A DNA stretch of 64,000 nt from contig OZ316898.1 of the NCBI GenBank assembly GCA_973895155.1, forward strand, positions 8,419,079 to 8,483,078, given 5' to 3'. Below, piece by piece: positions 1 through 64,000 of this stretch; position 1 is the first letter of the stretch; every line of letters starts with the position of its first letter. The position numbers were made by a program, and so were the translations under genes. The notes below the pieces were generated by a model. It searched no databases. It had not been told where the DNA came from and saw only the letters and a list, made by a program, of their open reading frames with translations. Source of the stretch: Marsupella aquatica. Lineage: Eukaryota > Plantae > Marchantiophyta.

Positions 1-210
1 CTTGAATCCTGTGTCATTAATGTACATAGAATCTTGTTTCCTTCCATCTTTTGTCCTTAAACTTGAGTCTTGCATGTTCCTTGAATCATGTGTCCTTAGG
101 GGTTGAGTCTTGTTTCCTTAAATCCTGTGCCCTTAATGTAATGTCTTGTGTCCTTTCTTCCTGCGTCCTTACATTTGAGTCTTGTTTCCATAAATTTGAG
201 TCTTGAATCA
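1..210. repeat. Degenerate minisatellite (TTGAGTCTTG/TGTCCTT motifs), probably intronic
   Basis: Repeated ttgagtcttg, cttgaatc and tgtcctt motifs. Resembles the reverse complement of the array at ~8700-9120. Confidence 0.6.
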
Positions 211-357
211 AGTGCCCTTTACATTCCATTTCATTGTTATAGAGCCTATAGATTGGTATGTACTTCTGAGCTATTGTATCTAACTCCAATTATTCTAGAA
301 CATTGACCGTATGGTGATGAGGTTTTGAATAGTAAAGAACATTGAAGAAGATTTGTT

Positions 358-2355
358 GTGCTTGCAGAACTCAACAATTCTGGCCCGTTTCATGTGCAGT
401 TGTATTTCTACACGAGGTTTATGTCAGCCAACCCTGCTGTGAAGATTGGTTACATATCATTTCACAAGTTAAAGCCATGGTTTGTAAAACGCTTGAAAAC
501 CTTTGATAGTTGTTGCTGCAAATATTGCACTGAGATTCGAGAGCTGAAAGATGGGTTGAATAATTTGCGGGTCTCAGATTTACACAAGAATTGTATGTGT
601 GCCTGCTCACAGATATGTAGACCTGTAGACCTTGTACAACCAGGGAATCAGAATGATTGCTTGGAAAATCTAATGGCTGTAAAAGGTGTTACAGAGTTGT
701 GGCAGTCTGTGGTTTGCCCCCTCAAGGAGAATGCCATATGGCATGATCTAGCTTGTATAAAAGGTCAGTGTAGAAGCTGTGGCTTCAAGCTTCTGAAATT
801 TTTCCCCCACGAACAAGATGAAGCAAATAGTATTGTGGTACCTTGGCGTCGTTTTGAAGACGTTGATGCTGGTAGTACGCGAGCAGGTGATCCCAAAAAG
901 GTTATCCGTTTAGTTCATAAGGAAACTAACCCAAGTACCTTTGTAGGATATTTGAAACCAAAGTTAGAACAATTCCTTCTACACAATTTCATTGCACGAT
1001 GGCAACATCAAATGTATAAGGATTGTTTAGCCAGACAAAAGCCTGACACTCTTGTCTCAGTGATAGACTTTGCAGAGAATTATAGTTTTCAGGAACAGAA
1101 TGAGATACAAACGATGCATTGGTTCAATTTTCAGATTACTATACTTGTTCATATAACCTGGAAGCCAAACTCTGATTATGATCCGGATAATGTGAAGTCA
1201 CGGAGTCATATAGCTACATATCACTACTATATATCAGATGACAAAAAGCATGATAGTCTTTTTGTCCAACACTGTTTTGAGCTTCACTGGAATTGGTTGC
1301 AGTTAACAGATCCACCTCTACCCGTAGAGCATATTGTATTTAGCGATGGCTGTAGTGGGCAATTTAAGTGTGCTCGTGCTTGGTACCATGTAGCTAGATA
1401 CCAAGAGAAGACAAAATGCCCTGAATTACCAATTGGTTGTGTAATGGGTTGGCATTTCTTTGGATCTGGGCATGGCAAGGGTACTTGGGATGGAGCAAGG
1501 GCACATTTGAAGAACTTCCTCCGATCAGAGCAAGTCAAATCCAGCAGCCAAAAATTGCACAATGCAGCTGATGTTGTCAAGTTTTGCAATAAACACATGA
1601 GTATGCCACATGCTGCATACGAGAGGGCAAAAATGGAGGTCAGACGATATTTTCACTTGGTTGGCGTGGGAGACGTGAATCGCACGGTTGGCTGGGATTG
1701 CAAAACTGTGGATGGAAGTCGAAGCAAACACTCAATTCAAAGTGTAATTCATGTGAATCCGACCCTTCTTCGAGTGAGAGAGTTCTCATGCTTCTGTGAT
1801 TACTGTGTGGATGGAGGAGATGGGCCCTGCACTAATGCAACCCATGTGAAGAAGTATGACCTAGTTACATTGGAGCCGTGCATCTCAATTGAGCGTAGTG
1901 ATGAATCTGATGGTTTTGAAGATGATTATGAGCAACGAATATCTACTGATGGAGAGATGTTGGCCTCTACCTTAGAAGAGGGTGATCACTTTGCAGTACT
2001 TGCAGAATCAGGTAGCGAGAACGGGGCTCAATTTTGGATATTGTTATGTACTGAACGTGTTCACATGGTTGAAGAAGAAAGCAAAGTAGATGTGTATGGG
2101 CAGACTGTCACAAGAGGAGAACAAATAGTGGTAGGCAAGTATTATAAGTAGCAAGGTCGCAGTCCGTATTCTTATGTGCTTTGCAGTGAAGGCGAAGCTT
2201 ATATTTACTCACATCTAGTTCGGGCTGTAAAATTTCCAATGTTGCAAGCTGCACATAGACAACGAGGAAATATTACAGTGTACAAACTTGATAGCACAAC
2301 TCATGCTAGGCTTGATTCAGTCATACAAGAGCATCTTGAAGATGCAGAGGAATAA
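358..2355 (+). pseudogene. Sola2-like DDD transposase (3' exon) with one premature stop
   Basis: Motifs CCCKYC, DFAENY, YYISDD.KHD, FSDGCSGQFK, FFGSGHGKGTWDG and SCFCDYC. TAG at 2149-2151 is followed in frame by QGRSPYSYVL...EHLEDAEE up to TAA at 2355. Likely splice acceptor ttgcag near 368. Confidence 0.8.
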
Positions 2356-5300
2356 AGAAGAACAAGTAAGGAGGTCTAGAAGGGCCCCTGATAGGGGGGC
2401 ATGGTGCTGGCGGAGCTGTGCGAGCTGAGCTTGAGTTGGGTGAGCTCGTAGGGATGGTGGTTGCTGGTCACTGTGATCGGCTGACATTGTTGTTTCTTTC
2501 CGGTTCTGATTAGAATTGAGATTTCTAAAAAGTTGATGAGACATCTGCTTCCGGATTATGAGCTTCCGGAAGCTTTTGGAACTTTCGTGACTGAAAAGGG
2601 TATGTCGTGGAGAACGTGCTGATGGGCTGTGGCAGCGGAGCACAAGCTTTTGAGAGCTTGCATGGCAGTTGAGCTGAGGAGGGGTTCGGCCAGAGGTTGG
2701 GATGATTCTCAGCTTGAGCTTAGAGGGCATGAATAGGAGCAATAGGCTTTGCTCTGTCTTTGCTGAGATGTTACTTACTCTGGTTCAGCGCAGTGTTTGA
2801 GGTTGCGTCGGGTGAAGCTTGGATTGACGACCAAGTTATCAGCATTGGCTTTACGTGCTTGATTTGGGATACTGGCTTGGGAAGTTTTCAAGGGAGGGTG
2901 GAGCAGCGAGAAGGTGAAACTGGGGAGAGGCAGTCGGGAAAGTAAAGGACCTTTGGACGTTGGGTGGTGCCGACATTATTGATGAAATGGAGATTCGGGC
3001 GAAGCTATGAAGAGTTGTGAGAGCTCTGAGAGCTGCTAGTGCTCATCTGGTTGGGGAGCTTTGGAGATTGTTGGGAGAAAATGATGTACTCGTTTTTGGT
3101 ATGGATTGATTGAGCTGATTTGAGGTGCAATTGGAACCTGGATAAGGGAGCTATTGGAAGCTTCCGATCTTTTTCTACAACTTCTGAATTGCAATTGGGA
3201 AGGTTTGAGGGATCCGTGAATGATGGAGTGGGAAAGAATTGGCACCTTGTTCTCTTTTCTGGGTGCTATTTTTACACTATTTAGTGTCTTATGATCGAGA
3301 GGGAGGAGCATTTGGTAGTTTGCATCAGAGCTGGTTCTTGTTAAGATCTCGGTTAAGATTTAACCTGCTAGCTTGCAAAAGGCTTAGAAGCATTTTGACC
3401 TGGAATTAGAGAGGGATGGACGGCTATGGTTGGCAGGAAACTTTTGCTCTATGTTTAGCAGCTCAAGTTTACTACAATTTGACTATGGAAGAGACTGGAC
3501 GAGTGCGACAGTGTTTGAGGAGCCTGGGAGCTTGCAAAGGGGAGTCTATAAGGCGATGGCTTATTGAAGTTTAAGGGCGAAAGAACATTTGAGCCTTGTC
3601 ACTCAAGTTTGCTTTAAGTTGTTGTTCCAGCCGTGTTGGTAATGGCGCTGACGGGAGTAAGGAGATTGCGGCTAGAAGATGGTCCACTAGTGCTGATCAT
3701 TTGTTGGAAGGGAGCAGACTGGCAAGGTGCTTGCAATGTTGGATATGAAGACACTGGTCAAAAGATGGCGTTGGTTGCTGCCGGAGTGAAGAGCTGATTT
3801 TGACTTGGGCCATTCAGAAGAAAGCAATGTTGATTGCGAGGTTGATTGTATTGGTTTCGACAACACGATAGACAAAGGAATTGGGTTGAAATTGAAATCT
3901 TTGTTGTGAATGAGAGAAGTTGAGGGTTTGAGCTGGATTTGGACATTGAGACGGCGTCACTGATGATGTTGAGTATGGATTATTAGGGAAATTGGCTTTT
4001 GTTGCCTTAGCTGTTGTGCGCTGACGGCTAATGGCCTGAATGAGGGCTTAAAGTACCTCGTTAGTATGGATAAGAGGATTCGGCCTTCAGGGCGATCTCG
4101 ACTCTACTTTGATACTTGGTGGGGAACGGGTAGATGACTGCGCGGCACTGAGCGAAGGGCGGAGATGTGGGATCTTGAAACTTGGGCGCGATGGCTCTTT
4201 GGTCATGGATGAGAGATGGGATGAGGAGCTTGACAAGCCCTATGCTGCTATTGGTTATTGCCCGGGCTTTAGGGTAGAACGGATTTTTTTTCTCTGAAAA
4301 CAGTTTTTGAGTGCAATGGTTTCCGTGCTCTGAAGGAGGGGATACAGCCCTACACTGACTTGCTGCTGAGGTCTATTGATGCGTGGGGAACCTGAACTGG
4401 TTGTAGGAATTTCAAAGTGGATAGAATTAGGACTTATACTTGACCCCGGGTGACATTGTATTCTGGCCTGAGCGCAAATGTCACTAGGCTGCCTACTTAT
4501 GCTTCTTAGGTTGCTTTTACTTTCCGGACTTCCATGTCAGCTTTCGGGAATGACTTTACTTTGAATGAATGTGCATGCCCGGTTATGATTTAATGACATT
4601 CTCTCTTTCTCCTTTCTGAAGTCACAAATGCAAGTACGCTTCAAGGATAGGTGACTTTTTGGGGGGGGCGAGACTCCCAACATTGTTTGGGGGAATCCTC
4701 ATTATCCGAAGACTGATCCGGTCCGAACTCGAAGTTGGAAAGCATTTTGTTGGCTAAGATTTAGTTTTTAGGGTGTAGCTCGTGCAGTTGAGTAGTATGT
4801 GCAGCTGAATGAGCGTGCTTGTGATCTTGCAATGTTAGTATAGACACTTAGGTTTAATTTGTTCTCTGTTTTTTATAACTGAACTAAGACATCGAACTTG
4901 CATACAAAAATTCTTGCAAATACAGTCATACACGCTCGAGCTTAATTTACTCCCCGTGGATCGATACTTGCATGTATGGAATGATTCCACCCCCTCGATC
5001 ACTTGTCACCCTATCTAGACAAAGCAGAAGGCCACACTCCTGATTAGGCCCTGCTTGGATCGGGCCTTAAGCATTGTATTACTTTAAAACTAACAGTGCA
5101 AAAAATAAAAATTGTGGAAGAATGTGTAGAGTCGCTCAATCTCTATACACTTTAGTCATTCAGTTCATTCTCAAAACATAGCCATTCTCTCCAGAAAATA
5201 AGTTGAATTTTTGGGTGTCTTTTCTTCTTTATTTGATATGTGTTTTAGTGCCTTTTTGGACTAACTTTCAGACACATCAAGTACTTTGCGTCAAGTGCTT

Positions 5301-5843
5301 CACAGCAAGTGCTTATTTTTTTAACAAGTGGTGTGTATGCAGCTGATGTTGGTCGTGAAGCCAAATAGGATTGTATGCTTGACCGTTGTTGGCTGATGTC
5401 CAGGTGAGTGACCCTGTCATCAGATTGCAATGTAGTGCAGCAGAGACACTTAAAGTTCAATTTACGCCCAGTCTTTGTAACGAATGAACTGAGATGGCCT
5501 TACCTTAGGTCTTGTTCCTCAATCAAGCCAGAAACACAACAAAAAAGGACCTGGCAGTATTACCAAAAGCCATGGGTTCGGGCACCATTCCAAGCAACAA
5601 GGTAAAGTTCTGCGCACAATCAACTAATAGGACTTGATCCACAAATTTTATTGCAAATATAGAAATTGCTTCCCTTGCCATCAAATGTCTGGAAAGCAAT
5701 TGTGCAAGCGCGCAGGTAATACAATGCTTTAAAAAACACTCAGCTATATACCTACTTAGTTGAAAGGAATCTATCACTCCTGAAATCTCTAAATAATCAC
5801 GGAAAGCCACACCAAGCTATTCTCGCACTGTAAAGATATTCTA

Positions 5844-8435
5844 TCATGAAAAGGAGTTGAAATTTTTTGGTGCCCTGGATTTCTTCTTTGGCCTACGTGT
5901 TTTAGTGACTTTCGGGACTTCCATGTCAGCTGCTTCACCCCGAGTGATCCTCTTTTCACAAGTAGGGTTTGGGGACAATGGATTTCTCTTCCTCTTTCCC
6001 CCAATAGTTCCAGATTTCTTCTTGGTCACAAAACTCTCATGCTGTATATCTTCATTCTCCTTCAGCAAAGAACCCTTGGATTCTTGCTCTATCTTCTCAA
6101 GCTTCACAACAATGCCATTCTTGCTAATGTTCTTGTCTATTGTAACCTCTCGAGCTCTAAGGAGCGAATTATCCTCACCTTCTGTATCCGAGTCATCCGA
6201 GGATAAGAATGAAATGTGCTCATGCTTCATGTCCCTCCCCAAAATAGGCCGAGGAGGGTAGTGCACTAATCCAGATTGAAACAATGGTTCAGAATCTGAA
6301 TCACCTGACTTATCCTCCAATACAGTTTCGTTTTGAGCTCCACTAATCTCCATCTGCAGACTTGGTTTGGTATTCTGCTTCTTAACTCTTCTTGATTCTG
6401 TTTGCTCAATCTGTGGCACTATCAAGGTATCAAACGCGATATTCAGATTAAGTGCTTGAGAGGTAGGAGCCCGGGTAGGAGGCCTCACAAAAGTTGGTAC
6501 TTCACTTCTGAATTCTGCAGACTGTCTAATCTTCAATGGACTTGTAACTTCCAACAGTGGGCTGATGTCTGGAATTGAAGATCCTTGTTTGCTCTCCAAA
6601 GAAGAGATAATTGGCTCATGCTGTCCAGCGTGGGTCATGAAGGAATATGATAAATCAGGTTGCTCATTTACACAACTATCCCACCCATGAGCCTCAATAT
6701 CATCAGCAAGCATATTGAAGTGGTCGTTTTGTAGCGCAATGATCTGCTGGTCTTGAGCTAGGACCTCCTCTTGCATAGTAGGACCTGAAAGCATTTGAAA
6801 TAGAGTTAGACTCGAGATGATCTTTCAATAAGCTGTACATAACATTTCAAACCTTTAGTATCTGAGAACAAATGATCAGATTTGCATTGATTTAGAATTA
6901 ATTTCAAATAAGACATGACCAAAACTGTCAAGAAAGAGAATTAAAAATACATACATGCTCCAGTGAGCTTGTCCATCCTCTTTCGTTCGCCTTCCTTTGC
7001 AGCATCTCCATTTTGAAGCAAAGGTCGCACTCCAACAGACACAAGCCAGTCTTTGTGGAAATCCTTTCCACAAGAAGGAACTTTACAACGCAAAGCTTGT
7101 TTGGCATGTGAAAACATACAAATCATGTGATATGTATGTCCACAACTGGCCACCAAAATGTCATTCAACTTAAAACCATGTCCACAAACAGGACAGTCAT
7201 TGACTTCAATGAGCGGATTACAACCAGAGACATAAGATACTTCACTATTGTAGTCAAGGCAGCTGACTACAGGTTGAGGATAAAAGCAACTTCCACCTCC
7301 CTCTTTCATCTGTGTAAACTGCTGATCAACAAGGAGAATCTGGGCCATTATATCTTGTACTTTTTGTTTCTTGGCAGCAAGTGTAGCGAGAGAAACAATG
7401 ACCTTACTGCTAGCTGTCTCACACTCCTTACGGCTGATGTTGAGCATGCTTAATGCAATCTCGTCACTCTTTGTGGCCCATTCTAGCTTTTGTTGGACTT
7501 CACGGATCTTAGAAGGTGCTGAAACAATGCTAGAGGAATCTATGTTTAGCAGCGTTTGAAAACAGTCATTCTCACAAATTTCTCCATCTCTAGCAAGTCC
7601 TGGTAACTCTCCTTGAAGTCCATGTTTTGTTACCAAATGATTCAGTTCTCTCACTAGTTCTAGTCTATGAGATTCAGAATCAAGATAGACTTTCTCTCGA
7701 CCTTCTAACTGCATTTTGGACACCTGCGAAGTTGCCACATCAGTTGTGTACTGTTCTTGAGACTCTAGAACATTTTTCCTTGCCACAAGCAAAAACGTCT
7801 TCAAGGTTGTTGATAAATCACCCACTCGAGAAATTTCTTCTTCTTTCCAATCTGGAATCTCGGGTAGGCTGATCCGAGTTGGACCTCCAGAGCAGCTGAT
7901 CTTCAACGGGATAACTGGCATGCTAGAATCGCCACTCTCCAATTTCACACGTGAAGGGCGCCTTGTGCCGTGAGTACCACATTTTCCAATTGCAAGCTGC
8001 TGTCCACTTTTAGACTCTTCATGGCCTACTGTACCTTGCTCTTTTCGTTCACGATTTAATGCCTTGGTTGTCTTCAGGTCAGTTGCATACCTATGACTAT
8101 GCACAACATATTTTGCCCAATCCAAAGCTTGGCCTTTCAGCCAAGCCACCACACCTCGGGCAAAGCATTGGTTTATTGTAGAGTTCATCACTTTACTTTT
8201 TCCAGTGACTCTTCGATACAACTCCTCAATACTTGAAACCACCTTTGGTTGTGGTTTCCGATCATACCTGTATCCACTCTTGGAATACATTGGTCCGAAC
8301 ACTGCTTCAATCTCTGCCACAGAAATATCCTCATTTGTCAAAGTTGTGATGTCCATCCCGCCTATAGCCAAACCTCTATTCTTAACAAACCAATGGACAT
8401 CTCGAATCTCCTCCCCCATATTGCCAAATTCTTAA
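5844..8435 (-). CDS. Spliced cargo gene: unknown N-terminal domain, coiled coil, RING finger, low-complexity basic tail
   Basis: ORFs 6941-8419 (492 aa; CPVC...CGHTYHMIC...CKVPSC RING) and 5844-6794 (316 aa). They are separated by a GTATGT...TACAG intron (~6835-6955). Convergent with the transposase, inside the TIR boundary. Confidence 0.65.
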
Positions 8436-8699
8436 TCTGCACATTCAATTGCAAGAACAAATCAGCTCCAGCTCATTTGCTAAACCTATAGGCCACATAT
8501 ATAAATTGAAGTCCATCATGCACAGAGACAGCTAGATACTAAATGACCAAAGAGTGCATCTATCATAGGGCTGATAATCTATATAATGCGCTTCACGTAC
8601 ACCAGTTTTCTCAGGTAAACAACAACTTAATTAAATAGCAGGGCTTGCTGACAAGCAATCATGTCAAGTAAGCGACATACATGTCTAGACTTTAGGGAC

Positions 8700-9120
8700 T
8701 TAACAGGAAAACAGGAAAACTGGAAACAAGAGTGGACATCGATAACAGGAATCAACAGGAAAATAAGTATACACAACTTCAAGAAAATGAACAAGAACAA
8801 GGACTCAAGGAGATTAATAGGATAAAGGAAATTTGCATGTACACTTCAAGGAAATTAACAGGAACAAGGACTCAAGAAAGCAAGATGCCTGGACTCAAGG
8901 AAATTAACAGGATAACAGGATTATGTATAGTTCAAGGAAATTAACAGGGAAAAAGGACTCAAGAAAGCTGACAGGATAAAAGGATTACGTACACTTCAAC
9001 AAAAGTACTAGGGAAAAAGGACATAGGACTAGACATGAAGGAAAATAACAAGGAAGGAGGAAATAGGACACGACACTTTCAAGAAAGCTGGATGACAAGG
9101 AACGGGCCAGGAAAATAGAA
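8700..9120. repeat. Degenerate minisatellite (AAGGACTCAAG / AATTAACAGGA motifs)
   Basis: Multiple copies of ggactcaag and gaaattaacagg upstream of, or in a 5' intron of, the RING gene. Confidence 0.7.
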
Positions 9121-10552
9121 CGGCACTGCTTGTGGATACAGGAAAACAGTCATAACAAAATGTCAAGGATAGAGGTCCCGGTAGAATTAAGGAACATGCA
9201 TGACTAGAACTCCAAGGAACAAAGAGCATACTTAGCACGCAAGGAAAAAATAGTAACTTCAATGCACATAATCAATCTTCAGAAAATGAACCAGATTTAG
9301 CTTCACAAGACACAAGATTTCAAGCTTGACCAAGCAGCAAGAGAGTCGATTCATCTACCTAGCAATCCTTAGCTTAATTAAGCACACATGACTGGACATA
9401 AAAAATGGAACAAGCTAAAATAATGACACGGCGTACATGATTGGGATTCCAGTTCAAAGTCGTAAGTTGAAATTCTGGTGATAAAGCTTTTGCTCGATCG
9501 GATGCAAGGACAAGTTTGACTGCATGAGGGTTGATCTCAATCTATGAGCTGTATTACGATCATGGCAGAATAGAACACACACAACAGCACAAATCAGTAT
9601 GCTGAGAATTGGGGTTCCTGATCTTTGAAACTTACTAATGACATTTAATTAATTAACCTGAATCCTACCCGGCTTCCTACTTAGATAAACCAGAATCCAC
9701 GATATTCAAGCTAGGCGCACCAGATTGAGCTTCAAGGGACTACACTTAGGTTAAAGACAGAGATTTCAACCTCAGATAGGGTACACCCAAGGATACGTAC
9801 ACCTATCCAACAATCTTCAACTAGTTAAATTAAACGTACATGAATGGACATTGAATAGTTGAAGCGAGAAGGGACGTACCGAGCTCAAATATAATGACAC
9901 ATACATGTGTCAGTTGCAAGATGAAATTATGTTTATAAACCTTGTATAGAACTGGAATGCAATGACAACTTCAACTGCGCGCTGCATGAGCTAATTTCTA
10001 CAACTTAAACCCTGGAATCATATTAGGGTTGTCTTTGGCAACTAGCGCACCATCTCTAGGGATCTCCTCTTACCAAGAGCTATTGAATCAAGCATAGCTT
10101 TGGGCAAATTGAAGCTAGTTACGCACCTTCTCTTTCCACTTTGTTTGCATATCAAGGATGTAAAATATGCTCACAGGACATTGCGGGCATCGAAAGATTT
10201 TAAAACTTTTAGTCACCCGTTCATTTTTGATACATCCCGCCCGTGGACCACTAGCCTTGGCGTCGTCAATGTCCTGAGTAAAAGAAATACAGTCCACATA
10301 ATGTTATCAGCATGGCTTCTTGATTCTATAACTGAGCAGAAAAACCTGAAATGTCTCGACAATTTAGCTAGGATTGGGAGGCGCACCTGTTGTTTCCGTA
10401 TCTTTGATTGAGGACATGTGCAAGACATACTCGCAGATTGATGGAATGCTTTCAAAGTAAGGTTGAGAACTTCAATGATAGGAAGCGGGAATGTCAGAAA
10501 AACAAGGGCGCAAAGACCAAGCGGGAGGGAAAATTTCAAAAGTAGTGGAGTG

Positions 10553-10970
10553 GAGCCAAGATTGAAATGCTCATAAAATCTGCCCAAGTTTCAGTGCAAA
10601 ATGCAACGCTACGATGAGGTAAAGCCAAGATTGAATCAGCTGGCTCCGAAGTTCTGCCCAGATTTCAGTGCAAAAAACAACGATGTAATGAGGTTGAGCC
10701 AAGACTGATTCGACTAGCTCATAATTTTGACCAAAATTTCAGGGCAGGCGGCAAAGCCAGCATGAGGTGGAGCCAAGAATTAATCAACTGGCTCATAAAA
10801 TCAGCCCAAATTTCAGCGCAAATGGCAAAGCAAAGATGAGGTGGAGCTAAAAATAAATCAACCAGCTCATCAAATCAGCCCAAATTTCAGCGCAAACAGC
10901 AAAGCAGAGATGAGGTGGAGCCAAGATTGAATGAGTTGGCTCATTAGTTCACCCCAAATTTAAGCGCAAG
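10553..10970. repeat. ~74-bp tandem repeat, ~6 degenerate copies (subterminal)
   Basis: GAGCCAAG-like anchors at 10553, 10622, 10696, 10770, 10844 and 10918, each followed by ...GCTCAT...CCCAAATTTCAG. Confidence 0.8.
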
Positions 10971-11305
10971 AAGATATATTCGTGATTAAAGCTTTTGGAT
11001 CCTTGCAGAGTTTCGGACACTTGAAAGTTGCTGTAGCATTTGACTTAACGTCCATCGTAGATTGATATCTGTATCAAATCCTTACCATCCATTCAAAATA
11101 AGACTCATCTTTTATTTCTGACTTGCTTTGATTGCGGCTGGTTTGGTCATTAGCTATACTTTTAAATTCAAAATTATCAAAGGATTCTAAATACAAAGTC
11201 CTTTCATGTAATCCTTGTTTTTCATACTATTAGATACAAGAGAATTCATATCAAAGTCCTTTACTTAGTTGTTCCTTAAGGGTACACCCAATTGTGAATG
11301 TGGCC

Positions 11306-12111
11306 TGGCGAGTCTGGTGATTAGGCAGGACTTCATGAAATATTACTTCACGACTTTCTTTGATCCTATCTGAGATAGAATCCCATAATCGCTAGGTTGA
11401 AGTATTTTCACAATACCCGACAAATACTAACTTACGGCTCTTCTGGTCAAGTTTCTTCCTGAACTGCTGGGGTACAAGAGTGTAGGCCTCACATCCAAAC
11501 ATTCTGAAATGTGAGATAGAAGGTTTCTTCCCTCACCAAGCTTCATAGCTTGTCTTTTCTTGGAGACTCCTGGTGGGTAGACGATTCAGTGTGTGTACAG
11601 CAATGTGAATTGCCTCTGCCCATAATCGAATAGGAGTTCCAGATGCATACAACATACTTTGTGCACTCTCGATAATGGTACAATTGTCTCGCTCAACTCT
11701 CCCATTCTGCTCAGGTGAGGATGGTGTTGTCACCTCATGAGTGATACCAACATCTTCAAGGTATTGAGAGAAAGATTTGCTCACGTATTCACCTCGGTCC
11801 CCTATCAGTGCGAAGTGTTTTGATTTTTTGACCTATGTCTCTAAAGACCTGTTTTTCAAGCTTCTGAAAATAGGAAAAGACTTCTGACTTTTTCTTTATG
11901 AAATATACATAACGGTAACCGCTATGGTCGTCTTTAAAAAGGACATAATAACAGGCTCCACCCAAACTTCTAACACTCATTGGGCCGCATACATCTGAGT
12001 GAAAGAACTCACCAGCTTGCTTAGCACGTTCATGAGAACTGGGGTTTGGGAATATACGGCGGTGTTGTTTCCCAAGTACACATCCTTCACAAAATGGATC
12101 AGCAGGCTCTT
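11306..12111 (-). pseudogene. copia integrase core (frameshifted)
   Basis: ORFs 11789-11980 and 11533-11784 are joined by a frameshift at RTDRG/EY. HSDVCGP motif upstream, FGCEAY downstream. Confidence 0.9.
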
Positions 12112-12470
12112 TGTGATGCCGCCGGTACGGCGAGTAATGAGTAATTCAGTCTAGACCGCGCTTAGCATGCGTGTTAGGGGTATCTTAGACCGCTATTATT
12201 AGCATAATGACAGTATTTAGGTAACCATTATGAGTAGGAAATCATTAGTCAATAAGGGGAATTCATGTTCGGACTGGCGGCATGTTGCCATTCGCGCGCC
12301 CGGGTTGCGAGCGTGGAGGGGCCCCTCCCTCGGGTCAGTATAACGGACTTAGGGAAGCAGCCACTGACATGCGCTGACTCAGACCAGCGGAGTGGCCGGT
12401 ACACTACAAGCGTGAACGGTTCAGCCTATAGGCAACAAGGAGACGTCGGGTGATCGACGAGCCCTCAAGG

Positions 12471-12477
12471 TATAAAA
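12471..12477 (+). promoter_or_regulatory. Putative TATA box of element A
   Basis: TATAAAA followed by GGGAGCCGA, ~120 bp upstream of ORF1. Element B has CATAAGAGAGGAGCCGA at the equivalent position (~38796). Confidence 0.5.
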
Positions 12478-12590
12478 AGGGAGCCGACCCTTTGTAGTGC
12501 ACCAGTCCATCAGTCCACGCGCCAACTTTGACCCCAGCTCGGGCCCCAGCTCTCTCATTCTCTTTTAGTCGCCACTGCTATCTCCTTTGA

Positions 12591-13331
12591 ATGTCGCACA
12601 CGATCCTCTCCAGTTCGGCCATTTGATTCTGGACGCAGTTCTTATCTATCGGAAGACACTTGGCCGACTCATTGAAACACGCCAACCTGCGCCGATACAA
12701 AATCAAACGCGAGTACGAGAGAGCCATCCGCTTAGCAGGATGACACCACTATATCCTTAACTTTGACTACCCATCTCAGAGCGAGCTTTACCGACCAGCA
12801 GAGGTATCTGGGTACTTCTTCAACGGAGACAAATATATTGGTTTCTGGGAAGCATTGCTTCGGCTTCCGGATGAGGTCTTCAATATCCCGGGTACGATCG
12901 ACTTGCAACGACATCACTTCGACCACATCCCTGTTCAGGTTCGGGCTATCATCAACAACGAGTCCAACACTACCCGTTCGACAAGGCCATCTGCACTTGC
13001 TTCAGAGAACTTCTACCAGCACCTGCAGAGCTTCATGGGAGCTAGACCCTCAACCGCCGGCGCCGGCCCAGTCAACCCATACCCGTACCCGCACCAACGT
13101 AGACTCAGGCTCAGCTTCAGTCTCAGCCTCAGCCTAGCCAACCCATACCGCCGATCGCCCCGCCAGTACAAGTACGCTCCGTCATCAACGCTGTGGACCT
13201 TAGCGACGACGACGAGGCTACCCCACCCTTGCTCAGGCGGCCTAGAGGAGCGAACACTTAAGGGGCCGACACTACATCGTCCCCTCCCCATGTCCGGACC
13301 CAAGGAGCGGCTCCAGCAGACAACACGGTGA
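12591..13331 (+). pseudogene. Element A ORF1, unknown function
   Basis: Frame with internal TGA stops. FWEALLRLPDEVFNIPG...FDHIP aligns with VAEAILEVPAKFFKLKG...FDKIP of element B ORF1. Confidence 0.55.
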
Positions 13332-15221
13332 TCATGGCCGCCCCGGGCCCAATACTAACGGCGGTAGCATTACCTATGGCCGATGAAGAGGATGGGGAGG
13401 TGTCACCCTCCCCGAGCCAGTCACGGGGGAAGAAGAGGAAGGAACCCGCTGCTGCATCGGGGTTACCAATGGCCACGGTAGCCGCGACCAAGGTGACAAT
13501 GCACCGCATGGGGGAAAACGTGCATAAAAACATCCTCCATCCCAAACATGCGGTGTACCTGAAAACTCAGGGATTCAAGCACCTCGCCTCTCTCCCTTGG
13601 AACACTTGCAGGTACTATGGGGAGGACATGATTCATCAAGAATTATGACGATGCACGTCAACATACTCGGCTGCGGGGAAGGAATATGTCCCTCACGGAA
13701 GAACGACTCAAGATGATCTTTGGGTTACCTGAAGGTGACCACCGAGTCAAATCATGGGCTCCCGGGGGCAAGGGAGCCAAGTACCAATCCTCGAGTTTTC
13801 CCTCCGAGGGATCAGTGGACAACGGGTTCGTGATGAGGACCTGCCTCATCCCCAAGATAGTTGAGCGACTGGAGTTCCAAAGGTACGCCCTCCACATGAT
13901 GGAACCCCGGGGGGAGATCTCCGCTGCCCAGGTTATCCAGGTCGAGAACTATCGACCTAAGAAGTGGGCGTCGTACTTTGCTAAGAAATTCCATGAAGAG
14001 ATGGAGCGGCGAAGAAAGACGCTATACATTGGCGGGAAGGCATATTTTGCTAGCCACATCGAGATCATTCTCAAGTGGTACGCTCGGTTTGATCGACAAA
14101 CCCTTCCCCGTGTCAACATAACAAAGCTGGTCCCAGCTAGGTGGGTTTTCCCGGCCTTGGAGAGACGGCCCCAACCCGAGGCCCGAAGTCCAGCGGCCAC
14201 GCAGGCTTCACCCACCCCACCTCCACAAGTAGCTGTAGCCGTGGCCGAGGAGGTACCGGATGGGTCGGTAATCGCAACCATAGATGTGATCGACCAGGCC
14301 GGGCCAAGTATAGAAGTTGGGATAGCGGAGGCCATACTTGAGCCCGGGTCTCCCAAAGACCCACCAGTGGCTATTCCGGAGGACCGGACATTGTTGCAGG
14401 AGGACACTCCAACCCCTTCCAACACTCTGTCCCTAGGGCTGGATGTCACTGCCCTGGCCCCTGCGCGTGTTGACGTCTGCCCGTGCCCAACTCCGGACAG
14501 GCACAACCTGGACCACCCGGAACTCTTCGTACCGGGTACATTTTTGAACGGGCTTCTAGGAGATTTCTCTCATCAAATTGCCCGGGATACCGGGGAGTTC
14601 ATGGCCCGGAAGGTAGCCTATTTCTTCAATCAGGAGTTGGTTGTCACAATAAAGGCAGGTCGGGCCCAGTCAGAGGCCCTTCAGAGGATAGAGCAGTACC
14701 GGGTGGATTCCGTATACTTAAAGGACGAAGTTGCAGCTCAAGAGGCTGAGCTTCTGCAACTACGACCCAAAGTTGCAGCCACCGATGAGTTGTTAGCGAA
14801 GGCGCACGCCCTTACCGCCCTAGCCGAACAGGCCAAAGCTGGGAACGAGGCCGAGATTGCACGACTCCGGAACCAGATTGACAATTTGAAGAATCAAACT
14901 GTCATCTGGCAGAAAGACCTGGAGGAGGCCGAAGAATGGGCCCAACGGGACACTGCGGAGATAGCCACACTACAGGCCGAAGTGGCGCGGCTCCAAACCA
15001 AAGCCGAGAAGCAGGACCAGTTGGCGGGCAAGCTGACGAGCGATGCCCAGCAGCTGGAGGAGGCATGCCAGGAGGCAGCAGAGGAGACGGACGTGGCGAA
15101 GTGAGAGAACAAATCTCTGCTGGACCAGGTCCAGCTCCTCAAGGCGGACAACGACAGACTTTGTAAGCAACGGGATGGCCGCTCCCACTCCGGCGGCTCT
15201 GGCAAGCGTGCCAGACATTAG
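13328..15221 (+). pseudogene. Element A ORF2: plant-transposon-type N-terminal domain, Pro-rich linker, long coiled coil
   Basis: ORFs 13328-13648 and 13686-15104, read through TGA to 15221. Homologous to 39623-41332 (SLTE.RL..IFGLP.G, LHM.EPR.EIS, IGGK.Y..SHI.IIL.WY, EVARLQT.A). Confidence 0.75.
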
Positions 15222-16113
15222 CAGCGGAATAGGAATAGAATAAGGTTAGGAATAGCTAAATCAGGCTATGGGGACAGGAACCTGCCCTAGTTAGAGCAGC
15301 ACTGCCATGCTGTCCAGCCTGCGTAGGTTAGGATCTTCTAATAAGACACAACCGTTTTTTTGGTCTGACAGTCAGATTAGTTAGGACCTAAGTCAGCAAA
15401 TCTTCGGGGGAGGAAACTCTGTTCCTCGGCCCTTAGTATTTAGTGCACCCCTCGGTAGAGGCAGGGGTTTTTAGTCTCAGTATTGGACATCCGCAGTATG
15501 TGCGGGGAGTCCCGACCTCTGGGAGTGAAAGAGTACCAAGGGGAGGGTGTAAGACTAAGCTCGCTGGGCGAGTGTGGAGCCGGGCTCCGTTGTAGTGTAC
15601 ACCCTCAGCCTCGAACCTGTTCACTCCAGAGCATTTGGGTCAACTAAGTGTACGCGTATGTCTCTTATGGAGTAAAATCCCTTCCCGTTATTTCCTTCGT
15701 GTAAATTGAGACTTTATGCTTGTGCGTATGTATGTGTGTGAATCTCGTGTATAGGTCCCAACGCTTGGCCGAACGCACTACCCAAGTAGTGCATGGGGTG
15801 CAGCTTGCGTGTACGTGGTTGCGAGCCCGGGTTGAGCACCCATATCAACAAAATCCAGATCGAAGGCGGACAATACAAAGGCTTAGAAGCCCTTAAGCCA
15901 GGGTCGATCCTGCTATCGATTGAGGTACGTTCTAGCGGGGGAACACAAATCATACCTAGGAGGTGTCCGTATATGACGATAGGTGCACTTAGCGCTATTT
16001 TACGTAAGTTGGGTGCATTCCGTGCCTCCCTCCCTGCCCAAACCCTCATTTTGACAAAGGATGTGCCTGTTTAAGCTGAAGCCCGGAGTAAGGCCAAGGC
16101 TGACGACGTGACA

Positions 16114-17906
16114 CTCTTTCAGCTCTGTAGGGTAAACCATCTACTAGATTTTCTCTCTGCATCTTTCGTAGAGCTGGAAGGTTAGCATGACCACAACGAT
16201 AGTGCCACAACAGGATATTGTCAAGATCTGTTGTTGATGTCGTGGATATGACAGCATGTGCCTGACTAGATTGTTGAACCACCTCAAGCTGAAGTTTGTA
16301 CAACTTTCCATCTCTCCTGCCACTCAAAACCTCAACTCCACCTTCATCTTGAACACCACATCCATGTCTATGGTACGTAGTGATCATTCCATTATCAGCG
16401 GCTTGTCCAATGGAAAACAAATTCCTCCTTAGCTTGGGAACGTAAAGAACATTCTGAAGAATACCAGAATAAACTTTACCTTACAATCCTTTTGTGACAA
16501 CTTTGATGTATCCGCATCCTTCAACCCATAGCTGGTGGTTGTCGTCAACTTGTACTGACCATGTATGTGGCGGTACAGACCGAAATGTATGGAAATATGA
16601 CCTCATGCTAGTCATGTGCTCACTTGCACCACCATCTGCATACCAAACTTTAGTATCGTTTGTTGATGATGAAAGGACAGCAAAAGCAATGCTCTCAGTG
16701 GTGGAGACATTAGCTTCACTTTGTTGTGGCGTGATGTCATTGGCTGCACTCCTTCCGTTGCCGTTTGAATTGCCTTTGCTCCTACATTCTCGTGCCCAAT
16801 GCCCCTTGTTGCCACACTTGTTGCAATTGGTCTTTTTCTTTTGATCAGCAATAGACCCTCTTCGGGATATTTTCTCAGTATCAGAATAGGCTCTGTTCTG
16901 ATTACTGAAAAATGCCCTAGCATCATCTTGACTTACTGCTTCACCTGCCGGGTACAATGTCGCTTCCTTGAGAAGTCGACTTGTGAGCTTGTCAAGTGTT
17001 TGCTGATCAGAAGGTACATTGTCCCAAGCTGCCAACACATGTCGATATGATGCTGGAAGACTACAGATTATCTTAGTGATAATTGTAGAATCAGTGACTG
17101 TCTCTCCCAAATCATTGAGTTGTTGTGCCATGGCCTCAATCTTGCTAATGTGAGTAGCCATATCATCTTCCGCCTAGAGCTTGTGCTCAAAGAATCTTTG
17201 TTGCAGCAAATGTTGATTCTTTGCAGCATTCTGATCGTGAAGAGTACTCAGTCTTGTCCACATTTGATTAGAAGATTTACAGTTCACTAGGCGCTGTATA
17301 ATCTTCTCATGAAGTGCGGCACAAATGGTGGATTGCATGATTGAGGACTACCATTTTAGTCCTTTTTTCTCCATAAGAAAGGACTCCATGAGCACTTAAT
17401 AGGAGTCCATGAGCACTGAATGTGCCACATATCCCTTGATGGCTAGGATTGAGTAGTTGAGATTGAAAGGTTAGATCTTGCATGCCAAGTCTTTTGGAAG
17501 TGTGTCCACACTTTTTGAAAGTCCTTACCTCTTGGAAGTGTGCCCAACATTTGTGGAAGTGTGTCATGAAGTATTTTTTACCTAAGATGTGCTAATCTTG
17601 GTCGTTGACAGTCCTTGGATTAGTGAAAGGACTGGAGACTTTTTTGCCTCCTTTGGTAGCCCTCAATCATGCAATCCACCAAATGTACATCTTCGCTGCC
17701 TTGTCCTTAGTGTTCCATTCTCTAGTACTCGCTGCTGGAGCACCCGGAGCAGGCTTGGCTTCACTACCGTCGATGACTCCCATCAACTCCTTTGCATCAA
17801 AGACTAATTGAATCTGAAATTTCCATAACTGGAAATTTGATCCTAAAAAAATTGTAATGTGGGAAACGTCTTTGATCTCGGGTTTGCTACCCGTTGCTCT
17901 ATCCAT
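16114..17906 (-). pseudogene. copia gag-protease-pre-integrase region
   Basis: ATG at 17906 (MDRATG...NFQLWKFQI). Frame is restored after MITE removal (AKMYICAALHEKIIQ). In-frame TAG at ~17174. Zinc knuckle and protease lie in ORF 16481-17161. Confidence 0.88.
17327..17680. mobile_element. 354-bp MITE, 27-bp TIRs, 4-bp TSD AAAT (Sola-like)
   Basis: TIR GGTGGATTGCATGATTGAGG(A/G)CTACCA at both ends, one mismatch. AAAT at 17323-17326 and 17681-17684. Excision restores the gag frame. Confidence 0.93.
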
Positions 17907-17975
17907 CTCTCTCTATTGCTCAAAACTGAACTGTTCAAGTGAACAGCAGAGTTACACTTAGGCTATGACCATGAT

Positions 17976-17989
17976 GTGGGCCCATAACC
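17976..17989 (-). other. Primer-binding site GGTTATGGGCCCA (internal tRNAi-Met fragment type)
   Basis: Immediately follows the LTR's ...CA on the minus strand; classic copia half-tRNA PBS sequence. Confidence 0.85.
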
Positions 17990-18434
17990 TGTTGGAGTAT
18001 TTACAGTAAAGTAAATGCTTGTATTACTGAGAAATGGGCTCAAGGCTTTATACCGTAGAGCCAAGTAAACAACATGACACATGGCATACTATAAGATTGC
18101 ATGGCCTACTGCATCCCCCATATATCGATGCATGCAACATGATTTAGTGGATACATCAAATCTAACCTACTCTATCTACTCTTCCACGTGTACGCAATCA
18201 ACTCTAATGCGGTGCGGTGCCTATTATGGTGTGGCGCGGGCTATCAACTCAATTGCAGTGCGGCACCTATTATGGTGTAGTGCGGCTCGGCACAATTCTA
18301 AATAAACCGCTATGCTAAATAAAAAACACGTAGTCTAATCAGATATTATTCTGATTGGGACACCTCTACGTGATTATAGTGATGAATCAGATCAACATAA
18401 GTCATGCTATGTAGTGAGTCACGTACTTTCAACA
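17990..18434 (-). repeat. 5' LTR of copia element (445 bp)
   Basis: TGTTG...CAACA termini adjacent to the PBS. Outer flank TATAC (18435-18439) is the predicted TSD. Confidence 0.8.
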
Positions 18435-18640
18435 TATACATATCATGTACATATCATCCCCAGATAGGATAAAATATGTTCTTTTTGGTTTCAAATGTTT
18501 AGAGAAATAAACATTTTATTTACATTCAAGTTTTTCAATATTGAAAGCTATTATCTGATTCTTTAAATTTAATTAATTTTTCATTTTGGTCAGGTTTGGG
18601 CAGCTACGGGCAGCTCAAGCAGAGGCAATTGAGATTAGAA

Positions 18641-20227
18641 CACTAGTACATATTAAGCTGATTTTCGATGCTCAATTTTTGTGAACAATCGCTGTCCGAT
18701 TCTTTTAGCATCGGAAATTCCGATTATCAAAAAATGGCAATATGCCATACTCTCGGCTTTGGATATCTTCATTTCCGATATAATTGACAACGGAACCTTT
18801 CTGATGCGTTAAAAAACGGATCATATCCGTTAGAAAACACATCGGATCCCTCAACAGAAACTTTGATTGATATGTCCGATGTTTTTTGTAACGAAAATGA
18901 TGTGCGTTACAATATTGATCGGAAACTTTCCGTAGTTAATAAGAACAGATATTATATCCGATTGTGCTAACATGGCAAAGTCCGATGTTGGGAGAATGGG
19001 AAAGTCCGATGTTGGGAGTATGGGAAAGTCCGATGCTAGAAGAATGGGAAAGTCCGATGCTGGGAGTATGGGAAAGTCCGATGCTAGAAGAATGGGAAAG
19101 TCCGATGCTGGGAGTATGGGAAAGTCTGGTTATGACAAAAAGAAAATTTTTGATTGTGTTAGAATGAAAAGTTTTGATGTGTTAGATGGGGTATGTGGTT
19201 GCACCGACATACTCTTCCCAAAAGATGCAATCATTCTTGCATGCATGAATAACTTCATACTTGAGGCAAATGGACTTGAGTGTTGTTTTTGCCTCATTCC
19301 AAGACCCAACATATTGTTCCCTTACGGAAATATGTGCTCAACATGCCAAGTCCAAAATACATCATCTAGAAGGAGGTTGTTTGTCCCATGTAGTCTTTGT
19401 TGCAAGTCCAACAACAACATAGTTGATAAAAGATGAGACAATCAGGAGCCATTGACGCTGAGACTTTGGAAGGACCAAAATATCATCCATAACTAATAAG
19501 CCATAATTATCCCATATCAAATCTAATGAAGGAGGGCTTTACTATCGATGAATGACCCATGCCAGATTTCTATTGGTTTCTCCTAGGGGAATGTAACAGG
19601 GTAACTAGAATAGGTCACTTGATGCAAAGATCTAATCTCATGATAGAGAAAAATGGATCAAGAATGGGTCCAAATTATGGGTCTTAGTAAACTCACAAGT
19701 GTATAAAATCCCCAAACACTCTAAGTCAAACAACAAAAGTGCTAAGCTTGCATGTACAATGTAAGGAATAAGAACCACAAAGTTAAGCTCATGTTGGAGG
19801 AATAGCAATTGGGATGGGTGACCAATTAGTTGAGAAAATTTGAAGAGTTCACATGTCAAGGGAGATGGGCACCTAGCTCATAGTTCCAAATGAAAGTAGA
19901 AACCCAATTAAAGGAAGAGATGGGTGACCTGAGCATGTCGCGTCCGCTGAAATGCATATCCCATTTTGATTGCTTCGGACTTTCCCATTCTCTCACCATC
20001 GGACTTTCCCATTCTCCTAGCATCGGACTTTCCCATTCTCCCACCATCGGACTTTCCCATTCTCCCACCATCGGACTTTCCGATAGAAGTCCGATTGTCG
20101 ATATCCGATACTATTAAAATGGCATGTTGCGATGCTAGTAGTATCGGATATATGGTTTTTCAAATTTTATTTTACAAAGGCGTCCGATGTGGAGAGAATC
20201 GGAAAAAGGAGGTAAAATGTACTAGTG
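18641..20227. mobile_element. Non-autonomous CACTA element (1.59 kb)
   Basis: TIR CACTAGTACAT at both ends; 3-bp TSD GAA (18638-40, 20228-30). Many TCCGAT/ATCGGA subterminal motifs, and 24-bp tandem arrays in opposite orientation (18970-19130; 19975-20085). Confidence 0.93.
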
Positions 20228-22119
20228 GAAGGCGTAGGTTTGGGTAAGATATGGGCAACAGTTACGGAACTCGACTACATTAACACTTAACTCCGACGTC
20301 GCTGACTCCGACGCCGAGCTCCTTTATGGTCCAGGCCCGGATAGGCCATCCGGGGAGGACTTAGCACGGGGAGACTTGTGGGCAATGAGACGTGGCACTA
20401 GCGAGGCAAGGGGCCAAGCTGGGGACACACACTAAGGACTTGGACTGGCCTATGGCTGGTCGGGTCAAGGGCAAATGGGCCGGGCTCAAGGATGACCGTC
20501 TGGACCATCGGATGGGCTTTGAGTTCTGAGGGCTTGGGAGTGAGCTCCACTTGGGCCCAAGGCCAATGGAGTTGACGCCATTTGCAACGGACGCTTGGGG
20601 CGCAAGTTGTGGCCCGATCCGGATTGGGCCAGTCTGGGGCCCTGAGCGGCAATCAGACCTGAGGGCCTAGGCATGAGCACTGGGTCGGCCCAGTCACAAC
20701 GGGCTAAGGCACTCCGCTTGTGGATGCCTATCAAGAAAGTTATGGGCGTTGCCAGTTGGTGGCGTGCCCATTATGCGCGATGGGATCCGGGTTGGGGGCC
20801 AAATGTTTAGGGACCAAAGTTGGTCCGGGGGTGGCAGGTCTTCAGAAGCATATATGAGGGGAGTGGTGTCTCCCTGGGGGCTAAGGCCGAGTCGAAGTCG
20901 TGAGCCGCGAGGGTCGCGACACTAGGAAAACCGCCAAACAGAAATGATGATATCTTTCCAATGGGAAGTCTGTTGGAGGACTTCCTGGGTTCGTTGGAAA
21001 GCTATTGAGGAAGGCTACGCCCTACTGAGCTCAGATGGGTCTGGGGGTGCCATAGATTCTCGTGGTTTGCGGGTGTTAGCTCGCCCTCTTGCCAAATCCT
21101 GCCGAACAGCAGCCAAACCGCGTTCAGCCTCCCAAGGGAGCTTGCGTTGGGGAGGCAAGGCCAAGTAGGTATGGAGGCTGAGTCCCAAGGGTGCTTGATC
21201 CCTAGACCATCAGTGGGGTGAACTGGGAGCGGTTGCTAGAATCGGGGCCGTTCTGGTCCCGACGTGTTGGGACGAGCTTGGGACAAGCTTTAGGACAAGC
21301 TACGCTATTGGGCCATGAGCATGTCCTAAGGTCAGGGCGGTCAGTTGGTGATGGATAGGTACAAGGGGGAACCCGGGCCGCGCCCAAGGAAGGAGTTGTC
21401 CTGGACGGACAGTGGGCGTGGGTTTTGGTTCCGGCTTATGGCATTGGGAGGACCTATCGCTGACCTATTTACCAACGTCTGTTGAGCTTGAGTTGGTATG
21501 CTAGACTTGGCGAGTTCTAGATCCGGAGGGGTTACTTACCGAGGTGTTTGGTTGCTTGTGCAGACAGTGAGGACCGTTGAGTAACGGTCGTGTAGGTGAA
21601 CAAGTGCGGCTTCGTATGGGAGGGGCCGCAGGTGGTGCTAGAGGCACTTGGATGCTTGCTCGAGGTGTTCCGTGGAGGCGTTCGGACACCAAGGGCACTT
21701 AGGTGCAAGTGCTGGGATTAGTGAGGGCGTTGGGTGGCTAGGTCCACCACTGCAACTCAAGCAAGACAATTGAGATTAAAAGGAGTAGGGTTCAATATGA
21801 AAGTGCCAGAAAATCATATTTTTAAAGAAGGGTTAGAGTGGTTCATGCCTTTGTTGAGTTTGTCAACTGAAGAAGTGATTTTTGGCCAGATCGGGTGTTA
21901 AAGTGGTAGATGATTATGGTGAACATGCACAAGTTGCTATTTGCAAAAGTAGATTCTATTCCACCTGGGGTTAGCTTACTAAGTATCTACTTAGCTCTAA
22001 AATAGTCCTTTACCACTAGTACTAAGTAACTTTATTGTTGCGAAATGAACACTACGTGCTTAGGAGTTCACTTTTTGGGGACATATTGCCTAGAGAACCT
22101 GGAGCTGCGGGGCTGTCCT

Positions 22120-25100
22120 CCATTTGTTCATATTTTGATGAACACCATGTTCTCGTTGTCCAGCGAGAGGTCCGTTTAAGTAGAGAAGTCCGAGTTTACC
22201 AGGTTTTGAGGCAAATATCTGAGTATTTGTTCATATTTTGATGAACAGCATGTTCTCTTTGTCCAGCGAGAGGTCCGTGTAAGTACAGACGTCCGACTTT
22301 ACCAGGTTTTGAGGCAAATATCTGAGTTAGGACCTGGCACTTTGATGCAAAAGGAAGTATAGTGTCGGTGACAGCATTTCCATGCTACGAACAATCTAGA
22401 GCCAGTGTTAGCAACGTTCTGGGTCGTTCTTGGCTTGGGAGATTGCTGTCACCAGCTCCATTTTCCTTTTGCCTCAGGTGCCAAGATTTCCCTCGATCCG
22501 TGGAGTTTACTGGCAGCAAAGTGGAGGAGCGTCAGTGCATGAGAGTTCCACAAGCAGCAAGCTCGACGCTCATCGATGCCCGCATGGCCACTCAAATATG
22601 TCGTGCTTCGTCATTGAAAAGGTAACGCAGCTTCCAGATTGCGGGACTTTCGGTAAATGATTGACACACTTAAGAAGCGATCTTAGATCGAGCATCGATG
22701 CTAGTTTCACCGTTATAACTCCGCACCTGACGCAGGGTCGAATGGAAGAAGTCCTGGTGCAGCTGGCTAAGGGGCTCGATCGTGTAGAACAATTATACGT
22801 GCTGCCGTTCTAGCTGCAGCTTACCGAAGTCGTCAATGCATGCAATCTATCATTTCAGCGTGACCGAGAAGGATCACATCAAGATACATTGACTAAAGCG
22901 GCGAGATGTCATCTATCCGTTCCAATCAATTTAATATTGAACGGCATGTTCTCTTTGTCCAGCGAGAGGTCCGTGGAAGTAGAGAAGTCCGAGTTTACCA
23001 GGCTTTGAGGCAAACATCGGAGTTAGGACCTGGCACTTTGATGCAAAAGGAAGTATAGTGTCGGTGACAGCATTTCCATGCTACGAACAATCTAGAGCCA
23101 GTATTAGCAACGTTCTGGGTCGTTCGTGGCTTGGGAGATTGCTGTCACCAGTACCATTTTCCTTTTGCCTCAGGTGCCAAGATTTTCCTCGATCCGTGGA
23201 GTTTACTGGCAGCAAAGTGGAGGAGCGTCAGTGCATGAGAGTTCCACAAGCAGCAAGCTCGACGCTCATCGATGCCCGCATGGCCACTCAAATATGTCGT
23301 GCTTCATCATTGAAAAGGTAACTCAGCTTCCAGATTGCGGGACTTTCGGTAAATGATTGACACACTTAAGAAGCGATCTTAGATCGAGCATCGGTGCTAG
23401 TTTCACCGTTATAACTCCGCACCTGACGCAGGGTCGAATGGAAGAAGTCCTGGTGCACCTGGCTAAGGGGCGCGCTCGATCGTGTAGAAATATTATACGT
23501 GCTGCCGTTCTAGCTGCAGCTTACCGAAGTCGTCAATGCATGCAATCTATCATTTCAGCGTGACCGAGAAGGATCACATCAAGATACATTGACTAAAGCG
23601 GCGAGATGTCATCTATCCGTTCCAATCAATTTAATATTGAACGGCATGTTCTCTTTGTCCAGCGAGAGGTCCGTGGAAGTAGAGAAGTCCGAGTTTACCA
23701 GGCTTTGAGGCAAACATCGGAGTTAGGACCTGGCACTTTGATGCAAAAGGAAGTATAGTGTCGGTGACAGCATTTCCATGCTACGAACAATCTAGAGCCA
23801 GTATTAGCAACGTTCTGGGTCGTTCGTGGCTTGGGAGATTGCTGTCACCAGTACCATTTTCCTTTTGCCTCAGGTGCCAAGATTTTCCTCGATCCGTGGA
23901 GTTTACTGGCAGCAAAGTGGAGGAGCGTCAGTGCATGAGAGTTCCACAAGCAGCAAGCTCGACGCTCATCGATGCCCGCATGGCCACTCAAATATGTCGT
24001 GCTTCATCATTGAAAAGGTAACTCAGCTTCCAGATTGCGGGACTTTCGGTAAATGATTGACACACTTAAGAAGCGATCTTAGATCGAGCATCGGTGCTAG
24101 TTTCACCGTTATAACTCCGCACCTGACGCAGGGTCGAATGGAAGAAGTCCTGGTGCACCTGGCTAAGGGGCGCGCTCGATCGTGTAGAAATATTATACGT
24201 GCTGCCGTTCTAGCTGCAGCTTACCGAAGTCGTCAATGCATGCAATCTATCATTTCAGCGTGACCGAGAAGGATCACATCAAGATACATTGACTAAAGCG
24301 GCGAGATGTCATCTATCCGTTCCAATCAATTTAATATTGAACGGCATGTTCTCTTTGTCCAGCGAGAGGTCCGTGGAAGTAGAGAAGTCCGAGTTTACCA
24401 GGCTTTGAGGCAAACATCGGAGTTAGGACCTGGCACTTTGATGCAAAAGGAAGTATAGTGTCGGTGACAGCATTTCCATGCTACGAACAATCTAGAGCCA
24501 GTATTAGCAACGTTCTGGGTCGTTCGTGGCTTGGGAGATTGCTGTCACCAGTACCATTTTCCTTTTGCCTCAGGTGCCAAGATTTTCCTCGATCCGTGGA
24601 GTTTACTGGCAGCAAAGTGGAGGAGCGTCAGTGCATGAGAGTTCCACAAGCAGCAAGCTCGACGCTCATCGATGCCCGCATGGCCACTCAAATATGTCGT
24701 GCTTCATCATTGAAAAGGTAACGCAGCTTCCAGATTGCGGGACTTTCGGTAAATGATTGACACACTTAAGAAGCGATCTTAGATCGAGCATCGGTGCTAG
24801 TTTCACCGTTATAACTCCGCACCTGACGCAGGGTCGAATGGAAGAAGTCCTGGTGCACCTGGCTAAGGGGCGCGCTCGATCGTGTAGAAATATTATACGT
24901 GCTGCCGTTCTAGCTGCAGCTTACCGAAGTCGTCAATGCATGCAATCTATCATTTCAGCGTGACCGAGAAGGATCACATCAAGATACATTGACCAAAGCG
25001 GCGAGATGTCATCTATCCGTTCCAATCAATTTAATATTGAACGGCATGTTCTCTTTGTCCAGCGAGAGGTCCGTGGAAGTAGAGAAGTCCGAGTTTACCA

Positions 25101-25560
25101 GGCTTTGAGGCAAACATCGGAGTTAGGACCTGGCACTTTGATGCAAAAGGAAGTATAGTGTCGGTGACAGCATTTCCATGCTACGAACAATCTAGAGCCA
25201 GTATTAGCAACGTTCTGGGTCGTTCGTGGCTTGGGAGATTGCTGTCACCAGCACCATTTTCCTTTTGCCTCAGGTGCCAAGATTTCCCTCGATCTGTGGA
25301 GTTTACCGCCAGCAAAGTGGAGGAGCGTCAGTGCGAGTCCCACAAGCAGCAAGCTCGACGCTCATCGATGCCCGCAAGGCAACTCAAATATGTCGTGCTC
25401 GGGTCGTGCTTCGTCATTGAAAAGGTATCGCAGCTTCCAGATTGCGGGACTTTCTGTAAACGATTGACAGACTTAAGTAGCGATCTTAGATGGACCACCG
25501 ATGCTAGTTTCACCGTTATATCTCTGCGCCTGACGCATGCAGGGTCAAATGGAAGAAGTC
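22120..25560. repeat. 700-bp tandem array (~4.7 copies)
   Basis: Anchor AC(A/G)GCATGTTCTCTTTGTCC at 22245, 22941, 23641, 24341 and 25041. Middle copies are near identical. Confidence 0.97.
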
Positions 25561-27382
25561 CTGGTGCACCTGTGTCCTACAAGCAGCAAGCTCGACGCCT
25601 CCCGCAACCCCAAACTTGTTGTTCTTGGTCATTGAAAGGTAAATTGCAGCTTCCAGATTGGGGGGCTTTCTGTAAATGATCGATTGACAGACTTAACAAG
25701 TGATCTATAATATGTGGTATTAATTGATCATATATATAGTGAGCATTATTAGAAGGGCGGGCTATCGCATATCTTATTCGATTAACCGGATCTAGTTTAA
25801 AACTTATTAAATGCCCAGATCGATCAGTTACCTTCCCGCAATATATATTATGTACGCATGTAATGGGTGACTGCGTTAAACCAGAGCATCGATGCTAGTT
25901 CACAGTTCTAACAGTACCGCAACTGACGCAGGCTCGAATGGAAGATCGAAGTGCTGGACCACCTGGTATGGCTAAGGGGCTCGTGTAGAGTTCTTCGGAA
26001 TGATTCTCGCGCAGTTCTCCAGCCCTCCGAAGTCCACAATACATACAATCTACCGTTTCAGCAGGAGCCAGAAGGATCACAGTCATCGAGAATCACTGGA
26101 GCGGCGAGATGTCCTCTCAATTCCGTCCACATACCTCTCGCTGGACAAAGAGATCATGCCGGTTATCATATATATGTTGGAACGGATGGATGACATCTCG
26201 CCGCTCCAGTCAATCTATCTCGACGTGATGCTTCTGGCTCCCGCTCAAAGTGTATATAGATTGCAATCATTGAATTGTGGACTTCGGAGGGCTGCAGAAC
26301 GGCAGGAGAATTGTTTCGAAGATCTCTGCACGAGCCTAGATAGAGCCTTAGTTACTCGGCCGGCCAAGTGGGCCATGCAGGACTTCTTCCATATATTCGA
26401 CCCTGCGGTGTTAAAAATTGTGAAACTAGCATCGCTTCTCTAAGATCGCTTGTTAATGAAGCCTGTCAATCATTTACAAAAGGCCCCGCAATTTGGAAAC
26501 TTCGATACCTTTTCAATGACGAAGCACGAAATATTTGGGTTGCATTGCGGGGATGAGCGCCGAGCTTGCTAGCTGCTTGTGGGACTCTTAGTGACGCTCT
26601 TCCACTTTGCTAGCAGTAAGCTCCACGGGTCGAGGGAAACCTTGGCACTTGAGGCAAAAAGAAGATCAGTGCCGGCGACCAGTCTCTTAAGCGACGAACA
26701 AATCCGAACGCTGTAATATATTATAGCGGCTCGGAGTTGTTCGTGGCTTAGAAACTGTTGTCGATCGCTGACATTTAACTTCGCTTTGCCTGTGCCAGGT
26801 TGAAAATCAGATGTTTGCCTGATCAGACCTCTCTACTTTAACCTCTCGCTGGACAAATAGGTCGAACGTACATGCCGTTCATGAAAATCGGAACGAATGG
26901 ACGACATCCTGATCTAGTAGAGAGGTCCGAGTCTAGCTACTAGGTTCTGATCGAGGCAAACATCGGTTTTATGATCGACCTGGCACTTGAGGCAAAACGG
27001 AGTTAAAGTGTCGATCAGTGACAGGAGTTTCCATGCTACAAACAAATCAGAGCCAGAATATAATAGCAACGTTGTGATTTGTCTGTTGCCTGGAACATTT
27101 CTGCTGCCGGCACTGATAATCTTATTGCCTCAAGTGCCAAAGGATTTACTTGATCCGTGGAGTTTACTGCCAGCAAAGCGGAGTCCGAGCGTCGATCAGT
27201 AAGAGTCCTACAAGCAGCAAGCTCGACGCTCCCCGCAGCCCAAACATGTCGTGCTTAATTCGTAATTGAAAAGGTATTGCAGCTTCCAGATTGCGGGGCT
27301 TTCTGGAAATGATTGACAGACTTAACAAGCGATCTTAGAGCAGCGATGGCCGGTGCCGGTGCGTAGTTTTACAGTTCTAACA
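25560..27382. repeat. Diverged, rearranged copies of the 700-bp unit, including one inverted copy (~26130-26890)
   Basis: Forward fragments at 25574-25705, 25886-26128 and ~26915-27382. The reverse-complement copy begins ACCTCTCGCTGGACAAAGAGA at ~26133. Confidence 0.85.
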
Positions 27383-28423
27383 TTTCCATTGACATTTACA
27401 ATAGAAAAGTAGTACCAATCTGAACCTGAGCAAAAGGAGTTGCTGAACATTATGTCACCACCATGCCGTGACCATAATATATTAAACCATCAACGCCAGA
27501 GTGAGATCGAACTAGTCAAGTTAATCTTGCTGCAACTGATTGTGTGCGAGGTGTGGGAGCATTCGGTTCACTCGACATTAACCTGCAGGTATGGAATCCT
27601 CTAGACAGTTTGTTCAATGGCGCGCTGCTATACTCCTCTGGAAAGAAGGGGCCGATATTTTGTTGCCAATCCGCGCTTCAAGTTCAACATGTCACTGGCG
27701 AGCAATGCTTTGAAACGGTTAATATATAAATCGCTTAATTAACATGCGATTGATTAACCCTTTCAAAACATTTCTCGCCAGTGACATGCTGAACAGTTAA
27801 TCAATCGCACGTTAATTAATCAATCGTTTAAAAGTCCTGGCCGTTGCAGCAGGCTTGTTCGCGCGGTTTAGCTTCTTTCTTTTGAATTTCATTTGTCGCG
27901 CGTAGGCAGGCCTAGCTAGACATCAGAGCGACATTGGCAAGTTATTTTTGACCAAGAGAGCTAAATTATGTGAGCTGATTGGAGAAGAACTTGGAATAGC
28001 CGATATTTATGAATAGCCAACTTATTCAAAACACACTGTTTGCATGTACGTAGATGCCATCCGCGCGCCAGTCAAAGATAATACATTGCGACAAACCTTT
28101 ATGGAATGCAAGACACATCCCTTTGCAAGACACATCCCTGTACGTACTTTCGTAGATGGCAAACGAGATGGCAAAGGCAAACCAGTTCTAACCTCCTTTG
28201 CCATCGATCTACGAAACTACATACAGGGATGTAATTAAGTGTTCCGGCCATTTGAAGACAACCTTCTTCTTATCATTGTCCCTCCTCTTAGTTCTTCTCA
28301 TCCTCATTGTGTTCTCGATCACGTGCGTGCACCAGGATATATCCCTTAATTTCTAACGGGTGACGGACAACGAGACCGATGTTGTCTAAGTGAAACACAA
28401 TTATCTGCTCTGCTCGTGGTTTG

Positions 28424-28570
28424 TGTTATGAATACACAAGATGATAGTATTCAATAATCCCCACACACTTCCATTATGCCAAGGACTTATATAGTCCAGA
28501 AGGGTTAACATGGTTGGGTTAATGTTAACCTATCCTATACTAGGGTTAAGTCATATTATGGGTTATAACA
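28424..28570 (-). repeat. 3' LTR (147 bp)
   Basis: TGTTAT...ATAACA; identical to 34070-34216; PPT adjacent. Confidence 0.95.
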
Positions 28571-28909
28571 CTTCCCCTTGGTTACTTGGACGGGGTGTCA
28601 AGGAACCACACATTTAACCCTAGTTTAAAAGTGGGAGTCACTTATGATGTAGCCTCATCAAACCTTGCTGCTTTCCTCTCAAGGAAGAGTACTACCATCA
28701 TTACAATTTGTGGTCCCTAATTCAGAAAGTCTCTAATGTGTATGCTCTAAGTCTAAAAGTAGCCTATTACTGTCTAAGCCAGTGGGCTAAGAGTAAGTAA
28801 GCGTTTATTTGTTACTCTAGTCGGGGTAGTATTGTATTCATGACGGGGGAACATGTGTCTCTCTGTAAACTGTTCGTTAGATACTACGATTTAGTAGTTT
28901 GTCGAGGTT

Positions 28910-31900
28910 CTACTTCGATTTTGCGTTGGCTGTGTGTTCGTGTCGGGAGTTGTCGTTAGTCGAGGAGGTTAGGGAGGAGAGACGATGCATTCCAATGGCG
29001 CTGACGTGCTTTCGATGTGTAGTCGCTGGTAGCGGCTTGGTGAAGAGGTCGGCGCAATTGTCTTGTGAGCTTATCCACTTTACTTGTATTTGCTTTCCGC
29101 TGTGTTCGTGCGTAAAGAAAAATTTCGGGTCTATGTGCTTGGTTCGATCGGTCTTCATGTAGCCTGTAACTATCTGGTCGACGCATGCCCTATTGTCCTC
29201 GTAGATGGTGGTTGGATTTGTGAGTAAGGTTTTTCCTGTCTGTTTGAGTATATGTGTGATTATACTACGGAGCCAAATCGCTTCGCGGCATGCCTCATAG
29301 AGGGCAATTACTTCGGCGTGATTCGATGACGTTGTGGTTAGGCTCTGCTTCGTGCTTCTCCAAGATATGGCGGTTTTACCCTGCAAGAAGACGTATCCTG
29401 TCTGCGACTTTGAATCTTGGGGGTCTGAGAGGTATCCAGCGTCCGCGTATCCTGTAAGTTCATCCTCGCTTTCGTTGGGGAAGAATAGTCCCATGTCAAT
29501 TGTTCCTTGGAGGTATCGGAATACTCGTTTTATGCCGTTCCAGTGGCGTATTGTCGGGTGCGCGCTATGTCGTGCGAGGAGGCTCACTGCAAAGGATATA
29601 TCCGGTCGGGTGTTGTTGGCCAGGTAAAGGAGGGCTCCGATAGCCGATAAGTATGGCTTATCTGAATCTAGTATTGGTTCGTTGTCCTGTCTTTGCCTGA
29701 ACATGTCCTTCGCAGTGTCTAAGGATCTCAGCTCCATTGGTGTTGATACCGGGTATGCCTTTTGCATATTGAATTGTTGGAGGATTTTGTTTGTATAGGT
29801 AGACTGGCTAATGAATGTGCCTGTCTGTAGGTGATCGAACTGAAGGCCGAGGCAGTAAGTCGGTTCTCCCAGTTCTTTCATCTCGAAAATGCCCTTCATT
29901 GTGTTGATTGTTTGTCGTAATAGTCATTGTGTACCGAAGAGATTAATGTCATCGACATATAGCGCTAACACGACGAACTTTGTGTCTACTCTTTTGATGA
30001 ATATACAGGGCGCTATGTCTTCTGTAATAAATCCGAGTGCTTGTATTTCGGTTTTAAATTTCTGGTACCATATACGGCCGCTTTGTTTCAGGCCATTTAT
30101 GGATTTCAATACTTGCACAGCAAATGCCTGCTGTCCAGTCCTTCGTTTTCCGGGGTACTGGAGTGGTGCTTTCTGTGTGTTGCCACTGCTCAACACAAGG
30201 CCTTTACAATCATCATTAGGGATAATCTGGTCAATTCCCGACTTCATATCCTTGCTCAGGTTCGGGTATTGCTTCCCCTGAATGTGTTCTGCCACTCTTT
30301 CGAGTAATTCCTTTGGTGCTTTCATATGAATTTCGGAGTCTAAGACTCCATATAGGTATGCCGTTACTACGTCCATAAGGATATTGCATAACTGGTGTTT
30401 GCGAGAGAAAGCAATTAAATACCTGAATGTCGTCACGTCCATTACTGGTGAATATGTTAGATCATAGTCCCTGCCTGGGATCTGGGTGTATCCTTTTGCT
30501 ACTAACCGCGCTCTGTATCTGATAACATCACCTTTTGCATTTCGCTTTTTAATGAACGTAAATCGGCTGTTTGTATAGTCATTGTTAGGATCAACTTGTT
30601 TGACTGGTCCAAAGACTTGTCGACGGATTAGTGCATCCATTTCTGTGTCAATGGCCTCTTTCCAGTGTGGTCAATCTGACCTTGTTTGTGCTTCTTTGAT
30701 TGTTAAAGGGTCCGAAGTATCATTGGTTATTTCTTGAGCTATATGGTAAGCAAATTGTTCGTCGACAGTAGTGTTTTGTCTCGTGTAAATTTGTCCTGTA
30801 TGCTTATACTGAATTGACATCTCCTCATTACCCGATGTGTCTGGTGTCTCGGATTCATTATTAATGAAGTGAAAAGTAGTTTCAGGAATTACCTGATGGG
30901 GGCGTCTTTGGCGGGGTCGGGTATCATGTGATCCTGGTGGCCTACCTCTTTTCGCCTTAGGGGCAGCTACTGTTGCTGGAGGAGTATTCATTTGTACTCT
31001 GGCTGGTACATTGGTTGCCTCGTTGTGGGATTTTGTAACATTTGCTGCATCATTAAATGCATCTGGGATCTTATCCAGCATCTCGTGGAGGTGGAGTAAT
31101 CGTCTTACTTCTGCATCCGTTTGTTTCGTCCTCGGGTCCTGGTTGAGTAAGTTTCTGCTGTTCCAGTTGATCTGGTGTGGGTGCAAGTCCCCTGTCATTT
31201 GTTTGTCTATGCTTAGGGTGGGAAAAGTGTCTTCGTAAAAATGACAATCTGTATGTCTGGCCTTAAACACATCGGCTGTTGTCGGTTCCAGGTAGCGAAT
31301 GATCGAGGATGAGTCATTTCCGATGTAGATTCCTTCTTGTCTTTGAGGTCCGATTTTTGTACGCTTGGGTCCCAGTATTGGGACCATGACTTTGCATCCA
31401 AATACCCGTAGGTGTGACAGGTCTGGAGGTAGTCCGAACGCTAAGTGGTGTGGAGTCTTTGTGTTGAACGCCGATGGTCTGTATTGAAGCAGTGTGGCAG
31501 CATGGAGGACTGCGTGTCCCCATGTGGATAGGGGTAACTTTGAATTCATTAACAGGGGTCTGGTTATCATCTGTATACGCTTGATAACGGATTCTGCCAT
31601 TCCGTTTTGGAAATAGACATATGGGACTGAGTATTCAGTGTCAATGCCCGCTGCCCAGCAAAACTCATCGAATGCTTTTGAGGTGAATTCCCCTGCACCA
31701 TCCACTCTCAGTTTCCGAATTGGATGTTCTGGGAATTGTGCTTTAAGCTTTAGAATGTTGGCCAGTATCCTAGCGAAGACCAAGTTGCGTGTAGAGAGTA
31801 GAGATACTTGCAGCCATTTGGTCGAAGAGTCGATGATGGCCAGGAAATACTTAAACGGTCCACTTGGTGGGTGGATCGGGCCGCATACATCTGCGTTCAG

Positions 31901-33523
31901 GTGTTCCAGGAAGTTCGGGATGGCATAGATTGTCTTCTGTATTTGTGGGCGTGTAATCAGCTTCCCCTGAGAGCACGCCAGGCATTGCCTTTGTTTTGTT
32001 GATGGGTTGACTCCTTGGGGGATTCCACGGGAGTCATGAATAATTCTGCGGTACATATTTACTCCGGGGTGTCCCAGTCGACAGTGCCATAAGTATGTGA
32101 TATCAGGTAAGTCTGCAGTGACATAGTGAGCTTGAATTTGAGTTGCGTAGAGGCCTGGTGGTATAAGGGGTAAGGTTTCTTTAATATGTATACCTTGTTC
32201 GGTAACCTCCACGATTTGGAGGGTATCTTCCTCGTCTGTTTTCACTGTGCGCAGTTGATATTTATTTGCGACTATGTCTCGGAAGCTGATGAGGTTCCTT
32301 GTAGCTCGCGGGGCGAATATCGCTGCTTCGATGGCGAGTGCAGTGCCTCCTGGGAATATTACCGTGGCTGTGCCTTTACCCTCCTCAATCTGGTTTGTGC
32401 CTGAAATGGTGGTCATATGCCGGGCTGATGGGGTAATTGAGTGGAAATATTTCTTGTCCTTTAGTATTGTATGAGACGTACCGCTGTCAATTATGCCCAG
32501 ATTAGGGTCTTGTAGTGTGTAGGATCCTCTTGCTGGAGTTACTATGTGGGTCTCCACTTCATGAGGTTGTTCGGGGTCTTTGTAGGTGGCTATTGCTTCT
32601 TCTAGCTCCATGTAGTTCCCTGCTGGGTTTTGTTTGAGTCTAGCTCTTGATTCTGTATGTTTCCTGGCTGTTTGGTCCGATGCCCAACAATTTTTCTTCA
32701 GGTGTCCTATTTTTCCGCATCGGTAGCACATCCTGTCATCTTTGGTGTTGTCCGATGCATTATCACTCATCCTGCCTCTGCCGCCTACTCCCCTGCCTCT
32801 TGTGTTGTATGATTGTCGATATCCTCGACCTCTGTAGGATTGGTTTCTACCTCTGCCTTGGTATCCGCCTCTGCCTCTTGGTCGGCCTCGTCCCATGTTA
32901 TCTTGCTGATAGTAATTTATCTCTGGTTTGTGTGGTGGTGGTTCTGTTCCCGCAGGTCTTTTTCGGGCGTTTTGCATGGCGACCACCTGTTGCTTCTCTT
33001 CTACAAGTAAATGTGCGATAAGATCTGAATATGTGGTGAATTGCATATTTCGGTACTGTGTACCGAGTGCAATGTTTGATTCGGGGAATGTACTCAGTGT
33101 CTTGTCGATCTTATCTGCGTCTGGGACTGGATGGCCGCAGAGTTCTAGTTGAGAGGTAATTTTAAATAGAGCGCTGTTGTAGTTAGCAATGGAAGTATGA
33201 TCCATCACTCGTAGGTTGTACCAATCGCGGCGAGCCTCAGGAAGCCATATTTCGCGCATATGGTCGAATCGGGCCTTTAACTTGTCCCACAGGAGTCGTG
33301 GATTGACTTCGTTCATGTATTGGGATTTTAGTGAGGGAACCAAGTGCTGGCGCAAAAGGAACACGGCCTTGGCCTTCTGTTGTAGAGTCAGATTTTGGTC
33401 TGTGATTAATGTATCTTCAAGCTCCAACGATGCGAAGTATGTTTCCGCATCTACGGCCCATGTCAAGTAGTTGCTGCCGTCTACTAGTAGGGCTGGGAAA
33501 TGTAACTTCTCCAATGTCGCCAT
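28910..33523 (-). pseudogene. Bianca gag-pol polyprotein with two in-frame stops
   Basis: ORFs 30671-33523, 29924-30640 and 28910-29899 share one frame. Motifs CYRCGKIGHLKKNC, IIDSGTSH, WHCRLGHP, ADVCGP, RLVAKG, YVDD, YADA, KHID, ADLFTK. Confidence 0.93.
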
Positions 33524-34069
33524 GTCTATTTCGCCTGATTTTGGGCCTTATAAATATATGGTGTTCCTTTGTATCAAATGCCTATGACTTTCGCCTTGTC
33601 CCGCCCGATCGATCGGCTGTTGTGATGGATCAAGTTAACCAAAAGAAAGAGAAACGATAGCGATCCTTTCGCTCAAGGCACGGGACTCATCTGCCCCTTG
33701 AATCGCATCCAAATTGTCCCCGATGGAGTTCGTTCGTATGTCCTTGTGTGCGGTCCTCAAAGTTTTCAGTTTTCGCCAATGTCTTTTATTTTGTTTTTCG
33801 CGTCTCGTCGCGTTGTCTCCTTCGTTCAAGGTTGAGAATCTTCGCTCGTGATTAGGCTCGACGCTCTATGGCCAGTTCTTTGTTCTTCGATCATAAGCTT
33901 GTTTTCTCTATTCTCGGGAGGTAGTTAGGCGGTTATTCTCGCCATTAGAGCAAAAAACACACAACATTGTGTTGTTTTCTTTGTGTGGACCTCGATCTAT
34001 TGAGTTGTCAGATTTTGGGGAGGGAGCACATGTAAAAAAAATGTAATTGAGCAAGTCGCGCTGATAACG

Positions 34070-34216
34070 TGTTATGAATACACAAGATGATAGTATTCAA
34101 TAATCCCCACACACTTCCATTATGCCAAGGACTTATATAGTCCAGAAGGGTTAACATGGTTGGGTTAATGTTAACCTATCCTATACTAGGGTTAAGTCAT
34201 ATTATGGGTTATAACA
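34070..34216 (-). repeat. 5' LTR (147 bp)
   Basis: Identical to the 3' LTR; PBS directly adjacent (34056-34069). Confidence 0.95.
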
Positions 34217-35279
34217 GTTTGCGGATTGTTGGTACATTTTCGTGAATAGATGAGACTGTAGTTAGCTTCTGAGAACATTCTTGCATTGAAAAGCTTTTCA
34301 CTCCTAGTGTCAATTTGGATGACGTGAAGTATGTTCAAAACTTCTGATGACTCTAGCTTTCGAGCTCAAGTACGTGCGAATAGAACTTCTTTCCCTAGTC
34401 CAACTGGAGCTATGGAGATCGGCCACCTAGGCATTTGAACGTATATCCTGTACGTACGTGACAAAGTCCCTCTCCCAGGTTGTATGTAAGGCTGTCACTA
34501 GCGCATAATTTCGGAAATGGCTACATCCAAGAACGTACATTCGAAAGAAACAATGTAGTTCTATTCAGACTGATGATGACCATGCACTCAATAAGCATTT
34601 AAGCACATCGATCTCCCCAGGTGGAGTGTAGGGATTCCTTCAGATTTCTACCATCGCAATGGAATTTAATTGAAATTGTCGAGGTCGAAGGAGAGAATTA
34701 AAGTACAACTTTAATGTCAGCAGGAGTACTAGTAACATGCAATATGCCACGGGGTCTCATTTTTTGTGGAGATTTTCAAATCTTTTATTCATACAGTCCT
34801 CTATCACGCTCGATCACGCAAATACATATTTCAGAAACGGACCAGAATCCGCTCGACTACAATTAGGGGTTGCATGATCAAAATACCAGCACACAAAAGC
34901 TTATATCTTCATACAAAATACCTATGATCTTCCACAAGGAGGATATGCATGGTCGAGGAATTGGGGATTTCCCCACCTGACTTGGTGAATCAGTGTACCA
35001 TAACAAAGAAGTGGGGATTCCGGACATCTTAGGGAATTTGGTTGAAAATACCCATGCTTTCCCATACATAACGAGGGATTTGATACTTCTAGCAGTTCGA
35101 CGTTTCCCTGGGGTAATTTGCCTATGTGTCCCACAGGCGTGATATTTGGGGCGTTTCTCGTAATATACCCAACTACAGAAGGGTTTAGCGCCTCCGCATT
35201 TCCCCACATTTGCGTGTTTATTTGTATAAGCCGGAGGCAGTTGGCATAATCCAGGTCCTTGGATGGTCGCGCTCTTCGC

Positions 35280-36110
35280 AACATCCGTGTGCATATTACC
35301 CGCATACCGTGGGGTATCGCTGGGGTATTTGGGATGTCAGCGTCCAATTGCCGCTCTCCAAGTGGCTTCGCTGAGGTGTGCAGGATGATATTCATCTCCA
35401 CCGTCCAATTTTGCTGTGGTAAAGTGGGGATTCCGTGTGCATATTACCCGCATACCGTGGGGTATCGCTGGGGTATTTGGAATGTCAGCGTCCAATTGCC
35501 GCTCTCCAAGTGGCTTCGCTGAGGTGTGCAGGATGATATTCATCTCCACCGTCTAATTTTGCTGTTGCTAAGTGGGGATTCCGTGTGCATATTACCCGCA
35601 TACATTAGTGTATCTCTGGGGTATTTGGGTTGTCAGCGTCCAATGGCCGCTCTCCAGGTGGCCTCGCTGGCAGCCCTGGAGGTGTGCAGGATGATATGCA
35701 TCTCCACCATCCAAATTTCCTGTTGTAAAGTGGGGGTTCTGTGTGCATATTACCCGCATACCCTGGGGTATCGTTGGGGTATTTGGTATGCCACTTCCAA
35801 TTGCCACTCTCCAGGTGGCTTCGCTAATAGCCCTGGAGGTTTGCAGGATGATATGCATCTTCACCGTCCAGATTTCCTATGTCGAAGCGGGGATTACTTG
35901 TGCATTTTACCTGCATACTGTGGGGTATTTGTAGGGTATTTTTTATTCCAGGCTTCTTGCTGCGTCAAATTGCATCCGCATCGTCAAATTCCAGGATAAT
36001 GTGCATCCGCATTGTCCAAATTGCCTACGATGAAGTGGGGATTCACGATGTAACGCCTATGTATTGTGAGGTATTGGGGGATCCTCACGTATTACCAATG
36101 GGGTATTAAA
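35280..36110. repeat. Subterminal tandem repeat, 148-158-bp unit, ~5 copies, degenerating inward
   Basis: GTGCATATTACCCGCATAC-type anchors near 35285, 35433, 35581, 35739 and 35897, each with GGGGTAT...GGGGTAT. Confidence 0.9.
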
Positions 36111-38884
36111 AATGTCTGGCGTCCCCAGATGAATTGCATCGAAAACCATCCAGTCATATTGCCAATGAATACCATGAAATGTCGATGGGTATCATGAATG
36201 TAAGGTTCTTTATTGGGCCCAGCTTACGCAAATCAAATTTCTAATATGGTTTTGAATCATTTCCTCATAGCGTTGTAAATAAGATCACATTGAGTTAAGT
36301 AGCATTCATTTGTACATTAGAAACTAAGTACGTTAGCAACTCCCGTCTCTCTCTATATATATATGTATATATATATGTGAAACACGAAGCAAGTAGTGGT
36401 GGCCCTTGGTCAATATATAATGCAATCATATTCATAACCAGTCTAGCTTGTGCCGTTCATAGAGCGATGCAGGTATGCTATCTATGTAGTGAGTACTATA
36501 CCTCTTCCCCAGCTTTCTTCATAGCATTTTTAGGGAAGATCCTTTGTTGGCCATCGGCATTTAAAGCCGGAAGATGTGTAAATCATCCTATTCATTAAAA
36601 GTGTATTTTATTTTGTTCACTTTTAGGCCTCTAAATGTTCACTTTTTGGTCTCTAAATGTACACTTTTTAAACCCAAAAGGTACACTATGGTATAATACT
36701 CTACACCTAAATGATCAATTGTAAACTTGAAGTGAAAAAAATGAGCTTGACTAGAAGGCGTCTCATCCTAGTTCATTTACAAAGGATGAACATGGTGGTA
36801 CATTTGATGGCCATCAACTTTATTTCTTGCCTAATTGTACACTTTTTGAAGGCCAAATGTACACTTTCTATTGCCCAAATGTTCATAAATTGAATAATAA
36901 TTGACTTTTAATGAATAGATTGATGTAACGATCACTACATTCTGCTCTACAATCCACCTGGCCACCATGTCCAATAACTCTGATGCATTCTTCTGGTGTT
37001 TGGTGAATGGCTTGGGGGTAGTCTTTGACCGCTTGTTCGTATCTGCTACAAACGTGCGCAATTTGGCCTCCACTTCGCAGGTCTTCATCAAACCCATGGC
37101 TCTCATGCACAATACTAGTTTGGCGTCTTTGGTGAGCTTTTCAAAATTCTGCAAAAGTTACTGTCTTTGGTGAGCTTTAAAACATGGTAGTACACCAATG
37201 ACAAGCCATAAATGATTATTTACAGAATCGTGCAAAACTTCTCAGTATATGCTTACTATATTGGAGTCTCCAGAAGCCTGGGACTTGTTACTTCTCATCG
37301 ACCGGGTTCCTTGAGCACGCAAAACTTCTTCCTGGTTTGCCTGTACATATATAATGACCACATAATGAGACCACAAGAGTACGTTCCACACATACAATTT
37401 CTGTCTACACATTGTACACAATGATCGCTGCAACCTAATAAAGACTGCTGGCTTACAATGGATGGAAATAAGAAATCATACCATGTTTTTGCCGGTCAAC
37501 AACCGTTCCCTTGCATCCTCTTGTACCTTTGTTGAAATAGCTCTAAATGAAGGTACGTTTTCTTTGCCTGGGTTCGGACCCTTGCCTCTTTGTGCTCTAC
37601 TCAATGGTTGATTTAGGTCCCGAATGCTTGCAAGGACTCCACCTTGTTCCTTCTCGGTCTTAACCTGCCATGCATATGTGGATGTGCAAATCATTGTATA
37701 TATTGGTGAACCTAGGCTCAAAGTAGAATGAATTGCAAAGTCATATACATCACTTACAATAGAACTTTTAGGCCATTATAATAATTGCAATATACAAAAC
37801 TTATACATACAATGATATATGATATATACCTTGGACAGTAGCGGGTTGTTTCCCCCTGTAGGACTGCTCTCAATCTTTTGTCTTTTTACCTGAAAAATAA
37901 GTATAAAGCAAACTCGGTGTCTTAATTTTAATTACGTACGTATGATATATAAGAACGCAACTAGCATGACAAAATACTTGTACCTCCGGTTCCGGTTGAT
38001 CGTTAGGCCTTATATTAGTGTCTTCATCATCCTTGTCAGATTCAATGTAAAGTTGGGTGGATGTAGTGAAGCAATCAACTTGCAAGTTGATAGTTGATGT
38101 TGACAATGTTTTCTCCTGGCTGCATGTAGTGGTATCCAGTACTTCAGTATCCTCGCTTGGCTCTCCATCGCTGGACTTGACCGCATCATCTTCTTTGCTT
38201 TCCTCTCTATGCTCTACTTCCGCCCCTCCCTCTGCATCTTCTTCATGGCCAGCTAATGCCAACACTTGCTTCTTCGGTTTTGAAAGAGGGTTTTCCTCAA
38301 CGTCAGGCATCTCCGGTAACCCCACTCCATTGGAGGCCTTTCTTGAGACAGCAGAACCCTCAGGAGAGGGACCTATCTCTGGTAACCCCGCTCTCTTGGA
38401 GGTCTTTCCTGAGACAGCAGAACCCTGAGGAGAGGGACCTGAATACGATTGGCATACTTTATGAGCCAGATTGGGACTGTGACACGGGCAACGTGTCACT
38501 TGACCGAACCCAGGTCGAAGATTAGGACTTATACGGTCAAAAGGACCGTAGCCATAGCGTAGAATAGCACGTATAGCCGCCAAGTTGCCATTATGATTAG
38601 ATTAGGAGTAGGTTAAGATAACCGAATAATTACGAGTTCAGGAAAGGGATTATTACGCACGACCGAGGTACGGTGGCGGCAGCGGAGTAAAAATCAGTTA
38701 GAAGAATCACGCTTGGACCGAGACGCCGACTTCAGCTCGTTATCAATGACCAAACGGCCTGACCTTCTCACGCTCGGGCTCGTCCTGGCACCCCCATAAG
38801 AGAGGAGCCGATGGCACTGCGGGCCATTCGCTCACGTTTACCTTTTTGGAATTCACGGACGCTGCCATCCGCTCGCCTTTTTGA

Positions 38885-39595
38885 TTGAATCCAGTCGACC
38901 TTTACGAGGAAATTATCGAGGGAGAAGAGCGGAATGTGGCGAGATTCAGTCAGGACGAGCGAGGCCTCCGCAAAAAAGGACCAGCCAGGTGGGAACGTGG
39001 ACGCAACGAACCGGACTACGAGGTTAGTATGACCCTCACAGCCTTGGGATTTTGGACCTTGTTTGGCGAGGTAGGTGCTAAGTTCTCCGAGACTTACTGG
39101 TACTCTTGCCCCGAGAAAGCCGCTTACGAACGAAGGTACGCGAAGCTGGTAACCAAGGTAGCACTGGTTAATTGCGAAAGGACAGCCATCACCAGGGATT
39201 CTAGCTATAACGAGCTGCGAGACTACATCACCGAACTATATCTCAGCGAGGAAGGGCTTAGATCGGTAGCAGAGGCGATTCTTGAGGTTCCAGCTAAGTT
39301 CTTTAAGCTGAAGGGCAACCAGCGGCTTACTCAAGCGGAGTTCGACAAGATTCCGAGGAACCTAGACCAACAGATCGCAGCCGAAAAGCGCCAAGAAGAC
39401 ATCAGCAGACAACGGGAAGCGGCGCGTAATCTCACGTTCCTCGGGGAAAGCTCCAACGCCTTCAACTGGGATATGGCTACCCCAGCGCCTCAACCGATGA
39501 CCACCGGAGTACCGCCGAACCAGTCCCAAGTCCGTCCAGTAATCAACGCGGAGTGTTCTTCGGGTTCCGATCGAGCTAGTCCGCAACTCGAATAG
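38885..39595 (+). CDS. Element B ORF1, unknown function
   Basis: 236-aa open frame, homologous to element A ORF1. True start is uncertain. Confidence 0.6.
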   Translation: MNPVDLYEEIIEGEERNVARFSQDERGLRKKGPARWERGRNEPDYEVSMTLTALGFWTLFGEVGAKFSETYWYSCPEKAAYERRYAKLVTKVALVNCERTAITRDSSYNELRDYITELYLSEEGLRSVAEAILEVPAKFFKLKGNQRLTQAEFDKIPRNLDQQIAAEKRQEDISRQREAARNLTFLGESSNAFNWDMATPAPQPMTTGVPPNQSQVRPVINAECSSGSDRASPQLE

Positions 39596-39622
39596 TGTCC
39601 TCGTAAGCGGTCAAGGACTACG

Positions 39623-41332
39623 ATGGCCCCCAAATCAACATGGACCGACGCCGCACCTGCACCTGCCCCGGCAAACCCCCCGACCAACCAGACCCGACGG
39701 CCCCCGGATAACCCGAAGTCCAACTTATTACAGGTAATCCGCGTCCCCGAGGTAGTCTGGATCGCGATCAAGAAACTCGAACATGCGGACTATCTCAAGG
39801 AGCATCAGTTGGAGCGATTTGCCCACTTACTATGGAGGCCGTGCGCCGCCAGGCCGAAGGAGATTTGTGAGTTCATCTCCAATTTTGACACTGATGCGTC
39901 AACCACCAAGGTTTCGGGGCAGACCTTATCACTCACGGAGCATCGATTAACGCAAATTTTTGGCCTACCAACCGGGCCGGTGCCGGTGGAAATCCGAATT
40001 CGGGATAAGGAGTATACGACGCGGCACTTCAAACCCGAGGGTAAGACAGACAATGGATACAAGCAGGGGGCGTGCACCAACTTAACCTGTATGGAGCGGC
40101 TTAACTTCATACGGACTACCCTACACATGATTGAGCCACGATCCGAGATTTCCCTCTGCACGATCGTGCAGGTGGAACAGTACAAACGACAAAACTGGGC
40201 CCAATTCTTCTACCAAAGATTCTCGGGGGAGCTGAAGCGGGCTCAGGGTGGTATGGCTATTGGAGGGAAGACTTACTTGGGAAGTCATATCGCCATTATC
40301 CTCGCCTGGTACAAGGCACGGCGGGAGGCCAGAGGAAAGAATACGGCCACCTCAGCCCCGGGTAATGTCACCCCCGCCCCAGAGGAGGTAACCCCGACTA
40401 CGCGGACTACTGTCCCTCGGACAAACCCCGAGCCGAAAGCCCCGACTAATACTCCGCAACCGCCCCCTGTGGAAATTCCACCGCCTCCTTCCGTTGAGCC
40501 TCCGCTACCTGCAGTACAACCACCCCCAATCCCTCCACCACCTGAAGAAACCTTCCCCTCCCCAGCGCTGACTACGGAGGAGCTCATTGCCCCTGCCGAG
40601 GAACCACCGGTACCCGAGAGGATGGAGGACTACCAAGTAGCCCCGGGGACCATGGCCTACGACCTGGTCCAGAAGTTTAGCCAGACTATGTCTGGGGAGT
40701 TGGCGACATATATCGGACAATAAGTCTCGGCGTACTTTCAGCCAGCCTTCTTCATGTTAGAGCACCAACCACGGATCGTCAGCCGCTTGGAAGAAGAACT
40801 CATGGCGAAGGGGAATGAGATCGGGCGTCTCCAGATGCTGGTAGAGCACCTCGAGGAAGAGGCAACGACCCGCCGCGAGGATTTAGTCCGCAATGTCGAA
40901 CAGAGGGACGGACTAACCCAGGAGTTAAGCGGAGCGCAGACCGAACTCAAGAAGCTGGACAACATCGTGCTTCAATTACGCTCAGAATCTTTGGCTCGGG
41001 TTACCAGCCTGACCAACCTCAACAAACAATTCCTGCAGGCAGCACAGCAGGTGGCTAGTCTCTCCGCCGAATGAGATAAATTGCTAGCGCAGGACCAGGT
41101 CCATCACGACGCCATCGACCAGCTCAACTTGGAGGTGGCGCGGCTCCAGACTGAAGCCGATGAAGCTGCAAACGAGACGGAGGAAGCATTACGGGACAAC
41201 AAGGCTTTGCAGGACCGCGTCACCCTGCTCGTCCTCCAGCGGGGAAAACCTGGGCCCACCTCTGATCAAGGCAGCTCGAGGTCTCGCCCCGACAAGGGGA
41301 CCAGCCCTGGTCCAACCACTGCACACACGTAA
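39623..41332 (+). pseudogene. Element B ORF2: plant-transposon-type N-terminal domain, Pro-rich linker, coiled coil
   Basis: ORFs 39623-40723, 40754-41074 and 41081-41332 lie in one frame, split by TAA and TGA. Homologous to element A ORF2. Confidence 0.8.
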
Positions 41333-43546
41333 GGGGTAGTTAGCGAAGGGTAGAAGCAGGCGCCGCGCGAGGCGGTTAAGTCAGCAGCATCTTTTAGTTA
41401 GGCGTAACAATAGAATGACTGTCATTAGGCGCCGATTAGCGGCAGTAGGAAGAATTAGGGCCGGTCAGTTAGGATCAGCCAACGTAGGATTGAGTCCATC
41501 AACGGACTAGAGTTTGTCAGTAGGCTTGGCCGCTGCCATTCCGGTTGGCACACTCGTAGTCGACGGTCAACCGGTCAGTGCAGTGCGACCAGTAGTCAGC
41601 AGTTAGTTAGTCAGTAGGTAGTACCCCGGAAGGTAGTATCCTCCGGTTCTCTTCCGCTATGGTAGTATTTAGGCTTCCCCTTCCGCGATGGGAAGTGGGA
41701 GAATTCTTAGTTATCTCAGCAGAAGAAAGGCGAGGCACGGGGAGTCCCAGCCTGAGTAGGGTCAGAGCGTACCAAGGAGTGAGAGCCAGAGTCGAGCTTG
41801 CTGGGCAAGTGCGAGGCAGGGCCTCGTAGAGACTGGGCATCGACTACCGTTGGGCCTGCTGACCCCCTTTGAAGTCGAGTCAACCATGTAAACTGATGCT
41901 TCGCTGAGTAAATGTAGTCTTTTCCCCCTAATGTTTCTGAGAGTAACTGGTGTTGTGTGTATGCTTTGTCCGGGCAAAGGCGCCATTTTAAGGGACGTAC
42001 CGGGTGTGGACTAATGGTAGGGATTGCCACTCATTGCATGTCACAAGTTCCTGTCACGTCAATGGCTTGAAAAGCCCCAAGTCGGGAGTTAGTCCACGTC
42101 ACTAACTGAGGGAAAATTCCAGCGGTGGAAAATAAATATACCTATGTCAAGTACGAATTATGCGAGTGTTATACCAGTAAGTATAGCGGTTTAGCCCGAC
42201 TTAGGGCTAATGAAGGTCACTACACACCTCCTTGCCCGAACCCTCACCCCTACTGGTGGTCGAGGTCGCACCACGACACTAACCCGGATTTAAGGCCCAG
42301 GGTAGGGGTGCGACAGGGACTCATGGAACAATATGCTCTCGGAACAAAAATGGACATGTCTTGCAATATGTACATGCACATCAATAGTGACGGTGCATGA
42401 GTGCCAGGGAATCTTGCAATATAAATATATTGTAGAAAACCACATTCATTCAACATCTCTACCTCTCGATACATATTGGCTGGGCAACATAAAAAAACCC
42501 GGAGAAGCAGATTCATTCCGATGCAATGAACCTAGGGTTGGTAAATGCATATATATATATATTTATATATGTATATGGCACCATACTTACTGGTTTTAAG
42601 TGCCCAAACTGTACCATCTGCAGACCCTTTGAAGGTGTCATTAATGGCACCCAGTAAGGCGCCAGGAATGATGGATTACCATCATACAAGGCCTTCATGA
42701 ACTTACTTTCTTAATAACATGGACGCTCTCTGGTATTCCGCGACCAACGACCTCTCCACTGTACTGCCCCCTATACCTTACAGACTTATCAGCGTCTCTC
42801 ATTTGCAGTTCTACCAAGGTCACCTTGAATGCATACGCACGAAGTTCCACAAAAATCTCTGGGTATGATTGTCCATGTCCAATGGCAATCGCTTCATCTG
42901 CATCTGGTTCTACCTTCATATCTGCAAAATCAGTGGGCTCCTTTTTTCGGGCCGTAGGGATGGCACCTACAATGAAATTCAGTGCAAGTACTTGAGGTTA
43001 ATTCCAGGGTATTTCCAGGTTATTTCCAAGTTGCGAAAGATAGAACACAGTTCATTGCCACAATCAATGGCACTGCGCTAACTAATGAATGGGAATCTGT
43101 CAGTACGTACCTTCCTTGATTTTTGCATTTGCTTTCCTCCATTCATGCTTTCTGTTCTTGACGACCTCAAACAAGAAGCTTTTTGGCCAAGGCATCTCAT
43201 GTTTAGATCCGGTTTCTGGACACTCAAATTTGAGAGGTGAAAGTTCGTGCATTCTACTCTGAACATACAATCGACAATTCTCTTTTGTCTTTGTGTCAGA
43301 CTTGAAATCTGCACTGAGGTATTCGTATATCTCCTTGTCGGCGGCGAAATTCGCAAACCAATTCCTCACCGTTCTGTAATTTGCCTTGTGAGCTTGGTGC
43401 GCTTCTACATGCTTAGAAGCCAGAATGGACCGTCCTCCAGATTTGTTGGTCACATTGAAGATGTCCTCTGCCGAAGGATAGAACTGTGCACAGCAGCGTC
43501 GAAACACACATCAGCGTGTATTCAATCAAACAAAGAAACTACCATT

Positions 43547-45345
43547 GTGCACTGCATTAGAAACATGATTTCGGACCGACCGAGAAGTGTGTCGGAGTTC
43601 TCGTTTAGTCCGATCCCGTTTTTTTTCTAAGGCAATGCAATGACCGATAAAACTGGCAAAAACTCTCTGAAACGCCACTTTCCTCCATTGCATCGCCGCG
43701 GGAATGCAGGGAGCAATACGTGCATCGGGTTTTACATTCCGTCAGTGAAAAAGTCCGAATTGCGAGTAACTTGGTCCAAACCGCGTAATCCAGGAACGAC
43801 CACGCACTAACCTAGGTAAAGGGGAAACTTAACCATGGTTAAGGGGAAATTAACCATGGTTTAGAGCGTCTCCTATATAAAGAGGATCGGGCTGCCCATA
43901 AAATGTTTGCTTTTGCCAGAGCAAATATCTCCTGATTGAGAGCGAATACCAAACTCCCATCGAGTCTTACATTCCTCCCAAGCGATTCGACTCTTTCTAC
44001 CGAAAACCCGATATATTTATCGGAACAGCCATTCCTGTTCAAGTTCTCCATGTAAGACTAACTAGTCATTTAGTGTAAAATATCCAGATCCGAGCGGACT
44101 ACGATATATTTATCGCATTCTGCATTCCTCTGTTGCAATCATTTGATCCAGTGTTTAGAGAGGTGTTGCCTTCATTCCGATAAATTTATCGGAGTCTTCA
44201 TTCCTTTCATGGAAAGAGGAGTAATTGAGAATCCGATAAATTTATCGAAGTTATCATTTTTGTGAAAGATTGAATTCAGGGCTTAGGTGTTTGAGGAAGT
44301 CATATTTTCAATTCGAATGCGGAGTGCGATAAACTTATCGCATCCTCCTGTGCAAAAAACTTATTGGCGGTGGCCCTTTTATAGTGTGTGTTGAGGGGTT
44401 GGCCCACGTGTCCACTTTTGATTGACTATCACCCTAAACGACAAAATAGCAAAAAAAGGTATATTTCTTGGATTTCCAATTTCATTCTCACACGTGCATC
44501 ATGGCAAAATTATATAGTTTTGAAATTGAAGCGATAAATTTATCTGATGTTGGTATTGCAAAAGTGGTTCCTTCATATGGAAGTTGCAATTTGAAATTGA
44601 AGCGATAAATTTATCTGATGTTGGTATTGCAAAAGTGGTTCCTTCATATGGAAGTTGCAATTTTGAAATTGAAGCAATAAATTTATCTGATGTTGGTATT
44701 GCGAAGAGTTTTCTTCATATGGATAGGAATTTTGAAATTTAACCGATCAACCGAAGGATCTTAGTATTATCGACTAGTATTTTTGTCGCCCGTAGTTTTC
44801 ACAATAATTTTATCGGACTGCGCATTGCTATTGAAAGAATGGCATGTTGACTATGGTCACTTGCGGAGGTACTGGTCAATTGTGGAGGTAACTGCAAGGT
44901 AAGTTTGACGAACCGTGCAGTAATTCTTATCGACTGTGATGTAAAATATTTTTGGTAAATATCCAAAAACTGAGAAAACTGAGATTGGGTCGGAGCTTTC
45001 ATGGCTCAAATCCGGAGTCCGATACAGTTATCGCACTTGGCTTGAAATGTGGATATGGATTTATAGATAAGACCTTTCATATATCTTCGGAGAGCGTGAA
45101 TATGAGGTTGAAGAGAAAGTTTTTCGGATCTAATTGTTCCTTGATAATATGAATGTTTGTTAGCATTAATTTCATTGGTTTTGATCATTATTAAATTTGT
45201 TGTTTCAATCCGAACTCCGATACGAATTATATTATTTCCCCAAAAACGTGTTTTTGATGAAAAAAACTGCCAATTTTGCGAGATTCGGCGGAAAATGAAA
45301 ATAGTTCTCGTTCGGTCCAAAATTGTGTTTAAATGCCTTCGCGTG
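43547..45345. mobile_element. Non-autonomous TIR element (~1.8 kb, CACTA-like) with palindromic CGATAAATTTATCG repeats
   Basis: Imperfect ~33-bp TIRs (GCATTAGAAACATGATTTCGGACCGACCGAGAA vs GCATTTAAACACAATTTTGGACCGAACGAGAA). About 10 CGATA.ATTTATC motifs and a 70-bp x3 tandem (44517-44730). 3-bp TSD is ATT or GTG, so exact ends are ambiguous; removal rejoins a minus-strand frame MARTSSDN..GSFFV. Confidence 0.7.
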
Positions 45346-45391
45346 ATTATCAGAAGAGGTCCTTGCCATGGTCGCAATGGATTTCAATAGG

Positions 45392-45865
45392 CTAATTTAA
45401 TATCACGGGAGACAAACAACTTACTTGATGATGCTTGGTAGAACCAATCATAGACGTCTCTCTCTCCAGCGCATCATGAGTGCGGGTATTTTCAGCAGGC
45501 CTGATAGACTTGTGCTCTTCTTCACCAGAGCTCTCCTTTCGATTCGTATCACGTTCAGATAGTGTCTTCATTGGCGGCAACGGTGGTGGCTGCAGCGGTG
45601 ATGGCTGTAGCTGTGATGGCTGTGTGACTCTGGTATTGCTGCTCCCGTTGCATTCATTCACCCATCTCCTCAACTTCTTCCTGTGCACCCATGTCTTCAT
45701 CCCCACACTGTCAAAGAAAAGTTGCCAATCATCCCCATCCATACAGAAGAAGCTTTCCCCAGTAAGATCCAACTCCTCAATTTTGGGAGTGTACATTGTC
45801 GATTCTAAACATCGATCAATGTTTTCACACAATTCCTTACACGTAAGCCTACTCCATTCATGCAT
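45392..45865 (-). CDS. SAM (sterile alpha motif)-like domain exon; cargo gene
   Basis: W..LT..EL...I...L....Y...IEELDLTGESFF.M...DW......GM....HRKKL fits the SAM pattern. Followed by a Pro/Gln linker and a GTAAGT donor at ~45424. Confidence 0.55.
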   Translation of the reverse strand: MHEWSRLTCKELCENIDRCLESTMYTPKIEELDLTGESFFCMDGDDWQLFFDSVGMKTWVHRKKLRRWVNECNGSSNTRVTQPSQLQPSPLQPPPLPPMKTLSERDTNRKESSGEEEHKSIRPAENTRTHDALERETSMIGSTKHHQVSCLSPVILN

Positions 45866-47072
45866 TGCAACTTTGTTTCAATCAACGTCGATCAAGTGTA
45901 GGAAACTCTGAAGATCGACTTCACTCTGAAGATCGACTCCACTCCAGGCGTACTCGTAGCAGAAATAGTGAAATACAGAGGGGGACTTAATATGAAAAGG
46001 GAGTATTACACCAAGCGCACTCACTGCCTCTCTCGTTCATCGTTCGTTTGAATCGCCCGCCCGCGCGTGTTGAAGGTAAAGGCTGCGGGTTCATCGTCCG
46101 TTTGAATCGCCCGCTCGCTCGTGTTCAAGGTAAAGGCTGCAAGGCAAGTAGTGCATGCGTTGCCCGCCTCAAAGCTAGTCCTCGTCAGTTTTGAACTGAC
46201 CGCCCTGGTCCAAATTAATAATGTCACTCTTCAAAATGCGATATATCCGCAATCCATTGCGTCAACTGCATCGCTGATTTTGTTTCTATCTAGCCGATTT
46301 AGGCCGGGGATTTAGGAGTTGCGGTCATGATTATACAGCTGGGAAATTTTCCCTCACTCTACTATTCTAGGCCTAACTCAAAAGTCCATGCAGTTTGGAT
46401 TACTATGACAAGTTAGGACAAGATACAAACTATTCCCATGGAGACTAGCGTAGCCTGCGCTTTGGGAAAGTAAAGCCGCCAACTACGATGACCTTCTGAT
46501 CAATCAGAAGCCTATGTGGCAAATACCCTACATAGGATACCAAGAAGATAAGGCTGGCCTTAGTTTCCCTCCAGTTTCAGAGGGATCGTTTCCGCGGGAA
46601 CGATTCCAAAGGTACTAAAGAGTGGAGGTCATTGACCGTAGCTCACACCTCCCACTCTAAGTGTTCGATCCTCCTCTGTGCAAGCTCAGACAACTTCAGA
46701 ATAAGTTTTACACGTTTGCGCCCGATAACATCATCCAAAACGTGGAAGTCCACAGGCCACCTGCGGATCTTCGTACTACATGGGAGAATTCTCTGTCAAA
46801 TCCCATGCCACCTTGTGCGATATCCTGTAATGTGTTTTGGATTTGGTAGAATTTATTGGCAGCACTCGGAGTCAATTCTTTTGATTGCAATAGTTTTTGC
46901 TTATGATTTGAGTTTGAAATGTGCTTGCAGGTCAAATACAGGGTTCTCGTATACTTCAAAGCGAAAGCAAATCTTACCTAACCCTTTACCACCCACTTCT
47001 TCCTTAGCCCGGGCTTACTAGTAAATATATCCTACAGTACCATTTACGCATCCTTGAAACTCGTCATCGATT

Positions 47073-48130
47073 TCACCGATCCCAAGGCTGGCCAGCCACC
47101 CCCTGTACACCGATCCTTAGAAACCAACTAAACCATATATCTTCTTTGTGTCCGGTGCGCTCTGATCGATGGAACAGGTATGAATCTGGATGTTCAATGA
47201 TACAGACTCCGCGATCTATTTTCATGCAACATGCATCATTAATTATATATGGTATGTGGAATGTTTTGCAGGCTACGCAAGTCATATGAAACAGGTAGAG
47301 CATTAATATCAGAGGAAGTGAAGAAGCTGATGTGACATAGTTTGTTCTGCCGGTGCGAGGTATGTGCGAGGTATGTGAGGAGTATGTTTGGGGTATTTGT
47401 GGTTATGCTCGTTCCAACACTAATGTTACAAGGTTAGTATGAGAATGAACTCGGATATTTAGAATAGACCACACTTTTTGAGTCTTTGAGATTACAGTTG
47501 AAGCAATATACATCATGAGCGCCATGCTGACAAAGGTGTTGTGGCATCGTCCGAGGCCGATGCCTGTTTTGTGGCAACCGCCTGGGTTGCCTTGACAGGT
47601 AACCAGGTTGCCAGTATGCTGTCCACCCCCCCTTGCCAACCGGTATGCAGTGGTAAGTTGTCGCAAAAGATAATTTTATGACCTATTTTACGCATATGGA
47701 AGTTGTCGTCTATTTTTTCATGATTACTTACTTCTTCATTGAGTTGCAGGCGTTGCCCCGGCCTTCAAAGTGCGAACTCCATTATTCATTTACATACATT
47801 ACCCATCAATTCTCCATAAATATAATGAACACCTACTGGAACAAGAACACATCTACCATAAATGTATTGTTTGGGGTCACGTTGTTTTTATGGTTGTCTG
47901 TATGCTTGTGTTTTTTTTCCCTTCCTGGTCGTTGGGATCGATGGAGCCGCGGATCCGCCCAATGAGTTTCAGGTGTTTCTCTGTTTTTTTGGTCTGTTGA
48001 TGTCCGAAGATTGGGGAGGGGCCCTTACCCAATTCTTCGTGAACTATGATGACCCACTACATGATGTCGCTGCAATCCGCAAAAGCGCTATAGTGGCTGA
48101 GTTCTACTTGCTGTCCTGTATCAGAGTTTG
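47073..48130 (-). pseudogene. Degraded multi-exon cargo gene, unknown function
   Basis: Exon-like frames at 47073-47250, 47430-47690 and 47840-48120 with scattered stops, separated by AT-rich/GGTAT-motif segments. Confidence 0.3.
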
Positions 48131-48530
48131 AAGTTGGAAGTTTTCCTTGAGAAATTGCGCACAAATTGCAAAATGAAAAATTGCCGAGACCCATTCATCG
48201 ATTAAACACTAGCCGAGACCCATTCATCAATTAAACACCAACCGATTAACACCCAATTACTTTCTGGTATGTTTTAACACACGCATCGTGGACATCACAA
48301 CCTTCATTTAACAGATGCAGGTCCGAGCCCCCCTTTATTGCACATTGAAAATAAGTCAACCATTCACATACATACATTCTGGTCCCACTTGCCCCACAAA
48401 CCAAGCATACACGTTATGCCATATCAAACCAAAATGGCAGGTCATTGCATGGCCTGTAGGAACCTTACAAACTAAAAGACTCCTGCCCAAAATGCCAAAC
48501 CGTCGTACGTTGTGCTTGCATCTGGTCACA

Positions 48531-49220
48531 TCAGATATGAGTTGCATCCAAACTATCAAGCAGGTCCTGCAATCTACATCTAACAGAACTAAGCTGCGAC
48601 GCCGTGGCCGGGTCTGAAGCATTAATAGATGATCTTGAAGATTCTGATGTATGCCTCCCTCGTGCAGTATGATAACTTGAAGGTACACTGTCTGTCTTCA
48701 GCTTCGTCTTCTGTGGAGTGACAAAAGTAGGCACCACAGAATGCAAGATCTCATAGTCGTCATCGCTTACAGGTGACAAGGAATTAATAATGGCCTCACC
48801 GTCTTTGCAGCGGATCACTACGTCCACACATTCCATCTTTGCTGTAGCTCTATGGATAGTGGCAAACTGGACAAAGTCTTCCTTCTCGCTAAAATCCTGC
48901 GGAGGCATCCCTATGAGATCAGTCGCTGCATCAAAAATCTTAGCTCGCACTGGAGGGAAGGGTGGCCCGATAGTAGAGTCAACCAGGAACACCTCAAAAC
49001 GATACCTTTCTGTCCAGGTCCCAGCAGCAACCGAATTATGGGGACATCGACTTGACCCTTCAACAGTGCGATTACACATCCACCCAGGTGTCACAAAGCG
49101 AGTGCATCCATGGTATAGAAACTTCCGCGGAAAATCGATTGGAGCATCAAAATTGACCACAAAACCCTCATCGATGGGAAGGTCCTCGTTTCTCCAGCAT
49201 TGCAGCAGCCAACGACATTT
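48531..49220 (-). CDS. RPA70 C-terminal-like OB fold with zinc ribbon; upstream region hit by a MITE
   Basis: FLYHGC...C.RTV....RCPH...RYRFEVFLVDST...AKIFDAATDLIGM resembles the RPA1 DBD-C pattern Y.AC..C.KKV...C..C...RY.L...I.D.TG...F...A..LLG. Confidence 0.65.
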   Translation of the reverse strand, partial: KCRWLLQCWRNEDLPIDEGFVVNFDAPIDFPRKFLYHGCTRFVTPGWMCNRTVEGSSRCPHNSVAAGTWTERYRFEVFLVDSTIGPPFPPVRAKIFDAATDLIGMPPQDFSEKEDFVQFATIHRATAKMECVDVVIRCKDGEAIINSLSPVSDDDYEILHSVVPTFVTPQKTKLKTDSVPSSYHTARGRHTSESSRSSINASDPATASQLSSVRCRLQDLLDSLDATHI

Positions 49221-49313
49221 TTAAGTGTGGCCATGTCTCTGAAAAGAGCCGCCCAGCAGAAATCCAAACAATAGTGGCGAAGGGCAGGCACTCAGCCGGG
49301 CGCAAGCACTACT

Positions 49314-49951
49314 GGCCTCATTCACAATTGGAGGACCCAAAAGGAACGTCACACTCAAAAGTGACCATAGTTTATTATGCTTTAGTATATCATTTTTAGG
49401 GTGTAATGAGATGATATAGAAAATTTGATGTACTATACTTAACAAACATCCTATAGGTTGGTAACATTCATTAAACTATCTAGCATTTGAGACTTTGAAG
49501 CTTTCTTTATATGTCCTTCAAAGATTGATAAAAGGACTTGTCACGCAGCGGGTCACATCATTTCAAGACTCAAAAGGACTCTAAAAAATGCATTTTAGAC
49601 AACAAAATTTTACCAAAGCATGCATACTAATAGCATAATCTTATATTTCAAAACTTAAATAGTGACACACACTAAACCTTTATGTACAGGACAAAAATAA
49701 TCAATAATTTTGGCCTATTTAGGGCCATCAATAACAGGATCCCTTAAAACATTTGAAAACTTGATGTATCTACATGGTGAGGTAGGTTACACCATGTAAA
49801 ATAGTCTTGTGAAAAAATTAGACTTAAATGTCTTGAGATAAAATCATGATGAACCTTTTTCCATGTTACGAAAGTCATTTTTCACTAAAAAAGCATGTTT
49901 TTGAGTCCTGAAAGTGGTTCCTGCGAGGTACACCCAATTGTGAATGAGGCC
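49314..49951. mobile_element. 638-bp MITE, 18-bp perfect TIRs, 4-bp TSD TACT (non-autonomous Sola-like)
   Basis: GGCCTCATTCACAATTGG at both ends; TACT at 49310-13 and 49952-55. Right end matches the terminus at 11281-11305. Confidence 0.93.
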
Positions 49952-50867
49952 TACTCAGGAAGGGACTAATACCGATCTGCAATGGTTGCGAATCAAATGA
50001 CAAGCCGGACTGCAGAACACTCGACAAATTGTGCAGAGTTGTCACTAGATAAGTGCATTATCGTGGGGCGCAAAGTGAATGCAAGTAGAGGATCCAGAAG
50101 GGAGACCCGGAGTTTAGGGCCGAGTTTTGGGAGACGTTGATTTTACGGGGACGTTGACTTTATGGAAGCAGAGCTTTGGGAGACGTTCATTTTAGAGAGA
50201 CGCGGAGTTTTTCTCTTGGGAGACATGGCGGACACTTCGTGTACTTGGGCACGTTTTAATGGAGTAAATATGCGGCAAAATAAATCAAATAAAACAAGAC
50301 TTTGTCTCCTTCCGTTCTAAATTTCTCACCCTTCCCCTGACATAAATCTGAGTTTTCATTTTCTGAAGGCATTGGCTGAACTTGTGGGAGCTTTCCTTAC
50401 ATACATTGAATCTTATAGAGGTTGCTATATGGCTGAACTTGTGATGAGGGGCCTAAAACAGGGCCCATAATAATGCCTACAATACTTTGTCAGTGCCATG
50501 TGCCACATGTTTCAAATGTTGGATCTAGGCCCTTATATTGCCAGTTATATGGACCATTGGCACACTTTATGTCACATCATGATGACTTATAAGGGGAGAG
50601 TTTTTAACACATTTTCCTGCTTTTAAGGTGAAGTTATAAGGGTTTTTGAAGAGGAGGGACACAAAAGCATTGGGTGAGGCAGGGGTCATTTTGCTTTTTA
50701 AAACTCTATTTTCTTTTCTTTAGGGGGGGGGGGGGGGGGGGGGTCATCACGCACTTAGTATATATTATTACATAAATATGAGAAACATTAAAATAAGATT
50801 GGAAATGATTATCATTTCCTTGCCAAGTCCTGTGAAACGCGACCAAACATACAGCTAGGCAGGCGTA

Positions 50868-51320
50868 TTAATTAATTTAAGGATGAAACATGGAGGTAGC
50901 TCAGGGTGGGTGGGGGTGGGGGTCACTTCCACCCATTAAATGTTCACATCATGTGCAAATGATCGAAGTAAGGGGCCTTTTATTCATTACCCTAACCCAA
51001 AACCCTAAACCCTAAGACTTGCGCGCACGTACATATATGCATGCATGCATATGTGGAAGGTTAATTAATTTAAGGATGAAGTATGGAGGTAGCTCAGGGT
51101 GGGTGGGGGTGCGGGTCACTTCCACAAATTAAATGTTCACATCATGTGCAAATGATCGAAGTAAGGGGCCTTTTATTCATTACCCTAACCCTAAACCCTA
51201 AACCCTAAGACTTGCGCACGTACATATATGCATGCATGCATATGTGGAAGGTTAATTAATTTAAGGATGAAGTATGGAGGTAGCTCAGGGTTTAGGGTTA
51301 GGGTAATGAATTAACCCTAA
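50868..51320. repeat. ~192-bp tandem repeat (2.3 copies) with G-tracts and CCCTAAA telomere-like motifs
   Basis: TTAATTAATTTAAGGATGAA at 50868, 51061 and 51252. Contains GGGTGGGTGGGGGTGGGGG and AACCCTAAACCCTAA; an inverted GGGTTTAGGGTTAGGGTAATGAA follows at ~51288. Confidence 0.9.
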
Positions 51321-53183
51321 AGTATGGGGCGTTTCAGTCATTATTAATTTGTAAGGAAGTGCTTAGAAGTAGGGATGAAGTAAGGGGGTAACAATTCAAA
51401 AAGTCACACTTTTCATCACACAATTCATTGGTTGCCACATGTCAATAAATGATTGGTGGGTTTTGTGACCTTCCTATTCCTTTTTGACAGAGTGATTAAA
51501 TCAAACATGCATGTTCGCAGATGCATGTATAACAAGTTCCGTGATCCTAAGGTGAACTTGGGAGGTAGCTAGGTAGGTACCAATTGTCTCAGTCCCTTAA
51601 CAATAGAACTTATAAAGCGCCAACTACAAGGTAGATCGAGTGAAACCTCTTAATTAAACTGGAACTCCATGGCTCATCATGTGGATGAGAAAACTCATGA
51701 CCAGTATGTCAAATAATAAGCATGTATGCCATTTGTCATGATTTATACGTACTATCCTCTATTCATGTTTGTGCAAAGAACAGGTAATGAAGGCTAGCTA
51801 GTATGATATGTCAATGGAAGGGTAATTTAAGGATTAATAATCCGTAATCTAATTAAGGATTTTGAAGGTTGACCATCATTAACAAGTGTGACACTATATA
51901 AGAAGTGATCGAGAGTAAATACATGCCATTCTATATTCAAGTAAGTTAGATTACTTTTGGTGACAAGCAAATAGACTTTGAATTGATGTGTGTAACTTAA
52001 CATTTTACAAATGAAGCTCAATTACATTTCAAACTTTATTAAAGTTTGACGAATTGAAAAGCGGATTATGTATGTATTTATAAAATCAAAATCAAAGTAG
52101 AATCCCTCGGCCCTCCCTCTTTTGCTACATTAAGTGAACCCCCCTGAGAACAAACCCCCCCCCCCCCCCCATGTATATCGTTTGATGCATTAAAAATGCC
52201 TTGTTATGCATGTAAAAACATTACTTATCCTATCACATTAGATCCTTTTGTAAATTAGTACTAGAAAATTACTGTTCTTCCTATGTTAATTTGTCTAAAA
52301 CTCTGGTAGCTTATAGACTTCATGAAGGTAAACAAACTAGTACTAAAATGAATTAACAAAGGGAATATTAGGCTACACTATATCCCTAGAGGAATATTCC
52401 ATAGTCTACATTACTTATTTAAACTTCAATATATTGCGCCATTACTCTATCTTCATTTAAGAAGGGGGTATCAACCAATGACCTATTTTCAAATGGTACA
52501 TTGGGGGTCCTTAACCCCAAAACAAATTGACATGAGCACGTAAGATTGAGGCAGCAGGGTATTTCAGGGTCACACAATAATTAGTATGTGTGACACTAAT
52601 CTTGTGACATTTGAGATGGCTGATGTCGTGGCCAGCCCCTATAACCAGCTGGTATGCATTTGGTGAACTGGAATGCCATTAAAAAGCTTGGATGACAATT
52701 CTATTTACATAGACCATATTGTAAGAAAGGATGGGTCGGATACAAAATAAATAAAGACCTAGACAGGGCCCAACAACAATTTCAATGTCCCAACAATAAT
52801 AAAAAACATGCACTTTGAACCAAAAATGTCAATAAACTCCTGGAGTAAGTTGCCCAAGAAAGAAAACCATACACATGAACTTCAAATTTGAATAGCATAA
52901 GCATGAATTCAACATGGTGAGTGACTGCCTTAGAGGGATTAGAGGCAGTGGCCCCGGGCTTGCAGGGTCAACGATAAGGTTTCCCACTAGCACATTCGCT
53001 CACATGCAACAAGGACATTTGAATGCTTTCCCGGAGTCATGAATGCCGTGGGCCCCACCTAATTATGCACAGTATTCAACATAATAATGAACTTCTCCAA
53101 TCGTCCTTCCGACAATCCCACCGCGCACATCCACCTCCTGAGGAATTCTGAATCGACTTCGTTGCAATATTTTGTACACAGGA

Positions 53184-56100
53184 ATGGCAGTGTGCACCAT
53201 GACGCCAAAAACGAAGGAACGATGCACCTGTCAGTACAAATGTTCGCGCTTACGGGATGGGTATGATTTTGTGAGCCCAAGGAATCGAAGACGACATGCA
53301 AACTATGACAAGACAGGCAGGGTCATTCCTGCAAAGTTTTTAGTGGACCGTGGGCATCCGGATGGCCATGGCCTATCGCATCAAGATGGTCATTCTGCCA
53401 GCTTCTTAGATGTTCAAATATCCCGACAAGAACACAGATATACGGCCCCAACTTTGTTGTACAGGGCACTTACAGGAGGAGACGGGAATGATGACGTTGG
53501 AAGAAACGATTTGTAGGACCTGGATGTTGATGGGATTGGTCAGACGCTTCCCATGCAGTATGGTATCCACATAATGCCTCGAAGAATACTGACCGTGGAC
53601 GAAGCAATTTATCGACAGACTTGGAGATTACAATCAATGCTTGACGAGGCTAAAATGCCTCAGGCATTGCAGGATAGCATTTTGAAAATGCTATTCGGGA
53701 AGATTCAGATTCCCCCATCTACAAATTTGACACCTTCACCCGACCCTCCATCCGACATGGCAAATGTAGGACTGGACGCACTCCTGAGGCACGCTGGTGT
53801 GACGTGGGACGGAGGACACCATGGAATTGATGCATTGTCATCATTCAAGGGTTTGTGTGGCACGTTTGAGGCATATGGTATGCCAAAAACGCAGCGGTGG
53901 AGAATGTGTATTGGACAGAAGCCACACTGGCATGCTCCTGTAGTCCTACCGCCGTCGCACCAAGATGACTACGATGTCCGAACTGGATTGAAGTGCAATT
54001 GTTCAATCGTAGGGACGAAGTGGCATCTAGCCAGGGATTGTTTGCGTTGTTCGGAACGTTGCCCATTGGATGGTTGCGGCACGGCTCGCAAGGAGATGCT
54101 CCGGTTTGAATATTTCCCCATTGGTCCCATGTTGCGGAAGTTATGTAGCAGTCGATCTGTTTGTCATGAGTTCCAGGCAATGTGGAGGGACAAAGATAAG
54201 TGGTTTAAGACGGATTCCATGCCCAGACCTGTGTACAAGGAATGGTGGGACGGCTATCGTGCTTTCGAGCTATCCTACTTTTGGGACACTGGCACATAGT
54301 TTGAGATTCCCGTGTTATGCCAAAACTGTTATGCTTGCTATTCAACAACACCAAATAAATGTCCTGAGTTGTTGGATACTGCCAACTGGGATAATGTCAG
54401 CAAACAATACGACTTCCAATGCTCAGATTGCGGATCTCGAGTCACAGCCCCGAAACAATTTGCAAAGGTTAGTGATTTCTTCTTGCGTTACTGTTGTTGC
54501 GCACTTTTGTATGACCAGGGTATGGTATGGGTATTTTTAGGGTATTTATGGGTTATGATAGAGTAACTTTTGTCTAACTAGTGTGACCCACCACATGCAG
54601 GGTGATCCCCAAAATATTGCACTCATGGCACACTGGGATGGATTTCAGTCTGCCAAGACTGCCCACAAAAGCACCTGGACTGTAGAGGTCCAAGTTTTAA
54701 GCGCCGGGTCTCAAACCAAAATTCCACCTATCCCTGTTCTTTTTATCCCGCCATGTGATGACGACGACGTAGGAAAAAAAAGCTGAAATGCTTGGATGCT
54801 TTCTTAGAACCATTCATAAGAGAACTGGAGGAGTTGTTAGTGGATGGGATAGAGGTGGATTACAATTACCCTATGGAATTATTGGCTGAAGAGGATAATG
54901 TACCGAATGACTCCAGGTGTGTGCTACGAGCATTGTTAGCAGTTTTCACTGGAGATCATCCCGCACAATGTAAATTTGGGGGCTGGAATGTTACAGGTTA
55001 TTTCGCTTGTAGGAATTGTTAAATGAGCACTCGATGGATGAAGTGCAAGTTTGATCATCCTTGAAAGGAGACTGACCAATCACAACCCCGAGGTTTTCTG
55101 GGAAGGGCTGTGTATGACAACAATAGGATGCAGATGAGATATCCACCACCTACACGGAAAATTGAAGCGGTGAGGGAAGCGGCCAGGAACATGACCAGGG
55201 CAGGAACAACTGCAGAGAGGATGAAGATAAGCAGGGAGTGCGGGATTTCAAACATGACCAGGGCTTGGCGACTACATGAGCTTACTGGATTTTGTTTGAG
55301 CAAGGATCTGGTGTATGATACAATGCATATCCTTGCCTTGTGCCTTTTCAAGAAATACTGCGAGCTTCTAGTTTTGAGTGTTCCCTGTCAACATCAAAAA
55401 CAATTTGAAGATGCTCTGGAGGAGGTTACTGCTAGGAAACCGAGAGGTTTTGATGGAAGGTGGCCTAAACAACCTTTTGAAATATTGGGATACTTCAAGG
55501 CTGAAGAGTTCACGCGATTCATATTGTATTGTCTGCCTCATATCCTCCAACAGATGGACATTAGTGTCCACTCTGACCTTGGGACGCTTGGGATTCTTTT
55601 GGTAGAGAATGCACGCCTCTTTTATATCAGAAGTAGACAAGAGGGTTGGACTACAGCCACATTGAAAAAAGGCAGGTCTCTACTGGCTTCTTGGAGAGTT
55701 CTCTTAGAAGAGGCTTGGAGCCCAAATGGAGCAATTCTAGAGCATGTTGCTGGTGAGTCATTTTGTTTACACTTGCTACATGACCATGATGACAGTGGGT
55801 ATTCATTGTTGGTCGATCCATCATTGCACTGAGGTGATGTTCTAATCCCAATGTGTTTTGATCCCAATTTTTAGGGAGCGGAGAGATATTTGATGGGATA
55901 GAACGACATGGCCCACACTATGTTTATTGGTGCTACCGCTTCGAGAGGATGGTATCAGACTATGGACGCACCAGAACAAATCAGAAGGACCAGGAAGTCA
56001 CTTATTCTCTTCATTTTGCACGACGCTTTTTCACAAAAATATCGTCGTACATTTGGGAAGATGATGATGGACTTTTCCCTCATCAGAGGGCTTTGGAGAA

Positions 56101-57247
56101 AGTTCATGCATCCCTGCGTGTCCCTGCGGAGCATCGTAAGGAGCATAGGTGCAGAGTCACTGTACCACCATTTGAATGCCCACACTGGCACGGGAATTTG
56201 GTGCCAATAGTTTCAAGTCAAATTCTAGTGATGGAATTGTGGGATAGTATGATATCCTCTGTGGAGTCATATGGTTGCAAGCACATGTTGTTGAGCAAAG
56301 GGGTTGGCATAGGCTCAAACAAGAAGCTGACAAAGAAACTGGGGCTGTCTGCCAGGATGTCATTGAAGCAGCATTGGACAGATGTTGGAGTATTCAACAT
56401 CAATGAGGACCACGAAATTAGTGAATCCTGCACTCCATTGCGATCAGCTATGTGGAGAGCTGAAGTGTACAGGCCTGGCGATCACATTGTTGTACTGGTA
56501 GATGGGAGTACAGATGCTTCACATCCTCAAAACTGGAAAGCAGTACTCCAAAAGATTTTCATGCACGAATTCGATGGCCACATGGACATATTCTTTGAGG
56601 CGGATTGGTATAAACAACAGTATCCACAGGATCCTCGGCAAAATTTACTGTCTTGGGAACGAGATGAGTATTCCCTATTTACTCTTTTGGAACCAAAAGT
56701 ATATCACGCACATGGCAACAACTGTAGGCCTATGTCAAGAATTCTACACAAGTTCTTCCCAATTCGAAGAGGCGGGAGGGAGGTTGTAGCCTTGGAGATT
56801 GGAGATACTTTAGTACGGGAACTCCCTACCATAATTGCAAACTGCCCTCCTTTCCCAGAGGTAGGGGACATAATGATTGCAATAGCGGACTCACTTTCCG
56901 TCCCTGACCTGTGTGTTGTAAGGGAAGTCCTCCTTCCCAGGCGCGATGCGGCAACGGAAATGCAAGCGGGGTATGTAGGAGTGGACGGTGCTTTTGACGG
57001 GGAGGAGGAGGAGGAGGGAGGGGATGACATGGCAGAATCGCACAATGCAAATGATACTGAGAAGGACCTCGGGAAGGTTGGTGTGAGCTGGTTGTCTGTA
57101 CAGGGTTCTCGATCAAGTTGCCCAATCTACAAGGCAGCGTCACAAATTGATGAACACATCACCTTTCAAAGATTAGTTGCGTTGAGGCTTGATTTTCGTG
57201 CAATTGGACTTCACCATGGTATCCCTGTACGGTGGAATACCGTATAG
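53184..57247 (+). pseudogene. CACTA/EnSpm Tnp2-type transposase with C-terminal BAH-like domain; 3 exons, several nonsense codons
   Basis: Motifs YFPIGPML, WWDG, DPQNIALMAHWDGFQ, STW, DAFLEPFIRELEEL, GDHPA, ACRNC, DTMH, FKAEEF, HGP..VYWCYRFER. Introns 54468-54600 and 55753-55874 restore the frame. Stops at ~53514, 54297, 54784 and 55020. Confidence 0.88.
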
Positions 57248-57674
57248 TAATACCATGGAAAGTCCCAAGTACGACAAAAAGAAAGATACTATGGGATATG
57301 ACAACACTTGAGAGGCGCCGTTTTGTCAATAACTGAATACTGACCAGGATGCAGACCGTAGGATGTGTGAGATGCAGGTCAGACGTGAGCCTGTGATGGT
57401 GACGCTATGGTGCTTCGCACGGGGTATGATCGGGGACGGCACGGGTCACGAATATCATTGGATTCTGGGTTGGACGTGACATAATGGATGGGTATTACCA
57501 GGTTATTTGGGAACGTGATAAAATGTACGTTGGGGTAGTGAAAGGGCAGATCGGAGACAGAATCTCACAACAAAGATTCTGTCTCCGATCTACTACTGAA
57601 ACTGCAGTGACTAAATGATGCATGCCACTGCGCACATGAACGCCCTATGAGGAATTCCTTATAAGCTTTGGGCA

Positions 57675-60600
57675 ATGGTGCGAGCTCCTGAGCTCCAGTC
57701 TTTGATTGTGTAGGTTTCATAAATCTTTGTGGCTGACAAGTCTGCCATTGGATAACACTTGGGGTGTTAGCGACGGAAGCAAGTATCGACGAGCGCGGGG
57801 TGACGTTGGAGGATTGGTGAAAGTATGGTTTGTCGACATGATTGTCCAGCGCCGGTCGCATTGTTGATGCAGAGCGACGAGGATATCACAGATCGTATGT
57901 ACCCCTCTTTCACTCAACTCCTTTGGTTCTTAATTCCGCATGAAGTATATTGATCAATTGTTAGAATGGCGCAACTAAGGCCTACTTTGTTTGTACAGTC
58001 GTGACAGAGACGATTTGGAAGTCATGCTTGGGGAGGGTAATACGGCATTATCTAGGGATGGCCCCTGCAGACCATAATTTAGCTAGAAAAGCTGGTTTTG
58101 GTTCCATGTTTTGAACTCGACTGGCCCAGAGTTGCAATTCCTGCTGTAAAGGAGTTCGCAGTAGGGTATGATCAAGGTCAAAATTGTGTGTCATTCCGGG
58201 GTGCAACTAACACATTCAACAGAGAGGTATTGCGAGCTGCATTTGCTTTTCCGTCTGGAGAATGGGCCCGATTTAAACCTGGGTTGGTCCAAGGTCAACT
58301 AAATTCCATGTTTTCTGCCAAGACGAAAGGCAACCCATACAGTCTAGACAAAATCACTGTGCCATATATGCAATGGTGTGGGATAATCAGGGCAATTTCT
58401 GAATTGCTCTCAGGCAAGAGCAAACCCACTCAAGTCACCTCAAAAGACATGTGGGTATACTGGGCATATTGGTGGGATACGATTAGGGTACGTGATCATT
58501 TTAGAGGAGCTGAAACTCCCGTGGTGAAGCCCGATTGGGCACATTTGGTGTACGATAATCTGACGAGTGAGATCCTCAGGTTAAAGTCACACCTATCGAA
58601 GAATGGTGTCGTAGACAAACGACTTCCTTGCTACTGTGGCACTACTATAATGCAAATTCTTGTACACTATGGGTATTCGCTGGAGGAGCTTATGGTCGAA
58701 CAACACGAAGATGATCATGAGGAGGACGACAAGGAGGAAGGGGACAATGGCTCATAAGAGGACAAGGAAGGGGAGGCTGGCTCAGAAGAGGACAAGGACG
58801 GGGACAATGGCTCACAGGAGGACGAGGAAGGGGATGACGGATCATGAGAGGACGAGGAAGGAGAAGATGGCTCACGAGAGGACGAGGAAGGGGATGGTGT
58901 GTCTGACGGTGAGGGGCAGCCATCGGAGGTTGCGCCCCAATTCTCCAGGGATGAACAGAAATGTCCTCAAGGTGAGCACAAATCGCCACCCTCTGTGCCA
59001 GAGTGCATGCGTGTTCTATCACAGTACATACGTGCGCTAGAGGTTGATCTTGCAGAAAAATCGGACATGCTACGAGAAGCAGTGGAGAATCATTAAAAAA
59101 TGGTCCTCGATTTGATGAAAGAAAACGACAGACAGAGAGTCCGCATATTAGAATTGGAAAGGCAGGTTGGGTTGCATTCAGAACAAGTTGGCAGTGAGAC
59201 ATCGAGTGGAGAAGGTGAGAGCGGAGGTGACGAAAGATGTTGTGAGGTTCTGGTAGGTCTTGGTGCCAGGGTACATGCAGGTTATGATGCAGAGGCATCA
59301 CAGCGTAGCCCAATTTTAGAGTTACCGCCAGTTTCTGGTGTTCCAGCTATAGTAGAGGTACCAACAGCAGCACCAGCAAAAGCAGGTACTTTCCCAATTT
59401 ATTATCCTGGTGTTCCAGCTATAGTAGAGGTACCAGTAGCAGCACCAGCAGAAGCAGGTACTTTCCCAATTCATTATCCTACTTCAAAGATACAGCGAGA
59501 GGAGTCTATGTCGAGTGGAGGTGACTCACCAGTTTTGGTAGAGTTACAGGTAGCCGCACCACCAGTACTGGCAGAGGTACCGGCATCAGAAGAAGAGATG
59601 TCACTTTTAGAAGGAGAGGCACCAAATGCTGCACCAACATCAAAAGTAGAGGTCTCAGCTATAGAGGAGGAAAAATTGTCGGGTGCAATTGCATTAGAAG
59701 TACCAGGGTCACCTCCGATTTCTGTTCTATTTCATGTTCCAACTAAGAGTCCGGGATGGGAGGCTAGGACGAGTCACATTTCACGACAACCAAATTTGCC
59801 TCGTGCTTCAAAGAGAGGGCGAGAGGACTCTATTCCGAGTGGCAGTCACTCACCAGCGAAGAGGAGGGCTATCGAAGTGGAGGAAGAGGAGGAGGTAGAG
59901 GAAGAAGAAGAAGAAGATGAAGTGGAGGATGACGAGCATTCAAAACAAGACATTCACTGGGAAGAGTGTGCCACAGAGAGTGGAAAGGTTAGCGATTTTT
60001 TTTCCTTTGTTGTGTGATTACTGTTTTTTCAGAAACAATGTTCAAGCATATCTAACTTGGCTGTGAGCGAGATCCGCAGATTGATATCCAAGGGTCTCAC
60101 TTGACAGAGGAGGCATGCCCTCCACCTGGTACAATGACTACAGCTCTATATCCACACCAACGGATTGGTCTTGCATGGATGTTGGAACGCGAATCCGGAA
60201 AAAGCTCTCCAATTGGTGGGATGTTGGCGGATGACCAAGTACAAAAGCCCCCAAATTAAGCCAAAGTCGCACTCATTATTTTCATTCAGCGGGATACTTT
60301 GGGGGTATTTTTGGAGTATGTTAGGGGTACGCGCGCACCTTGTCTGCAAGTGAGTGGGTCCCTGACCGTTTTCTTGGCTTGGATTTTTTTAGGGAATGGG
60401 GAAAACCATGCATGTCATAGCACTATTTCTTGCGAATCGCCCTCATAAGTGTGGGCCAACTCTAGTTGTTTGTCCAGCCAGCGTGGTGATTCAATGGGGC
60501 CAAGAAATAGCTGCAAGGACCTCCAAGATAGCAAAAGTGAAGGTCCTCCTCTACCACAACAAGAGGAATAAAGACATCAACTTTATTTCAAGCCATGACG

Positions 60601-62771
60601 TGGTTGTCACTACGTACTCAATCATGACAGGGGAGTCTTCCATTGCTCCAAAGACGTCCAACGTGCCAAAAGGGAGTATGAAGAGACCTGTAAAAAAACC
60701 TAGACTTGCAGGTCCACTGTTTAAGATTAGTTGGCTTAGAGTAGTCCTGGATGAGTGTCATGTCATGAAAAATAAAACTAGTCAAAATTTCAAGGCCTCG
60801 CGTTGTCTCAAGGCAAAGAGGAGGTGGTCCCTAAGCGGTACACCCATACAAAACGAGGCTTCTGATCTGTTTCCTTACTTCAGTTTTCTGAGGTATTATC
60901 CTCTAGGAGAGTGGAAGGAATTCTCGTAGTTAAAGAAGCTGCTGAAGACAAGGCCAAAGATAGCGAATGGCATCCTCTCGAAACACTTGGTTGCGATTGC
61001 GCTCAGGAGAGACAAAAGTAAGCGTGCATGCATATATCATGGTAGAGTTCACTTTGTTTAATCCCAAGCTTGATTTCTTTATCAATTGTGCATTTACCCT
61101 GCCACTGTGCTTACATGCAGGCATACTCCCACTGCCCCCTAAGACGATCGAGGTGCAAATTGTTGAATGGAGAACACAGCAAGAACGAAACGCTTATTTT
61201 GATCAGGAGGAAAAGAGTAAGGAGTTATACAAGGTACGTAAGGCTCTTAATAATCCCCAATGTTGAAGACGTATGAGAGTTCAATTTGATCCCTTGAAGG
61301 TGTCTGTTCGGTGGCAATTAATGTGCCTGTAATGTTGTAGGAATTCCGTGACGCCAAAAGAGGTGCCTTATCGAATGTGTTGAGCGTTCTGCTCTGGTTG
61401 CGACAATTTGCAGTGCACCCGAAACTTCCTTCCTTATGTAAAATTTGCGAAGAGGAGATCGGGAACAAAGTGCAAAGAACGCCCCTTAGTGAGCCTCAAC
61501 GAGCCTGACTCGTGTCAGAGTTTCAGTAATTGAAGATTGGAAGTGCTTGCGTGGACTGCAAGGTGAGTACAGTCACTCTGTGTATGGGGTATGATTGGGG
61601 TATTATTGGGGTATGATTGAGGTATTTCAGTTAACGTGCTTTGCCTAACAATTTCTGCACGCACTCACTTTAACGGTTGGATTGTGCAGGGGGCTTGATT
61701 GGAAGTCCATTTCAGATTTCTGGCTGTGGCCATGTATACTGTGGCATTTGTGCAATAGACCGGGAAGCTGGAACCTGCAAATCGGCAAAATGTTCAAAAT
61801 ACGTGACAGCCCAGGTCCTATACAGGCCAGCTGATTTGAGGCTAGTGAATGGTGGTGCGGAGTCAAAAGGGAAGGCGCAAAGAGAATATGATGTCCGACA
61901 CCCACCTTCTCCAAAATTTGATGCAGTCTTGGAATACCTCAAGTCGATTCCGCTGGACACTACAGGACAGGGCAACAGCGAAAGCTTTGTGCCCAGGCAG
62001 AAGGCTCTTGTTTTCTCACAATGGACTTCGTGTCTCGACATGCTTGAGCCACACATTCTGAAGGCTGGTCTAAAGTTCACAAGGATTGATGGAGGAATGA
62101 ATTCCAATGTCAGAGAACAAGCCTTGAATGATTTCAAGATGACCCCAGAGGTACAACCGTCATTAGCCGTGCAGATCGGTGTCTGTATTTGTTCAAAGGG
62201 TAAACTCTTTATATTCTAATTAAACTGTTTCTACTCATTTCATGCAGATCAGCATTATCCTCTTGTCCTTGATGGCAACGAACACAGGACTCAACATCAC
62301 TGAGGCTACACATGTTCTTATGGTAGACGGGTGGTGGAATCCCACGGTAGAGGACCGGGCCGTCGATCGGTCACATCGTATAGGGCAACCAAGGCCGGTG
62401 AAAGTCGTCAGGTTTATCGCCGAAGATTCGATTGAGTTGAAGATTTTGGAGCTGCAGGTAAGATTAGAAGTGCTTGCGTGGACTGCAAGGTGAATAAAGT
62501 CACTCTGTGTATGGGGTATTATTGGGGTATTTCAGTTCGCGTGCTTTGCCTATCAATTCCTGCACGCACTCACTAGTAATGATGAATTACGAATTCCATA
62601 TATGTGGTCTCTAATTGTATGCATGTTGTATGTTTTGTGCAGAACAAAAAATGAGTGATGATCAGGGACATCATGTATGGCTGTGCAACCGGGAAAAAAG
62701 ATAACATGGAACAAAATCTGGAGTTCATACTGGGAGAGAATCGGCAGCAGAGGTTCAATGCATCAGAGTAG
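57675..62771 (+). pseudogene. SNF2-family RAD5/RAD16-type (SNF2-RING-helicase) ATPase with a transposon-type N-terminal extension; multi-exon, disabled
   Basis: GGMLADDQ|GMGKT (split by an intron), TLVVCPASV, DVVVTTYS, WLRVVLDECH, WSLSGTPIQN, LRQFAVHP, RING CVDC..CGHVYCGIC..CKSAKC, KALVFSQWT, RIDG, GLNITEA, WWNP, DRSHRIGQ. 5' start is approximate. Confidence 0.85.
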
Positions 62772-64000
62772 CTAGATGAGTTTTAGCTAAGGTTCTCTTC
62801 GGTGCTTGAGTCAGTTAGGCAGTGACACTCTTACTGTTCGTTACTTGTCAATGCCACTCTCGTTTCCTCCCGTTGTGATTTTAGTGCAGCGGGACAACGA
62901 TGAGACTAGGAGGACAGAGCCTGAGTGGGTCTTTCCTTGCCACATATGTACCTGTTCGAGCCTCCTGCGTGAGCATTATGAATTGAAAACTTCATCTTTG
63001 AATCATGTCCACTGTTTCTCATATCCACTGTTTCTTTGGTATTCTTTCTTGTGTTCTTTTGTGTGTGTCTAGGGTTTAGGTTATGCACTTACAAGACACA
63101 CCAAATGATTACCCTAGGGACATAGGTAATTTACAAGCATAGCAGCCAGTCCACTACAAGGAGATTTGGTTCCCTACTAAATATGGGACAAATACCTTAC
63201 TATGAATCGCTTTGATAAGAGGGGAATGAATTCCCAACTCATCTTCTGGAAATTACCCCCAATAGTAAGGGGGCGGGGAGCATGAGGTACGTTGGGGTTA
63301 ATTTCCCTACTTACCCCCTATATTCCCCTCTTTCAAACTCCTAACCTTGCAGATCTTCCTTGTGTTCAAACTAGCTAGCCAGCTAGCCCGCTGCAGGAGG
63401 CTCGGTAGGAAGGCCAGGTTGTATCTCAATATATGAGTGGATCTGGCTTTGGTGCATGATTATACTGCTAAGAGGACGGCAGAGAAGTCTGCTTGTTAAT
63501 CCCTCGTACTCCATGGAAATCCATGGCAACCCAACTCTACTACAATGAAAATAGCTAGCTTCACAGAGAGCAGCTTGGGGCGAACAGTTCTAATTCTCCT
63601 CATAATTATGTTGCCTCATGTTGCACCAACTGTCCACAATTGTGCCAGGCTGCAGCGCGCTAGTTGCATCAATATCTGACAAGAAACCGATGGATACCGA
63701 TATAGTCCCAGCTAAGGTCAGTCAGCCTGTAGGCACAATCATGAAGAGATTCGAGCAAGGAGGTAGCATGCATCCTCACCAACCAGTGTCGTCTTGCAAG
63801 GTCTCGCCCTTTCAATGTTACCAGAAATCGGATGGAATAACACACATTCGGCGAAGCTCATTATCCGAACTTCCGAGCTCATTATAGGTACACCAAAGTA
63901 AATTCCAGGTATCAAAGCTAATCAATCACCCATTTGCCAGAACCTGAAAGTAGCATTATGTATATATAGCTTCTTGATAGATCTTGCCCTTCTCAAAGTC

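What the first reader, a model, noticed from the sequence alone, without database searches (positions are those of the whole stretch)
12112..16113. Family of ~4-kb TG...CA elements with 5-bp TSDs and two ORFs but no RT, integrase or LTR pair (copy A; copy B at 38478-42315)
Seen: two independent insertions (TSDs CTCTT and GGGAC) start TGTGA and end GACA. They share one layout: TATA-like box, ORF1, ORF2 (N-terminal domain, Pro linker, coiled coil), then a ~0.9-kb structured tail. Proteins are clearly homologous while DNA is highly diverged, so these are two subfamilies. Known: TG..CA ends with 5-bp TSDs are the signature of LTR-retroelement integrases. Inference: these are either solo LTRs of a retrotransposon whose giant LTR itself encodes two proteins (compare MMTV sag or HIV nef; unusual in plants), or a non-autonomous unit mobilised in trans.
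Basis: partly seen in the sequence, partly recalled or inferred. Interest (0 to 1): 0.85.

Follow-up and report, generated by a model that had tools for sequence, protein, structure and literature searches.

The report
Gene-carrying solo LTRs of gypsy retrotransposons
The two ~4-kb insertions are lone terminal repeats (solo LTRs) left by a liverwort-type Ty3/gypsy retrotransposon group whose unusually long LTRs carry their own protein gene, with a DNA-binding fold like the transposon anti-silencing factor VANC21; both copies here are decayed, and I found no paper describing this layout in plants.

Summary
Copy A (12113-16113, TSD CTCTT) and copy B (38478-42315, TSD GGGAC) are real insertions. 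Public runs contain the empty site of B, joined exactly at the TSD, and removing A rejoins a copia integrase gene. Neither copy has internal terminal repeats, RT or integrase. Their DNA does not align, but the ORF2 N-terminal domain is 45-51% identical. ORF1 is only weakly alike.

In Calypogeia fissa, homologues of ORF2 lie inside long direct repeats. These repeats start TGTGA directly after a PPT and flank gag-PR-RT-RNaseH-INT, so they are giant coding LTRs. A and B are therefore solo LTRs of two diverged subfamilies. Both are pseudogenised by frameshifts and premature stops.

The ORF2 N-domain folds confidently (pLDDT 95). Its only structural match is VANC21 bound to DNA (Z 8.0), with no Pfam hit. 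C. fissa LTRs carry dense arrays of a 7-mer around the gene, as VANDAL elements do for VANC. An anti-silencing role is inferred, not shown.

This scan had already found gene-carrying giant LTRs on other DNA of this genome. This report adds two further subfamilies, the empty site and the motif arrays. I found no published description.

The parts
12108..12112 (.). Copy A, left target-site duplication CTCTT
   Evidence: Read directly. The same 5 bases recur at 16114-16118.
12113..16113 (+). Copy A: 4001-bp solo LTR (TGTGA...GTGACA) inserted into a copia integrase gene on the minus strand
   Evidence: GC is 51-57%. No internal terminal repeats.
12471..12478 (+). Copy A: TATAAAAA followed by GGGAGCCGA; candidate promoter of the LTR gene cassette (inferred)
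   Evidence: Similar ATAAGAGAGGAGCCGA in B at 38796-38811. No RNA data.
12592..13261 (+). Copy A: ORF1 remnant, spread over two frames with stops
   Evidence: weak homology to B ORF1 (E 3e-4 and 0.003).
13328..15221 (+). Copy A: ORF2 remnant. N-domain about 13505-14111, Pro-rich linker about 14112-14560, coiled coil about 14640-15218. Frameshift near 13610-13690 and premature TGA at 15102.
   Evidence: Homology continues past the TGA.
15222..16113 (+). Copy A: non-coding tail with blocks shared with B. TAGTATTTAG at 15435-15444, CGGGGAGTCCC... block at 15513-15591, AGTAAA plus GT-rich run at 15671-15740, end ...TAAGGCCAAGG..GACA.
   Evidence: Alignment. The U3/R/U5 assignment is inferred.
16114..16118 (.). 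Copy A, right target-site duplication CTCTT
38473..38477 (.). Copy B, left target-site duplication GGGAC
   Evidence: The empty-site joint 38472->42316 is seen in runs X1, X2 and X3.
38478..42315 (+). Copy B: 3838-bp solo LTR (TGTGAC...GCGACA). It is absent from this site in the three runs that show the empty-site joint and belongs to an abundant family.
   Evidence: Summed contig depth inside is 20-100x that of the flanks.
38885..39595 (+). Copy B: ORF1, 236 open codons, function unknown
   Evidence: No homologues, no Atlas lead, AF2 pLDDT 45.
39623..41332 (+). Copy B: ORF2, 569 codons in one frame, with premature TAA at 40721 and TGA at 41072
39716..40342 (+). Copy B: ORF2 N-terminal domain with a VANC21/PMD-like fold
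   Evidence: AF2 pLDDT 95.4. Foldseek gives 9lnj_A only, E 0.026, prob 0.99. VIA-align gives 9lnk_A at Z 8.0 with 187 of 209 residues aligned; the next hit is Z 2.6. 33 homologues by phmmer.
40343..40630 (+). Copy B: Pro-rich linker of ORF2
   Evidence: Translation.
40754..41243 (+). Copy B: coiled-coil region of ORF2
   Evidence: Only coiled-coil-type Pfam noise. Homologous to the end of A ORF2.
41333..42315 (+). Copy B: non-coding tail. TAGTATTTAG at 41663-41672, CGGGGAGTCCC... block at 41738-41828, AGTAAA plus GT-rich run at 41907-41965.
42316..42320 (.). Copy B, right target-site duplication GGGAC

Best explanation
A and B are solo LTRs. Each is what remains after the two LTRs of an inserted Ty3/gypsy retrotransposon recombined, which leaves one LTR between the original 5-bp target duplications.

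The parent elements belong to a group seen so far in liverwort-type genomes. In this group the LTR starts immediately after pol and is 3.8-5 kb long because it contains an accessory gene cassette. In A and B the cassette is a small ORF1 plus ORF2. ORF2 has an N-terminal VANC21/PMD-fold domain, a proline-rich linker and a C-terminal coiled coil. A and B come from two old subfamilies: synonymous sites are saturated while the protein domain is conserved. Both are now pseudogenes.

Layout of the LTR (inferred):
- The cassette lies in U3, with its own upstream TATA-like promoter.
- The element's promoter, R and U5 occupy the last ~650 nt. These hold a conserved TATTTA-like box, a conserved hairpin-prone block, and AGTAAA with a GT-rich run about 410-440 nt before the LTR end.
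- Reverse transcription would therefore copy the gene to both ends of the element.
- A solo LTR would then remain a complete gene unit.

Function (inferred, about 0.3): ORF2 binds short DNA motifs arrayed in its own LTR as a coiled-coil oligomer and counteracts silencing, as VANC does for VANDAL elements.
For: Shown:
- TG..CA ends, 5-bp TSDs, an empty site for B and a rejoined copia integrase for A.
- No internal repeats, RT or integrase.
- High copy number of the B family.
- ORF2 homologues sit inside paired long repeats flanking gag-pol in four C. fissa loci. The repeats are 94-96.5% identical, start TGTGA after a PPT, and run to the end of each fetched locus.
- Past constraint on ORF2: pN 0.38-0.43 against pS 0.79-0.81, and codon-position identity 0.55/0.64/0.40.
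- Fold: AF2 pLDDT 95.4. VANC21-DNA is the sole match by Foldseek and by VIA-align at Z 8.0, with the next hit at 2.6. The ESM Atlas's nearest named clusters are PMD and DUF1985.
- Motif arrays: GCGCTTA occurs 38 times in L003 against 1.47 expected, almost all in LTR non-coding parts on both sides of the gene. Other families carry other motifs, for example CCGGATA 14 times in L006.
- VANC21 binds arrayed 9-mers in non-coding parts of its own transposon (PMC5735166), has a coiled coil, and is structurally homologous to the PMD protein MAIN (PMC13547354).
- Tail signals lie at similar distances from the LTR end in A, B and L002.
Against: - I saw no full-length element of the A or B subfamily, and no complete 3' LTR in C. 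fissa, because each locus stops 1.3-1.6 kb into it. That the whole gene lies inside the LTR therefore rests on combining the TSD-delimited units here with the paired repeats there.
- The PBS was not identified.
- There is no Pfam match to PMD or DUF1985 in any of 33 homologues. Z 8 is a middling score, so the match shows shared fold, not shared function.
- A has no enriched motif. B's enriched 7-mer, CGGACTA, lies mostly in coding sequence rather than in arrays.
- The same GCGCTTA motif occurs in C. fissa families whose proteins are only about 35% identical. This fits protein-motif co-evolution poorly.
- No RNA data are available, so the TSS, the polyA site and any expression are unknown.
- B carries premature stops yet is absent from its site in the runs that show the empty-site joint, so the gene may not be needed in cis.
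Confidence: 0.8

Rival explanations
1. Each 4-kb unit is a complete non-autonomous element, not an LTR remnant. It is copied and inserted as such by the RT and integrase of another element.
For: Both copies are singletons with perfect TSDs. B is absent from its site in the runs that show the empty-site joint, and its family is very abundant. No full-length partner of these two subfamilies was seen in the window.
Against: The units have no PBS, no PPT and no terminal R repeats, which every known RT/integrase-dependent element needs. Homologous gene-bearing repeats are demonstrably paired LTRs around gag-pol in C. fissa and share the same TGTGA start. Long LTRs are expected to recombine readily into solo LTRs (my own knowledge).
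Confidence: 0.07
2. They are solo LTRs, but ORF2 is not an anti-silencing factor. It serves another step of the element's life cycle, for example as a transcription activator of the LTR promoter, a chromatin tether that guides integration, or a nucleic-acid chaperone or structural protein. Alternatively it acts as a repressor, as host PMD proteins do.
For: Fold similarity shows DNA binding at most. The structurally related host PMD proteins MAIN and MAIL1 act in silencing, not against it (PMC7156037, PMC13547354). The shared GCGCTTA motif across diverged proteins would also fit a host factor site. PMD-type extra ORFs in Ogre elements have no known function (PMC6317226).
Against: Three features match VANC specifically (PMC5735166, PMC13547354): the gene is TE-encoded, it combines this fold with a coiled coil, and dense family-specific motif arrays sit in the element's own non-coding DNA. 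None of these is a functional test.
Confidence: 0.45
3. The ORFs are captured host-gene fragments or chance open frames in GC-rich LTR DNA, without function for the element.
For: Both copies are broken. ORF1 has no homologues. Neither ORF has a Pfam family.
Against: The ORF2 domain is conserved at 45-51% identity between LTRs whose DNA no longer aligns, with pN well below the saturated pS. 33 homologues include intact proteins of 518-744 aa. The fold model is very confident. The same position in the LTR is kept across genera.
Confidence: 0.03

Closest known systems
Gene-carrying giant LTRs of Calypogeia fissa Ty3/gypsy elements (loci L002, L003, L008, L010; unnamed proteins CAM6082161.1, CAM6086213.1 and others), and the like units already noted by this scan elsewhere in this genome
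   Same: The LTR starts TGTGA directly after pol and the PPT. A homologous gene (N-domain, linker, coiled coil) begins about 1-1.25 kb into the LTR. A ~0.9-2 kb non-coding tail follows, with a polyA-like signal about 400-500 nt from the end.
   Different: A and B are single LTRs, shorter (3.8-4.0 kb against about 5 kb), only 24-36% identical in the domain, preceded by a separate ORF1, and decayed. As far as I could find, these elements have not been described in a paper.
Ogre/Tat-type plant Ty3/gypsy elements with extra ORFs, notably the plant mobile domain ORF (Neumann et al. 2019, PMC6317226)
   Same: Both are non-chromovirus-like gypsy elements with very long LTRs (up to about 5 kb). Both carry an accessory ORF of the PMD/VANC fold class, and the extra ORFs are fast-evolving and heterogeneous.
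   Different: [quoted passage not shown] Their PMD is recognised by Pfam PF10536, whereas this domain is not. The lineage of the liverwort elements was not determined here.
VANC21 of the Mutator-like transposon VANDAL21/Hi, Arabidopsis (PMC5735166; PDB 9LNK/9LNJ)
   Same: Both are TE-encoded accessory proteins. VANC21 is the only solved structure with the same fold as the ORF2 N-domain (Z 8.0), and both have a coiled coil. In C. fissa relatives there are dense arrays of a short motif in the element's own non-coding DNA.
   Different: VANC21 is carried by a DNA transposon in dicots, this gene by an LTR retrotransposon in a liverwort-type genome. Sequence identity is 11% and there is no DUF1985 match. 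DNA binding and demethylation are untested here.
Retroviral genes lying in or overlapping the U3 part of the LTR: MMTV sag, HIV/SIV nef, foamy-virus bet (my own knowledge, not checked here)
   Same: An accessory gene lies downstream of pol/env and inside the sequence that is duplicated as the LTR.
   Different: Those are short overlaps or single small genes in vertebrate retroviruses. Here about 70% of a 4-kb LTR is coding, and the element is a plant retrotransposon. The U3 placement here is inferred, not mapped.
LARD/TRIM non-autonomous LTR elements
   Same: No RT or integrase, TG..CA ends and 5-bp TSDs.
   Different: LARDs and TRIMs have two LTRs, a PBS and a PPT. A and B have no internal terminal repeats.

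Membership tests
Solo LTR of an LTR retrotransposon | TG...CA termini flanked by a direct target-site duplication of 4-6 bp | tested here: met
   A: TGTGA..GACA with CTCTT on both sides. B: TGTGA..GACA with GGGAC on both sides.
Solo LTR of an LTR retrotransposon | It is an insertion: an empty site exists or the flanks are contiguous | tested here: met
   B: joint 38472->42316 in runs X1, X2 and X3. A: the flanks rejoin a copia integrase.
Solo LTR of an LTR retrotransposon | The same sequence family occurs as a pair flanking PBS-gag-pol-PPT | tested here: inconclusive
   Met for homologous gene-bearing LTRs in C. fissa, although the 3' LTRs are cut by the locus ends. Not tested for the A and B subfamilies themselves, because the rest of the source genome could not be read.
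Solo LTR of an LTR retrotransposon | No internal LTR pair, PBS or coding capacity for RT/IN (separates it from LARD/TRIM and from full elements) | tested here: met
   Longest self-matches are 11-17 nt. No RT or integrase Pfam hits.
VANC (DUF1985) anti-silencing proteins | Sequence match to Pfam PF09331 (DUF1985) | tested here: not met
   None of the 33 aligned homologues hits it at E <= 0.1. There is only an ESM-Atlas feature lead at 0.93.
VANC (DUF1985) anti-silencing proteins | Fold of the VANC21 DNA-binding domain | tested here: met
   9lnk_A at Z 8.0, rmsd 4.1, 187 of 209 residues aligned, with the next chain at Z 2.6. Foldseek prob 0.99, E 0.026.
VANC (DUF1985) anti-silencing proteins | Binds short motifs arrayed in non-coding DNA of its own element and causes loss of methylation there | not testable with these tools
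   Only the precondition was seen: family-specific motif arrays in the LTRs of relatives. This is weak or absent in A and B.
VANC (DUF1985) anti-silencing proteins | Encoded by a VANDAL (Mutator-like) DNA transposon | tested here: not met
   Here the gene is encoded in the LTR of Ty3/gypsy elements.
Plant mobile domain (PMD, PF10536) | Sequence match to PF10536 | tested here: not met
   No hit in any of the 33 members or in the window ORFs. Kinship is suggested only indirectly: VANC is structurally homologous to MAIN (PMC13547354), and the Atlas gives a PMD cluster at 0.93.
LARD/TRIM non-autonomous LTR elements | Two terminal direct repeats with a PBS and PPT between them | tested here: not met

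The most novel reading that the evidence does not exclude
Liverwort gypsy retrotransposons carry, inside the LTR itself, a VANC-like sequence-specific anti-silencing gene together with its own binding-site arrays. Every LTR, including the many solo LTRs, would then be a self-contained helper gene that can protect the whole family in trans. This would be the first anti-silencing system found in a retrotransposon and outside flowering plants. It would also push the association between transposable elements and the VANC/PMD fold back to early land plants.
Probability: 0.2. Interest if true: 0.85.

Novelty: new variant of a known kind. Interest (0 to 1): 0.6.

Why it matters
LTRs are normally treated as non-coding promoter and terminator modules, and solo LTRs as dead scars. 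Here about 70% of the LTR is a conserved gene. Reverse transcription therefore doubles the gene, and LTR-LTR recombination leaves a complete gene unit behind rather than debris.

The protein shares its fold and its coiled coil with VANC21. VANC21 is the only transposon protein shown to undo host DNA methylation in a sequence-specific way. Relatives of these LTRs carry motif arrays of the kind VANC proteins bind. If the function is the same, retrotransposons of early-diverging land plants have their own counter-silencing system. VANC is currently said to be dicot-specific and derived from a host MAIN-like gene (PMC13547354), and that view would need revising.

There is also a practical point. 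Annotation pipelines may call such LTR genes as host genes: the C. fissa homologues are deposited as 'unnamed protein product'.

Tried and rejected
- Pfam on all window ORFs and on 33 homologues gave only coiled-coil noise: no PMD, DUF1985, Transposase_28/32, gag or env.
- A profile search of PDB sequences gave coiled-coil noise only.
The exhaustive phmmer search with the N-domain alone found 33 homologues.
- ORF1 gave no homologues, no Atlas lead, and a single-sequence AF2 model at pLDDT 45 that is unusable. No ORF1 counterpart turned up in the C. fissa or Logan loci by tblastn.
- DNA transposon reading: rejected. The ends share only TGT/ACA, and there is no transposase.
- LARD/TRIM reading: rejected.
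- Tandem pol-LTR-gag-pol array in L003: rejected. The upstream RT belongs to a LINE, with an endonuclease domain and a polyA tail.
- PBS identification in L002/L003: inconclusive. The most conserved stretch starts TTGGCGCTAGATGG, but it does not fit a tRNA 3' end by my count. The LTR more likely ends at ...TTGACA about 45 nt further on. There are no tRNA genes in the window for comparison.
- Six C. fissa look-ups aimed at a complete 3' LTR all stopped at the 10-kb flank limit or hit other contexts.
- MAFFT alignment of the A and B 5' non-coding heads was poor. Only CCATTATGA.TAG and the TATA-like box with GGAGCCGA are shared.
Full report
**1. The observation**

- Copy A reads TGTGATGCC... from 12113 and ends ...GACGTGACA at 16113. 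CTCTT lies on both sides.
- Copy B reads TGTGACACG... from 38478 and ends ...GGTGCGACA at 42315. GGGAC lies on both sides.
- Both are GC-rich islands (51-57% against 37-45% in the 1-kb bins beside them).

Two independent checks show they are insertions. First, I laid contigs of four public runs on 37900-42900. In three runs one contig joins 38472 directly to 42316, skipping 3843 nt (the 3838-nt element plus one TSD), with six letters fitting either side. In run X3 this 851-nt contig has the same depth as the flanks, so that sample lacks B at this site. Second, deleting A and one CTCTT brings together, on the minus strand, the copia integrase motifs ...LVDGLPYRAE and ...PFCEGCVLGKQHR. The copia element is itself degenerate, and a frame change lies close to the junction.

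Summed contig depth inside B is 20-100 times that of its flanks, so the family is abundant.

Neither unit contains terminal direct repeats; the longest self-matches are 11-17 nt. Neither has RT, integrase or any other Pfam domain.

**2. Shared layout**

The DNA of A and B does not align, apart from one 35-nt match. The proteins do.

- The ORF2 N-terminal domain is 44.6% identical over 101 codons and 51% over 35, with joint E about 1e-37.
- Over 101-139 aligned codons, pN is 0.38-0.43 while pS is 0.79-0.81 (saturated). Identity by codon position is 0.55/0.64/0.40. This is the signature of long purifying selection in the ancestors of both copies.
- The coiled-coil C-termini are also alike, and the likeness continues past A's TGA at 15102.
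- ORF1 is only weakly alike: 26% over 82 aa (E 3e-4) and 48% over the last 37 aa.
- The tails share discrete blocks:
  - TAGTATTTAG (A 15435, B 41663).
  - An ~80-90-nt block starting CGGGGAGTCCC (A 15513-15591, B 41738-41828).
  - AGTAAA followed by a GT-rich run (A 15671, B 41907).
  - A block about 160-190 nt from the end.
  - The terminal ...TAAGGCC.AGG...GACA.

Neither copy is intact.

- A ORF1 is spread over two frames.
- A ORF2 has a frameshift near 13610-13690 and a premature TGA at 15102.
- B ORF2 is 569 codons in one frame with a TAA at 40721 and a TGA at 41072.
- B ORF1 is open (236 codons).

**3. What they are**

An exhaustive phmmer search with the B N-domain found 33 homologues among 1.8 billion representatives, at best 35% identity. 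The only named ones are 'unnamed protein product' of the leafy liverwort Calypogeia fissa. The others come from Logan, ENA and JGI contigs.

- In L002 the homologue (518 aa, 10001-11557) lies inside a repeat: 8738-10288 matches 19927-21557 at 94%, and the match runs to the end of the fetched locus.
- In L003 (630 aa) 9016-10509 matches 20413-21893 at 96.5%.
- L008 and L010 are further full-length copies of the same two families.
- Between the repeats lie a CCHC gag, RT, RNase H and an H2C2/rve integrase in Ty3/gypsy order.
- The repeat begins TGTGAGGCCCC immediately after AAGTGGGGAGCTA, about 90 nt past the end of pol. This is the same TGTGA start as A and B.
- In a second element in L002 and in L004, the homologous gene follows integrase.
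- The RT upstream of the L003 LTR belongs to a LINE, so this is not a tandem array.

These are therefore giant LTRs that contain the gene. A and B, single and TSD-flanked, are solo LTRs of two further subfamilies.

One limit remains. Every C. fissa 3' LTR is cut 1.3-1.6 kb in by the flank limit, and I saw no full-length A- or B-type element. That the whole gene lies inside the LTR follows from combining the two lines of evidence.

**4. The protein**

With the 33-sequence alignment, AlphaFold2 models the 209-residue N-domain at pLDDT 95.4 and pTM 0.91.

- Foldseek against the PDB finds one credible match, VANC21 bound to its target DNA (9lnj_A, E 0.026, prob 0.99, TMq 0.54). The next hit has E 2.5.
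- The Foldseek-independent search of 48,161 chains gives 9lnk_A at Z 8.0, rmsd 4.1 Å, 187 of 209 residues aligned. The next chain scores Z 2.6.
- There is no sequence-level membership. No PF09331 (DUF1985) or PF10536 (PMD) hit appears in any of the 33 members.
- The ESM Atlas's nearest named clusters are PMD and DUF1985, both at 0.93. These are leads only.

Published work states that VANC is structurally homologous to the PMD protein MAIN and has a coiled coil used for oligomerisation (PMC13547354). The architecture here, this fold plus a linker plus a coiled coil, is therefore VANC-like.

**5. A functional hint from relatives**

VANC21 binds a 9-mer that is arrayed at high density in non-coding parts of its own transposon, and related VANCs use other motifs (PMC5735166). 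I therefore looked for arrays.

- In L003, GCGCTTA (often as the palindrome TAAGCGCTTA) occurs 38 times against 1.47 expected, with a maximum of 5 in 100 shuffles. Of these, 12 lie upstream and 10 downstream of the gene in the 5' LTR, 12 in the partial 3' LTR, 4 in the 6-kb internal region and none in the 9-kb flank.
- L002 shows the same pattern.
- L004 has 8 copies within 240 nt just upstream of its gene.
- L006 has CCGGATA 14 times against 0.24 expected. L005 has ACCCTAAA 7 times.

Three caveats apply. The three C. fissa families share one motif although their proteins are only about 35% identical. A has no enriched motif. B's enriched CGGACTA, with 8 of the window's 11 sites, lies mostly in coding sequence. 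The anti-silencing reading is thus an inference, which I put at about 0.3.

**6. How the LTR is probably organised (inferred)**

- Between L002 and L003, gag-pol and the last ~850 nt of the LTR are 81-84% identical. The 4 kb carrying the promoter, gene and arrays barely aligns, and the proteins are 35% identical. A fast-changing or exchangeable 5' part next to a conserved 3' part is the usual U3 against R-U5 pattern.
- In A, B and L002 a polyA-like signal lies about 410-500 nt before the LTR end.
- In A and B this signal is preceded by the conserved TATTTA-like box and the hairpin-prone block.
- I therefore place the gene cassette in U3, with its own TATA-like box (A 12471, B 38796), and the element's promoter, R and U5 in the last ~650 nt.
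- Because the LTR starts right after pol, the layout looks like a 3' extra ORF that was taken into the LTR when the plus-strand primer site moved upstream. I saw only the LTR start next to pol.

No RNA data were available to test any of this.

**7. Comparison and novelty**

Plant Ty3/gypsy elements with extra ORFs are known. These include a PMD ORF in 57% of Ogre elements, and LTRs reach up to about 5 kb. [quoted passage not shown] Genes inside U3 are known to me from retroviruses (MMTV sag, nef, bet).

Five full-text searches found no description of gene-bearing LTRs in plants, nor of VANC-like genes in retrotransposons.

This scan had already reported gene-carrying giant LTRs, their presence in C. 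fissa and the VANC21-like fold on other DNA of this genome. I reproduced these points independently here. What this report adds:
- two more, older subfamilies with a separate ORF1;
- an empty site showing that B is missing from its site in other samples;
- the motif arrays;
- the contrast between conserved gag-pol and a diverged LTR gene.

**8. Verdict**

I class the finding as a new variant of a known kind. The two copies themselves are decayed relics. The interest lies in the element type they reveal.

Noticed in passing
L003:9108-9472, 12427-13683, 20505-20856; L002:8843-8983, 12066-13189, 20034-20594; L004:9531-9771: There are dense arrays of GCGCTTA, often as the palindrome TAAGCGCTTA, confined to the non-coding parts of C. 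fissa gene-bearing LTRs. L003 has 38 sites against 1.47 expected. The motif is almost absent from gag-pol and from the flanks.
   Followed up: partly
window 39012-41509: CGGACTA occurs 8 times inside copy B, out of 11 in the whole 64-kb window (3.5 expected). The sites are spaced 25-565 nt apart and lie mostly in coding sequence, on both strands. Unexplained.
   Followed up: partly
L002:8747-20003 versus L003:9025-20477: Two C. fissa elements have gag-pol and LTR tails that are 81-84% identical in DNA, yet their LTR genes are only about 35% identical in protein, and the 5' 4 kb of the LTR barely aligns. Either the LTR module was swapped by recombination or the gene cassette evolves very fast.
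   Followed up: partly
window 39480-39790: In the public runs, many contigs of the B family skip or replace this stretch, which spans the ORF1 C-terminus and the ORF2 N-terminus. There are joints skipping 241-308 nt and loose ends at 39484 and 39644. This appears to be a hypervariable junction between the two ORFs.
   Followed up: no
window 15513-15591 and 41738-41828: This ~80-90-nt non-coding block starts CGGGGAGTCCC and is conserved between A and B although the surrounding DNA is not. It may be the start of R or a packaging signal.
   Followed up: partly
window 11533-17161, minus strand: The host of copy A is a degenerate Ty1/copia element with a CCHC gag at 16481-17161 and integrase pieces on both sides of A.
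   Followed up: partly
window 22122-25537: A tandem array of about five 700-bp units at 95-100% identity, with 103-nt sub-repeats at its start.
   Followed up: no
window 28423-34219: Two 151-nt direct repeats (99% identical) lie 5646 nt apart around long minus-strand ORFs of 329, 238 and 950 aa. This is probably a separate, ordinary LTR element with short LTRs.
   Followed up: no
window 38309-38440: Two tandem 66-nt units (89% identical) lie immediately left of B's insertion site.
   Followed up: no
L005:1773-5319 and L001:83-3666: The Logan contigs carrying intact homologues (673 and 623 aa) hold repeated telomere-like ACCCTAAA/CCTAAAC motifs around the gene. L005 also has a 560-aa minus-strand ORF with no Pfam hit next to it.
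   Followed up: no
L007:1-8625 versus L008:1558-8529: Two C. fissa loci 375 kb apart, in opposite orientation, share 99% identical flanks as well as the element. This looks like a segmental duplication that includes a gene-bearing LTR.
   Followed up: no
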